DNA of 62,133 nt, counting the filler, from Hausera hauseri (taxonomy: Eukaryota), in assembly GCA_046269625.1 (NCBI GenBank). It is 10 parts of 10 records of this genome, joined end to end, with 100 filler letters (N's around TTAATTAATTAA, not from the genome) between each part and the next. Parts side by side here need not be neighbours in the genome. Positions count along the whole stretch, not along the records: positions 51,091 to 57,530 come from JBJURY010100876.1; 9 more parts are not named here. The stretch is one strand, 5' to 3'. Positions 1-62,133 of the stretch are shown here, one piece after another (the stretch's first letter is position 1; each line of letters opens with the position of its first letter). Below the pieces are notes generated by a model. It was not told the origin of the DNA and ran no database searches. It saw only the letters and a list, made by a program, of their open reading frames with translations. Position numbers and translations under genes: made by a program.

Positions 1-394
1 TGGGTAAAGGGGTCCCCGTATATTTTTAGGGTTTGTTTATAGTGCGTTGTTTATCGTTCTTTTTTATGTGTAGTTAGGGGCTCTGGTGTGTTTTTATGTA
101 AGTTATATAGGACAACTATTTTTAGGTGTGTGTTTCTTCTTTATTATCATCATCATCAGCATGCTTTTGCTGCTTAGTTAGACATGAGATGCGTTGTGTG
201 GTAGTGGCACGTTATGTCTTTGTAGTAGTAGATGCTGTATCATCTTTTTGATGTCGTAATTTCTTTAATTACGTGCAGTAAGGGGTTGTGATGGTGACGT
301 GTCTCGGGGCTGGTAGCGGTGTTGGTGTTGTCATGAGGCCGTGTACGGGTCGAGGATATTTTCTTTTAATGTTGCGGTCCTCAAAGGGGTTGGG

Positions 395-785
395 AGTGGT
401 TTAGGTCGTGTTCTTCGTGTTTAGGGTAACATTTTTTTTGTTAAGGGCGGGTTTCTTACGACTGCGGGCGAGGTTTCAGGACGTCTTCTTCGTGGTTAGG
501 GACACGTTTTTGCTGTTAAGGGCATGTTTCTTTCGGCTGTAGGCGTGGTTTAGGTCGGGTTCTTCGGGTTTAGAGACATGGAATGGGCGATATTTTCTGC
601 TACGGGCGTGTTTCTCAAGGACGCAGGCATAATTTAGGTCGGCTTCCTCGGGTTTAGGGACCTGGTTTCTTGTTGTTACGGGCGTGTTTTTCGTGTTTAG
701 GGACAGGTCGGGGCATGTAAGGACATGTTTCTGACGGTTGCGGGCGGTGGTTTAGGGCGATTTCTTTGTGTTTACGGACAGCTCA
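395..785. repeat. Degenerate GT-rich tandem repeat (recurring gtttagggac / gggcgtgttt / ttcttcg motifs)
   Basis: Motifs recur many times with variable spacing; non-coding. Confidence 0.55.
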
Positions 786-807
786 TTCAATGCCGTATTT
801 TATATGG

Positions 808-1090
808 GCAAAGTCAAGCAGAAGAGTGCAGAACAGGAAGCGGGGTCATGTGACGTCAGAAGCTGATGTCAGCTGAACTAACCACTTGGGTAAAGGCAAG
901 CGGAAGAGGGCGGAACCGGAAGCGTGGTCACGCAACAGTAGAAGGTGAAATCATGAGACAGCAGAAGGTGACGTCAGAGGACAAAGTTTGGTGGAAGCAA
1001 GATGGTAGTTGAACTAAGCACGTTGGCAAAGTCAGGTGGAACGGGAAGCGGGGTCATATGACAGCAGAAGGTGAAGTCAAGATGTCCGCC
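808..1090. repeat. Degenerate ~80-140 bp repeats containing ggaagcggggtca / tgacgtca / cagaaggtga motifs
   Basis: ggaagcg(g/t)ggtca at ~836, ~918 and ~1043; cagaaggtga repeated; two TGACGTCA palindromes. Confidence 0.55.
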
Positions 1091-1244
1091 GACGTGTACT
1101 CGAGTTGATAACGTGTAGCTGGCCTAATTGTAACAACACACTATTTTATTCACATAAGAAGATTACACACAACGAATATACTATATGTTGTATTACAACT
1201 TTATTCGAGAAAGTATACAATACGTTAAACTATAGGAAAACCGT

Positions 1245-2110
1245 TCAAGTGGAACACATAAAATTCGATGACAGAATGACTTCAACGCTGTATTTTGTAT
1301 TTGGTCTATTATGGTGTGCAAAACTAAGTGGATCGTCTTGTTCTAATATCCTAATGAAATCTTCAAAGTCTTTTCTATTGTTGATGAGTGGCGGCGTGTC
1401 TAGTACAGTCGCGTTGTTTGATGATGCGTGGTAAAATCTAAGTTCCACTGTTAATTGGTGTCTGGGTATGAAGTGGTGGCTGTAGTTGATCTTGAACCTG
1501 TTTGTTTGATCTTGAAAACGTTATCTAAAAGACCACGCTAATCCAAACAATGGTCTGCGTCTGGTCTATGGAAATATGTGTATGTTGAAATGTACTTGCC
1601 AATGTTACTGTGTGTTTTTATCGAATCCCAGTTTTCTTTGTGTAATTTGTAGACGTCTTCTGGTAGAGAAACTAAAGTGTCAGCTTCATCTTGCTGCTGA
1701 TTAGAATCAGTAACTTTCTGTTGTTCTTGCTGCTGGTTAGAATCTTGCTGTTGGTTAGAATCAGTAACTTTCTGTTATTTAGGCTCAGTAGACATATCGT
1801 CAACCAAGTGGGCCCCAGTAGCTGAATTAGTGGTGTTTTCTTCAGAGGTATGCTCTTTTTTCATATGGGCTTTCAAAGTGTCGCTTCACCCATACAGACG
1901 ACCACAAATCTCACAACGAATTGGTCGTCGCCTGTGCTTTGTTTTAGAATGGCGCCAAAGGTTATCGAGACTCACGAAGTCCCGGTTGCAAACAGCACAT
2001 TCATGTTTTACACCACAACCAGGTTGAACGTGGACAGTTTCTTTATGACGACGAACATCCTTAGCCCTTGTGAAACTTTTGTCACATTCATCGCAACTGT
2101 GTGAAGGCAT
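1245..2110 (-). pseudogene. C2H2 zinc-finger protein (3 fingers) fused to the N-terminal domain typical of Polinton/Maverick-like protein-primed PolB ORFs; decayed and truncated
   Basis: Reading through stops gives CDECDKSF..H..H, CAVCNRDF..H..H and CEICGRLYG*SDTLKAHMKKEH, then a Q-rich repeat and YKLHKENWDSIKTH. After one frameshift it continues VFQDQTNRFKINYSH..ELRFYHASSNN..RPNTKY. A splice acceptor (ttttgtatattccacag) abuts the ATG at 2110. Confidence 0.55.
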
Positions 2111-2649
2111 CTGTGGAATATACAAAACATTACCACTAAATTCTTGCACAACCTTTCACTAACATTGTTGACTATAAAACTATTAACACTAAATTCTTTC
2201 ACAACTTTTCACTATCATTGTTAAATACAAACCCATTAACATTAAATTCTTTTACACCTGCTCATTCTTAACAACTTTACACTAACATTGTTGAACTCTA
2301 AACATAAACTATTTTACAAAGTTAACTTTCACTAACCTTCTAACTTGTTTTCGTAAGCAACAGCGTTTACAGACAAAGCCGAGTCAGCGTTTACAAAGCC
2401 GAATCAGCAGTATTTGTACACGGCATGTTTGCACACGGCACGTTTGCACACATCACCTGTGACCTTGATCAGTGACCCGTAACATCAATCACGTGGAAAA
2501 GACGTGATCTTTGTCAGCGAGCATAAAACATTTGGCATGTTTGTCTCGTGACCTATTTGTCTAAAGACGCGTGACCTTGGTCACGATGAAAAGATTTTTG
2601 ACAACGACCATTCGTTAACGACAAGGCCGCCCGTTTCTTAACTGGATAC

Positions 2650-2900
2650 GTTTTCCACTATACGAACATGACGTTCGCACTAAAAGTCTAACTCGTCCGT
2701 CGTTACAGGACGACATTTTTCACTAAAAGTCCAACTCGCCCGTCGTTACAGGGCGACATTTTCCACTATAAGTCCACGAAGTCCGTCATTTATGTATACA
2801 ATTATATAATGTAACGACAAGACTTTTTCACTAAAAGGCCGACCTGTCCGTCGTTACAGGGAAACCTTTTTCACTAAAAGTCCAACTCGCCCGGCATTTA
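2650..2900. repeat. Tandem ~40-bp minisatellite (ttttcactaaaagtccaactcgcccgtcgttacagg..)
   Basis: About six degenerate copies of cactaaaagtc(c/t)aactcg..gtcgttacagg. Confidence 0.8.
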
Positions 2901-2916
2901 TGTATACAATTATATA

Positions 2917-3138
2917 CAGGGCCAGCCTTAGGCCGATTTGACCGATTGCTCCAAATTGGGTCCCGCGCCTGGCAGGGGCCCGGCAATTTACATTTCGTAT
3001 GTATGTTGTATAATAAATGTTGATATAATGATATAATGATCTAATTAATAGTAATAGTTGTTATTGTAAAAAAAGTTAGAAGAGGGGCCTCGCAAGCATC
3101 CGCTAAATTGGACCCCGCAATTCGTAAGGCCGGCCCTG
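2917..3138. mobile_element. hAT-like MITE
   Basis: 14-bp TIRs CAGGGCCAGCCTTA (2917) and TAAGGCCGGCCCTG (ending 3138), 13/14 match, CAGGG-type end; no matching 8-bp TSD seen. Confidence 0.7.
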
Positions 3139-3574
3139 GTCACAATTGCGACTGAAAAACCGATGACAAGATCGAAAGCGAGATAACTAATCACTACGCC
3201 ATCGCGGCTTCTGGTAATAATAGTTACAGTATGCATTTATCTGGCAAGCAGAAGTAATGGATTCAAAAACGCGTTCTTAGAATGTACATTACCTCTTATC
3301 GAAAGAATTGATTTGGCTCACGAACATTTTCAGAACGTGACCGTTGTACCACAAACCTTATGAGCTTATTTAATAGAGAAAAGGCCCATTACCAAGGTCA
3401 GACATGCTTTCATTTCACGGAGGAATATATGCAAACACTGCAGTCTCTGAACTAAGCGTCGGGTTTTTATCTCCTCTGTAAAAACATTCTTGTTTTATGG
3501 CTAAAAAACACAGGGACATAGGAATTTAAGCTAAAAACATATGTAAACAGACATTTGTTCATAGAAACAAAGAG

Positions 3575-3750
3575 CAAGACGACATTTCAAACGAATGCCT
3601 ACTAGAGAAGACAAGCCAAGACAGCATTAGAATAATGGAATGGAAGTGGGTAAGACATACACTACGCAGCGAGAAAAGTAACACTGCTTGCGATAGAACC
3701 TTCAGGAACAAAGAAGGGTCGGAAGACCTTCAACAACCTTGAGAGTGACC
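3575..3750 (+). mobile_element. Non-LTR retrotransposon (RTE-like) 3' remnant
   Basis: Translates ISNECLLEKTSQDSIRIMEWKWVRHTLR ... VGRPSTTLR, resembling the ISNxxL..W.WIGHTLR..GRPxxTW tail of RTE ORF2. Confidence 0.55.
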
Positions 3751-4465
3751 CGTGGCATAGAGTAACGTCGTAAATACATCATGAAACAGAATAAGAATAT
3801 GAGACAGCACTAGGTGAAGAGAAAGAGTGGTTGGAACATGTATATAACGGGAATCACGGACACGTTTATAGAAGGCGATAGAAGGAAATACGTCATAAAC
3901 ATAACAAATGATTAAGCCATCTTTGCTCAGCGTCAATGCGACATTTGCTCCTTAGATCTCCTATCATGTGCGGTAATGACTGAAAACACGTCTCGAAATG
4001 ATCAATGGATAGATGCTCTTTCATGTCTTGGCTCCGTGTTAGCTGTTTCGCAACATTTATTTGACAATGCCTTCCACTCTACTCATTAATTACCCGATTT
4101 CTTTCATCTTAGTTGTTTAATGGTGATTAAATCATAAATTACTAGCAACTGAAAGCAATGCATTAATAGTATTATAAAAGAATGAATTCAAATGTGTATA
4201 AATCATAAAGTAAAATAAAGATAAATAACCAAATCATCTCATATCTACACTTGAAATAATAGAGTTAAATTTGTTATTGCTGATTCTCTGTAATTGAAGT
4301 TTTCCTTCCAGTGGTTTCCTTCCTGTTCACTTGATTGACAGTTTATTAATAATAGAATGCGTCTTCTTGACACGTGGTAATGGTTAGATTAGCACAAAGT
4401 TCTCTAATTGTCCTTGCTACTGTTTTGTCTATTCATCAGTTCTCACACTGTCTGTCTAATAATTA

Positions 4466-4565
4466 NNNNNNNNNNNNNNNNNNNNNNNNNNNNNNNNNNN
4501 NNNNNNNNNTTAATTAATTAANNNNNNNNNNNNNNNNNNNNNNNNNNNNNNNNNNNNNNNNNNNN
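4466..4565. other. Artificial contig spacer (N44 + TTAATTAATTAA + N44); identical spacers at 9585-9684, 17649-17748, 24279-24378, 28727-28826, 33722-33821, 43802-43901, 50991-51090, 57531-57630
   Basis: Nine identical 100-nt blocks with a six-frame-stop 12-mer; base composition and gene content change abruptly across them. Confidence 0.98.
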
Positions 4566-4815
4566 CCATCCATGTGCTGATTCTCGCATATCATCAATCA
4601 TCATGACCGGCCGATCTCCGAATAAATCAGCGTGTCCCTAACAATGTTCACACGGCAGGCAGACTGGATGCGGGTGCGAAGGCCTACTTATTCTAACGGA
4701 TGAAGGGCAGCGCCGAAACAGGTTATATTCAAGTAGTATTACGGGGTAGCCCAGCGGTAGCAGCAAAACCCGTTTACGGCACCAGCATATTCTCTGTAGA
4801 TAAGGATCACCACAC

Positions 4816-7800
4816 ATGCCTATACGTACTCCCTCCAGCACACCGTCAACCACCTGGCGCCGCCGGGTCTTATATGTCACCGTTATTGCGGCATTGCCAT
4901 ACCTGGGGTTGACTCAGGCGCATGCCGATTGCGTGGCGAGCATACCGGAGGCTTCCAATAACCCGGATTTTGGGAATGCGGGTTATAGTTCATCCACAAC
5001 ACCATCGGTCAAGTGTAGTAGCGCAACATCGGCCAATGCCCTCGTCAGTGGCAGCGGCAATCTGACCATCACCGACAACACGACTTTCGTGGATCGTACG
5101 CAACAAGGCCAAACGACAACCAAACCGGGGGGTGACACTTTGCTTCAGTTTGAAGGGCAAGGTCGCACGTTGATCGTAAATTCCGGTGCCCTGCTGGGTA
5201 ATTTTCGCAATACCACCAATGGCAACCGTACTGCCGTGTGGATGGGCCATGCGGCTGTCAGTGGCAATATGGCATCCGCATACGCGTTCAATGCGGATAC
5301 GTTTACGCCCAGTACAACCACCACCGTCACCTATAACAGCGGTGCTGCAACCACCACCCTGAATCTGGCTAGTACGCCGGATACTTCCTGGGTGGGTCAG
5401 AAACTGGTGATCGGGCGTTTCGACAGTGCGCGAGGGTATTATTCTCCGGCAACGGCTTATACCATCACCGCTGTAGATACAACGAACAAGACGGTGACCA
5501 TCAGCGGGCAGTTGCCAACGAATTTTGCTGATGCTACCGGGGTCAGCACGGCCCTGCCCATACGTTATGCGGTAATCGATAATTACGGTGCCTATGCCAC
5601 CATGACAACGCCGGTTAATTCGGGGGTGAGTCTGAACAATGTCATTCAGAATAAAGGCACGATCACCACGGGTATATCACTGGGTGAAATCAATACCACA
5701 GCAACCGGGGCTGCCGCTTCTCCTTACAATGCCACCATCAAGGGCATCATGATGGATGGTATCGGCACACATGGAATTGATAACAAGTCTGGAGGTACCA
5801 TCAGTGCCAGCCATGCGGGAATCGGTAATGCCTATGCAATAGAGGCCAACGACCGGGCGCGTCTGGATATTTACAACGCCGGGACGATCCTCGCAGAGCG
5901 TACGGTGTCACTGAGCCTGTATTCAGTCGGAACCAGCGGCACCCCGACCGCCACCGCCAGCGGTATTGGATATGCTGCGACAGCAATAGGCAACGTGAAT
6001 GCACTCAATGTGCAGAACGAAGTGCTGCAAATCAATGTACTGAACGACGGTGTGATCCGCTCCAAGGGGGACTATAGCGGAACGCTGTATTCTCTGGGCC
6101 TGGCCAATAACATTACCAATAATGGCTTGATCGAGCATGTTTCCACGGCCAGTACCGATACAGCTCCGGATTACAGCAAGGGGTTTGCCATCGGTGTCTC
6201 CGGGCGGAATTTTAACAGCATCAGCGATATCCGCACTTTGAGCCTGACCAATAACGGTACGGGTATCCTGCGTGGAGACATACTGGCGGTGAATAGCAGC
6301 GCCCTGCGCTGGTACTTGCTCAGCACGGTGGGAACCACCACAAGCGGCAGTTCTAATCTGGCGCAGGGGTTGAATGACCGGATTAACGTCAGCGGGGGGC
6401 AGGCCAACAGTACCATCAGCAATGCGGGCACCATGACTGGCAATGTCTGGTTGAGTAATGGGGCACATACCCTGACCAATACCGGCACTTTGCGCGGAAA
6501 TGTAGATGTGGAGCAACGGGATACCGGCTCCGGGACAGCTTCAGGCAGTGTGGTGGTGCTGGATAGCGGTAGCGGTGCAGCCTCCAATAACACCTTGCAG
6601 GGTAGCCAGTATGTATTCCGTGGAGCCAAGACGTTTAATTTCAGCAACAGCAGTCGTTTCACGGGCAATATCGGCATCACCAATGCCAGCTCATCTTTCA
6701 GCGGCAGCTATACGCCGCCGGGTGGAGGTGCCGCACAGACGGTGAGCGGCACCGTCAACAGTAATAATACCGTGCAAAATACCGGTACCTTTGACGGCAA
6801 TATCAGCATTAACGATGTTGCGGGTGCTCAAAACACCATTACGCTGACCGGCGATGGTTTTGGGCGAACGGATACGAATGCCGTAAACAGCGCAAGCGGC
6901 AATATTTCGGCCATCAATGGCACGGGCACCAATGTATTGAACCTGTCTGGCACCGGAACCCTGCGCGGGAATGTCAGCAAATTCACCACCCTGAATGTCA
7001 GTGATGCGTCAGCAAACTGGACGCTGGATACCGGCAAGAGCTTTGAGTTCAGCAATGTTGCCCGTGTAGATGCGGGTGTGCTGAATGTATTGGGCAACCT
7101 GCGGGCCAATACCGAGCTTGGTTCTGCCGCAACGCTGAAAGGTAGCGGTACCATTACCGGTAACCTGAATAGTGGGGGCACCGTTGATCTGGCCAGCACG
7201 ACACTGAATGTCACCGGCAATGTAACGTTGCAATCTGGTTCCAGTCTTCGTACTACCATCATTCCAGGGGCAAACGGCAAGCTGCTGGCAGGGGGGAGCG
7301 CCAGCGTGAGCAGTGCGGCTACCGTTGTGCCAACGGTCAATGGTGTATCGATTAAAACGGGAGATCAGTTTACGGTGGTGACGGCAAATGCAGGCGTGAG
7401 TGGAGTGCCAACGGTGGCCAATAGTGGGTTGATCAAGTGGGCTGCCAATGTGGTGGGGGCCAATAACCTGGTATTGACGGCTACGGTGACGGACACAGCG
7501 AGCCTGCCAGGTACGTTTTCCAGTGTACTGAATGCCTTGTTGTCGTTCAACAATCCACTGGGCGTGCAGGTGCTCAACCAGATGACTGAAGCGGATGTGC
7601 GAAAGTCTGTAGAACAATTACGGCCAGAGATCAATGGTGCGGCGCTACAAGCTGCAATCAGCATGACCGATAAGGTGCTGGGTTTGGTGAGTGCCCGGCT
7701 CAATGAAATCTATTGGACGGAGTCGGGTGGAAGAACCGGTATTGCAACCGGTGAACAACCGAATGGTGCCGGGGTGTGGTTGCAGGGGTTTGGTTTTAAG

Positions 7801-8589
7801 GGGGAGCAACTGCGCCGTAACAATGTCGACGGGTACAGTCTGGGCAGTTATGGTGTGGTGCTGGGGGCAGACAAGCTGGTGAGTGACAATATGCGGGTGG
7901 GCGCAGCGCTGAGCTATGGGCGCTCTGGTGTGGATGACCAGGGGGTCAATAGCGGTAACAAGTTCAATATGGACAGTTATCAGCTTTCTCTCTATGGTTC
8001 CCGGCTGATGACAGGATGGTATCTGGATACCATGTTAGGCATAGGCCACCATGAATATGATAGTACCCGTCTGGTATTGGGTAATGTGGTGAATGGTCAG
8101 CACGCCGCCTGGCAATATACAGCCAAAGTGGAAGCCGGTTGGCCTGTAGCTGTAGGCACCGTAACGCTGACCCCTGTTGCAGGGCTAACCTATAGTCGGC
8201 TGAATCAGGATGGATATACCGAAACCGGGGTGGGTGCCTTGACGATTTCGGGTGACAACACCAGCTCCGTGCGCTCGGGGTTGGGCAGCAAGCTGATGCT
8301 GCCCCTGCAGACCGGGGCACTGGATAGCGCCCTGGTGTTGCATGCCATTTGGGGGCATGAGTTTCTGAATACCCGGCAAGATGCGATAGCACGTTTTGTG
8401 GCTGGAGGAAATGCCTTCACCACGACCGGCGTGAACCCTGCACGTGACAGTCTGAATTTTGGGGGTAGCCTGGTCTTTCTGCGTAACCAGAAAGAGATGC
8501 GGCAGCAGTTGTTGCTCAACTATGATGCCGAAGTCAGGGAACGGTATTTAGGGCATACCGTGAAGTTACAGGCCAGACTTGAGTTCTAG
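4816..8589 (+). CDS. Type Va autotransporter (bacterial): signal peptide, G/N/T/S-rich beta-helical passenger, C-terminal beta-barrel
   Basis: 1257-aa open ORF; signal peptide ending AHA; many NxGxIxG repeats; barrel motifs GVWLQGFG, LGAD, Y-x-E-x-G; terminal Phe (QARLEF); GC much higher than the neighbouring contigs. Confidence 0.95.
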   Translation: MPIRTPSSTPSTTWRRRVLYVTVIAALPYLGLTQAHADCVASIPEASNNPDFGNAGYSSSTTPSVKCSSATSANALVSGSGNLTITDNTTFVDRTQQGQTTTKPGGDTLLQFEGQGRTLIVNSGALLGNFRNTTNGNRTAVWMGHAAVSGNMASAYAFNADTFTPSTTTTVTYNSGAATTTLNLASTPDTSWVGQKLVIGRFDSARGYYSPATAYTITAVDTTNKTVTISGQLPTNFADATGVSTALPIRYAVIDNYGAYATMTTPVNSGVSLNNVIQNKGTITTGISLGEINTTATGAAASPYNATIKGIMMDGIGTHGIDNKSGGTISASHAGIGNAYAIEANDRARLDIYNAGTILAERTVSLSLYSVGTSGTPTATASGIGYAATAIGNVNALNVQNEVLQINVLNDGVIRSKGDYSGTLYSLGLANNITNNGLIEHVSTASTDTAPDYSKGFAIGVSGRNFNSISDIRTLSLTNNGTGILRGDILAVNSSALRWYLLSTVGTTTSGSSNLAQGLNDRINVSGGQANSTISNAGTMTGNVWLSNGAHTLTNTGTLRGNVDVEQRDTGSGTASGSVVVLDSGSGAASNNTLQGSQYVFRGAKTFNFSNSSRFTGNIGITNASSSFSGSYTPPGGGAAQTVSGTVNSNNTVQNTGTFDGNISINDVAGAQNTITLTGDGFGRTDTNAVNSASGNISAINGTGTNVLNLSGTGTLRGNVSKFTTLNVSDASANWTLDTGKSFEFSNVARVDAGVLNVLGNLRANTELGSAATLKGSGTITGNLNSGGTVDLASTTLNVTGNVTLQSGSSLRTTIIPGANGKLLAGGSASVSSAATVVPTVNGVSIKTGDQFTVVTANAGVSGVPTVANSGLIKWAANVVGANNLVLTATVTDTASLPGTFSSVLNALLSFNNPLGVQVLNQMTEADVRKSVEQLRPEINGAALQAAISMTDKVLGLVSARLNEIYWTESGGRTGIATGEQPNGAGVWLQGFGFKGEQLRRNNVDGYSLGSYGVVLGADKLVSDNMRVGAALSYGRSGVDDQGVNSGNKFNMDSYQLSLYGSRLMTGWYLDTMLGIGHHEYDSTRLVLGNVVNGQHAAWQYTAKVEAGWPVAVGTVTLTPVAGLTYSRLNQDGYTETGVGALTISGDNTSSVRSGLGSKLMLPLQTGALDSALVLHAIWGHEFLNTRQDAIARFVAGGNAFTTTGVNPARDSLNFGGSLVFLRNQKEMRQQLLLNYDAEVRERYLGHTVKLQARLEF

Positions 8590-8663
8590 GTGTGGTGAGT
8601 TCCTGGCGCTATTTTTACAGCCGGTGGTCGGGGTGTTTATTGTCCAGGATGTTTTGAGGGGCG

Positions 8664-9500
8664 GTGACTGTGAGATTCTACTGGATAGTAGTCGGGGTGC
8701 TATGTGCGTGTGCGACACCGCAGGTATCCAACGAAATCGCACATGCCCAGGCCGTGGGTATGGAAAGAGTGAATATTGATCTGGAGGGTTTCCGCATGAC
8801 GACTTTTCAGCGGATCAACTCGCTCCACGACCCGGTTCGGGTATATATAGAGGGGGATGGCTATGCCTGGATCAGCCGCTCCCGAGCCTCTTCTGACCCA
8901 ACTCCAAAACAGGCGGCTGCATTGGCGATGGCGGTGCAGGATCGTGCTGCCAATGTGGTGTATCTGGCGCGTCCTTGCCAATACAGTTTGGCCCAGAGTC
9001 AGCATTGTCATGTTGGGCTATGGACAGATCAGCGGTTTTCCAAGGAAGTCATCCATACGATGCATGCTACTTTGGATCGCGTGATGCAGGCTGTTCCGGG
9101 ACAGCCGGTTGAGCTGGTCGGATATTCCGGTGGAGCCGCTATTGCTGTGCTTTTGGCGGCGCAGCGTCAGGATGTTGCCAGTTTGCGTACGGTGGCGGGC
9201 AATCTGGATCATGAGGTGGTAAACCGCTATCACCACGTCAGTGTTATGCCCTTATCCTTGAACCCAATGGATGTGGCCGCGCAAATTATGCGAGTGCCAC
9301 AGCGCCATTTTGTCGGGGGTAAAGATCGCGTCATTCCGCCATTCTTGGCAGAGCATTTTATTCGTCAGCAGTATGGCGAGTGTGCCTCGATCACGCAGGT
9401 GGCAGAGGCCACGCATCAGGAAGGCTGGTCAGAACAATGGCCGATGTTGTTAAGTCTGCCTGTGGTATGCCGGGTGCATGGTCATGCCGATCTGAACTGA
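8664..9500 (+). CDS. Alpha/beta-hydrolase-fold lipoprotein (putative esterase)
   Basis: Lipobox-like VLCAC, VYIEGDG, LARPCQY, nucleophile motif GYSGG, candidate Asp (GGKD) and His (ATH); 74 bp downstream of the autotransporter on the same strand. Confidence 0.88.
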   Translation: MTVRFYWIVVGVLCACATPQVSNEIAHAQAVGMERVNIDLEGFRMTTFQRINSLHDPVRVYIEGDGYAWISRSRASSDPTPKQAAALAMAVQDRAANVVYLARPCQYSLAQSQHCHVGLWTDQRFSKEVIHTMHATLDRVMQAVPGQPVELVGYSGGAAIAVLLAAQRQDVASLRTVAGNLDHEVVNRYHHVSVMPLSLNPMDVAAQIMRVPQRHFVGGKDRVIPPFLAEHFIRQQYGECASITQVAEATHQEGWSEQWPMLLSLPVVCRVHGHADLN

Positions 9501-9684
9501 CAGGCGTTTAGCCCGGATATTTCACCACCCCCTGCCCCAACCCAAATCAACGTGCATTGACGTCCCTGCGAGACCGGCAGGATGNNNNNNNNNNNNNNNN
9601 NNNNNNNNNNNNNNNNNNNNNNNNNNNNTTAATTAATTAANNNNNNNNNNNNNNNNNNNNNNNNNNNNNNNNNNNNNNNNNNNN

Positions 9685-11560
9685 AGAATTCTTCCACTTT
9701 CTTCCACCAGTTGAACCTTTTGTTCAAGCTTATGATCACTCCACCGATTATGATTGCCGTTACGATAAGTATACCACTTATTGTCGTTGTAGTGTTCGTA
9801 TCCTTTATTTCCCGAATTGTCTGAAATTGTTCCAACTCATTCAACATGTCATTGTAGTCTATTTTCTCCATCGCCCTCAAGTGTGTTAAAGGTTTCCCGA
9901 ACATCAAATTCATCTTCGTCACTACGGTTTCCATTTTGGTGTTTTCCCATTGTCGTTCGTTCATGTCAATCTGCGAAGTATTCATCTTTGCCATCTCTAC
10001 ATTTATTTTTGAGTCAAACAATTTCGGTTCGCTAATAACCATTTCACTTGAGTACAGGGAACATCCCTTTTCTAACTGGATTATTTCTAGCCTCTTCTGC
10101 AAACGTATTGTTTCAGTCTTCAATTTTCCGTCTTGCTCACATAATTTTTGTGCTTTCAGTTCTGTTTTCGTAATTACTACCCACATGTCTCTGCCTATTT
10201 TCGTTGCTTGTGGTGTTCGCATTTTCTTAACCAGTTCCTTTCTGCAATATTTCTCAATTCCTTCTAAGTTGTTTTCGTGGACATTCAGGATACATGATTC
10301 CGTTTGCTTCGTACTATACATCGGTTTCGCTATTTCACAGTATTCATTGTTCGTTTCTTTGCATTTGCTAAACTCTTCTTGTTGTAGTACCATAAACATG
10401 GTGTTGGCTTTATTTACTAGTAATGCCCTGCCTTCCGGAATGTTCCTTACATAATAGTTCCCCCATAATTCACTCTTTTCGTTTCCGCCATTACTATTCA
10501 CTTTACCAATTCTCGTGATCTCGCATAACTCGTATTCTTCAGCGATGTCTACTAATGGAATACTCATAATCATTACTAATTGACCTCTATTGATGAACGT
10601 TTCCGTTTCTAGGCGTTCATAGTAATCTATTAGGTGTTCTTCTAAGTTAATTGGCATTCGTAAGTTTTGTGGTATAGTTTTCTGGATGCTCTCTAAAATT
10701 ATCTTCAACTCTGTCGGACCTATAGCATTTACATTTAGTCTCTTCAATGTGGTAAGGCTTATGATGTCCTCAATGTTGTTGGCAACTCTTTCAATTCTTC
10801 TTACTAGTTCCCTGCATCGGCCTTCGATGGACATTAGCATTCCTAATTCATTTACTTTAATCTCAAGTTCTCTGGATATATTTTCTATATTGCTTCCCAT
10901 TTCCGTTAGATATGTTTCAACTCTGGTCATATGTGTGGTGTACTCGTTGATTTTTCTTCTATTCTCAGCTATTTCTCGATTTGTTATATTTATTGCTGAG
11001 ATACTTCGTTCTAACACATGTTTCATAACTTCTATATTACCGTTGATCACATGAACACTCTGTTTTACGTTTTGCAATTCATCTTCTCTCGCCGTCCCAA
11101 ATAACGTATCTAATAATTCTCCGACAAATGGTATGATGGCTCGTTTGGTACGACTTCTATTTAGCCAATTCAATCTTTCCTTGATATTTCTAACTTCATG
11201 TCGCCACTGCTTCACTTCTCTCTCTGATTCTTGTAGCATCTTTTGGAAATATATAGCAGCGTTCGTTTTCTGATTTCTACTATTCATATACCTTCTTTCA
11301 TAGAGCAATTTGCTAGCGTTTTCTAGTTTTTCCTCCACATCTATCACTTGTTCTTGGAAATTCTTTATCGGCTGAGTAATTATCAATCTCCAGTGTGCTT
11401 TTATTTGGCGTACATCTTTGGTCTTTACAAATATCATACCTTGGCTTTGGAAAATTCCTTTCCTCGCTTGTGTCGACACGACAACTTCCCAGCTGATAAG
11501 GACTGTGATCATCAACAGACGTATTTTCATCATGTCCTGTGGATTATACATCCGCACCAT
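9685..11560 (-). CDS. env: Envelope fusion glycoprotein, F-type (baculovirus F / errantivirus env-like); 3' end cut by the contig edge
   Basis: Signal peptide (MKIRLLMITVLISWEVVVSTQA), furin site RSRTKR followed by fusion peptide AIIPFVGELLDTLFG, heptad repeats, Cys-rich region, C-terminal TM (ISGILIVTAIIIGGVIISL); open for ~625 codons. Confidence 0.88.
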
Positions 11561-11664
11561 TACTTTTGCGCCAACTTCAACATCGTTTGTAATAAGAGTT
11601 TCATGACACTATCATCTTTCAATTCCGTCCCGCCTGCTGCTTTTTCTACTACCGCTACTGCTCG

Positions 11665-12810
11665 TTAAGGTTGTCTTATATCCAGTGGTTTCTCTTCCAC
11701 TTTCGTTATTGTTTTTGGACGACTTTTATCATATACCCGTTCTTCTGTAACTTCATTTTCCATGTCTTCTTCTTCTCTCTGTTTATTGTGTTTCACACCT
11801 TTCTCTCTTACAACACATGGTGTCTCCTTTTGATTAATTATTTCTGCCAACTGTTTCCTTAACTTTGTTATAATTTCTGTTTTTTCAGCGTTTTCCTTTT
11901 CCAGTTGGGCCGACTGGCTTTCTGCTTCTTTTACTTTGTCTTGTAATTCGTTAACTTTCATGTCTACTGCCTTTTTGTCTTCGGTTAATTTCCCTATGGT
12001 TGCTCTTACTTCTTGTACTTCTTTGTCTTTTCTATCTGATGTTTTACGTATTTCTTCGATTCGAGCTTCTGCTTGTCTTCTTTCCTTTTCTTGCTTCTTT
12101 CTTGTTTCTTCCGCCATTTTCATGTATTTTCTCCTCAATTCTGCTTGTCTGGTAATTTTGGTTCTAGGTTCGTCTTCAGTTGATGTACTCGAATCCCTTA
12201 ACCGCTTCAGTCTTTTGACCATTTGGTCTAGTTCAGATGTTTCAGTTTCGGTATCTTCCACTAAAGTTTCCGAGCCACTGCTTTTCAAGTCACTCTGGGT
12301 TTCTTCATCATCCCTTTGTGCTTCCTGGGCTTCTCTTCGTTCCCTATCTTCTAATCGTCTTTTCCTTTCTAAGTATGGGATAACACTCTCTTCAGATGAG
12401 TTGCTTCGGACAACTCTTCTTCTTTTTAATTGTTGGGCCCTAGCTTCTTCAAATCTTCTCCTAGCTGCTGCTCTTGTATTTTGGTACGGTGCGTCGGTAT
12501 TTTCCGACGCACCGTACCAAAATACGGATAAATTCTTTATCCGTCTTTGGTTCGATTTCACTTTTCTTTTGTATTTTTCTTCCGGCTTGATATGGGATCG
12601 CTATTTCATATCTCGTATCGCTATCACTTTCTTCTTCAGACGTTTCTTCTTCAGTTTGACTTGTCTCTGTTGATGTTTCTGAATCGGTTTCACTTTTCGG
12701 TGGTACGACATACTTTGACTTTCGCATGCTGTTCCTATGTTCCTTCTTCGGTTCTTCGGGGAATGTTCTATCGTCTCTTCTAAGTAGACTTGTGGTGGTG
12801 GTGGCTTCAT
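11665..12810 (-). pseudogene. Highly charged, coiled-coil region between integrase and env, broken by frameshifts
   Basis: Overlapping ORFs 12601-12810, 12461-12727 and 11665-12561 are E/K/R/S-rich; the last has heptad character. Confidence 0.55.
12476..12544. repeat. Perfect 22-bp inverted repeat plus an overlapping 9-bp hairpin
   Basis: GTATTTTGGTACGGTGCGTCGG (12476-12497) / CCGACGCACCGTACCAAAATAC (12504-12525); ACGGATAAA / TTTATCCGT (12524-12544). Confidence 0.95.
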
Positions 12811-12817
12811 GTCCTGT

Positions 12818-14146
12818 TTATTGGTTCACTACCACGTATGTAATCGGTCCTATCTTTTCTAGGATCTTGTAACCTGGTACCCAATTGTTTTCAAGTTTTG
12901 AGCTCTTCTTGTTTTTGTGATAATAAACTTTATCTCCAATCTCGAAATCTTGTTGGACAGTCTTTGCTTCACTGTATTTTTTTCTTTTTTGAAAGGCCTC
13001 TCTTACGTTTCTGCTGACTTTCACTGTAATCTCGTGTAGCTTTTGGATATGGTATTTGTGGAATTCTTCTCCTTGGTATTTTAACCTTGGCCTCAGTAGA
13101 TTATCGATTGGTAAATTCGGCTCCCTTCCAAATAACATTTCGTAAGGAGAATACTTTCGGCTGCCATTCTCCATGACACGAACTACCATTGCTGCCTTAC
13201 TCAAATGTATATCCCATTCCTTGGGTTGGTCTTTAGTATACTTTGAGATGACATCATACAGTGTCGAATGTTGCCTTTCATTTACACCATTGGTGCCTGG
13301 ATTGTATACGGACGTTCGTACGTGTTTGACGGCTAACTCTTTTAATGTGTTTCTCATTGCTTGGTTCACGAACTCCCTGCCATTATCGGTCACGATTATT
13401 CTAGGACATCCATATCTTGTTATAAACTTTCCTACGAGTATATCGATGATGTTCTCCGCGGTTTTATCAGGCACCGCATATAACTCGGGCCAACCACTGT
13501 AAATATCCACTATATGCAGAATATATTGGTTCCCAGATATAGTCAATGGGTGAGGTCCGGATAAGTCAAGACTCACTTTCTCCATAGGGAAGTTTGCGTA
13601 TTCTGGCTCCTGGATAGGGTGTTTTAGCACTTCCATGTTTCTCAACTTGCACGGTTCACAATTCTTTACGTAATTTCCTATTTCTGACAACATATTTTTC
13701 CAGTAGTATTTCCGGCTGATTAACTCTGCCGTCCTGTCTCTACCTAGGTGTCCCATTTTATCATGGTGTTCCTGTATTACCCAAGTTCTCAAATGTTGGG
13801 GTATGCATAGCTGAAAATTTCTTTTCCCTTCACTGCCTACTCTGTATAGTTCTTCGTCGTCTAGCATGAACTTTTTCCACTTCTTTGACTTCTCTTCTAC
13901 CCCTGATCGTAGATCTTCCATGATGTTCCTTAATTCTTCATCTTTCATTTGTTTGGTCTTCATATTTATTCTGTTCTTATCTTCGTCACCGAATTCTGTT
14001 TCTGATTCTCCTGTTTCGTCTGCTTTCATTTCAGTGGTACTAACAGCTGAAATTTGTAATGTATGTTCATCTATTTCCGGGGTACCTTCCTCATCGTTTA
14101 CTTCATGTGGATCATCATAATTGTTGCAATCCTGGGATGTATTCAA
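12818..14146 (-). CDS. pol: Gypsy integrase (frameshifted from RT/RNase H)
   Basis: HH..GHLG..CEPC zinc domain, SLDLSGP, VTDNGREF, TNGVNER, C-terminal GPI motif. Confidence 0.92.
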   Translation of the reverse strand: MNTSQDCNNYDDPHEVNDEEGTPEIDEHTLQISAVSTTEMKADETGESETEFGDEDKNRINMKTKQMKDEELRNIMEDLRSGVEEKSKKWKKFMLDDEELYRVGSEGKRNFQLCIPQHLRTWVIQEHHDKMGHLGRDRTAELISRKYYWKNMLSEIGNYVKNCEPCKLRNMEVLKHPIQEPEYANFPMEKVSLDLSGPHPLTISGNQYILHIVDIYSGWPELYAVPDKTAENIIDILVGKFITRYGCPRIIVTDNGREFVNQAMRNTLKELAVKHVRTSVYNPGTNGVNERQHSTLYDVISKYTKDQPKEWDIHLSKAAMVVRVMENGSRKYSPYEMLFGREPNLPIDNLLRPRLKYQGEEFHKYHIQKLHEITVKVSRNVREAFQKRKKYSEAKTVQQDFEIGDKVYYHKNKKSSKLENNWVPGYKILEKIGPITYVVVNQ

Positions 14147-16409
14147 TGTTCATGTTGTATCCTTGTAAATTTAATATCCAGGTCTGTATTCTTTTGTTTT
14201 GTACGTCGGCTTTCATCATGGCTTTTAGTGGCATATGATCTGTTCTAATAGTGAATCTGCTATTATGTAAATAAAAGTTCAACTTCTGCAGTGCAAAGTG
14301 AATTGCATATGCTTCTTTTTCAGTCACCGACCATTTGCGTTGGGATTTAGTCAATCTATGTGACAAGAAGTATATGGGTTTCTCCTTGTCGACTCTCTTT
14401 CCCTGCACCGTCTCTTCACCGTCTTTCTGCACCAATACTGCACCTACGGCAAAATCAGACGCATCGGTGTATAATACGTATTCCTTGTTGGTATTTGGGT
14501 AAACCAGCAGAGGTACGACTGTCAAGCTCTCTTTTAGATACTCAAAGGCTTCTTGACATTTCTCGTTCCAGTGGAAACGAGCAAATTTTCTTGTTAGTGA
14601 CACCAACGGTTCAGCAATTATGGAGAAGTTCGGAATAAATCTCCGGTAGTATCCACATGTACCCAAAAATCCTCTCACTTCTTTAGTAGATTTTGGTACT
14701 GCCATGGACTTGATTGCTGCCACTTTGTCGCTGTCTGGTTTCACTCCCTGCTGAGTGATCACAAAACCCAAATATTTAGTCTCTTCCTTTAAGAATTTGC
14801 ACTTGCTCAGTTTTAGTTTCACCTTGTGTTCGCGCAGTCGGTCGAACACTTTCTCGACGTGTTCCAAATGGTCCTTCACATCGCCTTTGGTGAAAATCAA
14901 AATATCATCTATGTAGGCCAGTGCATATGCCTGCATTCCTTCGAGAACAACATTCATGAAGGACATATATGTCGCCGGTGATCCTTTCAATCCGAAGGGC
15001 ATCACATTCCATGCATAGAGCCCTGTATGTGTGCAGAATGCGCTCTTCGCTTTCGCCTCTGGCGACATAGGAATACACCAGAAACCTGACCTGGCGTCTA
15101 ACGTTGTAAAATAAGTGGTACCATCCAATAGTCCTAGGATGTCATCGATCAGTGGCATTGGATAGCTAACATTGCTTGTGGTGGTATTCAATGCTCGATA
15201 GTCAACACAAAAGCGATGGCTGCCATCTTTCTTGGACACAATAACCACTGGAAAAGACCACTCAGATCTTGTTCTCTCAATGATGCCTGCACGTAGCATC
15301 TCTTCTACTGCCTTTTGCACTATTTCTCGGTTGCCTAACGGAGTACGGTATGGCTTCAGGCTTATAGGCGCATGGTCTCCTGTTTCTATCTTCATGGTTA
15401 CGGTCTGTGTTCTACCCAATTCCATATCAGAAATGGCAAATACATCAGCGTGTTTCCTCACAAAATCTTCTATACACGCTTTGTGCTTCTCCTCTACTTT
15501 CAGAGTTTCCAACAGCTTCTTAGTTCTTTCGTCGTCTTGTTTAATTTCTGCTATTAATTTTCCTTGTCTTCGTCTCCATAAACCTTCTTTTATTTCTGAT
15601 AACACTCTGTCTCGATGTGCTCTTCTTTCCACTTTCTCTTTCCAATACTTATTTAGTTTGTCTTGTGCTGCTTCTTTCTTAGTCTTCTTGGTTATGTTCA
15701 CAGCTGCACATGTTGGTGTGTCAATCTTTTCTAATTTTGCTACCACACATCCTTTTTGTAAGGTTATGGTCTTTCCTGTGTAGTTCACAATCATTACAGG
15801 TACTTCCCTTTTTTGATTTAATTTCACAATCCCGCACACGGTTTGTAGACCAGGCTCCTCAATTATCTCTTTCTCTTCTAAGGATGTTACGGTAACGTTT
15901 TCCCCTTCTGACCAGTAGCTATTTCTTTTCAATGATGCCAGTACAATATTCACCGAGTTCGGTTTCATAGTTATTTTCCTTTTAACTCGAACTATAGAAG
16001 CAATGTGAATATCATCTTCGAGGTCGACATATTGATCTTCTACTTTTATCTTTTTCAAATCAAAGTATATCCGTACGTGGTGTTTCCTAAGAAAATCTCT
16101 ACCAATGATGGCACTCCTGCACATGTTTCGAACTATCATAAAACCATGTCTCATTATTTTTCCTCCAATGGCAAATTCCAATGTAGTTTTTCCCAAGACC
16201 TTCAAAGCACTTCCTGACACTGATCTCAAGTCAACTTCTTGCTTGATTAATTTCCCTTTGTTCTTTAGCATTCGGTACACCCGTTCGCTCAAAATGCTCA
16301 CTTGGGCTCCGGTGTCGACTAAACATCTAACCCTGATTTTTCCGAAGTATAATATACACGAGCTTGGATCTTCGATGACATTTATCTCGTATCTCCGTTT
16401 CTGTTTCAA
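14115..16409 (-). CDS. pol: Gypsy protease - reverse transcriptase - RNase H
   Basis: LVDTGA, RFCVDYRALN, MPFGL, YIDD, YTDAS, TDH; the RNase H C-terminus (NxxADxLSR) is missing at the frameshift. Confidence 0.95.
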   Translation of the reverse strand: MKQKRRYEINVIEDPSSCILYFGKIRVRCLVDTGAQVSILSERVYRMLKNKGKLIKQEVDLRSVSGSALKVLGKTTLEFAIGGKIMRHGFMIVRNMCRSAIIGRDFLRKHHVRIYFDLKKIKVEDQYVDLEDDIHIASIVRVKRKITMKPNSVNIVLASLKRNSYWSEGENVTVTSLEEKEIIEEPGLQTVCGIVKLNQKREVPVMIVNYTGKTITLQKGCVVAKLEKIDTPTCAAVNITKKTKKEAAQDKLNKYWKEKVERRAHRDRVLSEIKEGLWRRRQGKLIAEIKQDDERTKKLLETLKVEEKHKACIEDFVRKHADVFAISDMELGRTQTVTMKIETGDHAPISLKPYRTPLGNREIVQKAVEEMLRAGIIERTRSEWSFPVVIVSKKDGSHRFCVDYRALNTTTSNVSYPMPLIDDILGLLDGTTYFTTLDARSGFWCIPMSPEAKAKSAFCTHTGLYAWNVMPFGLKGSPATYMSFMNVVLEGMQAYALAYIDDILIFTKGDVKDHLEHVEKVFDRLREHKVKLKLSKCKFLKEETKYLGFVITQQGVKPDSDKVAAIKSMAVPKSTKEVRGFLGTCGYYRRFIPNFSIIAEPLVSLTRKFARFHWNEKCQEAFEYLKESLTVVPLLVYPNTNKEYVLYTDASDFAVGAVLVQKDGEETVQGKRVDKEKPIYFLSHRLTKSQRKWSVTEKEAYAIHFALQKLNFYLHNSRFTIRTDHMPLKAMMKADVQNKRIQTWILNLQGYNMNIEYIPGLQQL

Positions 16410-16438
16410 CTTTCTGTGATCTTCATTTCTCGTATGTC

Positions 16439-17648
16439 CTACTTCCGTTTGTTCAGCCGGGGACGTTGTTTTTTTGGAGTCGGGGTGTGGGTATTAGCGA
16501 CCTTCTTATTCTCGGGACGGGGTGGGATTTGCTTTGGGGCTCTTTTCTTTCGGGCTTCATCCACTTCCATCGGTTCAGGTTCATTCTGCTTCTTCTTTTC
16601 CAAGTCGTCTCGGCGTTTTTGTTCTATTTCACTTCTTGTTTCCAGATTATTTTTGCCACAAGTTTGATTTCCTTTTTCCAAATTTCTATGATTCCTGGTT
16701 TCTTTTCTTTTGTCGGTTTCCTTGATTTTCATCTTATCGTATTCTCGGCAATTCCTTCTCTCAACTTGATCGAATTTGTTACCCTTTGGTTTCACAGTCC
16801 ATTTTGCATTGCTGTAGCTTCTACCATTTCTTCCAACTGGGTTTTGCTTAGTCTCATTATTTCTCAAATTCACAGTCCTTCTTATATTGTCATAAATTCT
16901 ACTATTTCTTCTATAGTACGTTCTGTGGTGATTTCTTTTCATACTTTCTCTTCTATTATGACTTCTCAGTCTCTCTTCTTTATAATTCCTGCCGTGCGGT
17001 TCGGTTCGCTTTCTATTTCTTGTTCTGTATCTCTCTTCTGTTTCTCGTATTGGTTTGGTATCTCTGTTTCTAAATTCCCTTGAATACTTCTCTTGACCAT
17101 AATGTTTGTTGCTTTCATCGTGTTCATGATATCTGTTGTTCTGCGTATGTAATTATTCTTTTTGACTATTCCGGTAGGCCCTTGCCGTTTTCCTGCTCTG
17201 CATCGGGCGACCTACATAGCAGGATTCCCACTTCCCTGCTGCCTTGGGACTCGATTCTCTTCTGCACTGTTTGTCTTACACACTCGTGCAAAATGTCCAG
17301 TTTTACCGCATTTGTAACAACCTCCGCCATTTCCTACTCTCGCTCTGTCATTAACCGGTTTTGCTGTTCTGTTTCTGCATTCTCTGGCAAAGTGTCCCAA
17401 TTTTCCACAGCTGTAGCATTTCCTTTCTTTTTCGACTTCGTGTATTAGCTGTCGGTGGTCATATCGTTTGTTTCTGTAATGTTCGTGTTCGTACCGATTT
17501 CGGTGCCGCTTTGGTCTAAGTTGGTCAATGTCCATTTGTTCTTCACCTCGGTCTTCGTATCTTTCTCTTCTTAGTCGCATATTGATCCTTTTGTTAAAAT
17601 TTTCTTCCTCCACTGCTGTTTGTATTGCTGCCTGTATTGTTTTTGGCT
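16439..17648 (-). pseudogene. gag: Gag C-terminal part with two CCHC zinc knuckles and an R/K/N-rich tail, frameshifted
   Basis: CYSCGKLGHFAREC and CYKCGKTGHFARVC in ORF 17212-17613; EQMDID and EPMEVD motifs. Confidence 0.85.
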
Positions 17649-18072
17649 NNNNNNNNNNNNNNNNNNNNNNNNNNNNNNNNNNNNNNNNNNNNTTAATTAA
17701 TTAANNNNNNNNNNNNNNNNNNNNNNNNNNNNNNNNNNNNNNNNNNNNCTTTAAGTGATATATAATTATTAAGCTAAAAAATGTGTCTCTAATGTAAACA
17801 ATAATTTTTATAAAAAAAAATTTTTAGTAGATTGACTATAACCAACCATACATTTTAGAAAGTACTATATAAAAAAGAATAAGTTACAGAATGAAATGAA
17901 AAAGATAAACTAATAGAAATTCTTTAATATAAAAAACATACGAAAATTGCTATAAATAGCCAATAAAGTCAGCACAGCGCAAACACACTACAAAGAAGAC
18001 TTTACAAGTGGAAATGCAGTCGAAATTCAAATCACACAAATGCAAATTAAAAGAATGTTTAAAAATATATTT

Positions 18073-21000
18073 CTAGTCAAGTGAGAGGCTCGGTAAAGAA
18101 TCTGTTCCATTGTGGGGTGATTCGGCATTAGTGCTGCCGGTGTGTGATAGGGTTGATGGACTGAATCGACCGTTGGTTGTCGGTTGTCTGAGTTTGGAGC
18201 AGTGAATCTAAACGGCAGTTGTCAATAAATAATCAGAGAATAGATAGCATACAGAATCCGATAACTGGTTCAATCCTTGCTGCCGGTGGACGTGGCAAAA
18301 CGACGAAGGACAGTGAACACAGAACAGGACTGACATTGCTCCGCATTGGTCGCAGAAGTGTCGAGGGCAAACTACAACTTTTTTTGGCACTTGCAAACAT
18401 TTCTTATGATAAGCATACGGACAGGACTTTATTGCACAGGGGATTTCGCATTGTGTTTGTTTGCAAATCGGACATTGTTTCATCTTTTGACCGAGTAGCA
18501 ATTCGGTATCGTGCATAATAGCAGTCGATTGGATCAATTGCTGCTGTACCGGTTGCGGTTGCGGTTGGGTTGGTTGAGGCACCACCGGCAGCATCTGCAC
18601 AGGTAGGCCTGATTGTATCCCTACCAGCTGCGGCTGATTTGGCTGCATCTGAACGAGCAATAATTGGTTTGATTGCGCATGCACCGGCGGTAATTGGTTT
18701 GGCCGAGTTTGCACCAATAATAAATGATTCGATTGTGTGGCATGCTGAACTGGTTCAGTCATCGCACAATGGTTTTTGTTATCCGGATTTTGATTGAAAT
18801 CATTTCCCATTGGCTGTTTCGGTATCATGTCCAATTGTGCAGGTTCCTGCTGTCCCACGAACCGTTTCACTACCACTGCGTTTTTATTTGGTTCCTGCTG
18901 CCCAGAGAGTCCTTTAATGAGCTGCTGTTGGACGTGCGGTAATTTGATTAGGTCTTGTCTCGTAGGTAACTGGTGGACGGGGAACACAATTATGTGCCGA
19001 TTGTTGTTGTTGCTGATTATGACCGGATTGGTGGGTTTGTCGAATAAAGGACTCTTATGTGGACTGGCAAACTTCGGTCTAGATTCGGTCGGTGGTTGGT
19101 TTGTTGTTGATGAAATAAGAGTCGGCAAATTCGGTTTGGCTTTTTCGAATAGCGGCAGTTTTGCTTGGAATGAGAATTCCCGTTTCAGTCCATTTGGCGG
19201 TTCGTTTGTCGGTTCGTCGAGCATTGATTTGACGTACTTATACAACGAGGATGATTTATCGGAAAATAAAACTTCCGGCTTTATTCCATTCGGTGTTTTC
19301 TGGTTTACATCCTTCTTTGCCGAATCGACTGGCGGTTTAATGAGCCAATTGTCCAATGGGGCCATGCCGTTCATCGATTTGAAATACTTTTCAATCATTG
19401 GACTTTTCTTAAATATAGGCAACTCGGGTTTTAATCCATTTGATGGCTTAACAACTTCCGTTTTCGGGCCTTTATTCGGTCGGGCCGTAGTGGTTTTGTC
19501 CCCTTTCTCACTTTTCTTCCTTGAGGGGTTTTTTGATCTGTTCGGAGAATTCAGCGCTTTAAGTGGGGCAGGTTCAGCAACGTTTTTCGTGGGCTTTAGA
19601 ACCGGACGCCGACCGGATTTTTTCGATTCGGTTGAACTGCGACCGTCGCTACAATCGTCAATAGGCTTCTGGCCAATGTAACCGGAACAATTTCGAGCAC
19701 CGCATTTACAAACAACCTTGTGACCGAATGCCGAGAAAAAATAATTGAACGTCAGTTCTTCTCCAGCCGGAATGTCACTAAACGATGAGAGAATTGAATG
19801 GGCCATTGTCGTGTCGTGTGTGTGTTACCGTAGAGCGAATAATCCGATTCGCATATCGCCATTGACGATCCATTTTTCCGTTGTCATGTTCGGTGAACAC
19901 GAATGGTTCATGAATCTGCTCAAATTACCAGCGGGACCGGCGTCAATAATTCGTTGAGGATCGAGAACCATCATGTAGAAATCGGAAATGCAGTTTTCGT
20001 GGGCTTGTTTCATTCGGCGATTCGCTTCCTGTTCGTCGATGATTTCGCCGACGTATTCGATAATGAATGTGCCCTGATTGAAGAACGAATAATATTCAAT
20101 CGAGGGGGGGGGGGGGTTAATGAATTACTTTGGATATGGCATGGAGCGATTTAACGCCAAATCCTCGATCGCCGGTTTGGAAAACTTTCAATTTCGGATA
20201 CTCGCGTTTGGTGAACATTTGATTCCGGCATTTCGTTTTGTTATGGCATACGTCCGGATTGCATTCGTAAAACAGAGCCCGATTGATACACGGACTGGAC
20301 GGACCGCACGGATCGTCATCGTTGTTGTCAACACCCGGTCGACAGTCGCAATGCTGGATGTCGGTCGGACTCTGCTGGCGTTGCGAACGCGACTGGACGA
20401 CGACGATGTTCGTCTGTCGAATACGATATTATCGCTGGCAACCAACCAACCAATCAATTCTTACCTTGATTGCGCGGTAATATCGCGGTTTACTGCCGTT
20501 GTTGAAATACGAATGTTTCTGTTTGTCATAGCCCTTTTGTGCCTCGCCGGCAATTTTCACACCGAGCAGGAACATCTGATCGTACGTGAAATCGAAATTC
20601 TCCAGTTCCATGAGTTTATTCATGCCGGAAATCTGACAAATAACCGCCAAACCAATCACAACTAAACCAACCTTATCATCATCGTCCTCAAACACGTACG
20701 TCTGTGATCGATTCATCCATGCGTGATCGTTCGTTCCGAAAAACTGGACAAGAAATTGACCGGGTTTGTGCGGGGCCCGTGCCAATCTGTCAGACACATT
20801 ACGCGGATGGACGATCTGGCCAGGCCACCAGCGATAATGTCCGCATTTCGTCCAATGGATCTCACCGTAACGCGGATACCGGCCCATCTCGCATTGTTCG
20901 CAAACGTACTTTTCTGGGGCTTTATGCACATCGGCACAATTCTGATGGAATGATGCTGGACATTTCTCACAGCAAATCAGCAGACCGTCTTTTGAACAAA

Positions 21001-23101
21001 TGAAACACCAAGTAACATTCTGTGGTTTGGTACAGTTAACGGTGAGTGGCGCATCGATTTGCCACAGATCGCTGTTGTGTGGATTGTCGTACGGCGTTCG
21101 TTTGAATTTGAGCGTGTCGAGAATGAGTCGACCGTTACGGAATATGTTAATGAACGGCGCCAAGTACATATCGAAATTGCAACTGTTCTGCAGATGTTGC
21201 GGACAGATAATGTAGTAAGGAGTAATCTCCACGGACCCTGCTGGAATGCACCAATCGCCTTTGTGGTATGTTCCACAGCACATAACACACCGGATGTACG
21301 ATTTGCATTGCCGCATGTATTTCGGGTCGTCGATGTAACAGGAATGGCAGGCATGAGCCGGACAGACGAATCCGTTGCTGGCGTGTGACGTCAGGTCCTG
21401 CAGAGGGCTGTTGGTAATGCATCGCTTATGATAATACCGGCTACATGACAATATGGCACACTTGGTGATTTCCTCATTCTTGTTGACGATTTTCTACAAA
21501 ACGGATCAGAATTAACAGGAGATAAGTCACTAACGCGACACATAAGGCATCTTCTGACATTACGATTGCAGTCGACACAACGTTCGTAATCGATTTTGCT
21601 TGTGACCTGCTGGCCATCGGTGAGGTAGTTGAACAGCGTGCGATTACATTTCTCGTGGAATGACATGCCGCATCCACCGGGACACCAAATAACTGGATGA
21701 TCGGCTTGAGCAACCTCACAACACATAAAGCAAATCAATTCACCCTTTGACGACAGGAAATTCGGTTCGTTGAGGGCTTCGAATTCGAACTGGAAATAAA
21801 AAATAATATTAAGGAAAATAAACCGAAAAAAAAACATACCGAATATTGTAAATCCAACTTTTTTCTCTTTAAAACCCGTTTCGATGCTGGTTTTGGTCGT
21901 TTTCGTGCTACAGAACTCGTCACACTAACCGTATCCGATTTATCGACATCTGTAAATGGTCATAGATAAAGTTACACTTAATAAGATCTAACCAAAGTAA
22001 TCAATTCCATACGTGTCCAGTCTCTCTGTTGTTGTCATCGGCAACGCATCCTCTGCTTCTTCACACGCCGATTTCCACTGTTCACAGTATCGGGGCTGCA
22101 CTTGAAATTGCGACGCAGCCTTTTAATTTGAATGAAAAGTTCATTGAGAAATAATTAGAATTATTTACCGATTTCTTGCTGTCACTGGTGATAGCGCTAT
22201 TAGCATATTCATTGTATTTTTCAACTCCCAAATATGGCATGACGTAGCCACTTTTGACCCACCCACGCTCGACTTTTTCACCAAAATATGCAACGTGGTA
22301 CAACGATTTACGTCGAAATTCGCCAGATGGATCAGGGAAGATCATGCATGGCCACCATGGATATCTGCCAACCTTTGCCCATAGCAGAGTACCGATTTGG
22401 TAGTCAGGAACACTGCAGGACGAACAATCACTCGTCATTGACTCACCAGATTCACTGGATATAGAAATGACGTCGTCCTGTTTTAACTGACGCCGATTCT
22501 TCGACTGGATGATGATATTACTCAAATCACGGAATTTATCGACATCGGCCGGTACTTTGAACACGGTTTCTGTCTCGGCGAATGTCATCGCTAACGTTGA
22601 ATCGCTGCAGATCGATTCCAGCTCCAATCCGTCATCCATTTGAAAGGGAATCGTTGCCGTTGTTTCTCTGTCGATATTTTCGTCATTATCACCTGTCACA
22701 ATTGTTTCGCTTGATTCCTCATTTTCCGTCGCATTTTCAGTTGATGACGTCAGTGGTCGATCCGATTGAAATTCCGAACAAATATCAAACTGTTCAACAA
22801 ACCCATTCTTTTTATGACCGTTTTCATAAATATTTGACTTCATATTGTCTAAACTTTCTAAAATATCTTCCTCAACATCGCCATTGCAACTGACGATAAT
22901 TTCACTGATACAATTGTCCGACATATCAGGTTGTTCAGCAAATCCATTTTCCATCGTCCCAACATTTGATTTTATTTCGATACAGTTTTCTAAAATGCTC
23001 TCCTGCACTTCGCCATTGAAAGTGACCGTAATTTCTCCTACACAATTGTCCAAATCATCGATACCAATATCCATTTGATCCTTGACGATATTTGGTATCA
23101 T
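18073..23101 (-). CDS. NSD: NSD-family (NSD1/2/3, Mes-4-like) histone H3K36 methyltransferase, multi-exon
   Basis: PWWP1 ([13 protein letters not shown]), several PHD fingers, PWWP2 ([12 protein letters not shown]), AWS (CDC..PCG..CINRA..EC..C..C.NQ at ~20130-20395), SET (EYVGE, NHSCSPN, ELTFNY), post-[12 protein letters not shown]5HCH (CPRHFCDQC). GT-AG introns of ~50 nt (e.g. 19778-19828); inferred stop TAG at 18073-18075. Confidence 0.92.
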
Positions 23102-24687
23102 TGAAATTAAATAATCAGATATTTATTCGTTGAAAACAATTATTAAATATCAAAAATCTTTACGAAAATTTGTGAAATTATTTGACCTAATAGAAATTGC
23201 AATTATTTAAACAAAATTCTGTTTTTGTTCAAAATAATGACAAAGACGTCATTGTTGTGTTTATTGCTCTGTTTCAGTAGCAGATTTCAAATGAACAAAA
23301 CTGATAAATCATGTGAATGAATAATGAAATTTGTTGTCATAATAAATTTGTCAGAAAATTAGTAATTTTATTTGGTGTGCAACTATTCCGGTGAATTTTT
23401 TATAATTTCCTTATTACTTTACGTAATAAAATGTAATTGCACTAAAACTGAATTTTTCTTGTTAAGTTTCATAAAAGAACAGAAATTATTATCAGTAATT
23501 TTCAGTCTCAAAAATTAAAAACATTTTGTTACAAAACGTAATAATTATTTATATTTAATTTCTATATAGATTATAATTATATGATTAAACTAAGTACGGA
23601 CAATCCGTGTGATTTTGATAAAACTTGCATATGAAATGCAGTAATTTTATTTAAAAAATCAAACAAAAATGATATTTACTAAAGTTAAATGGCACAAATA
23701 GTTAATTTTGAAATTAAACAATTTTGTGATCATGTGCATCATTTGCTTAATATATTTATTTAATCATTCAACCATTTTTTGGATACATTGTGGCCTTAAT
23801 ATTGAAGATAGATTCGGTCTGGCATCTTTACTTTTCTTCCTTTTAACCTTTTATTGTTCATGTTCGATTAGAAATTTCTTCGCTCATTATTTGTGGTTTT
23901 TGTATCTTTGTATATATTTAACAAGTGAGGCCTGTGAGACAGAATTCTGAGCTCGTTGTGCATGAAAGTTCAATAGAAAATAGCTAACCAATTCTTCATA
24001 GACCACTCTCATTTCGGACACAGTTAGGGTATGCCAAGAGTAAGCGTTGGCAAGACTAGACGCGCATGTAAGTCAGCGTGTTTCGTGTTGTTTCCAAATA
24101 GCTTCTGATATTTAGTCTTAATATCCGGTGACGATAAAAACAATGATATTACCGTTGGCAGATTATTAAGTAAATTTAGTACTTCTGAAATCACGTTTAT
24201 CCACCCTTTAATAAAAAAAAAATCTAGAAAATGCAATAAGTGCTAGATGAATAGAGAGAGAGCGATAAATAGTGAAAANNNNNNNNNNNNNNNNNNNNNN
24301 NNNNNNNNNNNNNNNNNNNNNNTTAATTAATTAANNNNNNNNNNNNNNNNNNNNNNNNNNNNNNNNNNNNNNNNNNNNGGACGCAGAAGGAAAGAGGCTT
24401 CGGAAATTGTAATACTATATACGACTATGGATCATGACTCATCGATAGAATTTAACGTTCCGTAAAAACTTAAATCGATATTTGTCACATTTTGCATTTT
24501 GTGGTTATGAAATGTCATGTCTCATGCACATTAAATTCGTTGTTACAGTGGGTAAACTGAACAATTGTGGCACTCCGCAGCATAAAAACCAACACAATAC
24601 ATACATTTCAATTACAGATTTTGCGTAACATTACGAATAACAGATAAAAACCGCATATTAAAATTATGAAAACTCAAACTCGGTTAA

Positions 24688-27088
24688 CGGTTGTCCACTG
24701 GTCTAAATGGAATGGTGTTGTCTATGAGACTCTAAACATTCCCTATTTTTTTAAATAACTGAGTCAGAAAAAAACATACAATTTAGTTATATTTTTTTAA
24801 ATGCTATTTGTGCAATTGAGCGAAGATACGAAACTGCCCACGAGAGAAGTTAATTGGTATTTGCACATATCATCTATATGAAATTCCAAGCTGCCTTTAT
24901 TTTTTAGCTAAATTTGTGATGGTGCGTTGTGAAAGTTAGCTGCAGCACTCGTTCAAGAAGACAATGCAAAAATGTCGCTAATGAAGTGATTGGTTATGTG
25001 TATGAAAATTCTGATTTATCCGAAAGCGAAGATAATATATATGATGATGCTTCATCAAATGCCAGCGAGATGTCCGACATTCCTCAGAAAGTGAAGCATC
25101 AGCATCCCCCGCTGATATTCTGGATGTCGACTGTTTGACTACCATAGAAACTAGCTCTGACTGATGAAAGTGATAAGGATGATGAACTCATCCAAATCCC
25201 AATAAAAATCTTACTTCGGCTTCTCGAAGCGTCTGGCACACGACTCCTCCACCAAATCAAGGTCGCACAGCCACATAAAATATCGTAAAGTTTCGTGCTG
25301 GTCCACGTAATGAGGGTAATCCCTCAACTGAAACAGAAGCTGTACGTCTTTTTTTGGACACTATTCTTGAAGATGTCGTATATTATACAACCGACAACGA
25401 AAATGACAGGTTCTTAAATGGAATAATGAAAATCCGAGTTAACGCAAAGTTTGGAAGACAGTGGATCTTGTGGAATTGGAAGCTTTTATTGGTCTCCTAA
25501 TAGTCATTGGAACATTTAAAGCGAAGTTTCTAACTGTGGAAGACATGTGGTCTATCTTGAGATGGAATTCCTGTTTGTAGAGCCACAATATCAATGGAAC
25601 ATTTTCAGCAGATTAAATCAGCTATGCAATTTAACGACCCACTACGAGGGGACAAAGAAGACCATTTGACACCAGTGAGAGAGATTACGAGAGCATTTAT
25701 CAAGAAGCTCCAATTAATATATGTGCCCAGTGAGTGGTTGACAATCGACGAACAACTGTTAGAGTTACACGGACTGGTTCTTTTCAAACAATATATCAGC
25801 ACCAAGACTAGCAAGTTTGGAATTAAAATTATGTAGCTGTGTGATGCTCAACCCTATTATGCTCTCAATGCTCTGGTGTGTATCGGCAAGGGCTCCCTTT
25901 CACCAGGAGAAAACGTCACTATCAAAGGCGTAACTATGCACTTGATGCAACCCTATTTGAACACGGGTAGACACCTAACTGACGATAAGTGGTTTTCTTC
26001 TGTTGAACTCGCAGAAGAGTTGATGCTCAAGAAAACGTCTTACATTGGAACATTGCGTAGTAACAGCCGCGAAGTTCCTCCAATAGCCAGATCAATCATC
26101 AACCGCGCAAGAAAGGACACTCGAGTCTATTACAATGGTCAAAGAATCTCTGTCGTATCTTTCTGGGATAAGGGGACAAAACTTGTACTGTTGATAGACA
26201 CATTGCACCGGACTGTACCTGTTCCCCAAGACAATGGAAAGTGTGTCACGGTATTGGAATACAATCGCATGAAATCTGGTATGGATATATTTGATAATCA
26301 TGTCCGTGGATACTCATGCAAAAGAAAATGCAGATGTTGGCCTTATGCCATCTTTTCCAACCTCATTGATATAGAAACGAACAATGGATATATCATCTTG
26401 AGTGACTGGGTCAAAAGAAGCTTATAATGAGTTTCTGAAGAACGTGGACTATCAGCTTGTTGACCAGCAGATCAAGCGTTGCATGGAGGACTATCGACTC
26501 AAGCAGAGTGTGAAGCTAGCAATGGACTTGTTTGGATATCATGTTGTCAAACTTTCTTTGCCAACACTTCTGAATGACAGGAAGTCAATTAAGCTGGAGA
26601 AAAGAGATCGATGTACATATTACCCACATTCTAAAGACAGGAAAACATCTTGGGCTTTTCCGCGATGCAAGCGACCATTCTGCTTGTAGCAAAGAGTTGA
26701 TATGTGCGTTGCTTGTTCAAGAAATCCTTTCCAGACTGTTGCCATTTGAAACTTGTTGTCTATTTGTGTAATTCAACTTCTGTTAATTATAACCCTCTGA
26801 GTTCGTGAATGTTTCTTTATTTATACTGACATACAGTGGCTAGAATTGTTCCAAGAAATGAATAAATATATGACAATCCTCAAGAGTTCGACAGACACAG
26901 ACCACAGACAGATAAATTTCTCACAAGTATCTTAAATTGCAGATATCTACACGACTTTTTTTAGGAAAGTATAAGGGCAGTTATTCAAGAAAAGTTATAA
27001 AATTTCATCGCTCTCAGTCACTCCTACTCTAAGAATTTTTGTTGCCAAAATTCAAAGTGTCTGTCAGACCAAGACCAGAGGACAACCG
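24688..27088 (+). mobile_element. Full-length (2.4 kb) piggyBac DNA transposon, decayed
   Basis: TTAA TSDs at 24684-24687 and 27089-27092; 17-bp TIRs CGGTTGTCCACTGGTCT / AGACCAGAGGACAACCG (16/17 match). Confidence 0.93.
24929..26720 (+). pseudogene. piggyBac (PGBD) transposase pseudogene
   Basis: Acidic N-terminus, LTIDEQL, KFGIK, HLTDDKWFSS, YIGTLRSN, YNRMKSGMDIFD, C-terminal Cys-rich remnant; many stops and frameshifts. Confidence 0.9.
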
Positions 27089-29684
27089 TTAATAACACAG
27101 ATTCATTTACAGGATTAAGTTGCATTAATTCTTATTATATAACATAAATATTAACGCTATTAACCTCAACAACTACAAGAACCTTCTGGTGATTCATTAG
27201 GTGAGTTCTGTTAGTGTCATCCTGGGTCAAGTCTTAGTTTCTTCTGTGCTTCGTTAATGCGTCGAATTTATCGTTTCTTCACTCAGTCAGGTCATAGGAT
27301 TTACTCTATTTTGTTCCTCAAATGGCGTCGTTTCGATCAACACGAGTCGAATTTAGTTCAGATGAAACTTCTAGATGACTAGGCCAAAATATATGAATGA
27401 AACTATACCTTGTTTAAGTAAATTAGTCAACGAAAATCGAAATGTATCCAGTCGCAAAATTTTCCTGAATATCGGATCGGAGATATTGTACGGTAATATA
27501 CATTGTGTTTTTATTAAGGTTAAATACTGCATATAAAAGCAAATATAAAAATCTATTTTGAATATCGTTCAACAATTATTATAATTGTTAACTTATCGGA
27601 GCAATTTTTGAAATTTATTCCTATGAAAACAATTATGAAAATTCGCCTCCGAAGATCATCTCACAATTATCAAAATTGCTGTCTAGTCAGTTGTAATTAT
27701 GAATATGTTTTTCGTCAGTGGTTCGAATCTTTGCCCGTGATTGCGAAAATTGGCCAATTATTTCTTCGATCTTGAATCAGCGCTTGTACATTATGTGACT
27801 GATTATTTTGGTACTTGTGTATTTTATGTTCCACTTGACTATTTTTGATTAATTTATTAATCTGCCACCTTGGTTAACAATAATTTGCGCTTTACAGGAT
27901 TGGTGGAAGTACCCATCAAGGGGTTTAACATAATAAAAACCAGAAGTCATTTATATATATAAGGATTTATTATTTACACGGAAGTATTAAAATAGTAGTA
28001 GTCAATTATTTTGGATTGTAAAATTTCGAATCACAGAATATTATTGTCAATGTATATTCTTTTCGATTCGATTGGATTCGGATTTTATGATTCGGTGCAA
28101 TTGAATTTGAATTGAAAATTTTGGATTAGATTTTTTGGTCATGGTTTATTTTATTAATAAACCCTAACAAATTTCCTGCTTAGATATTAAAGGAAAAACT
28201 AAAGAACCAACCTTACATTATAAATTTATTTATGAAATTACTAAGAGTTTTCTGAACAGAAAAATCAATTTAGAGAAGTAGTTTATTTTATGGATACAGA
28301 TAACCCAGGATGGCGATATGATTTTAAATTTTTGTGCTACTTGTGCAACGCATATAAATTTTACAAGGAACAAAGGAGGCTTCTTATTATAAAGTGGCAG
28401 ACATTACCTTCTCTTAATGCAGTACGGTGAAATTTTCGAGCTGTATATTGCCGTATAACCTACTTTTTGTTGCCTAATTGGTGGGAAACCTTAAGGAATC
28501 TGTTGCCAATTTTGTGGAATATCAGTGGCAGGAAGCTTGGTTTTCTACACAAATGTCCAGCGATAAGATAGCGGCTTCATTATTAAAGGAAATCAAGAAT
28601 CTGAAATGTCCCTCTACAGTAGGTGGTTACTCAGTGTCTAGAACAAGGTCAGTTTTTTTTCCCACGGTCGTGTATGGCGGACTCGGTACGGGCCGGGTGT
28701 GGTGTTCCGCGAGCGGAACACGGCCCNNNNNNNNNNNNNNNNNNNNNNNNNNNNNNNNNNNNNNNNNNNNTTAATTAATTAANNNNNNNNNNNNNNNNNN
28801 NNNNNNNNNNNNNNNNNNNNNNNNNNATAGAACTGCCTGATCCAGCATCTATTCGACAGAGTCAATTTGGATATCATGTCAAGGACATAACAGATAAGAA
28901 TTACATGAAACTGGCTGCAGAATTACAGGCACTGGGAATAAGCCCTAACAGGTTAAATGAAGAAAGGCAGCATTATTTTCGAGCAGATGCAGTAAAATTC
29001 AAGGATTTTATGGGCCGCGATATACCATCAATGGATTTATCCCAATACACAATGGCATATTTTTGTGTCCAACAGGAGTTTGTAAATACACCGTTGTTGT
29101 TTTCCTCATCTGTCGCTATTTTTTTGTAATTGTCGACGAATTGATGCGCTTTTGTTCTCTTTATCTGATAGTGCCGGAATATCGCATCAGAACCACAACA
29201 GCCCAGATTTATAGATCCATATTTGAGATTTGATACGATGACTCAATTTACAACAGAACGATTTTCTTGTATACGAACACCACACCAAAATACTGTATAC
29301 CCTCAGTCCAGACTGTACAACACACCAATTATTATTCTATGGCGGTATCGGTAATATTCACTAACCATTGGAAGAAGAAGGTCAAATAAAGCTGATCAAA
29401 TAAATACCTGAGCGATCAAGAAACAGGTGTCAGCCTCATGTTTTAATTACTGTATATAAAGACATCATGAAATCAACGTTAGATTAAGTTAGGGTGGGTG
29501 ATTTGGTATGCAATATTCTAACAATATACAACAATCGATAACCGAAACAAAGTTCAAAGACAGGTTAACCAATACGTCAACAAAAGATTTGACCAAGTGT
29601 TTTCTTGTTGTTTTGCCAAAAATAAAAATATTCATCAAATATTTAGCCTATAGCCTCAAATCAATATCTCACGACTGGTTGTCC

Positions 29685-29795
29685 TTTTTTCCTCAACAAA
29701 GTTATCTGCTTATTCATGGAACTACAGACGACAATCTAAATTATCTAAACAGTACACGATTCGTTCGAACCCATGTTGTACAAAACAACAATGGG
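29685..29795 (+). pseudogene. Fragment of a dipeptidyl-peptidase IV / S9 peptidase C-terminus
   Basis: SYLLIHGTTDDNLNY resembles the DPP4-family YLLIHGTADDNVHF catalytic-Asp motif; no flanking exons recognised. Confidence 0.6.
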
Positions 29796-29974
29796 CAATG
29801 AGATTAAACTGTCAATAATCTGTGTATATAGTGATATTGAGTTTTTTTGTAATTCAAAAAAATTGTAATTTATATCTGTTAAGCCTTTTGTTTTTCATTT
29901 TAATGATTAAGTCAAGTGAATTTGCGGATTTAATCAAAAACCAATAATGGTGTCAGAAATTCATAATTTTCTCA

Positions 29975-31470
29975 ATGGAATTTGATAGTTTTTGTAAACT
30001 TTGGAATTATGAACGTGTGACTGATATTTATAATGACATTAGCAATCCTGAAAATATCAAGAAATATTTTACTAATAATGAATTTGATTATTCTATTATT
30101 CATTTCATAACTGAAACCGAGGTTTTTGATACGAAATCTAAGGTTCTAACAATTTTGACAGCTTATGTAGAACATTTTACAGTTCATTCTAGTGGCGTTT
30201 ATTACGATATTATTAATATTTTTAATCAATTCACAAAATCGTCAGAAAAATTTCGTCCGATTTTCAACGAATTATTGAAATTGGTAATAGCAAAATACAA
30301 TACATCAATGATAAATGGGCACCTCAAAACAATAGCCAATTTTGTAGTATTGCCATCAATCTCATTATGAAGTGATTCTGATGGGAATATCATTGAAATT
30401 GAAGGATATGTCAAAATTCACAAATATTCTTTGGAAATGCGAGAAAAAGAATGTTTTACGAGTCTCAAAAGTTTATCGGAGAATATTATTTTACAAAACG
30501 ATTTTCGTGAGTATTCCCGTGTGATTTTCACATTACTCCACGAATCCGGATTAAATTTACAATACGACCGTCAATTGGCGCAAAACATATCCGATTTTAT
30601 ACTTACGGCGATGAATGATAAATATATTCATCGCACCGATTCCTAATTGAAATTTTTTTTGTTGTTAGTGGTCGTTCTATTGAAGAATTTCTGTTTTCAG
30701 TGGATTCCATCTATTACTAATAATTGTCATTACAACTAGTTTTTTTTACAAAATTTTTCAATCGTATTTTCAACAATGTCGACAATGGTTATTGCAAACT
30801 CCATTTCTTTAATTGATGAAAGCACTGGATTTTACGTGAATTCGTTGGAAATATTGTTGAAATATTTACAATTTGTTAATGACGACGTTGACCAAGAATT
30901 TGATTCATTTAATAAAATGTTTCGGAAATCTCTCATGCTTCGTGTAAGCGAATATGCCGATTTTATGACGAATACGTTGAAATGTGCCGACAAATTTGAC
31001 AAAATAAAACAATGTTATTTTCGATCGCTGTGAATTGCCATTGAGATTTTGGGAAAAGAAAATTCAGCGTTTATTTCTTCATGTTCTGATTTTGGTAAAT
31101 GTCTTCTTAATCAAACGGATTCGGTTTTTTTCCCAGGGACAACATTCTTTTATATCAATTATTTACGATGTCATATCAGTTTGCGCAGGTATGCTGAAAT
31201 ATGTTAATGGAGATTCTTTAAAGTTTATTTGTACAATTCTCCATCGCTTATTGGAATTATTTGTTAAAATTGTAATTACATTCAAACCGGATGGTTATGG
31301 ACTTCATTCGGTTTTGAAGAGTTTCTTTGATATTTCAGTTGATTATTTTATGCTCGCCGATCAACTCGATTGTTGTTTGAAAAGTATCCAGCAATTTGTC
31401 GGAATTTTAAAGAAAAGTCTTTCGAATTTTAAATTGATCGAACTGAAATTTTGTGCGTTCAAGTTGATGT
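29975..31470 (+). pseudogene. Unidentified helical-protein coding fragments, with stops
   Basis: Consecutive same-strand ORFs (29975, 30431, 30776, 31035) with amphipathic-helix character, interrupted by in-frame stops; family not recognised. Confidence 0.35.
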
Positions 31471-31484
31471 TCGAGGGCAATAGC

Positions 31485-32210
31485 CGAAAAATGGCTCAAA
31501 AGTTATTAAAATTCTTAGGTAATGTTATGGTCAATGGTCCTGCTACCATGTTAGCAACCTCAATCCGTCCATCAGATCAGAGTCCTAAGATACCACATTG
31601 ACAAAGACGCAGAGTATCCCAAAGGTTGGCGTGACAAGTTATTAGATTTAGGCGCAGAAGAATTTGCTAAGGCCGTTCGGAAACTTCAAGGTTGTTTATT
31701 TATGGACACAACGTTTCGTGATGTAAATCAATCTTTGTTGGCAACTAGAATTAGAACATACGATTTAGCTGCTATCAGCCCATTCGCTGCACATAATTCA
31801 CCAAATTTCCTTAGTTTAGAAAATTGGGAAGGAACCACATTTGATGTTTCAATAAGATCTTTGCGAGAATGTTCCTGTGAAAGACGGGAAACTCTTCGAA
31901 ATCCGATTCCTAATATTCATTTTCAGATATTTATTAGGGGTGCCAGTGCAGTCGGTTATATCAATTACCTGGATAATGTTGTCTTCAAATTTTGTGAACT
32001 AGCAGTTCAAGCAGGCATGGATGTTTTTCATGTTTTCGACTGTTTTAACTTTTTGCCAAATTTGATTATCGGAATGGAAGCCGCAGGAACAGCTGGAGAG
32101 GTCGTAGAAGAATCTTTTCGTTATAGTGGTTATCTTACAGATTCATTGAGGATAAATTATACACTTGATTACTATATGAAAGAAGCAGATGAGCTGGTCA
32201 AAGCCGAAAC
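31485..32210 (+). pseudogene. PC: Pyruvate carboxylase internal fragment (carboxyltransferase domain start), intronless and decayed
   Basis: AQKLLKFLGNVMVNGP, MDTTFRDVNQSLLATR, SLENWEGTTFDV, RGASAVGY, GMDVF. Conserved RDAHQ and WGGATFD are mutated; frameshift at ~31600. Confidence 0.9.
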
Positions 32211-32216
32211 TTTACG

Positions 32217-33721
32217 TGTTATGCCAGTGACATGTTTACGGAATATTCTGCCTACATTTTGTAAATCGTCGAAAGAACCTACTTACCGAAATCCGTTCGC
32301 CGAACTGTGACCTGCTTGAAAAACATTCAATCTGATAGTATTTATGGACGACTCCATTTTCTACTTGTCGATGAAACGGATATACGATAAGGTAGGATTT
32401 GTCATTGCGTATTGTTCGTCCGACGACCACCCTTTTATTTTGTTTCTTATTAGCGATTCCTATTTTCCGTTTTCCTCACCCGTTTTTGTCCTTACCATGT
32501 CCGCCGTTGATACAACATCACCCTTTTAAACTTCGCCCTCCGTTGCGGTTGCCTTTTACAGCCCATTTATTTTGATTTTTCAGATTTTTGTCCATATCTG
32601 TGCAACAATACTCTTGAGTCCCGAGTACATTACAGCGTGACCGACTACCCAAGCGTCCGTCCAATACCAGTGGGTCCCACACCAAGGTCTGTTCCATCGC
32701 TACACCAAATATGGCCTGTGACACCTCTTTCGTTTTACTTTTTATTAAATAATTCATACATACTGACGCACAATATAACATACCACACAGACTCACTGTA
32801 CTTACACAAATATGTAAAACATTTTACAGCCCTTTTAAACTTTTATTTAACTCTTAATAACCTACCGGTCGTTAATGCCAATGTCCGCATTTTTTTTCGC
32901 CTTCAACCTCACACCTGGTTATCCATGTACATTTGCGCATACGTGGTGAAATGGACTCTTCACTCACCATTGGCACCACTGACAAAACTACCTCTAAACA
33001 ATCACATTTTGCTTTTCATCAGAAATGACCGACCGTAACTACACCATCTACTTTTACCAGTTATACATCTTCCATCCCGCCAACCAAACACACTCATTTT
33101 CAGTGCATGGAATATTCTATCGATTACGAAAAATCCAGCAAAAATTGGCTCAGCTTTTACAAACTTTGGCTGCAGTTTAACAACGTTACTGAACCCTCAG
33201 CAAAAGCTCATAGTTTACTTTGCCTTTTACGAAACACAGTAAAGACTTCTCTTCACGATATTTTAGACATCTTTCAAAAATCCGACCCGGACACACATCT
33301 TTATAACGCAGTCTTAAAACTTATCTAACCGTCTACGGATTCCTTAATACATAGATTCTTTAATGATAACGCAATGGAAACATAAAATCTTCTGAGTTCC
33401 TGCGAACATCGTTGACTCACCTACAAACGCTAGGTGTAACTAGGCAGCACAATTTAAACCTTCTGCGACGATATTTCTTAAACGCGTTGCCTATACAAAT
33501 TATGGCACTTCTTACCGTTGTCGAGGAATCTACGGCCTTGGATAAATTGGCGGAATTGGCTGATAAAGCACATAAAGTGCTACAATTGAATTCTCAAACA
33601 ATTGTGTCAGCAGCGGTCACAACAAGCGACAATCACTCAATACAACTATAGAGCAACAGATGAGCCAATTGCGCGCTGAAAATTTAGCACTATAACAGAC
33701 AATAAATAACATTAATAATAG
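32217..33721 (+). mobile_element. 5' part of a CsRn1/Boudicca-like Ty3/gypsy element (putative LTR, leader and decayed gag)
   Basis: Gag remnant 33107-33721 (LYNAVLKL, LLRRYFLNALP, LDKLAELADKAH) is clearly homologous to the gag at 48090-48700; LTR limits uncertain. Confidence 0.7.
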
Positions 33722-33821
33722 NNNNNNNNNNNNNNNNNNNNNNNNNNNNNNNNNNNNNNNNNNNNTTAATTAATTAANNNNNNNNNNNNNNNNNNNNNNN
33801 NNNNNNNNNNNNNNNNNNNNN

Positions 33822-35152
33822 GTTATTTGATTTCACTACTATGTCTTTTTGAGCATGACTTGCCGTTGGTTTCAGGTGGTTGTCAAGGACTTCTACTGGA
33901 TTATTTTGAACTGTCACTTGAAATCGGTTATGTTCTTGGGGTACTATTTGCCGATAACTCGGGTATTTACTAAATTCTTTTTGGAATTTTTGTATTAGAG
34001 TCTTGGGGTTATTGTCGGATATCGCATTCTGCATGTGATTTCTGGGTTTCCACTCGTGATTCCATCGTAACGAGTCATAGATATCTTTTATAAATTTGGT
34101 CCGTTGTCTTGCTGTCATCAGCTTAGAGAATTTGGATAGTTCACCATTCATGGCTTCTAGTATAATCTTAAATTGCGATTCGCGCAATGCTGACGGAAGC
34201 AGGCAACCTCTTTTCTGCATCAAGGTATTTTCTACTTGGCTCACAACAGCTGGGTTCCGGCTCAATTCTCAAATTCCAGCTATGTGTTCTTGCCTAATTC
34301 CTAGTCGCTCCAACGCTTCGTGCGCTCGGAATCCGGTAACATTATATCCATATAAACAATGGCTTATATCTTCTTGGATCTCCAAGAAATTCTTTCCTTT
34401 TTCGATCTGTACTTGTGTAATTCCTGTAACGTCGGGGAAAGTATCATTTATCCGCTCTCGAGGTGTGATTATTTTATTTATAATCTCTTTTCCATTAGGA
34501 TTTCTGATAGAGACTTCTATCCGAATATACCATCCGTCATCCTTTTCTCCAAAGTTTACGGCTAATGTCCGAATATTTCGGCCATCTGGGACTAATCTGT
34601 AAGATTCCTCATTTTGCTCTATTTCATCTTCCGATGGTTTCTGTACGGTGGTAGTGGCTTCATTACCTCTGTTCGCCACGTCATCTCGATCATGATTTTG
34701 GTCAGAAGGTCCGCAATCCTGAATTCCAGAGCATAATTCATGAGGCTATAGCAACATAGCTCATAAGTACTAAATTTCCACTGCTGTCCGTTTTGTATAC
34801 TCCAGGATTGCCCTACGATCCTGTATTGAATTTCTCCATCAGCGACATGTATGTACAACTTCTGATATGTCGGCTCGTAGGGAATCAGGTTCTTTAAAAG
34901 GTACGCCCGTGCATCCTTTGGGTTTTGCATGGCATATAATCAAACCAGTCCATTTTCTTCTAAACCCCATTTTAGTCCGTTTGGTATTTTACTCTCTTGG
35001 TTGAAATCTAGGTAGGCCTGGGTTTTCAGATTTTCTCCAATTTATCGATATAAACTCTAGGATAATGGTTTGAGAACAGTGGCGTGCTGCTATAAGAAAT
35101 CGTCGATATCATAATTGGAACTGACTGTTGGATTCTTTGCCTTCTCGGCCAT
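33822..35152 (-). pseudogene. Accessory ORF containing a DEDDh 3'-5' exonuclease-like (REX4/ISG20-like) domain
   Basis: ATG 35152 is in frame with ORF 34619-34930, then a frameshift leads into EVSIRNPNGKEIINKIITPRERINDTFPDVTGIT..KGKNFLEIQEDISHCLYGYNVTG..L..LGI. An in-frame TGA at 34269 joins it to the ORF 34265-33822. The ExoI acidic motif is degenerate. Confidence 0.55.
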
Positions 35153-35160
35153 ACTTACTC

Positions 35161-35185
35161 CTGCTGAAATAAAAATAAAGGTCAA
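35161..35185 (-). promoter_or_regulatory. Putative branch point and 3' splice acceptor just upstream of ATG 35152
   Basis: Minus strand reads TTGAC CTTTATTTTTATTTCAG CAG GAGTAAGT ATG. Confidence 0.5.
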
Positions 35186-35300
35186 TCCTAAGACAAATCA
35201 TCATTTTGAAACAAAACATTTTCTCTGTCTGATGATAGGATAACCCGATCTGTAGTTGTCAGGTTATGCCATCATAAAGTCCATCTTGGTGCCCTTTTAC

Positions 35301-36575
35301 CTATTTATCTCTCTTCCGATTTTTACAGCGCTTATTACACTTTTTGGAAACTAGAAAAATCATCGCTGTTAATATAACAAGAACGAAAATTGACAAACTC
35401 AATATGGCTATCGTCGGTAAACTGCTTGGTTCAATAGAACCTTTTGTGGTAAAAGCATTTTGCGTACTAAGATCTCTATACTTCATTACTTCGATCTTGT
35501 TGTCTACAGTCCGCACTGTATAAGTTTTAGGGTTCTTACCCTTTGCGGTGATTCTAACTATGTAGTCGTGTTGCGGTCGTAATTACCTACATTCAGTTTC
35601 CTGACTACTCTTCCTCAGGATCACAACTTGGTTGGTGTGCATGGTGCGATATTCAATTTTGACGTCTTGATTTAACGTCTCTTCAGCGAAAAATAGAATT
35701 TTATCGCTTTTTTCCAAAATATTAACTAGTATGCTTCCTGGCATTTCGTCCGAAGTGACCATTGTAGTATTGTGAGTTGTACTCGGAGCAGTGGACGGTT
35801 TTCTCGTAGTGGTTGAGAATGGAAGTTCCCATATTCCGTTTTTCGGACGATATACCCGTAAATAAGTACTTCTCTCTCCGGGGTACGTATCATACAAATC
35901 AAATTGCAGCCGATACACTTGTCCTAGTTGTAGTATACAGCATGAAGTAGATCGGCCTGTGGCCAAAAAGCAATACTTTCAGTTAGGAATTGAAGCATTC
36001 AATGGTATAAATCGGACAGAAATTTGTCTGTCTCCAGGCAGTTTCACCTTCGTTTTAATGCGAATACATCGGTTTTTAAAGTTCTTGTAAATCCCAATAA
36101 TGTTCTAGTCCAAAAGTTCTTTAAATGGGTTAGTGCTTCGAATTATTTTATCCGTTTTGGCTTGATTTTCGTTCTTTCGTAGAGGCATTCTTATTGAGAG
36201 TTCAGTAGTTATATAGGCTTGAGCTCCAAACTGATTAGAATAAAACATTTGAAATCCGTATCCGTAGACTTGTCAAAATCCAAATTACAACATCTTCTGT
36301 GCACTCCATACGGAAAATCACATGTTCTCATTGTGAACCCGGTTGCAAAAATTATTTAAAATTTCACATAACTCTGAATGGGTTCACTTGCTTCGAACAA
36401 GGCGCATGGTTTACTCCAATCCATATCGTATACTTTAAGTGATTGCATGTTTTGGATATCCCTTCGTCTTTCTGCATTTTGTAATCTTCCGGCTTAAGTT
36501 ATCGATTTCACCTTCGGTACATACGAAGCGATTAATGATAAGGCGAGAATTATCTATACATACGATATTGGTATA
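35301..36575 (-). pseudogene. Type I membrane protein downstream of integrase: signal peptide, Cys-rich domain, two FN3-like modules, S/T stalk, TM
   Basis: ISYV*IILALSLIASY signal-like segment in frame with integrase; CDFPYGVHRRCC; LQLGQVYRLQF and LRPQHDYIVRITAKG (FN3 LxPxxxYxVxVxA signature); STTTRKPSTAPSTT; TM IAILSLSIFVLVILTAMIFLV followed by a basic/Cys tail. Confidence 0.65.
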
Positions 36576-39500
36576 GTCACGATCGACGATGTTTTCTTTT
36601 CTTTATTTGTATAGTCTAATTTTGTTTTGTTCGAACGCAAATTGTAACGTTTGCTTGGCCTTATTTCCGTTTTAACTACTCTTTGAATCGATATGACCTC
36701 TTCCTTGCCACTTTTGTTTATATAAACTGTGGTTGGTGTAACATTAGTAACTTCATAAGGCCCTCTACCTGTCCTGGTAAGCTTAAGAGACATACCTTTC
36801 TTTGCTACCGGATAGTGTACGTAGGCCCCGTTTCCGGGTTCTAGAGCGTGTGGTTTAGCCTTCTTATCATACTGCTTCTTAAATTGTCCTTGGTATTCTT
36901 TAGATACGTCCTTGGCTATTCCCCAACACTTGTACAATCTCGATTGTAATACTTCGACAAAATTTTGCTCTAAGTCTTCCGTTCTTGTGGTGTAGGGAAT
37001 CAGTCCTAAATCTGTAGGGAGCACAGCTTCTCTTCCATACATCATAAAAATGGCGTGAATCCTGTCGCCCGATGTGGAGTAGTATTAATGACAAACTGTG
37101 TACCTTCTAAAAACTCATCCCAGTCTTTCTGGTCCTTTGCCACTACTGTCGATAAGATTCGTAAAACGGTCGCGTTCATCCGTTCGACCATTTCGTTACA
37201 TTGGGAATGATACGCTGTGGTGGTTAGTCGTTTAATTTCGAAAATCTTGGTAATTTTGTCAAATAAATCGCTCGTAAATTTCCTTCCTCGGTCTGTCAAA
37301 ATTTGTTCAAGTAACCCGTATCTGCAAATAATCTTCCGGACTACTACTTCTGCTAAGGTCTCGGCCTTTTGGTCTACTAACGCTATAAGCTCGACGAAAT
37401 GAGTCAATCGATCTTCACAGGTCAAAATGTATTTGTTGCTCTTGTGAGTCGTAGGTAATGGCCCTACAATATCCATAGACATTGCTTGCATTGGTCTATC
37501 GGGCACATCGATGGGTTTAAGCTCGGCGACGTAGTTTTTCACTTTCCTTTGTTTGGTTGTGCGTTCTTCGCAAGCGTTCACGCAATTTCTTACGTCGATA
37601 TAAATGCTGGACCAGCAGTACTTATTTAATATCCTTTCTAATGTCCTTTTCCACGACATGTGTCCGGCTAAGTATGAATCATGTCCGGCCATGAGTACTT
37701 CCGTACGCAATTCTTTTGGTGTGACTACCAATTTTCGTCCTTTTCGTTCGTAGTATAACACGTTTTTGTGGTTTAAATCTCCAACTACGCAGTATTTGTA
37801 ACCATATCGTCGTAGGTGTTTCCGTAACTGATGACCCTTGGGTGTTACGTTGGTGTCAACGAACTCGATAATCTGTTGTATAACCTTATCTTTTCGCTGT
37901 TCAACAACAATCTTCAATGCCTTATCAAGAGTGAGAGTTCGTTGTCGCTCTACGAAGTTTTCAAGGTGGGCTTTCCTCACTATCATAACTGCGCTTGTTT
38001 TAGTTTTAAATGTCGATAAGGCGTCGGCATCGACATGTTTACTTCCGGGTTTGTATTGAAATTCAATATTGTAACGTGAGAGTTCCTCAATTTATCTGTT
38101 AAGTCTACAGGTTGGATTATTTGCCCTACCCTTTAATGTCGTGATTGCCTTATGGTCAGTAACGATTATAATCTTTTGTCCATAGATCTACACGTTAAAA
38201 TGTCGCAATGCTTCTTTTACCTCTAGTGTTTCCAACTCCGTAACAGAATAGTTCTTCTCTGATTTCTTTAGGGAACGTCCTCCATATGCAATCGGGTGCT
38301 CTAGCTCTTCATCTTCCCGTTTCTGAGCTAATTCATATCCGATACCTTCTTTACTGGCATCCGTTTTGATTATAAACGGTAGGTTGAAGTCAGGATATCT
38401 TAAAACGGGTTCACTAGTCAGAATTTTTTTCATTTCGTCAAAAGCTTTTTGTTCAACATCGGTCCATTTCCATTTGATCCCTTTTTAAGTAAACGATACA
38501 CAGGTACGTTTATCTTTGCATTGTCTGGAACATAAGTAGCATAATACCCACACAGCCCTAACCAGTGTCTCAATTCCTTCTGATTCTGCGGTTACAGGCA
38601 ATCCGATATCTTACTTAATAATGATTTATGCGGTTTCGATCCTCCTTCTCCTACTATATGTCCGAGGTACGATACAGCATTCTGAGCCAATTTGCACTTC
38701 TTGGGATACAGTTTCAGTCCAGCCTGCTCTAGTCTCATAAGTGTACCCTCGATAACCTTTAGATGGTCCTCTTACGTTTTCAATGCGATCATGATGTCGT
38801 CTAAGTAGGCAAACGCGTGTTCCATTTTCATTAGCATTTTATTTATCATACGAGTAAAAATTGCGGGTCCGGTATTTATTCCAAATGGCATAATATTAAA
38901 TTTGTATATACCATCGTGTGTTTTAAACGCCGTTTTGTAACGATCTTCCGCTTCTATCTCTACTTGCCAACATCCAGATTGTAAATTGAGCGTGGTAAAC
39001 CATTTAGCTCCCGAAAGTCTACCCAAAGCTTCCTTTACCGATGGCAATGGGAAGGAGTCCTTCATCATAAGTGTGTTTAGCGCTCGATAGTCGATACAGA
39101 ATCGGTGCTTAGCAGTACCTTTCTTCTTAACCATGAGTATAGGTGAGTACCAAGATCGGTAGCTTGGTCTAATTATGTCGGCCTTTAACATTCGTTCAAC
39201 TTCCTTGGTTATCTCTGGCCTTAGCGAGCGTGGAGGAGGGTACCATTTCGGCATCTTTTGATCCTCCAAATCTATTTCGTCGTTCGATCCAGGCTTTTTC
39301 TTATGTGGAATCGTGAGCCTTAAGGCTCTGGCTCGGCCAATGTCTTCTTCGTTTCTCGCGATAATTCATCTGTAGCGGCAAAGTAATTCGTAAAATCGAC
39401 AATATGTTTCCGGTGAAAATTTAGTTTTAACATTAGGTGGAAATTCGGCACCCTTATACGGTTTCTCTTCAATGATATGTGATGATACTCTATACATGTG

Positions 39501-40200
39501 TCCTAGAGTGGTATTGGCGTACAGTTTGATTGGAGTGGGCGCATTATTCGCTATTCTAATTGGTACTGGGCCTGTTGGTACTCTTGTCAAGATATTGCTC
39601 AGCACGAGGTTTTGTGTCGAGCGATTCTTTTGGTTCAAAATATATTGGCTGATCGTCATCCTGGCGTATCTGATCATATATTAGAATTTCCGTTCTGGGT
39701 GGTATGGTTTTATCTACTGGAATCCACACTTCTCCAATCCACACTTGCCTGCGTTGAAATCGATTGCTATATTAATAATTGTCTCAATAAGTCACATCCT
39801 AATACCACATCATCCGTTAGTTGGTCCATTACTGAAAATTCATGGTGAAAAGATTGTCTTATTATGTGAATTTCTGGTTTCCAACGGAATTTACTTTTCG
39901 ACGATTGTCCAAAAGCTCCAATGCTTCTTGGGTGTGTCGTGGGAGGAGGATATATCATTGTTTCCGTAGGAACTGTGGGATCGATTCATATTTTATCAGT
40001 GATATTTTAGATCCTGTATCTATTAGTGCGTAAACTTCCCAATCTTGCAGTTGAATTTTTGCGAAGGGCCTACCTTCAATTACTGTACCGTAATAACTCG
40101 GTGCTATTTTGGGTTTTCGTATCGTAGACACTTTGTATCCGTTGATGGTGACTTCAGTGGTTCCAACTGGCTGCTTGACTAACTGTCTTAACTCTCCAAT
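36576..40200 (-). pseudogene. pol: Gypsy pol (protease, RT, RNase H, integrase), frameshifted
   Basis: YALIDTGSKISLI (~40020), VLGCD, RFCIDYRALN, MPFG, YLDD, KTDAS, H..AGH, MDIVGP, LTDRG, VERMN, GPY. Confidence 0.93.
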
Positions 40201-40673
40201 AGTTCGTTATTTGTACCATTCGCGTTTTTTAATCTTGGGTTTTTATCCGGCGGCTGAACATCTTGGTTTTGGAGATTTCGTGACTCACATCTTCGAGTAA
40301 ATATTGATTGCGTTTCGTTTGGCTTAGGTATTCTAGGTGAGTAAATCATACCGTGGTTGTCGACTGCTGATTGATGGTGTGGAGCCGAGGTCCTCTCTGT
40401 TTCGTGGATCTTGCGCAATATCTGATAGAGTTTTTTTCCTTCGTAGGGATCCTCTAAACTAAACGGCTTCCGATAGATGTCTGTCTGGCACGAGCTCGTA
40501 GATTGTTTCTCGCAATCTTCGTATATAGGTGCTGTTGTCGGCAATATTGGTAGTAGTAGTTTCATAACAGAGTAATTTTTGTGCCTTCTCGGCCTAGGGA
40601 TGACGTCTCCTCCCTTAGGCTCGTCATCATCGGAATCATTTCTTCGTGTCTTACTGACGATGAATTTCTGTCT

Positions 40674-42545
40674 TTAATCGAATATGTGTCTTTTACGTTT
40701 TCGATTATGGTTGCCCACATGTCGTTCCACATCTGTTTTCCATGTACCTTCTTCATAACCCTTTAAGAATTTGCCGAAGGGTGTAATAATAGCCGTTAAA
40801 ATTTTGCACAAAAATCCTGTTAAGGTGAATATCTCGTATCCATTTATGATTGCATGAATTATAGCTAGAAATTCTGACGTGGCTTGTCCGAATATCAGGA
40901 ATCGTCCCCAGATTTTATACAATATCTCTGTAGTTACTTTTTTATAGTAACCAACTCCAAATAATGACTCACATTTCGTCTGGCAGCGCGAATCCTCCAA
41001 TATTGTATACATTGCTCTGTTTAATTCATATGTACGTTGGCGGGGAAAAGCGAGAAATTGTCTAAACGCCTCTACTTCTTTTGGTCGGTAAATACCTTTT
41101 ACGGCTGTATCTTGAAATTTATCATCGGTTATTCCTTTAATCAGGTTTGTTCCTGTCAGCTTGGTAGGTGGTGCGATAATACCGCCGTTCGGTATACTTA
41201 CCCAGTCGGTCTCGCTACGTCTGAACATGGGCTCTCCTAAGCTAGTTTTACAGTCTCTCAAAATTGTCGGGTGAGTGGCGTTTGCCAACAACACTCTGGT
41301 AATCGGTGTTACTAATCTCGTTACGTCCTGATATATTACTGGAAGTTCTTGTATACACCTCTTCTTTTCTACATTAATCGTTACGTCTTTCTTTTTACAT
41401 TCATAGGTCAATAAGACCTCTCCGGTTACTCGTTTAAAAACACCCTCCTTCATCGGAATTAACGGTGATGCCAACTCGAGATTGGCGTATATCAGGGCCA
41501 GTTTAGTTCTCATGATTTCCAAGTCCAATTTACAGTCGTTTGTTATCCTTTTGTGGTTTGTCCTTTATAGTAGAAATAGTGGTCTTTGTTCTTCAAATAG
41601 TCTTCAATCCGGATGTCCTGAATCGCGAGTTTGAACGTTCTAGAATTTATTTCTCTCTCGGCTACAAAAAATGCTTCATAGTTGGTGGCATACATTACGA
41701 CGTCGCATCTGGTGAGCATAGCTTTTTTTTACAAATTTTAATCCATGAGTATCAGAAATCAGTATCGTAGGTATTGACTGTTCGGCTACATCTTCTCGTG
41801 TTTTAGAGTTAGTTTCCATGCTACTTATTTATCGTTTTCCTGCCGTTTCATTGAACTTAAGCTCTTTAATCTTGATAAAGTTGCAATCGGTCTTGGCTGG
41901 GGGTTCCCAAATTTCTACGGAACTTCAAAACGAGCATGTGCCATCTTGAATGTGGCACTTATGGTTCTCGGTGTAAAGTTTAGTAACACTATGTACATCA
42001 CTTTCTGTATACTCATTTTGGTTTCGTAAAAATCCACTACCACGACGTTTGACTCTAATCCCTTTCCTGTATCGTATTCCGAACTGTGACAATGTCCGAT
42101 ATGCATATCCAGTCTTCCTGCTGCCACTTTATACACTGTCATTATTTTCCCTTCTTGCATTTCCATTTCCGTACCTCCCCATTTTATTCTGCCCGTTTCT
42201 CTAGCTTGTTTACAATGCTGTCGCTTTAAATTCATCGAAATTAGCGAAGTTGTTGGCTTAATTATTGACGAGTGTCCATGTACCAGTCCATAATGGAAAA
42301 CGGTGCGAGATTGCCGCAACATACATTCTACTTCGTCCAAGGTAAGTAGTTAGCGTTGTTGATATAATATATAACTTTTCTCTTTTGTCTCTAATCTGTG
42401 GGGCCTCGCATCTTCGCACATTTCCAAGTCCATTAACGATTAATTTTGGCCAAGTCCGAATTTGTCACAATCATATACTGTGACTGCGCCCATTTGTCTT
42501 ATTAACATCATCATGGTCAAAAAATTGATAAGCCAGTTTGATTCA
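40674..42545 (-). pseudogene. Chuvirus-like / gB-type (class III) fusion glycoprotein
   Basis: Signal WLINFLTMMMLIRQMGA then VYDC..SL..LEMC; ECM..SRTVFHYG..HSS; HC..A.ETG; AAG..GHC..NVVV; KC..DGTC..W.PP..C; DCKLDLEI; GEV..YEC; CIQELPV..P.TRVL; GIY; FP..R; W..FLIFG and TM. The Cys and motif spacing follow chuviral G. Confidence 0.8.
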
Positions 42546-43801
42546 TTTGCTCTGCTATTTCCAGTCACATTTCGTAGCAGATCTCCGAATCTACTGTTAT
42601 CGAAGAAGAATCTATTTTGATGTTCTTCTTCTTTTTCGAATAGCTTCGTCCAATCCACTTCTCGGGACAGTTTCCTTGCAGCCTTCCTTGCCAAGCTAGT
42701 AGTCTTGTTAAATTCACCTCGGTTCGGGTTGGTTTTGATGTCCAGATATAGCAACACTTTTCTCAATTCCTCTATGGTGTTTTCTACCATAATTTTCTCG
42801 ATTATCAATTTACCGCTTAGAGTACTTCTGGTTAATTTACACCGAAGGCCTTTCATAGCCTTTGCGGCGTTCGCTATGGCTTCCTCTTTCTCATCTAATA
42901 CATTACCGCCGAGGCTAGAGTGATTTACTATTCGTATCAGGTCTTTCATAAGTTCGTTCAGTTCCTCATGATCCTCACTAAAGGTGGGTATAGACATTTG
43001 TTTCAACTCTTTGATTAAATCTCCATTGTAATCGATTTCCTCTCGTGGTTTCCGCGGCCTACCGACAGAACGCTTCTGTTCTGTTACAGCAGATATATTG
43101 CCATTTATGGGTACTAAATTTTTATCGTATTGTTCATTATCTTCATTTGTCTGGAGGTACTCGAAATATACTGTTGGATCTCGGACTCTTATTATTCGCC
43201 CTACCTGCTGTTCTGCTTTCGCCCTCCGTATAGCCTCTTCCTTTGTTTCATCGATAGTGGTGGCTACCACTAACCGGTTTATTTTACCAGGAATAATTCC
43301 GACCTCTATCAATAATTCTGACTCGTCTAGTATACTTCCTCTAAAATAAAGTCTATAGCTCAGCTCCTGGGCATATCCATTATCCCTTATCCATAGTAAT
43401 ACATTTATACCAAGGAGTGCGTAGTAAATTCTTGTTCCTTCTCGTACATCCAGTCTGATACTATCTTTACTAGGATCCTTTCCTCAGCCTTTACCTTTAA
43501 GATTTTAGCATATTCTTTGAGTAAAAGCTTAGGTACCGTACTGGAAGTCGTACCTTCACTAGCTAACTTAGTTAAGGTAGGGACTAGATGTCTCAATTGA
43601 TTTTCAGTGAGGTTCATTTTAATTAATTGAATTAAATCTTTTTCGGTTTGTACCGGATCCAGCAGCATTCCTACGTTGAACCTTTGGTCAGGAGAATATA
43701 CCTCCATTTCATCCAGTTGTATTGGGGTTTTGGGATTCTCGGCAATCATTGCGTCTAAATATGCCTCCCATTCTGTTTCATTATCGTTATCCGGGAGTTG
43801 A
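42546..43801 (-). pseudogene. Unidentified helical ORF (ORF-X) running in frame into the glycoprotein signal peptide
   Basis: ORFs 43405-43749 and 42440-43312 are linked by one frameshift (INVLLWIRDNG..ELLIEVG); contains an AT-hook-like GRPRKP. Confidence 0.5.
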
Positions 43802-44203
43802 NNNNNNNNNNNNNNNNNNNNNNNNNNNNNNNNNNNNNNNNNNNNTTAATTAATTAANNNNNNNNNNNNNNNNNNNNNNNNNNNNNNNNNNNNNNNNNNN
43901 NCACTTTTTTGCCCCTTCCCCTTTCTTTCCCCCGACACCCCATCGACTTCGGTCCTTCACCATTCGATGCGTCTTCCGTCCCCCATCATTTCTGTGTGCT
44001 ACATATGGCCGTGCACCACTTCCTTCTTACATCCGCATTTTTCGTGCACTTCTGCTTCCGGGGTGCACCATGCACCGGTGCACGGAGGTTTCCTGAATTA
44101 TCTGTGTCGAAATCTATCGGGCCAGTGTGTGTTTCGGCATCATACACGCTTTGCATTGGCTGCAAGGGGGGCGGGGGCGTGATCCAGAACCCGCATTTTT
44201 ATA

Positions 44204-45780
44204 CTACTTTCCTCCTATTATTTCCGGTGATATGTCTGTCACTACTATGAAGGTTACGCGCTTCTGTACTCCCTTGAGTTCCCCATTTTCAGACAGTTCA
44301 CTCATCCAATCTGGGGACCTACCATTTGCACAACGGAGTATGATATCTGATTTCTCCAGCTGGATATCAGTTAGTCTTTCAAACATCTTTTTACTCATCA
44401 CGTTCACCCGTGCCCCTGTGTCCAATAGGCAGTTTTCGCATCTATCTTGTACCTTTATTTTTAAACCTGGCTGTCCTTGTAGTTTATCGTACGTGATACT
44501 CTTTTCCGTCAATCCTTCCAAGGAAAAATCCTCTCCATGGAGGCCTCGTTTTGACTTTCTGTAATTCGTACTTCTTCGTTTCTGTCTCCAAATGTTCGCT
44601 TTCTTATGAACCTCCGTACCTCTTCCTTTGTTCTTTCCTTCATTTCTTCAATGCCTTGTCCATTCCTTTGAATATTTTTGACGCCTTTGGAGTTGTTTTA
44701 TGCAATGTCCCGACTAGCTCCACTTCTGTCGAGGCTCTGCCTTTTGGGTTTGTCGACTCTGATGGATTCTTCATAGTCCTCGTCAATATTTCCAATGTAT
44801 GCGTGTCTGCTGTTCACTTTTTTTCCATATCTTTTCTGACCATACCCCGCACGCTTGAAATTGTCGGTATACGTATTTTATCCTCTTCTGCTTTTCTGCA
44901 ATTTGGTATAGCACTCTTCTTCCGTGAGCCCTCTATCCTGACATCTATTGCATTTTATGTTTATGAAATTTCGCCTTATGTGTTCTTGCTGACCACACCC
45001 ATAGCATATTATGGGTTCCTTTCGGGTAATTCCTGTTAATGTGTCCTTCTTTCCCGCAACCAAAACATCTTCGTGATTGTTGGAGGTTGCATGTCCGGCT
45101 TGTATGCTCGTCTTTCTGACACGACCAGCATTTCATCATCCTCTTTGCTTGCGTATTGTGTGGTTTGATATCCCTCCTTTCGTGAATTGGTTTGTCAAAT
45201 TTGTGCACTACCACATCCCGGTTACTCCGTCGGCCATCTTTAGTATATTCTCTGTGTTTATCTCTTCCGTCTTTGTTGCTACTTCATGAACTTTTTGTAT
45301 TTTCGCTTTGATTTGTTCTGTTTTTTTTCGTCCCTGCGGTAGATTTTCTTTCTCCCCTCCGGATCTTCACAACAGTTCCTCATCAGTTCCTCTGTTAGCG
45401 CTTCTGGCTTTAATTTGTGACTAAAGATTTCCTTCACAAGCTATTCGATTTTGTTGAAGAAGGCGGCCGGTTCTGCTCCTTTCATTCTCTAGTCCAATGC
45501 CTCCTGCATCTCTCCGCACAGCGCTGAGTTTTGCAGAGACTTTTGTCAACCGATTTTGGTAACCTTTCACCTTCTGGCTCACCAGCTGGTATTTTCCCTG
45601 TGCTTTTTCCGCCAACAGGCACGGGACCGCGGTTTCCCAATCCGTCGCCTACATCTTTATGAAGTCGAAGTATCTCTCGCATTTTCCAATGAAGGTTTCC
45701 ACGTTGTCACCTTTCTGGAATTCTTTCGGCATCAATTTCTTTTCGAAGAAGTCTCTTCACTAATTAAATGAATCTTATTT
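44204..45780 (-). mobile_element. Decayed gypsy gag-protease remnant with multiple zinc knuckles
   Basis: KCWSCQKDEHTSRTC, RCFGCGKEGH, CYGCGQQEH, CNRC; protease LLDTGARVNV..IIG. Confidence 0.8.
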
Positions 45781-46155
45781 TCCTCCGTTCCTGAATTTCC
45801 TCACTTTCTATTGGATGTTTATTGAATTAATTTTGAACTGAATTTAAACATTAATATCCGTTTAAATTCCTCCTCATAACAATGATTCCATTAATTTGAC
45901 GTCTAGTGTATCTATTTACACGTTTATAAATTTGACTTGAACAATCATTTACGGTATTTTCTCAGACTAATTTTATCATTCATATAACTATGTAGTCAGA
46001 TTATTAAATTTAAAAATATTCGTCATTAAGATTTGAACAGTTGTTTTTTGTCACACAAGTAGCTTCACATTGTAACCTCAAAATTGCAGAAAACTTGTAT
46101 GTGGGAATGAATTTTGAAACCTTTTTGCAATTGGGAAATAAAAAATACTATTAGT

Positions 46156-46641
46156 GTGTTAATCAACATATCCATGGTAACCTTTATGCTGAACAACTAC
46201 AGCGAGTTCATGATGCTTTGAATATTCGCCACCCATTACTGTTGAATTGCGGTAGAGCAATCCTACAGCATGACAATGCCCCAGCTCATACATCACGAAG
46301 GATTGAGCAGAAAATTCAGGAACTGCAAGACATCGAAGTCATCCCAATCCTGCTTATAGCCCGGATCTTGTCCTTTTAGATTACTATCTGTTTCGGTCTT
46401 TCACTTTACAAGGGAGACGATTTGGTTCAGAGGAAGAGGTCAAAACCAGAATCGCCGATTTTTTGTCTCCATGACACTTGAATGGTATCGTTATGAGATC
46501 GAGCAATTTGCATGAAGATAGCCTCCAGTCATGGAAAATGATGGACTGTATTTCGAGGAATAATATGATCAGTGTTATAACAATTTGTATAAATAAAATA
46601 CTCGCATAAAAACATGAATAACGTTAGACTCAACGTGGTAA
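46156..46641 (+). mobile_element. Mariner (DD34D) transposase C-terminal remnant with 3' end
   Basis: YAEQLQRV..ILQHDNAPAHTS..PAYSPDLVLLDYYLFRS; stop at ~46563, then a short tail with AATAAA. Confidence 0.88.
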
Positions 46642-46923
46642 TTGGGAAGTGTTTTCATATATTATGTACGCTATATGAAGCTAAACAAAATAACAATATT
46701 CAAGTAGATTGATATTATACGTAAAGCCAAATCTCTAATTCTTATTATAACTATTTAACTATATTCTTATATTTAAACATAATTTGTCTTCAAATTTAGA
46801 ATCAAAATTGTGGAGGTAGAATTGAGTATTCTCAAGAATTAATTGCTATTGGTTATAATATGATTATGAATTCAAATTCCACAAAGGCACTATTGCGTCA
46901 ACGAATTTATCAATTAAATAGTC

Positions 46924-47625
46924 TTGAAAAATTCTACAAAATTTGGCTTTGGGGGTGCAAGATATCCTGTTGTTACAGGTAGTTCAGGAGAAGAAGCATG
47001 CCCAGTATTGGAAGGCAAATACATGCATGTTCCTACTGGACTTCTAGCTTTAACAACTAAACGATATTTAATGGCGATATTCGATGAAACATTTTTCAGA
47101 AATGAATCTACTTTGAAGATGCTCGTGGATATCAACCGTTTTATTTTGCATCAACTAAATGAAAGTAATTTCCTATTGGAAAAATTAAAATTATTCGGTC
47201 CTAGCAACATCAATCAAATTGTTAGTAATTCAGCAATCAATTCTGGTTTGATGAAGGAAGTTCTTTTAATTTTATCATCATTGAATCACTTTTTAGAGAT
47301 TGTTACGAATGAATCAATTACTTTCTTGCCAAGCAATAAAAAGTATTCAAAAACTGATGAACAAATGCAATATATACTGCATTACGACGCATTATCTCAT
47401 TTCCCACTACTGCCGCAACATTCAAAAGAAAAACTCATCAAAGTAGCTTATGATTCGTTTAAATTACCAAATGTACAAATTCCACAAAGTCTCCGGTTGC
47501 GCGATGTTTCATGTGGCGTTGTTAATGGTGACAGACTGGCATTCAAAACGCCGTATTCGATAAAATCCGAAAAGAAATTCATTGGGTCTACTGCGAGAAT
47601 AATTAAAGGACCTTTGAGGGGGAAT
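46924..47625 (+). CDS. Unidentified coding segment (probably a host exon) interrupted by a gypsy insertion
   Basis: ~230 open codons in AT-rich DNA with protein-like composition; ends IGSTARIIKGPLRG at an abrupt switch to the C-rich retroelement leader. Confidence 0.4.
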
Positions 47626-47626
47626 T

Positions 47627-50600
47627 TGGTTACCCGGAAATTTGGGACCCGCCGCTGCGAGGCTGAGGTCCAGGCTGCCCATCCTGCGCCAGTGGGTCAG
47701 ACGGCGCCTTTCGCTTCAGCCCCGCAACACGACCCCAGGCACACTGCCTCTCCATTCTCTATCTTCTTTTTCTTAAATAATAGCTATGTCCATANNNNNN
47801 NNNNACACACTGCGACCATTCACACTTTCATTTCTACCCTACTCCACTCCTCTGATTTCTACCTTACTCACAACGGATATCTAGTACCCCTCGCTGGAAC
47901 TCTACAATCTTACTCAACTCCGATCTGTCTTCATATTCATTTCCGTATCCGTGATGGCATGGATTCGTCACCCACAATTGACACCACGGACAAACTCACC
48001 AAACAACAAATCCCCATCATTCACTTACCCAAACACAAAGCTTCCAACATCCCTACACAACATACACTCCTCACTCATTCACCTTGCACAGAATACTTTC
48101 TCGATAGCCAAAACTCTACTCAAATGTGGTTAAAACTGCACCAATTTTGGCTCCAATCGCAAAACGTCGTCAATTTTTTAGCCAAAGCCAACAGCCTCTT
48201 TTTCCACTTATCAGCTTCCACTAAAACTAAAATCACCAATATAATCTATATCCTTCAACACACTGACCCATATACACAACTCTATAATGCCGTCCTCAAG
48301 CTTACTGAGTCTTCAATCGATTCAATCATTCAAAGGTTCTTTAACGACAACGCCATAGGCCCTCAGAAGTTTCCTGAATTCCTACACACATTCTTGTCTC
48401 ACCTCAACACCCTTGGCGTAACCTCTGAACACAGTCCCGAGCTTCTTCGTCGCTATTTCTTAAATGCATTGCCCCTTCAAATAAGAGCTTTTCTAACTAT
48501 GGTTGAAGACTCCATGGCACTTGACAAGCTAGCCGAATTGGCAGGCAAGGCACACGAAGTGTTGCACTCATACGCAGCATTAACTATCTCTGCAGCATTG
48601 ACAACAGATAAACAACAACAAAATGCAGTGCTGCTGCAACAAATTGCGCAATTTTGCACAGAAAATGAAACATTACAAAAAACAATCAACAATATTAACG
48701 ACAAACTAAACGCAATAACACTACCTCGACGGGGTTTTTCTAGGCCTGCTTCCCCTAATGCGTTTGATCAACGTCAAAGACGGTCGCCTTCGCCCGCGCG
48801 GTTATTAATTTGATATTATCATAGCAAATTTGGCAACAATGCTCAGAAATGCTGCTTCGGTGGTAAATTTTATTCCCCTGGTTTTAATACAAGCAACATT
48901 GTTTGCATCCACCACTCAAAATTTGGCACAAAAGCGCAAAAATGCTTACCTGGCTGCACCTACAGGACACACAATAAGACCAACACCAATAAGTTCACAC
49001 AAAACAGTGGACTAAATTCACCAGCTCCAAAAAACTAATTTTTCCGCTAGGACACACGGCAAGTCCTAACAAAAGCAACAACCAGCAAATCATAGTCGGC
49101 ACATTTCTTATGCTGTAGACACTTTCTTATAGACACCGGCGCAGCAATCTCTCTACTGCCACCAACACAACACATGCAACACAATTACACGTCACAAAAG
49201 CAACTATTCACTGCGTCCGGTGAACCTTTACAAATCTTTGGAGTTAGTACATTAACATTCACTTTCCTACACTTTACAAACACATTCACATGGAAATTTA
49301 CAATAGCTAATGTACACACACCTATACTGGGTTCAAACTTTCTGTCCCACTACAATTTACTTGTAGATTGCAAACAATGTTCCTTAAAGAGCAGACATAA
49401 TCTCAATCAAATCAGCAGCATTTCGATGACCACCCCGGCGATCGCGTCCAGTAAGTCAATACTAAAGAAAACGACTTCCGGTTTGAATTATTTTTATAAT
49501 CATTTATTATATAGAAATTTTTATTACGGTAACAAATACGATATTGCCAACTGCGTGGCACCCATTACTAGTAGCACAGCTGCCAACACCATCTTCAACA
49601 CCAACATTCTGCACCAAATACCACCTAGTCGCAACACCTTGTATATAACTCATACCTCAACTGCATCCAGTCACGATGCATCGACACCTACGGATTTGTC
49701 ATCATTGCCTTCTGATCTACAGCAATACATTTCGTCCTCCTGCACGCGTCTGCTGCAAAAGGACGAATCATTTGTACCACCTCAATCCACCTTTCATCAC
49801 ATAGTAACAGCACATCAAAGACCAATACGTCAAAAGGTCCGTCCGATATTGCCTCGTCGCAGACAGGCAGTGGAGGCTGAGTTTCTCGACCTTGAGAAAT
49901 TAGGCATAATTAGAAGATCCAAATCCCCCTGGTCTTCGCCACTGCATGTGGTTCCAAAAAATGGTACCTTTCGCCCATGCGGTGATTACCGCTAACTTAA
50001 CACCATAACAACAATGGATGTTTACTCTCTACCATTAATCAACGACATCCTTCACAGGCTCCATGGTGCGACCATCTTTTCCTGCATTGATTTGCACAAA
50101 GCATACGACCAAATTCCTGTGGCCCAAGCAGGCATTCCGAAAACGGCTGTAATTACACCTTTCGGCCTTTTCGAGTACCTCTTTATGCCTTTTGGACTCC
50201 GTAGTGCTTCCCAGATCTTCCAAAGGCAATTCGACACAGTTCTTTCAGGCTTAGACTTCGCCTATCCCTATATTGATGACATCTTAATTGCATCATCTTC
50301 CTCGAAGCAACACTCCGAACACCTACGTTTGATCTTCCAATGCCTGCACCAAAACAACTTGCAAATCAATTTCTCCAAATGCTCTTTCTTTCAACATAAG
50401 GTCAACTTCCTAGGATATGTTATTAGCTCCTCTGGACACTCACCTCAGCCAGACCGCATCACACAGCTCAGAAACATCCCGCTTCCACGTACATCAACAG
50501 AGATGCGTTCTTTCCTCGGAACCTTGCACTTTATTCATAAATACGTTCCACATTGCTCCACTCTAACCGCGCCATTTGCATCACTAAGCTCCTGCAAGAA

Positions 50601-50990
50601 GAAGCAGCCTATTCAATGGACCGCCAATCTAGTCAGTGCTTTCGATCGCCTCAAAGACAATTTAAAAACTGTGGAAATCCTAGCCTATTCAGACTCCCAT
50701 GCAGAACTTTTCTTAACCACCGATGCATCCGCAACAGCTTCAGGTGCTATCCTCCATCAAGTTAAAAATGGATACCATGAGCCATTGGAATTCTTTTCTC
50801 GAAAATTCACAGCACAAGAGCAAAAATATTCCACCTTTGACCGAGAGTTGCTTGCAATGGTCCTTGCCGTAAAACACTTTAAACATCTCCTAACTGCACG
50901 AACTTTTACCATGCAAACGGACCACAAGCCCTTGCTTCAAATTCTCACCATGAAATCGCCTTCTCCACGTCAGGAGAGGCAAATATCGTA
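47627..50990 (+). mobile_element. CsRn1/Boudicca-like Ty3/gypsy element (leader, gag, protease, RT, RNase H), lightly decayed
   Basis: PBS-like TGGTTACCC at 47627; gag LDKLAELAGKAH and duplicated CHCC motif (YHSKFG..AQKC; CIHHSKFG..AQKC..GC); FLIDTGA; RPCGDYR; YIDD; TTDAS; TDHKPL. Confidence 0.9.
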
Positions 50991-51136
50991 NNNNNNNNNN
51001 NNNNNNNNNNNNNNNNNNNNNNNNNNNNNNNNNNTTAATTAATTAANNNNNNNNNNNNNNNNNNNNNNNNNNNNNNNNNNNNNNNNNNNNCATAATATCA
51101 TTGAGTTAAATTTTAGTTAATTCTACTTATATTTAG

Positions 51137-52418
51137 ATCCTCCAGAATGCATGTTCTGCAGAGTAATCCTCAGCGAGGTGTACAGATTAACACCATGTTT
51201 ACATATGGTTTGTCTATTTTGTATAGAGCGAATTCGATCACAGGCCCATCCTACACCTTATTGCCCTGTTTGTACATATGAAATCAAATATTGTATTCAT
51301 CATGATGTATATCCATCTGATGCTGACCAATCATTACTGGACGCCCAAACCTTCGACGTCATTGAACCAACGGATCATACCACCTATTATTACACTTGGA
51401 ATGTATCAACTCCATTTTCCATTCCAAATTTTCAATTACACGTGTTGCCTATGTCAAAAAACCTAATAGAATAGCTTACCAATTTAACTGTTGTAATGCT
51501 GAGTACTGTGCCCATTGCTATCAACTAGAATCTCATCATCGATATTTAATCTGTAGCATATGATATTTTTGCCCTCAATTCATTTACTCGTATTTTCATC
51601 ATCCTAGAAGAGCTCTCCCTACTATTACTAATGCACCAATTCCTCAAATACTTCCAACAAGATACTTCCGGTTAGAACAAGAAGCATCAGTTCGAATCGA
51701 ATTCCCAATTCATAAATTTGACCCTTCTACATTATCTAGACCACCACCATTTACTTTTCAGACACCCTTACCCCACATAAATGTCATGACTCTTTTACGA
51801 CAACCTTCTTCTATACCACACCCGCGCTACCATCCAGAAAGAGTTACTAGATCGTTGCCTGAATTACCAGTACCTCTACCCGCAATAATACCTACACCAA
51901 CTATTTCTTACAGTCCACCACTATCAGTATCCTTACAGGAAGATTGGTTCCCTGTCTTCAGTAAATGTCCAATCGACCTTATATCTGACCTAGCCCCTCC
52001 TGATCTATGGGCAACATTACAATCTATCTGCTACGATCAACTTCCTACCTATGAATGTACTATATGTCTTACCGAAAGAATAACGATGGTTCAGTTTCAA
52101 TGTAACCAAAAATTATGTGCAACCTGTTTCAATAAACTTCGTTCCCAATCCCTCAAATCAATCAATCCGGAAGATGCCCTCCATATGACCTTCCAAAATG
52201 GCATTTCATGCCCATATTGCCGGCAACAATCAGTATACTACCACTTCTCCTATACCTACGACAACCGTACCCAACGACTATGCCACTGGATGAATCCAGT
52301 AAACGATGCGGCACTGACAATCAGACCCAGAAATCTTAGCTTCATCAATGCCAGTACTCAGAGTGATCCGGAGGACCGAATCCTTCTCAAAAGGGGGAAA
52401 AATGTTGAGATACTTTAA
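51137..52418 (+). pseudogene. Triple-RING-finger protein with a Pro-rich linker, ending on the PPT
   Basis: RING1 CMFC..PCLHMVCLFC..CPVC; RING2-like CCLC..FNCC..YCAHC..ICSI*YFC (across frameshifts at ~51420-51470); RING3 CTIC..QCNQKLCATC..CPYC; ORF ends DPEDRILLKRGKNV over the PPT. Confidence 0.75.
52389..52402 (+). promoter_or_regulatory. Polypurine tract (PPT)
   Basis: AAAAGGGGGAAAAA immediately before TGTTGAGATA. Confidence 0.8.
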
Positions 52419-52478
52419 CAAAGTTGAGACACTTTAAATGTTGAGATACTTTAACAAACTTGAGACACTTTAACAAAC
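52404..52478. repeat. ~19-bp tandem repeat (gttgaga(t/c)actttaacaaa) x4 at the LTR start
   Basis: Directly visible. Confidence 0.9.
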
Positions 52479-52734
52479 ATTTATGTTTAATTAACATTTG
52501 CGTGACTAACAAACATTTTATGATTATTGAACATTTATTGACCATATTTTGAATTGATTATTGTATTGATGTATTAGTGCGTGTATACAATCTTTTATAT
52601 TACTTTCCCACTGTCTTCATTGTTGAGCTCCATTTGATAAGCATTTTCCCATACTGTTATTTGTGAGTAAATTGTTACCCAATCTTTTAGTGGCTGGCCG
52701 AGCAAAAGTGCAAATTATGGAAAGTAGAAACTTC

Positions 52735-52900
52735 AATTCAAAATTAGAATGAAGTAAATATATTAATGCAAATGACGCATATCCTGAGAGCAAATTCAAA
52801 ATTAGAATGAAGTAAATATATTAATGCAAATGATGCATATCCTGAGAGCAAATTCAAAATTAGAATGAAGTAAATATATTAATGCAAATCCTGAGAGCAA
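52735..52900. repeat. 58-bp tandem repeat, ~3 copies, in the LTR U3
   Basis: aattcaaaattagaatgaagtaaatatattaatgcaaatga(c/t)gcatatcctgagagca repeated. Confidence 0.92.
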
Positions 52901-54549
52901 ACTTCAATTCGTAGAAACGTTAATTCAAAAATAGAAGTTGTAAATATATTGATGTAAACGCATACACATCCTGAAGACCTGATGATTTAATGTTGTAAAT
53001 ATAATGAAGCACATTCTGAAAACATAACGGCAATTTCAAAATTACAATAACGAAAATAACTCTGACGTCAAACAGAATAATACAAATACTGTAAATGAAA
53101 ATGAAAATCTTAAAAATAGAAAAGGACATTTTTAAAATCAAATTATGATATGTCACCGGAAAAAACAGAAATTCAGAAATAGAAAATGACACATTATAGC
53201 GTTACAAGAATTAGTATATAAGCAGAGAGTAATTTACGAACACAATTATCATTGATCGTTGATAGAATTCGAAATCATTGTTGGTCAATTGGACAACATT
53301 AATTCAAATAATTTTGAAGAAGGTCAAGACAGGTCGTTCAACAATTACAAGTAAACGATAGCTATTCTAAGTGGTTGTTGAAGAACATTTATTTAGCAAG
53401 ACGAGAAATATACAAATTTCCCATTCGAGATATTCAACCATAGAAATAAAAGAAAATATATATAGTCATCAATTATCACCGAACATTGAAGAATTCCCAT
53501 CTCGCTAACTAGCTGTCACATTGAATCTGAAAACGTTCGCATTATGGCCCAATATTCGTCTAATTACGAAGGAGCAAACGAGGAAGTTTCGAATGGTATA
53601 TTATTTTATATATTCTTATCATTTCCACTTTTGTTCATACCGCCACAAAGTTTGCGTATATAAATTCTGTACTTGTTGTATATTTATAATAAATGTAGTA
53701 ATATCTTAAATGAAGTTTATTATGATTGCGACCACGATTTGTTGAGTTATGATAAAATGGTAATATGATCGAAATTGTGATACGGTGGAGGAACGAGTAA
53801 TTTCATCTATTCTTAGTTCTGTGAAGTTTCCTGTTAATTCTATTATGAAAATATCCGAAGAATGAATATTTGCGATCGAAAGTTTCCCTAACAATTGTAT
53901 TTATTACAGATGGTAATTATAGAACAATTGAGTTAATTGATAGGCCATGTGGAAGTATTCATGGGTCGATTTATGTTATCAGGATATTTTATCAATACCG
54001 AGAGTTATTTTTATTGTTTCAATTTGGATCGGAATAATTATATCCACCCGACGAAGGTAGAGAATTTATTAATGTCGAATTCAATCTTCATATTAACTCG
54101 TGATGATGTATATATCATAATAGGGGGTAATGTATCTGAAAGACGATCGATGTTTTTTGATCATACCAAGCTAGTACATTGACTAACTTAACTTCTGATA
54201 ATTCTGACGATTCATATTGGTTTTATAGCTGTACAGTAATGGTATTTGATTGAAAGCAGACTTCTTTGGTATCGGAGATTCTGTACTGAACCAATTGATA
54301 GTTTTGAAGGAAACGACCGGGTATTAGATGTAATTTGTGATTATATTTACAGAGGAGTTTTATCGTAATTTATGACCTTGGAAGAAATTTACAATACTAA
54401 ATGAAATGTTATACTGATTTTACAAATTAAGAAATAAAATGGAAGATTGTTTTAATAATCATCGTAATAAATATATTATTAATATTCTTTAAAATGACAT
54501 ATATTACAACCATACTACATGAGTAGTTATGTGACGTACAATGTGCAGA

Positions 54550-54855
54550 CTTAGTGAAGAGATATACTCGTATAATGGAGCTCACAGGTGTGCACATTCC
54601 CCTATATCTCAATAGATTTGTGTATATAAATTTGTATGTGGTAGATAACCATTATTGGAATTGACAAATAGACTTATTCACTAATTGAAGGATCACTGGG
54701 ATACTCACGTATAATGTACAAACTTGTTAAGAAGTATACTCGCATAATAGGGCCCACATGTATGCACCTTCACCCATATCTCAATAAATTTGTATATGGT
54801 AGACGGAATTGACGAATGATTTTATTCATCAATCGAAGGATCACTAGGATACCCA
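54550..54855. repeat. Diverged ~160-bp direct duplication within the LTR
   Basis: tatactcg(t/c)ataat..tgcac..tatctcaata..gaaggatcact(g/a)ggatac occurs twice. Confidence 0.75.
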
Positions 54856-55202
54856 AATGAATGAGAATGTTTATAATTTATAAAGTAGATGTTATAAAGG
54901 GACATCAGAGGACGGCATATGATTCTTAGAGAATTGGTACTTTGACGGACGACCTACGAATCTTAGAAAACTGGTTGTTTTAATAGAAAATAGATAAAAT
55001 TAAAGGAGATAAACCCGTCACACTAAAAGAAATAACAAGAATTAAATGGCCGAAACTAAATATTTGATAACTAATAATTAACCTATAGGAATGTTAAGTC
55101 TGGACAATAGATGTTATGAGTACGCCTTCAGAGAGACTCGAATTTATATGTGGGTACATAGCTAAGGTTTGGAACATTAACCCCTGTATCCAACATATAA
55201 AC

Positions 55203-55220
55203 TGGTGCCCCGAGTGAGGA
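55203..55220 (+). promoter_or_regulatory. Primer-binding site complementary to the 3' end of elongator tRNA-Met
   Basis: TGGTGCCCCGAGTGAGGA; animal elongator tRNA-Met ends ..TCCTCACACGGGGCACCA (from memory, 17/18 complementary). Confidence 0.85.
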
Positions 55221-55305
55221 CACCTTTCACTATATAAGAAAGGATTGTGACTGACAAAATAATTGATAATTTTAGGAGAAATTTTACTTGGATTTTGAAA
55301 TTTAG

Positions 55306-55595
55306 ACAATAGATACGGACCAGTGCAATGTGAAATTTGCTTCGGACCACTGGGCAGGCACTATGCACTATTACTGTGCACACATATTATGTGTGTCAAT
55401 TGCGCGGACCGTTGGCTATCGAAGAGCCAAACGTGTCCTTTTTGCCGAAGGAAAATAAGCTCATACCAGTGTCGGGGAGCCACCGTGGTGGTGATTCCAG
55501 ATGATGAAGAAAATGAGCAAGAAAATGAAATGGAGGAGGACCCGAATGAGCTCTATGTGTTAGGACCAAATCAACTTGTACAAATGCCTATTTGA
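55306..55595 (+). CDS. Small RING-HC protein with acidic tail (no in-frame ATG before the RING; probably spliced)
   Basis: CEIC..LCTHIMCVNC..CPFCR; in-frame stop at 55296. Confidence 0.75.
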
Positions 55596-55837
55596 TTGTG
55601 TATTAAATATAGATTGTATAAAACGGAGTTATGGGCTGACAATTTTTGAAGCTGTTTAAGTTAGAACGAGTGATGAATTAGTCGATTTAAACGAACAATA
55701 CGTGTATGTCTCAAGTTTCCTTAGGAAGCGGTCTGCAAACCATGAGCGGGGTAAAAAGGAGGGAAATGATAAATAATACTGGTTTAATAAATTAAAGTCT
55801 AAGGAAATGGATAAGAATTAAATAATATTGATTTCAG

Positions 55838-56547
55838 GTTGCGTTATATGCCAGAGGTTTCCGGGATTCAAGAAAATACAAAAGAGAAAATTAACTTTCA
55901 ACGGAAAAAGAGAGATCGAACATTTAGCGGAAGAAGGACTAATATTGATATCTAAGAAAGAAAAAAAGTATGTCAAATGTACTATATGCTTACAAGAAAC
56001 GTATTGGTTAGAAAACCTTGATCAACGATTTCCAAAAATATTACATAACAACAAGTGCGAATACTTAGTAAATAGAATTTTCGACAAACATTCCAAGAGA
56101 CAATGCAGAATACAATTCAATATCGGAGAACTATATGAATGTTATCAAGATAGTCCAGTAGCAACATCAGTACTATCAAGACATCCTATCAAACAAGAAA
56201 ATATATTACAGTATATCAAACATCGGACGGAAACTCAGCCAGACTGGTCGCCAAACGTATTCGAATTATGTCAGAATTTAAATTTTATCCCTCCAGAGAA
56301 AGAAAGAGAACCTGAGCGAAATATTCTTGACAATCTTTACCTTCGTGATTTGGAATGCGTGATCTGCTATGTGGATGTAGCACAAGTCATTTTCTTACCT
56401 TGTGGTCATCTGAAAACATGCGAGAAATGTTCAAACCAAACGATGAATTGTCCAGTTTGTAGGAGTATTATAGAAAGACAAGTGACGTATTTTCAGTTTT
56501 CAGAGGAAATTAGCGAAATAACTTTGGCAGATATGGACCTTGATTAA
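55838..56547 (+). CDS. IAP-like protein: divergent BIR plus C-terminal IAP-type RING
   Basis: RKLTF..LAEEGL..VKCTIC..W..H..CEYL (Cx2Cx18Hx3C); CVIC..FLPCGH..CEKC..CPVCR. Confidence 0.78.
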
Positions 56548-56628
56548 TAATTAATATAAATTTATTTGAATAAATATTATTTAGTTTGTATGAATTTGCT
56601 GTGATAAAGTTAAATAAACTTATTGTAG

Positions 56629-57137
56629 AACCATCGGTTATCAACAGTATGACTCTAGCCAACCTTAATGAGTGGGCAGTTCAAGTAATGACGATAAAGA
56701 ATCAACCACCTAAATTAGCATATGAATGGTACAGATTGTATAATAACCCATTACTCGACAGGATAATCGAGTTGGGATATTCTAAACATTTGACGATGAT
56801 CGCTATCAAAACTGATGAGAATGCAGAATATGAAACATTGCCCAAGATAATTACTGATATATACCTGATGCAGCTAATGGATGGTGATTATTATCACGGA
56901 GTTCAATGCTTGATTTCGATATTAAAAGAAAAAGAGGAAGAAGTAAAAGAGAGATGTATAGATCTTACCCGTACAGTTTGGATCTGTATAAATTGTAGGA
57001 AAAATCAAGCAAACATAACTTACCTACCGTGTGGACATATTTTTCATTGTAAAAAATGCACTTCTGCACACTCGCTGAATCCGACATGTGTTATGTGCAA
57101 ACTGCCTATAAATGAAGCGTGTACTGTATATATATAA
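56629..57137 (+). CDS. IAP-derived UBA-like plus RING protein
   Basis: NPLLDRIIELGYS..YETLPKIITD resembles the XIAP/cIAP UBA; CINC..YLPCGH..CKKC..CVMC..VYI is an IAP-type C-terminal RING. Confidence 0.72.
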
Positions 57138-57294
57138 TAAAATGGATAATGTTCTAATCTTTTTTAATAACAATGGCGCAGGAACATCAGTACAATACTC
57201 GATCCCGAGGACGATTAACACAGGGTCAATCAACAGCAATCAATGAGATTGATTTAGATGAGGAAATCTTAGCCCTACTAATAGTTCAGATACT

Positions 57295-57530
57295 ATGAGT
57301 ATAACATCTGCTCCGGGAACGCTAATTGACATAGATTCATTACAATTATCTCCCTCACCAGTAAACTATCAATGGACAAGAGGAGTTAATGGTCGACGAA
57401 GACCATCTCGAGAACAATACCGTAGCACATTTAATTCACGACAATTGACGCAAAGAATAACTAATCAGGAATTAGAATGTCGAACACGTTATGAAATACA
57501 TAATGTAAAAGTAAATGATTTAAGATCAAG
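57295..57530 (+). CDS. Start of a further ORF of unknown function (accessory protein or gag), cut by the contig end
   Basis: Open from ATG 57295 to the contig edge; preceded by ctaat..ttcag. Confidence 0.4.
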
Positions 57531-57630
57531 NNNNNNNNNNNNNNNNNNNNNNNNNNNNNNNNNNNNNNNNNNNNTTAATTAATTAANNNNNNNNNNNNNN
57601 NNNNNNNNNNNNNNNNNNNNNNNNNNNNNN

Positions 57631-57747
57631 CATAAGAGTGCAGTCCTAGGAACAGCTAAGATACTGCGAAGAACCCTCAAGCTCCCAGGCCTCTGGTAGA
57701 GGACCCGAGGTCGAGATGGAAAAAGAACCACCCACAAAAAGGGAAGT
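57631..57747 (+). mobile_element. 3' end of an R4/Dong-like (RLE) non-LTR retrotransposon
   Basis: Frame 1 reads HKSAVLGTAKILRRTLKLPGLW*, the (Q)KSAxLGTAxILRxxL terminus of this clade. Confidence 0.7.
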
Positions 57748-59379
57748 NNNNNNNNNNNNNNNNNNNNNNNNNNNNNNNNNNNNNNNNNNNNNNNNNNNNN
57801 NNNNNNNNNNNNNNNNNNNNNNNNNNNNNNNNNNNNNNNNNNNNNNNNNNNNNNNNNNNNNNNNNNNNNNNNNNNNNNNNNNNNNNNNNNNNNNNNNAAA
57901 TAAATGATGGTAGGTAATATGCACATATTATCTGTAGTGCTTACTGCATTTCACTGACATTGACCTTATAAATAATTATGCTAACTACTTACCACAAACT
58001 AATACAGGTCACTGCTAGTTGTTTAATGTAGACAGAATATGCGATATACTAAATTTGAAAATTTACAAAAATCATGTCCAATACTGTCACTTCTGCATAT
58101 CGTTAACAGCGTAATTTTACTTTGTTTTCTGTAATGGAAAGATGTTATTAAAATTATTAAATGCTTTTTTTTTCATTACTGTAACCAGATCTCTTTAGAC
58201 TACCTAATATTTTACATACGTAACTCATTAACACCAACAAAATAAAATTCTACTATTCCTTACATATACATACTATTTCATATTCTTTTAATATTTTAAT
58301 TATAGCAATAAACCTGAAATTTTGTATTGCTCAATCTGCCCGCTGTTTTAAATATGCGTGTTCGAAATTGTGAGCAAAATGCAATTCTGCACTTATTCTA
58401 ACTTTTAACATTTTTACGCGTCAATTTCAATTTTACAAAATTATTATGGTTAACAATTACAACTATTTTGTTTATTCCTGTCAATGTGCAACTTTATATA
58501 TTACACATTAAATATAATTAAAGGCTATACTAAAAAAAATTTTTTTTGTTATACCGTGCCCTCTTCAGGTTCTTCGGAATACCTTTTTTTAGAATTCAAT
58601 AAGTATTCGTTCGAGAATTGCATAATATGCGTTTTCATTTATTGGTTTCCGTAAATACATGGCTACGCTCGTCAGTGAGTTCAAGTTGTATCAAAACAAA
58701 ATGGATATTCTTTGAACCACTTTGGTGTTTATTTACAAATTTTAGCTTTATGTAAGTATGCCGTTAAAAGAAAATTTTAACTATTATAAAAAAATAATTT
58801 AATCCAAGAATGAATATGGCGAAGTCGTGTAAGTAACAACACAGTAGTGAGTACATATTAATGGAATATTTAAAATTGCAAAAAAATGAGAGCTATTGAC
58901 ACAATCCTTAAAAATAATAATAAATTTATGTAGTAATCTATTAGTAAATATTCAAAATAATTCATGCACATCCGCGAAGATACCAAATAAGTGCCACGCG
59001 TCTTCGGTTTAAAAAATTTTGACCTTCTTTACTATATGGTTCATTTAAATGATGTCAAAAATTACAAAATTTTGCCGTATATTAAATAAATACAAAATAA
59101 ACAATAATTTAACAGATTATGAATTTGGCCAAGATTACACAAATAATAAATTATTATTTCAATATTTTTGATTCCACTTTGGTGTTGCAGTAATAAGTAA
59201 CAAATTCAAAAATGTGTACATAAAACCAAATTATTAAATTTATACTGAGATATATTTAAGGTTGATCCATTTATGTGTGAAGTGCCGCAATATATGTCAT
59301 ATCACGGAATCATAAATCTCAGATAAATAGTGTTTGTTTTAAATAACTGATCTTCGGAATAATAAATAAATGTTTGAAA

Positions 59380-59481
59380 ATTATAGAAATAATTGTTAAT
59401 GCTCGTTTGGGTAAGAAAGTTCGTGTAAAGTGCAAATTTGATGATACCATTGGTGATTTGAAAAATCTCATCGCTGCACAG
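59380..59481 (+). pseudogene. UBL5: Ubiquitin-like protein 5 (Hub1) N-terminal fragment
   Basis: [33 protein letters not shown] vs UBL5 [33 protein letters not shown]; no ATG and no C-terminal half. Confidence 0.85.
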
Positions 59482-59484
59482 TTT

Positions 59485-60195
59485 CGAATGATTTATTATT
59501 TCACTCTTCATCAGATGTTCACAGTTATTTTCATTATTTTACGGATCGTCTATTATTAGCAGTAAAAGTTATTCAGGCGTTTATTGCGGATAGTCTTTAT
59601 CAAAATGGATTCAAACGAAGGATGTTTTGTCTTTGTGAAGATGTGATTGTTTTTCAGTCAACACATTCTCTGAAAACATGCTTCAATGCAACCGATAAAC
59701 AATTATCGAGACTATTCGCCAATGAAATTCACCAAAAATATCCTGACTTCACAAACCAAAATTGATCGTATTTCTATCATTTGCTAAATATGAATTGGCC
59801 AAGAGAGAATTATCGCAGTCTCATAAAGATCTTAAATTGACAAAAGACCATTGTTTATTGGTATTTGGTGGATTGGCGCTGATGGACACGGGAATTTATA
59901 CACGTTTCCCAATTCAGTTGACTTTATTGCCGTTCATTTCAGTTTGTTTTTGTTAATTACCGATTAAAAGTCGAATTTGACACGTCGTGCATCAAATGTT
60001 CAATAAACGTTGGTGAAGCGTGAATATTACGCAGTGGTATTCTGCAGAAACGATTGCCAGTATGATCTATGTTTTGGGAACATTAATGCAAAATTGGATC
60101 GTTGGCCGGTGCGTAATGACATTGTTGTTTATGATCAACGTTCGAATGGTGGACAGTCATTAGTGGGTCATTTGTTACTAACGGATGTTTTATGA
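59485..60195 (+). pseudogene. Decayed YIL108W-like putative zinc metallopeptidase fragment
   Basis: [37 protein letters not shown] / IVFLSFAKY..KDHCLLVFGGLALMDTG; frameshifts; no intact HEXXH. Confidence 0.45.
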
Positions 60196-62133
60196 ACTTG
60201 CCGGTTTCTATAACGATTATTATATTTTGAAGGGTAAATTTTGAATTTTTAAAAGAATAATTTTATTCTGTATAGATGTATTTTATTAAGCTAAAATGTT
60301 ACCGATTTGAAAAATTTTCTATCAGATTCCAATCGAGATTCCCGAGTCATTGTTGTGCAAACAAACATAAACTGTTCGACGAGGATTTTGTGACACCATC
60401 TGAATTCTTGGTGGAAACGACATAATCGAAATTCGTTGGAGAAATGAAAATTCAGTAACATACCGTCAACAGTTTGAGAAAGTTCCACATAATGACCGCA
60501 TTGAATTTACACGTGACACAGGGAATTGATACGAAATTATGTATTTGCTGAATAATTGTCATCTCCTTATCATATTGTAGACTCCGTTGCAAAAGAGGGG
60601 TGAGCGGACGATCCAAATAGGTGATTATCATCGATAGTTTTATGGACGTACAATTCCGACTGTCGATGAAGGTCCAAAAACAGTACTCGATCATTTGTTA
60701 CATGGATCACAACGAGATGCAATGAGTCGATAGTATGTGGAAAAATACAAAACAACACGTCATCAATATCAGTATGGATGGAGTTGAACGTCCGTTTATT
60801 CCATCACGGAATTTCCTTCGTATACCTGTGATGAATAATTTTGCTAATAAAATAACTCAGTATTTCTCATTGGCATTTGATTTTCTTGGTGGGTTGCAGT
60901 TTGTATGTATGTAGAAATGTGTGGGTGTATGTTATTGTGTGTTACATTTACATTCCATAGTTAAATTAGATTTTATTGATTTAGTTATTCAATTTTATTT
61001 GTTTTAGCACATTTAGATTTTATCGAAAATTTGTTTTTTAATGGAAATAAAAATGAATCAATCTTTACTTGGCATTAATGGATTTATTTGTTCTAAAGTT
61101 TTCGAAGTATGGTTGTTTCGTATGGAAAATTGTCAAATAGATTTTAAAATTTTTTTAGTTGACCAGGTTTGAAAGGATTGAAATTTTTAACGAGTTATGA
61201 GTTATCAAAGTAATAAACAATAACTCTCTGTTGGTACAAGCCGTACTGGATTAAGATGCAGTATAGTAATTGGGGAAGCTGGAGTATTGATTTGATCACA
61301 ATTGACTAAGCCTTATTCCAACAACAGATTGGAAGTTGATTTAAGAAATATCAATAGAGTGGTTTATTAAATATTTTAACAAAGTGTACTATATAGAAGT
61401 ACAAACAGAAAGATTTTTAATGATTAAACATGACTGACTTTTTGTTAATTTTTTATTTTAATTCAAGTGATAACGAGTGTTGTGCTTTTTCACTTTTATT
61501 CTACAAAGTAAAAATATGAAAGTAAACCATTTCAAAACTCGGAAATTTGGGTTACGTATCTAAAAAACTGTAGTCGTGCAATTTTACATCAAATATTTAC
61601 AAATCTACAGAATTTCTACCACTTATCAGAAATTAAGTATTAAAAAATGTTTGCAGCTGTACTGAATACATCAACTACACATCAGAAATAGAATGTTTAA
61701 TAAATATTAATTAATTCTACAGGATTTCAACTACATATTGGAAATCAATTATTGAATAAATATTTGCTTATACAGAATATATCAACTACATATTAGAAAT
61801 TAAATACCAAATGAATGTCATGTAATTGTATTGAATTATCCCGGGTCACGGCACCAAAAAATGCTACAATTATTTGTAAGCATTTTATTTTGAATGGAAT
61901 TATCTAAAGGTTGGTTCGATGGTGGTTCGGTAAACTCTTGTGTTTACCTGCACCTTCATCATTTTCTGAATTACAAATTTTTATTAAACAAACAAGATAC
62001 AAAGAATGAAGCGGCGTATACATATTTATTTATTTTAATTACAATAAATTTCATTCAAAAAATAAACAGATAATTAATAATTTTTTACTTACCCATGGGA
62101 TTTTCATGATAGTTCGGAGTGTCCTGTTGTTGG

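Follow-up and report, generated by a model that had tools for sequence, protein, structure and literature searches.

A single contig of Hausera hauseri very probably holds internal sequence of a Ty3/gypsy element that is decayed and multi-copy and in which a class III envelope gene stands before pol, most likely a divergent Burro-like member of the GAG-ENV-POL elements whose gag and LTRs would lie beyond the contig ends. The window, meaning the whole 62,133-nucleotide stretch analysed, is made of contigs strung together by N44-TTAATTAATTAA-N44 linkers, and the finding is confined to one of them (9,980 bp, 33822-43801, minus strand). Along that strand we observed an accessory block (X), the glycoprotein G (PF24664), a stop-free linker, protease, reverse transcriptase (RT), RNase H, integrase, a signal...TM module and two ORFs (Table 1). 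An earlier note on this DNA had set the element at 36576..43801; 43801 is a contig end, and coding sequence runs beyond 36576 to the other end, 33822. Both contig ends fall within coding sequence. GC content (0.36-0.43) and a positive A-over-T skew are steady along the contig, with no composition break. No LTR-sized repeat was found in the contig, where the longest repeat pair is 29 nt at 72%, and the CCHC pattern was absent from every minus-strand frame.

Table 1. Features of the element, in 5' to 3' order of the minus strand. Segments were chosen as open frames, so the stop-depletion figures are partly selected.
Feature	Coordinates	Strand	Basis
First, helical half of the accessory block preceding env	43423..43800	-	126 codons, 0 stops vs 8.8 expected; reaches contig end
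Remaining accessory block, ubiquitin-like half and helical stretch, in frame with G	42545..43408	-	helix+Ubl profile
Broken envelope glycoprotein of class III (chuvirus-G/gB-like), with an internal signal and a membrane segment at the C-terminus	40677..42544	-	PF24664; tblastn to relatives
Stop-free linker in G frame after one TAA	40191..40673	-	161 codons, 0 stops vs 8.9 expected
Aspartic protease, broken downstream of motif	39820..40206	-	LIDTG at 40026; RVP E 9e-4
Protease-RT spacer, homologous to relatives' spacer	39370..39780	-	tblastn segments of P0002 and P0154
Reverse transcriptase, YLDD 38807-38796	38481..39365	-	RVT_1 E 2e-31
RNase H and integrase (zinc finger, core, C-terminal part)	36557..38466	-	PF17917, PF17919, PF17921, PF00665; tblastn
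Predicted type-I membrane module, broken	35304..36583	-	hydropathy, stop depletion, same topology in relatives
Coding-like ORFs 35155-34622 and 34637-33825	33825..35203	-	4 stops vs 11.4 and 1 vs 18.3 expected

G was assigned through the Pfam family Monjiviricetes_fusion (PF24664), matched in the frames 42544-41915 (53 bits) and 41564-40677 (77 bits) against a cut-off of 27, and through tblastn alignments to relatives with E-values down to 2e-50. The gene carries three frame changes (near 41990, 41730 and 41560) and four in-frame stops, and its membrane segment is ~10 residues shorter than in six of the seven relatives measured. Moreover, the signal peptide is internal, since the upstream ORF (42440-43483) continues in frame into G. 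The region had been described, reading through stops, as a complete signal-to-TM glycoprotein; the chuvirus-type G family holds, whereas completeness does not.

The class III, chuvirus-like nature proposed for this envelope was upheld by PF24664 and by the fold comparison with gB and chuvirus G that had been suggested, which we ran on the intact relative P0007. Its G model (pLDDT 81) matched gB with an E-value of 1.6e-13 and chuvirus G with 3e-43, and a profile of 74 G sequences, compared with the PDB, matched nothing but herpes gB (39 of 39 sequences). The class III fold is thus computed for P0007, and we infer it for the window copy via tblastn (E 5e-16 and 4e-41).

Behind G, the linker gave no Pfam family and no match among the fetched relatives' proteins, none of its purine tracts leads into TG, and the reading changes into the protease frame near 40200. 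LIDTG lies ~650 nt behind the G stop, and the distance from env to pol, ~0.5-0.65 kb, is within the 2 kb limit used for GAG-ENV-POL errantiviruses. Pattern, repeat and linker purine-tract scans between G and protease were empty, in agreement with the earlier statement that no zinc knuckle, LTR or PPT lies there, and the succession of LIDTG, RT with its YLDD, RNase H and integrase after G was likewise confirmed. A possible -1 frameshift site is the A-AAA-AAC heptamer at 40230, but the frame it would open into meets a stop after 7 codons.

The protease showed weak tblastn similarity to P0254 and P0004. The position of the protease-RT spacer is that of Burro's dUTPase-like region; compared with Pfam, the spacer gave no dUTPase match. 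Three stops were counted in the RT region from 39617 down, and the RNase H-integrase part has two stops and a frame change near 37050. RVT_1, RNase H (PF17917/PF17919), Integrase_H2C2 and rve stand in gypsy order with no BEL/Pao families, so the gypsy-type pol recognised at first reading stands, and 94 RT homologues carry gypsy-type Pfam sets. A viral contig search returned one weak RT locus (27% identity), which was set aside. Judged by its reading frames, the window copy, as it stands, cannot make G or pol proteins.

Upstream of G, homology to relatives identifies X as an accessory block and not gag. A helix+Ubl profile, representing the block that P0002 and P0006 (and likewise P0154 and P0018) carry between gag and G, scored X at 22.4 bits when read across the frame change, compared to a maximum of 10.2 in 1000 shuffles. 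Moreover, a profile built on four relatives matched 43635-43462 at 10.0 bits (shuffled maximum 1.9). The second half of the helix+Ubl profile weakly matches ISG15/UHRF1 Ubl chains (E 0.05-0.5, 5 of 22 rows); a ubiquitin/SUMO-like domain before env appears to be present by homology to the relatives' block, the Ubl label itself being weak. The helical stretch within 42545..43408 sits where relatives carry a Bcl-2-like domain, found just before G in P0001, P0007, P0018 and P0254, and a three-sequence profile detected no Bcl-2 likeness in the window copy. The block also contains a GRPRK motif near 43063, which we take to be AT-hook-like. A single-sequence fold of X reached a pLDDT of 36, and an Atlas search with X gave no usable match.

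X matches a block that sits after gag in relatives, so gag probably lies beyond 43801; as the helical half of X runs off the contig there, the contig contains neither gag nor the 5' LTR. G had been described as standing where gag should be, a description that is not supported: CCHC or Retrotrans_gag was found N-terminal to G in five of the 14 relatives checked (P0002, P0006, P0009, P0013 and P0097), the other nine beginning later. Gag knuckles at 45132-44881 were considered as the element's gag and rejected, as they belong to another contig and have their own protease directly behind.

Relatives of G were found by HMMER with the stop-free half of G only, which yielded 167 hits (best 150 of 167 examined), whereas a word-seeded search with G gave no matches. 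We scanned 20 relatives, picked by rank and length, leaving out the fragment P0008 from the top ten. In 11 of these 20, and in eight of the nine top-ten relatives included, a protease follows G in one ORF, in a database whose ORFs favour fused forms. The G-protease adjacency, whose recurrence the earlier note had made a check, therefore recurs. Among the other scanned relatives, G is preceded by integrase in one, by a BEL-type domain in another and by RT-RNase H in a third, while six have no pol domain. The BEL-type relative is P0022, with DUF5641 ahead of G, and it does not belong to the window's G clade. The same arrangement, protease after G in one ORF, was seen in the cluster members P0151 (4,844 aa), P0154 (3,003 aa), P0156 and P0254 (4,099 aa). 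Thus, the single polyprotein suggested before is found in intact relatives, at up to 4,844 aa, whereas in the window copy a stop after G and a frame change near 40200 separate G from protease.

The window's G was placed in a tree of 59 rows, out of 113 of sufficient length. It falls in a clade of 13 rows (support 99/97), among them eight G-before-protease polyproteins; this clade lies inside a 99/99 clade with all 13 G-before-protease polyproteins of the tree, and the stand-alone Gs of ~650 aa branch apart from the window's G clade. The pol offers a partly independent check: of the eight best RT matches among 102 candidates, seven are G-before-protease polyproteins. The RT phylogeny proposed earlier was run as a quick tree of 62 rows, from which, as from the RNase H-integrase tree, BEL/Pao RT is absent; the window is sister to five G-before-protease polyproteins (SH-aLRT 84). 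The pol of the window is 34-46% identical to its nearest relatives. Since the nearest relatives carry protease after G and the G tree nests the window among them, the X-G-pol order, as had been supposed, is a trait of the lineage and, on this sequence evidence, real rather than an artefact.

We also looked at the copy family in the sequencing run X1, which may be the source sample. Its contigs cover all 30 bins of the element (19,599 contigs), the region of the two terminal ORFs being covered like the rest, and they are mostly 85-95% alike to it (1,030 at >=99% and 6,529 at <90%). Every part of the contig therefore belongs to an old multi-copy family. It should be noted that X1 depth yields no copy number, and that X1 contains only 40% of the words.

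The closest published counterpart is Burro of planarians. In the portion of the account used here, Burro/GYPSM1 are giant gypsy-like LTR retrotransposons (Arkhipova and Yushenova 2019, citing Grohme 2018; PMC6431247) with gag-Ubl-BCL2-env-PR-RT-RH-IN in frame, and decayed copies with stops and frameshifts occur in Dugesia japonica. The likeness includes, in our relatives, an env of mononegavirus type that joins gag to protease in frame and, besides, a ubiquitin-like accessory domain before env, the gypsy PR-RT-RH-IN and extra ORFs (PMC6431247, same portion). Unlike in Burro, BCL2, BIR, ankyrin and MATH were undetected in the contig, and gag, LTRs and total size fall outside it; unlike relatives with up to six protease motifs, the window has one.

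In the part of their text considered here, Chary and Hayashi (eLife 2026; PMC13524379) describe GAG-ENV-POL elements with an HSV/gB-type ENV in Nematoda, Bryozoa and Platyhelminthes. The window element shares with these errantiviruses the Ty3/gypsy pol, the gB-type env upstream of pol and the multi-copy state; they are intact and LTR-tested, whereas it is dead and partial. By eye, the Schmidtea ENV rows of that work look like the window's G clade, and they visibly carry a YQE...EC motif (PMC13524379, as far as that part goes), which is present in 9 of 158 G relatives. This likeness makes a flatworm host probable. An NSD-like gene on another contig, matching an unnamed protein at 45% and an oyster protein at 32%, did not decide the host. 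Eight of these nine were in the G tree, all eight in, or found through, the window's G clade; the motif is eroded in the window's own G. The proteins compared included no named Burro sequence, the Schmidtea ENV link being made by eye and by one short motif (PMC13524379, same part). The novelty that the earlier note implied for an env-before-pol order is not supported, this order having been published for Burro (PMC6431247) and for GAG-ENV-POL errantiviruses (PMC13524379), as the portions used here already state. Since the order is real but published, the contig adds one divergent, dead member.

Nematode non-canonical ERVs (NERV) are said to have a continuous gag-env-pro-pol ORF, and no Ubl or Bcl-2 block is known in them. 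Their flipped ENV-POL order in a metavirus is attributed to Sacco et al. 2022 in the part of PMC13524379 used here, where the nematode ENV rows are, by eye, without the YQE...EC motif. According to the same part, mosquito BEL/Pao elements carry a chuvirus-like glycoprotein (Dezordi 2020, as cited in PMC13524379). The window shares with them the glycoprotein family PF24664; unlike them, it has gypsy-type pol domains and env 5' of pol.

We considered whether the contig could instead represent an independent env-before-pol lineage, not derived from Burro, with G and the accessory block recombined from a Burro-like group and a pol of other origin. In a careful RNase H-integrase tree (45 rows), the window is unplaced, outside an 87/95 clade of six G-before-pol rows, and its branches are long (0.86-1.05); GAG-ENV-POL elements are also described as not monophyletic in the part of PMC13524379 used here. 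However, the five best RNase H-integrase BLAST matches of the window are G-before-pol rows of that 87/95 clade, so that RT and RNase H-integrase lead to the same polyproteins as those found by G. The sister position in the RT tree and the membrane topology shared behind integrase also argue against a separate origin, which we regard as unlikely.

G and protease are separated by a stop, a frame change and a linker that has no homologue, which could also suggest a misassembly or two elements, one nested in or next to the other, so that the pol of one came to follow the 3' env of the other once LTR and gag were lost; the G-protease junction is spanned by none among the X1 contigs listed. Against this, an accessory block and not integrase stands upstream of G, the G frame stays open through the linker, composition is unbroken and there is no LTR repeat. 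The nearest G relatives all share the order, and 1% of X1 contig sequence continues into unlike DNA. Such a junction is therefore highly unlikely. A gag-less design, with X or the G-protease linker serving as capsid, would fit the lack of CCHC in the contig, the coding-like character of the 161-codon linker and the ORFs of several relatives that likewise start after gag; ENV-GAG-POL elements with a short gag are known from two mites (PMC13524379, in the part used here). Yet X matches the block behind a CCHC-bearing gag in P0002 and P0006, the contig merely stops at 43801 and the linker matches no gag family, which makes this design extremely improbable. A divergent, Burro-like GAG-ENV-POL element remains our preferred reading.

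Behind integrase, the predicted membrane module comprises a signal-like segment (36583-36527), an ectodomain, a TM (35405-35349) and a short basic tail. Part of the ectodomain (~35660-35520) is weakly FN3-like (Pfam fn3 E 0.067, below the cut-off), and an Atlas search with the post-integrase module of P0153 gave FN3 look-alikes at 0.87, which we take as a lead only. The same signal...TM topology occurs in a single ORF in P0002, P0004, P0151 and P0154, that is, in 4 of the 4 clade polyproteins passing integrase; P0254 has, by eye, two such modules behind integrase. Profiles of the relatives' modules scored the window at 0.1 and -0.5 bits (shuffled maxima 5.3 and 6.1), no better than shuffled sequence, so the likeness is one of topology and not, on this evidence, of sequence. 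Because the C-x-L-x-P motif common to the window and four relatives was derived from these very sequences, it provides no independent evidence. The sequence of the module diverges much faster than that of G. As for the two terminal ORFs, a hydrophobic segment precedes the first and the second reaches the contig end; neither had a Pfam match or a match among the fetched proteins.

Among the papers listed for retrotransposons and fibronectin type III we found no description of this module; figures, Repbase or supplementary files may show one. It is unmentioned in the portion of the Burro account used here (PMC6431247), and the words 'fibronectin' and 'Burro' are absent from the part of the GAG-ENV-POL errantivirus text considered (PMC13524379).

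From hydropathy and general knowledge of viral polyproteins, we propose that the active element would have made one polyprotein threading the ER membrane. Gag and the accessory domains would lie in the cytosol, the internal signal would send G into the lumen, and the TM of G would bring protease-RT-RNase H-integrase back to the cytosol. A second signal, behind integrase, would then export the FN3-like ectodomain, which has a TM of its own. Release of the N-termini on the luminal side, one for each exported part, would fall to signal peptidase and cleavage of the cytosolic parts to the element's protease, while G, as a gB-like trimer, would fuse membranes and carry particles between cells.

The FN3-like protein behind integrase may be a separate attachment protein. 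We tentatively suggest, as a possibility that we hold to be rather doubtful, that Burro-like elements are two-glycoprotein retroviruses, whose one giant polyprotein yields a class III fusogen ahead of pol and, behind integrase, a distinct FN3-like protein acting in attachment or as a receptor decoy. This predicted division of labour resembles that of herpes gB with its partners and of paramyxovirus F with HN, and we found no description of it for reverse-transcribing elements. The fast divergence of the post-integrase module is as expected of a host-facing protein. If the module were displayed on particles, it would offer a testable model of how invertebrate retroelements whose fusogen lacks a receptor-binding partner choose their target cells.

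An A-AAA-AAC heptamer, set in slippery phase at window position 40230, immediately precedes the change of frame between the G-linker, the stop-free stretch that follows the glycoprotein G, and the protease of the decayed Burro-like element. In the -1 frame from this heptamer, a stop codon is reached after 7 codons.

Aspartic-protease motifs are repeated in the database polyproteins related to this element via G: P0151, P0006, P0004 and P0001 each carry three to six, some of them located beyond the integrase. Ankyrin repeats are found in P0151, as they are in the planarian Burro elements (PMC6431247). A further relative, P0002 (HBK71150.1), is a complete gag-G-pol-membrane-module polyprotein labelled in the database as a Flavobacteriaceae MAG protein; its DNA probably came from an animal and was wrongly binned with the bacterium. 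In P0117, a PF24664 glycoprotein is fused behind immunoglobulin domains, possibly reflecting a host-captured or mis-joined gene.

The other features of the window are listed below.

Coordinates of the additional features in the window
Feature	Position	Strand	Remarks
Contig of bacterial look	4566-9584		GC 55%; autotransporter (PF03797), alpha/beta hydrolase
Second gypsy element	9685-17648	-	Canonical gene order, long open frames
311-aa ORF of this element	11668-12600	-	Between integrase and env-like ORF
NSD-like histone methyltransferase	18211-23122	-	Several near-contiguous ORFs: PWWP, PHD, C5HCH
DDE_Tnp_1_7 transposase fragment	25837-26424	+	Pfam scan
Decayed gag-knuckle + protease	45132-44207	-	Contig 43902-50990, adjoining the G-bearing contig in the window
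Another gypsy pol	49096-50988	+	Contig 43902-50990
RING-finger ORFs (n=3)	51564-57134	+	Pfam scan

The second gypsy element encodes, in order, a CCHC gag, PR-RT-RH, integrase, the 311-aa ORF and an env-like ORF of 641 aa with an RTKR site, which looks F-type by eye and gave no Pfam F match in the Pfam scan. The gag-knuckle/protease and gypsy pol of contig 43902-50990 do not belong to the G-bearing element; the knuckles were rejected as its gag since they lie on a separate contig and are followed at once by a protease of their own.

The transposase fragment is piggyBac-type, and the closest matches of the methyltransferase were an unnamed protein (45%) and an oyster protein (32%). Because the bacterial-looking contig sits among animal contigs, the assembly is mixed.

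Follow-up and report, generated by a model that had tools for sequence, protein, structure and literature searches.

A 6.4-kb contig of the Hausera hauseri assembly (JBJURY010100876.1; positions 51091-57530 of the window, the 62,133-nucleotide stretch of joined parts that was analysed) is probably the place where PPT, LTR and PBS meet in a highly repeated LTR element. This element would carry RING and IAP-like genes at the two ends of its internal region and is likely a large Ty3/gypsy element of the Burro type, whose genes encode predicted E3 ubiquitin ligases that would keep the host cell alive. The first-pass annotation had proposed an LTR element carrying such genes, and this was supported by the anatomy of the contig and by the pattern of matching contigs in two sequencing runs. 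It had also placed the PPT, LTR and PBS correctly; these are listed here with a candidate leader exon:

52389-52402, + strand: polypurine tract (PPT), AAAAGGGGGAAAAA, with purines at 14/14 positions, abutting the TGTTG of the LTR
52403-55195, + strand: LTR, 2,793 bp, 30% GC, with TGTTG...CAACA ends
53544-53595, + strand: candidate ATG-bearing leader exon with a phase-1 donor, one of three in the LTR; speculative, from a pattern scan alone
55203-55220, + strand: primer-binding site (PBS) of tRNA-Met type, 7 nt beyond the CAACA

The contig has the arrangement by which LTR retrotransposons are recognised, with TG...CA inverted ends, a PPT 5' of the LTR and a PBS 3' of it. The LTR termini form an inverted repeat (10 of 11 bases matching, with one gap), and tandem repeats of 36 bp (52400-52473) and 58 bp (52735-52889) lie near the 5' end. 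The other nine TGTTG sites listed for the contig are preceded by 5-8 purines in 14 positions, compared with 14/14 at the PPT. The PBS is identical at 16 of 18 positions to the tRNA-Met PBS printed in PMC1084362, and the combined CAACA and PBS pattern occurred once in the window and in none of 100 shuffles. The 3' letters of phage tRNA-Leu genes are the same as the PBS complement, and therefore the Met assignment rests on the published animal PBS. A layout of CAACA, 6-7 nt and PBS was also present at six of nine metagenome matches, all from one metagenome, and these loci had only the PBS in common with the contig; in two further matches (L007 and L009) the spacer was 2 nt, and another (L006) was rejected as a chance bacterial match of the PBS pattern. 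A search of Rfam gave no match.

The sequences on either side of the LTR proved to be highly repeated. Contigs matching at 80% or more numbered 10,880 in run X1 and 1,346 in run X2, and the flanks were represented by thousands of diverged contigs in the two runs, the LTR interior by few. Median summed depth in X1 was 11,678 for 16 internal bins versus 13 for 12 LTR-interior bins, and in X2 324 versus 0, where the medians omit two boundary bins and summed contig depth is not equivalent to copy number. Thus, the element is multi-copy, and the flanking genes are not single-copy host genes, an outcome that the first-pass annotation had named as fatal to its proposal. Conservation dropped at the start of the LTR: other copies retain the PPT and TGTT and then continue into different sequence, and at 52406, 27 X1 contigs part from our sequence and run on differently from one another (agreement 0.53). 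The present copy is decayed. Of 40 listed majority-difference sites in the ORFs 35 were scored, with 879 further sites beyond those listed, and 24 of the 35 were non-synonymous.

Before the PPT, the coding sequence consists of three parts:

51121-51474, + strand: RING1 frame (Pfam zf-C3HC4, E 4.4e-5, 23.7 bits against a cut-off of 21)
51431-51575, + strand: Cys cluster resembling a second RING, disrupted by frame changes near 51440-51460 and a stop at 51561-51563
51564-52418, + strand: Pro-rich linker and RING3 (about 52056-52229), in a frame that crosses the PPT into the LTR

This block had been described as a triple-RING ORF, but it is not a single ORF, as RING1 has a separate frame, the middle motif is split and the stop at 51561-51563 intervenes. 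The contig begins at 51091, so the part upstream of RING1 is missing; no ATG was found ahead of the RING, and 51136 was identified by inspection as a candidate phase-1 splice acceptor. The second cluster had no Pfam match even when read through with X, and RING3, which lacks its His ligand in the present copy, matched RING_XB3-XBAT31 (E 1.1e-5) and zf-C3HC4_3 (E 8.8e-5), both under the curated cut-off. The region after the PBS is more compact:

55299-55595, + strand: RING4 gene with an acidic tail (Pfam zf-RING_2, E 5.2e-10), with ATTAAA at 55602
55742-55781, + strand: candidate first exon of the IAP-like gene, 13 codons, by inspection
55782-55837, + strand: candidate GT-AG intron of the IAP-like gene, 56 nt, by inspection
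55822-56547, + strand: IAP-like gene with a degenerate BIR, a UBA-like helical bundle and an IAP-type RING (Pfam zf-C3HC4_3, E 2.7e-13), with AATAAA at 56569
56649-57137, + strand: UBA-like and RING gene with its own ATG (Pfam zf-C3HC4_3, E 5.3e-9), its stop overlapping AATAAA
57173-57530, + strand: start of a further ORF, the candidate N-terminus of gag or a polyprotein, interrupted near 57260 by a frame change and truncated where the contig ends

The genes had been placed immediately after the PBS; the PBS was found, but a gap of 7 nt separates it from the LTR end. Pfam RING matches were obtained in five frames (beginning at 51121, 51564, 55299, 55822 and 56574), so that of the roughly six RINGs in four genes originally counted five stand, and the sixth is the broken motif with no Pfam match. 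Likewise, the three ORFs after the PBS had been called open throughout, which is true of the 55299 and 55822 frames, but neither has an ATG before its first domain. RING4 has a candidate phase-1 acceptor at 55305, and such acceptors precede all three of the RING frames that lack an ATG. Two of the three ORFs after the PBS, having no usable ATG, would need splicing to be expressed. Each of the three stops after the PBS has a poly(A) hexamer no more than 32 nt away, with a joint chance of about 0.004 in local shuffles. Genomic RNA would have to read through these internal signals, which weighs against the explanation we favour. The 57173 ORF had no Pfam match, and its summed depth was among the highest in both runs; a viral contig (L013) was rejected as a relative of this candidate gag start, since the similarity (38% over about 50 aa) was short and of low complexity.

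The BIR and UBA domains first described after the PBS were seen only with Atlas (BIR+RING 0.91 for the IAP-like gene) and with our own profiles; they are degenerate and gave no Pfam match at E<=0.1. The BIR profile scored 13.8 bits, compared with 6.9 for the best of 1000 shuffles. Its zinc-ligand spacing, C-x2-C-x18-H-x3-C, is common to the related proteins P0001-P0003 (alignment A2) and departs from the canonical C-x2-C-x16-H-x6-C, and the predicted model was of low confidence (pLDDT about 35-60). Because of the altered spacing, the missing Pfam match and the low model confidence, binding of caspases or of an IBM by this domain is doubtful. The UBA-like bundle matched a CUE-like fold weakly (Z 4.6, rmsd 2.4, 48 aligned). 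By sequence and model, the C-terminal RING is of IAP type, its model lying nearest the RINGs of cIAP1, cIAP2 and XIAP, and the best viral fold matches of the model were baculovirus IAPs. The nearest relatives were P0001 (52%) and P0002 (50%); P0002 and P0003 have a second BIR that Pfam recognises. In a UBA/RING tree, a quick search in which the rows were chosen best hits, the BIR ORF grouped with P0001, P0002 and P0151 (SH-aLRT 97), and the third ORF was unplaced. For that third ORF, the UBA-RING gene, the XIAP RING was the best PDB match (E 2.4e-4) and a single-sequence model was uninformative (pLDDT 39.7). A first UBA profile was noisy and gave no match to it; a UBA profile selected by a motif shared with the query scored 12.3 bits against 4.9 for the best shuffle, a comparison that is partly circular.

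No RT, integrase or recognised gag was detected on the 6.4-kb contig, which includes just 1.3 kb of one internal-region end and 2.3 kb of the other. Since no gag or pol is physically linked, the terms 'giant', 'autonomous' and 'gypsy', and membership of Burro, lack support. Linkage to the RT ORF at 50014-50990 was rejected because an N-linker join separates that ORF, which belongs to another contig, from the present one. Neither viral contigs searched with the BIR ORF, alignments A3 and A2 and the PBS pattern, nor metagenomes searched with alignment A3, yielded a relative with genomic context, and none of 1,556 candidates was a longer protein with the 3' RING block, which is weak evidence. The window does contain one env-pol sequence:

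33822-43801, - strand: decayed polyprotein on a separate contig, with a Monjiviricetes fusion env upstream of protease-RT-RNase H-integrase

No similarity between the two contigs was found by blastn or tblastx, and a search of viral contigs with the integrase of the env-pol contig gave no context. Ubi/SUMO and BCL2 domains could not be established on it. In the single giant polyprotein of Burro, env likewise stands between gag and protease (PMC6431247), and this gene order, although on an unlinked contig, is context in favour of our explanation.

The first-pass comparison with Burro was correct. Burro/GYPSM1 elements are planarian giant Ty3/gypsy elements, about 30 kb in total length, for which BIR and RING-type motifs are reported (PMC6431247), and an anti-apoptotic protein of Burro1, B-IAP (RING+BIR), is reported to keep planarian stem cells from dying by caspase-mediated apoptosis (PMC13465017; Lee et al., Dev Cell 2026); going by that report, an IAP-carrying LTR element is already known. 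Like Burro, the present element has a multi-kb LTR, very many copies and BIR and RING-type cargo related to apoptosis and ubiquitination, here with a degenerate BIR. However, the Burro BIR, MATH, BCL2 and ankyrin motifs are described inside one polyprotein of about 4,900 aa (PMC6431247), which weighs against our explanation, whereas the present contig has a multi-RING block ahead of the PPT and, after the PBS, three RING/IAP mini-genes that are separate from one another. B-IAP is likewise an LTR-element-carried RING and BIR, but it is reported as one region, as opposed to four RING genes here. Accessory ORFs upstream of gag are known from an element of Dugesia tigrina (PMC6431247). Compared with cIAP1/2, XIAP and baculovirus IAPs, the order BIR, UBA-like, C-terminal RING and the RING fold are alike, but the BIR has H-x3-C in place of H-x6-C, the canonical first BIR of P0002 and P0003 is missing, and the gene lies between a PBS and a presumed gag. 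The rotifer elements Juno and Vesta (with a DEDDy exonuclease; PMC5408684) and plant Ogre reportedly also combine captured non-retroviral ORFs with long LTRs, but RING and apoptosis terms are absent from the text of PMC5408684. No description was found of the present layout, with RING/IAP mini-genes before a presumed gag and a multi-RING block before the PPT, although the figures and supplements of Grohme 2018 and Lee 2026 may show it.

Viral adaptor ligases can have an acidic tail and a long Pro-rich linker. The acidic tail of RING4 and the linker of RING3 resemble these, four of the six RINGs lack a BIR or UBA partner and the sole BIR is degenerate, so the same element might instead encode counter-defence E3 ligases which, like viral RINGs, degrade silencing or innate-immune factors (the piRNA pathway, chromatin repressors or NF-kB regulators) and are not apoptosis inhibitors. 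Burro1 is reported to be PIWI-repressed (PMC8532177), which would fit this idea. However, IAP-type RINGs and UBA-like segments are both present in the two genes ahead of the presumed gag, a canonical BIR is kept in relatives, and caspase-mediated death is the reported point of action of B-IAP (PMC13465017); we regard this alternative as rather unlikely.

Less likely still is a non-autonomous element in which gag-pol was replaced by captured RING/IAP genes and which is mobilised in trans. The absence of any retroviral enzyme from the 6.4-kb contig and the lack of a family match for the 57173 ORF would agree with this, but the contig reaches only the 1.3-kb and 2.3-kb internal ends, and that ORF is at the place expected of gag and among the most widely shared parts. 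An insertion of a solo LTR into a multi-copy RING/IAP cluster that belongs to the host or to an endogenous large DNA virus is very improbable. It would account for genes that resemble compact DNA-virus genes, with stops beside poly(A) hexamers, and for the baculovirus IAPs as best viral fold matches, and host IAP families can reportedly exceed 150 genes (PMC7831173). Such an insertion should nevertheless have a target-site duplication at its sides, and a PPT and PBS standing exactly where an element needs them would not be expected; the 5-mers next to the LTR are unequal (AAAAA and TATAA), other copies keep the PPT and TGTT before turning to different sequence, and the PPT and PBS already largely refute the idea.

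For the explanation we favour, a repeated LTR element with its own RING/IAP-like genes, the presence of genes on both sides of the LTR was as first described, but these genes are better seen as the two ends, 3' and 5', of an internal region that one LTR connects. This could reflect a tandem pair sharing the LTR or the collapse of two LTRs by the assembler. The whole element would then run LTR, PBS, RING4, BIR/UBA/RING, UBA/RING, presumed gag-pol (unseen), RING/RING/Pro-rich/RING, PPT, LTR. An unspliced RNA would serve for tRNA-Met-primed reverse transcription, and the accessory genes would be expressed from short RNAs, either spliced or separately initiated and polyadenylated. The IAP-type RINGs may recruit E2, the UBA-like bundles may bind ubiquitin and the degenerate BIR may select the substrate. 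By analogy with B-IAP, the target could be the caspase/death pathway, which would favour cells and lineages with active copies.

A bolder reading, which we hold only tentatively, is that the contig belongs to a giant LTR lineage that is either sister to Burro or independent of it and may occur beyond planarians, in which four separately expressed RING/IAP genes (six RINGs) at both internal ends, with leader splicing like that of complex retroviruses and internal poly(A) sites, have carried it to very high copy numbers in two or more organisms through rewired host ubiquitination. Burro1 has newly been reported as a transposon that aids its host by blocking stem-cell death (PMC13465017). If the family has a larger and differently organised ligase set, this would show whether such host manipulation is a one-off or a repeated and expanding strategy of giant retroelements. 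Small, separately encoded ORFs would also lend themselves to assays more readily than a 4,900-aa polyprotein, and apparent expansions of host IAP and RING genes in invertebrate annotations may be element cargo.

The window consists of unrelated contigs chained by N44-linker-N44 spacers, and the element occupies one entire contig, 51091-57530 (GC 34%). An RT ORF just upstream sits across a contig join and is therefore uninformative on the element. The contig is organised as follows, genes being named by frame start.

51091-52402: 3'-end block, C-rich (GC skew -0.32), with RING1 (51121) and the RING3 block (51564)
52403-55195: LTR, 2,793 bp
55203-57530: 5'-end block, G- and A-rich (GC skew +0.12), opening with the PBS and carrying RING4 (55299), the IAP-like gene (55822) and a UBA-like+RING gene, the third gene (56649)
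57173 onward: further ORF, broken near 57260 and running off the contig end

RING1 resembles RING4 (33% over 42 aa), and this likeness, with the skew contrast, is a hint that the two blocks may have separate capture or duplication histories. The ORF from 57173 gave no family match; from its position it may be gag.

The first-pass annotation had proposed a PPT at 52389, a 2.8-kb LTR with TGTTG..CAACA ends and a tRNA-Met PBS at 55203, and these assignments were borne out. An all-purine tract of 14 bases ends at 52402 with TGTTG directly 3', while the other nine TGTTG sites among those listed for the contig follow 5-8 purines in 14. The LTR ends match as inverted repeats at 10 of 11 bases, and the PBS 18-mer, 7 bases past the LTR end, is identical at 16 of 18 positions to the tRNA-Met PBS sequence printed in PMC1084362. 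The combined CAACA and PBS pattern did not occur in 100 shuffles. Scanning metagenomes for it gave nine matches, one of which was a bacterial chance match and two of which (L007 and L009) had 2-nt spacers; six were AT-rich LTR-like loci, all from one metagenome, with the same CAACA, a spacer of 6-7 bases and the same PBS. Beyond this layout they share no sequence with the window. Because the six loci repeat the layout, the odd PBS spacer is a genuine trait of such elements. These loci (L001-L005 and L008) form a family with a Met-type PBS and long, non-coding leaders; most have an ORF of ~180 aa shortly upstream of the LTR end, and L008 encodes a DEDD exonuclease (Pfam RNase_T, E 1.7e-10).

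The share of the stretch's words present in the two sequencing runs compared with it was 0.58 and 0.08. At 80% likeness, 10,880 contigs matched in run X1 and 1,346 in run X2, most of them 80-95% alike. Median summed depth, which is not copy number and excludes two boundary bins, was in X1 11,678 over 16 internal bins against 13 over 12 LTR-interior bins; the corresponding X2 medians were 324 and 0. The flanks are thus present in many diverged copies, and the present version of the LTR in few. Twenty-seven contigs track the sequence to 52406, four bases inside the LTR, and then show mixed continuations (agreement 0.53). We read this as a large family in which the PPT, LTR tip and PBS are conserved and the LTR bodies vary. 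That one LTR joins a 3' end to a 5' end here reflects either a tandem pair or assembler collapse.

Pfam recognised five RING frames, of which three lie 3' of the PBS and score well above cut-off, rather than the roughly six domains proposed; frame changes and a stop interrupt the remaining Cys cluster, the second in the block before the PPT, and Pfam still did not recognise it when it was read through with X. The supposed triple-RING ORF running onto the PPT did not survive, since the block is split, RING1 has its own frame and this second cluster is broken; RING3 lacks its His ligand. The three ORFs described as open after the PBS do encode clear RINGs, but the 55299 and 55822 frames, like RING1, have no ATG ahead of the first domain. 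Each of these three frames has a candidate phase-1 AG acceptor, and the LTR contains three candidate phase-1 donors behind ATGs; for the 55822 gene, a start is predicted from sequence via a 13-codon exon and a 56-base intron. A poly(A) hexamer lies within 32 bases of the stop in all three genes after the PBS (joint chance ~0.004). Among the 40 majority-difference sites listed (879 more exist), 35 were scored, excluding four that fall in spacers and one that precedes an ATG, and 24 of the 35 were non-synonymous. This agrees with decay of the copy after it inserted.

The BIR and UBA assignments fared differently by method: Pfam matched neither domain in the contig frames, but a profile from 54 canonical BIRs scored 13.8 bits on the window BIR (top shuffle 6.9, n=1,000), and a UBA profile of 15 sequences, picked via a shared motif, scored 12.3 bits against 4.9 on the third gene, whose RING is closest to that of XIAP. 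The Atlas ranked BIR+RING clusters top for the IAP-like gene (0.91, 181/256 features). Its nearest sequences were P0001 (52%), P0002 (50%; 403 aa, encoded on a 16-kb contig) and then P0003. All three share the spacing of the window BIR, C-x2-C-x18-H-x3-C, and P0002 and P0003 have an additional Pfam-recognised BIR ahead of the aligned region. The structure model was confident in the middle helices and the RING, not in the BIR; its fold matches were the RINGs of cIAP, XIAP and IDOL and baculovirus IAPs, with a weaker match to a ubiquitin-binding bundle of CUE-like type (Z 4.6, rmsd 2.4, 48 aligned).

Context searches of viral contigs and metagenomes found no pol linked to the element. Another contig of the window, 33822-43801 (minus strand), encodes a Monjiviricetes-type fusion protein, then protease, RT, RNase H and integrase in broken frames. 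This matches the env-before-pol order reported for Burro, the giant Ty3/gypsy elements of planarians (PMC6431247), and gives indirect support for a pol link, although the two contigs have no detectable shared sequence. This decayed Ty3/gypsy polyprotein continues after integrase with a membrane-anchored segment, and also has a stretch near the 3' end of the contig that weakly resembles the DEDD exonuclease of L008 (25% over 83 aa), which has the same PBS as the element. A ubiquitin-like stretch upstream of env is a weak lead. Other contigs of the window carry the following.

4566-9584: bacterial contig (GC 54%) encoding an autotransporter of 1,257 aa and an alpha/beta hydrolase; the assembly includes either contamination or a symbiont
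9685-17648, minus strand: another gypsy element, the second, in which zinc knuckles, RT-RNase H and integrase accompany an env-like ORF (643 aa) of no clear Pfam family
17749-24278, minus strand: long-exon gene for a divergent histone methyltransferase of NSD type (PWWP, PHD, C5HCH); sole relative found at 32%
25936-26427: fragment of a piggyBac-type transposase (Pfam DDE_Tnp_1_7)
43902-50990: a further gypsy pol fragment, the third, on the plus strand (RT, RNase H), truncated at the join adjoining the element; the minus strand has remnants of zinc knuckles

The cis elements, the RINGs and the repeat status are direct observations. A long genomic RNA would be reverse-transcribed from a tRNA-Met primer, and splicing or internal initiation would yield the accessory mRNAs. 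IAP-type RINGs are established E3 ligases, and the RINGs here would act likewise. The target of these ligases is the least certain part of the mechanism. We lean towards the cell-death pathway, as for B-IAP, the RING+BIR product of Burro1. The main rival is that the ligases target silencing or immune factors, because the BIR lacks canonical spacing and four RINGs have neither a BIR nor a UBA partner.

In PMC6431247, AIR1 RING-like, MATH, BIR, ankyrin and BCL2-like motifs are described in the Burro polyprotein, and interference with apoptosis and ubiquitination is already proposed. According to PMC13465017 (citing Lee et al. 2026), the RING+BIR region of Burro1 protects stem cells and the family is found in planarians of both land and fresh water. 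The present feature is real, its core idea already known. Neither RING/IAP genes standing separately between PBS and gag nor a multi-RING block before the PPT was described in the literature searched, which excluded most subscription papers and Repbase; the possibly new part is the four-gene layout at both ends of the element.
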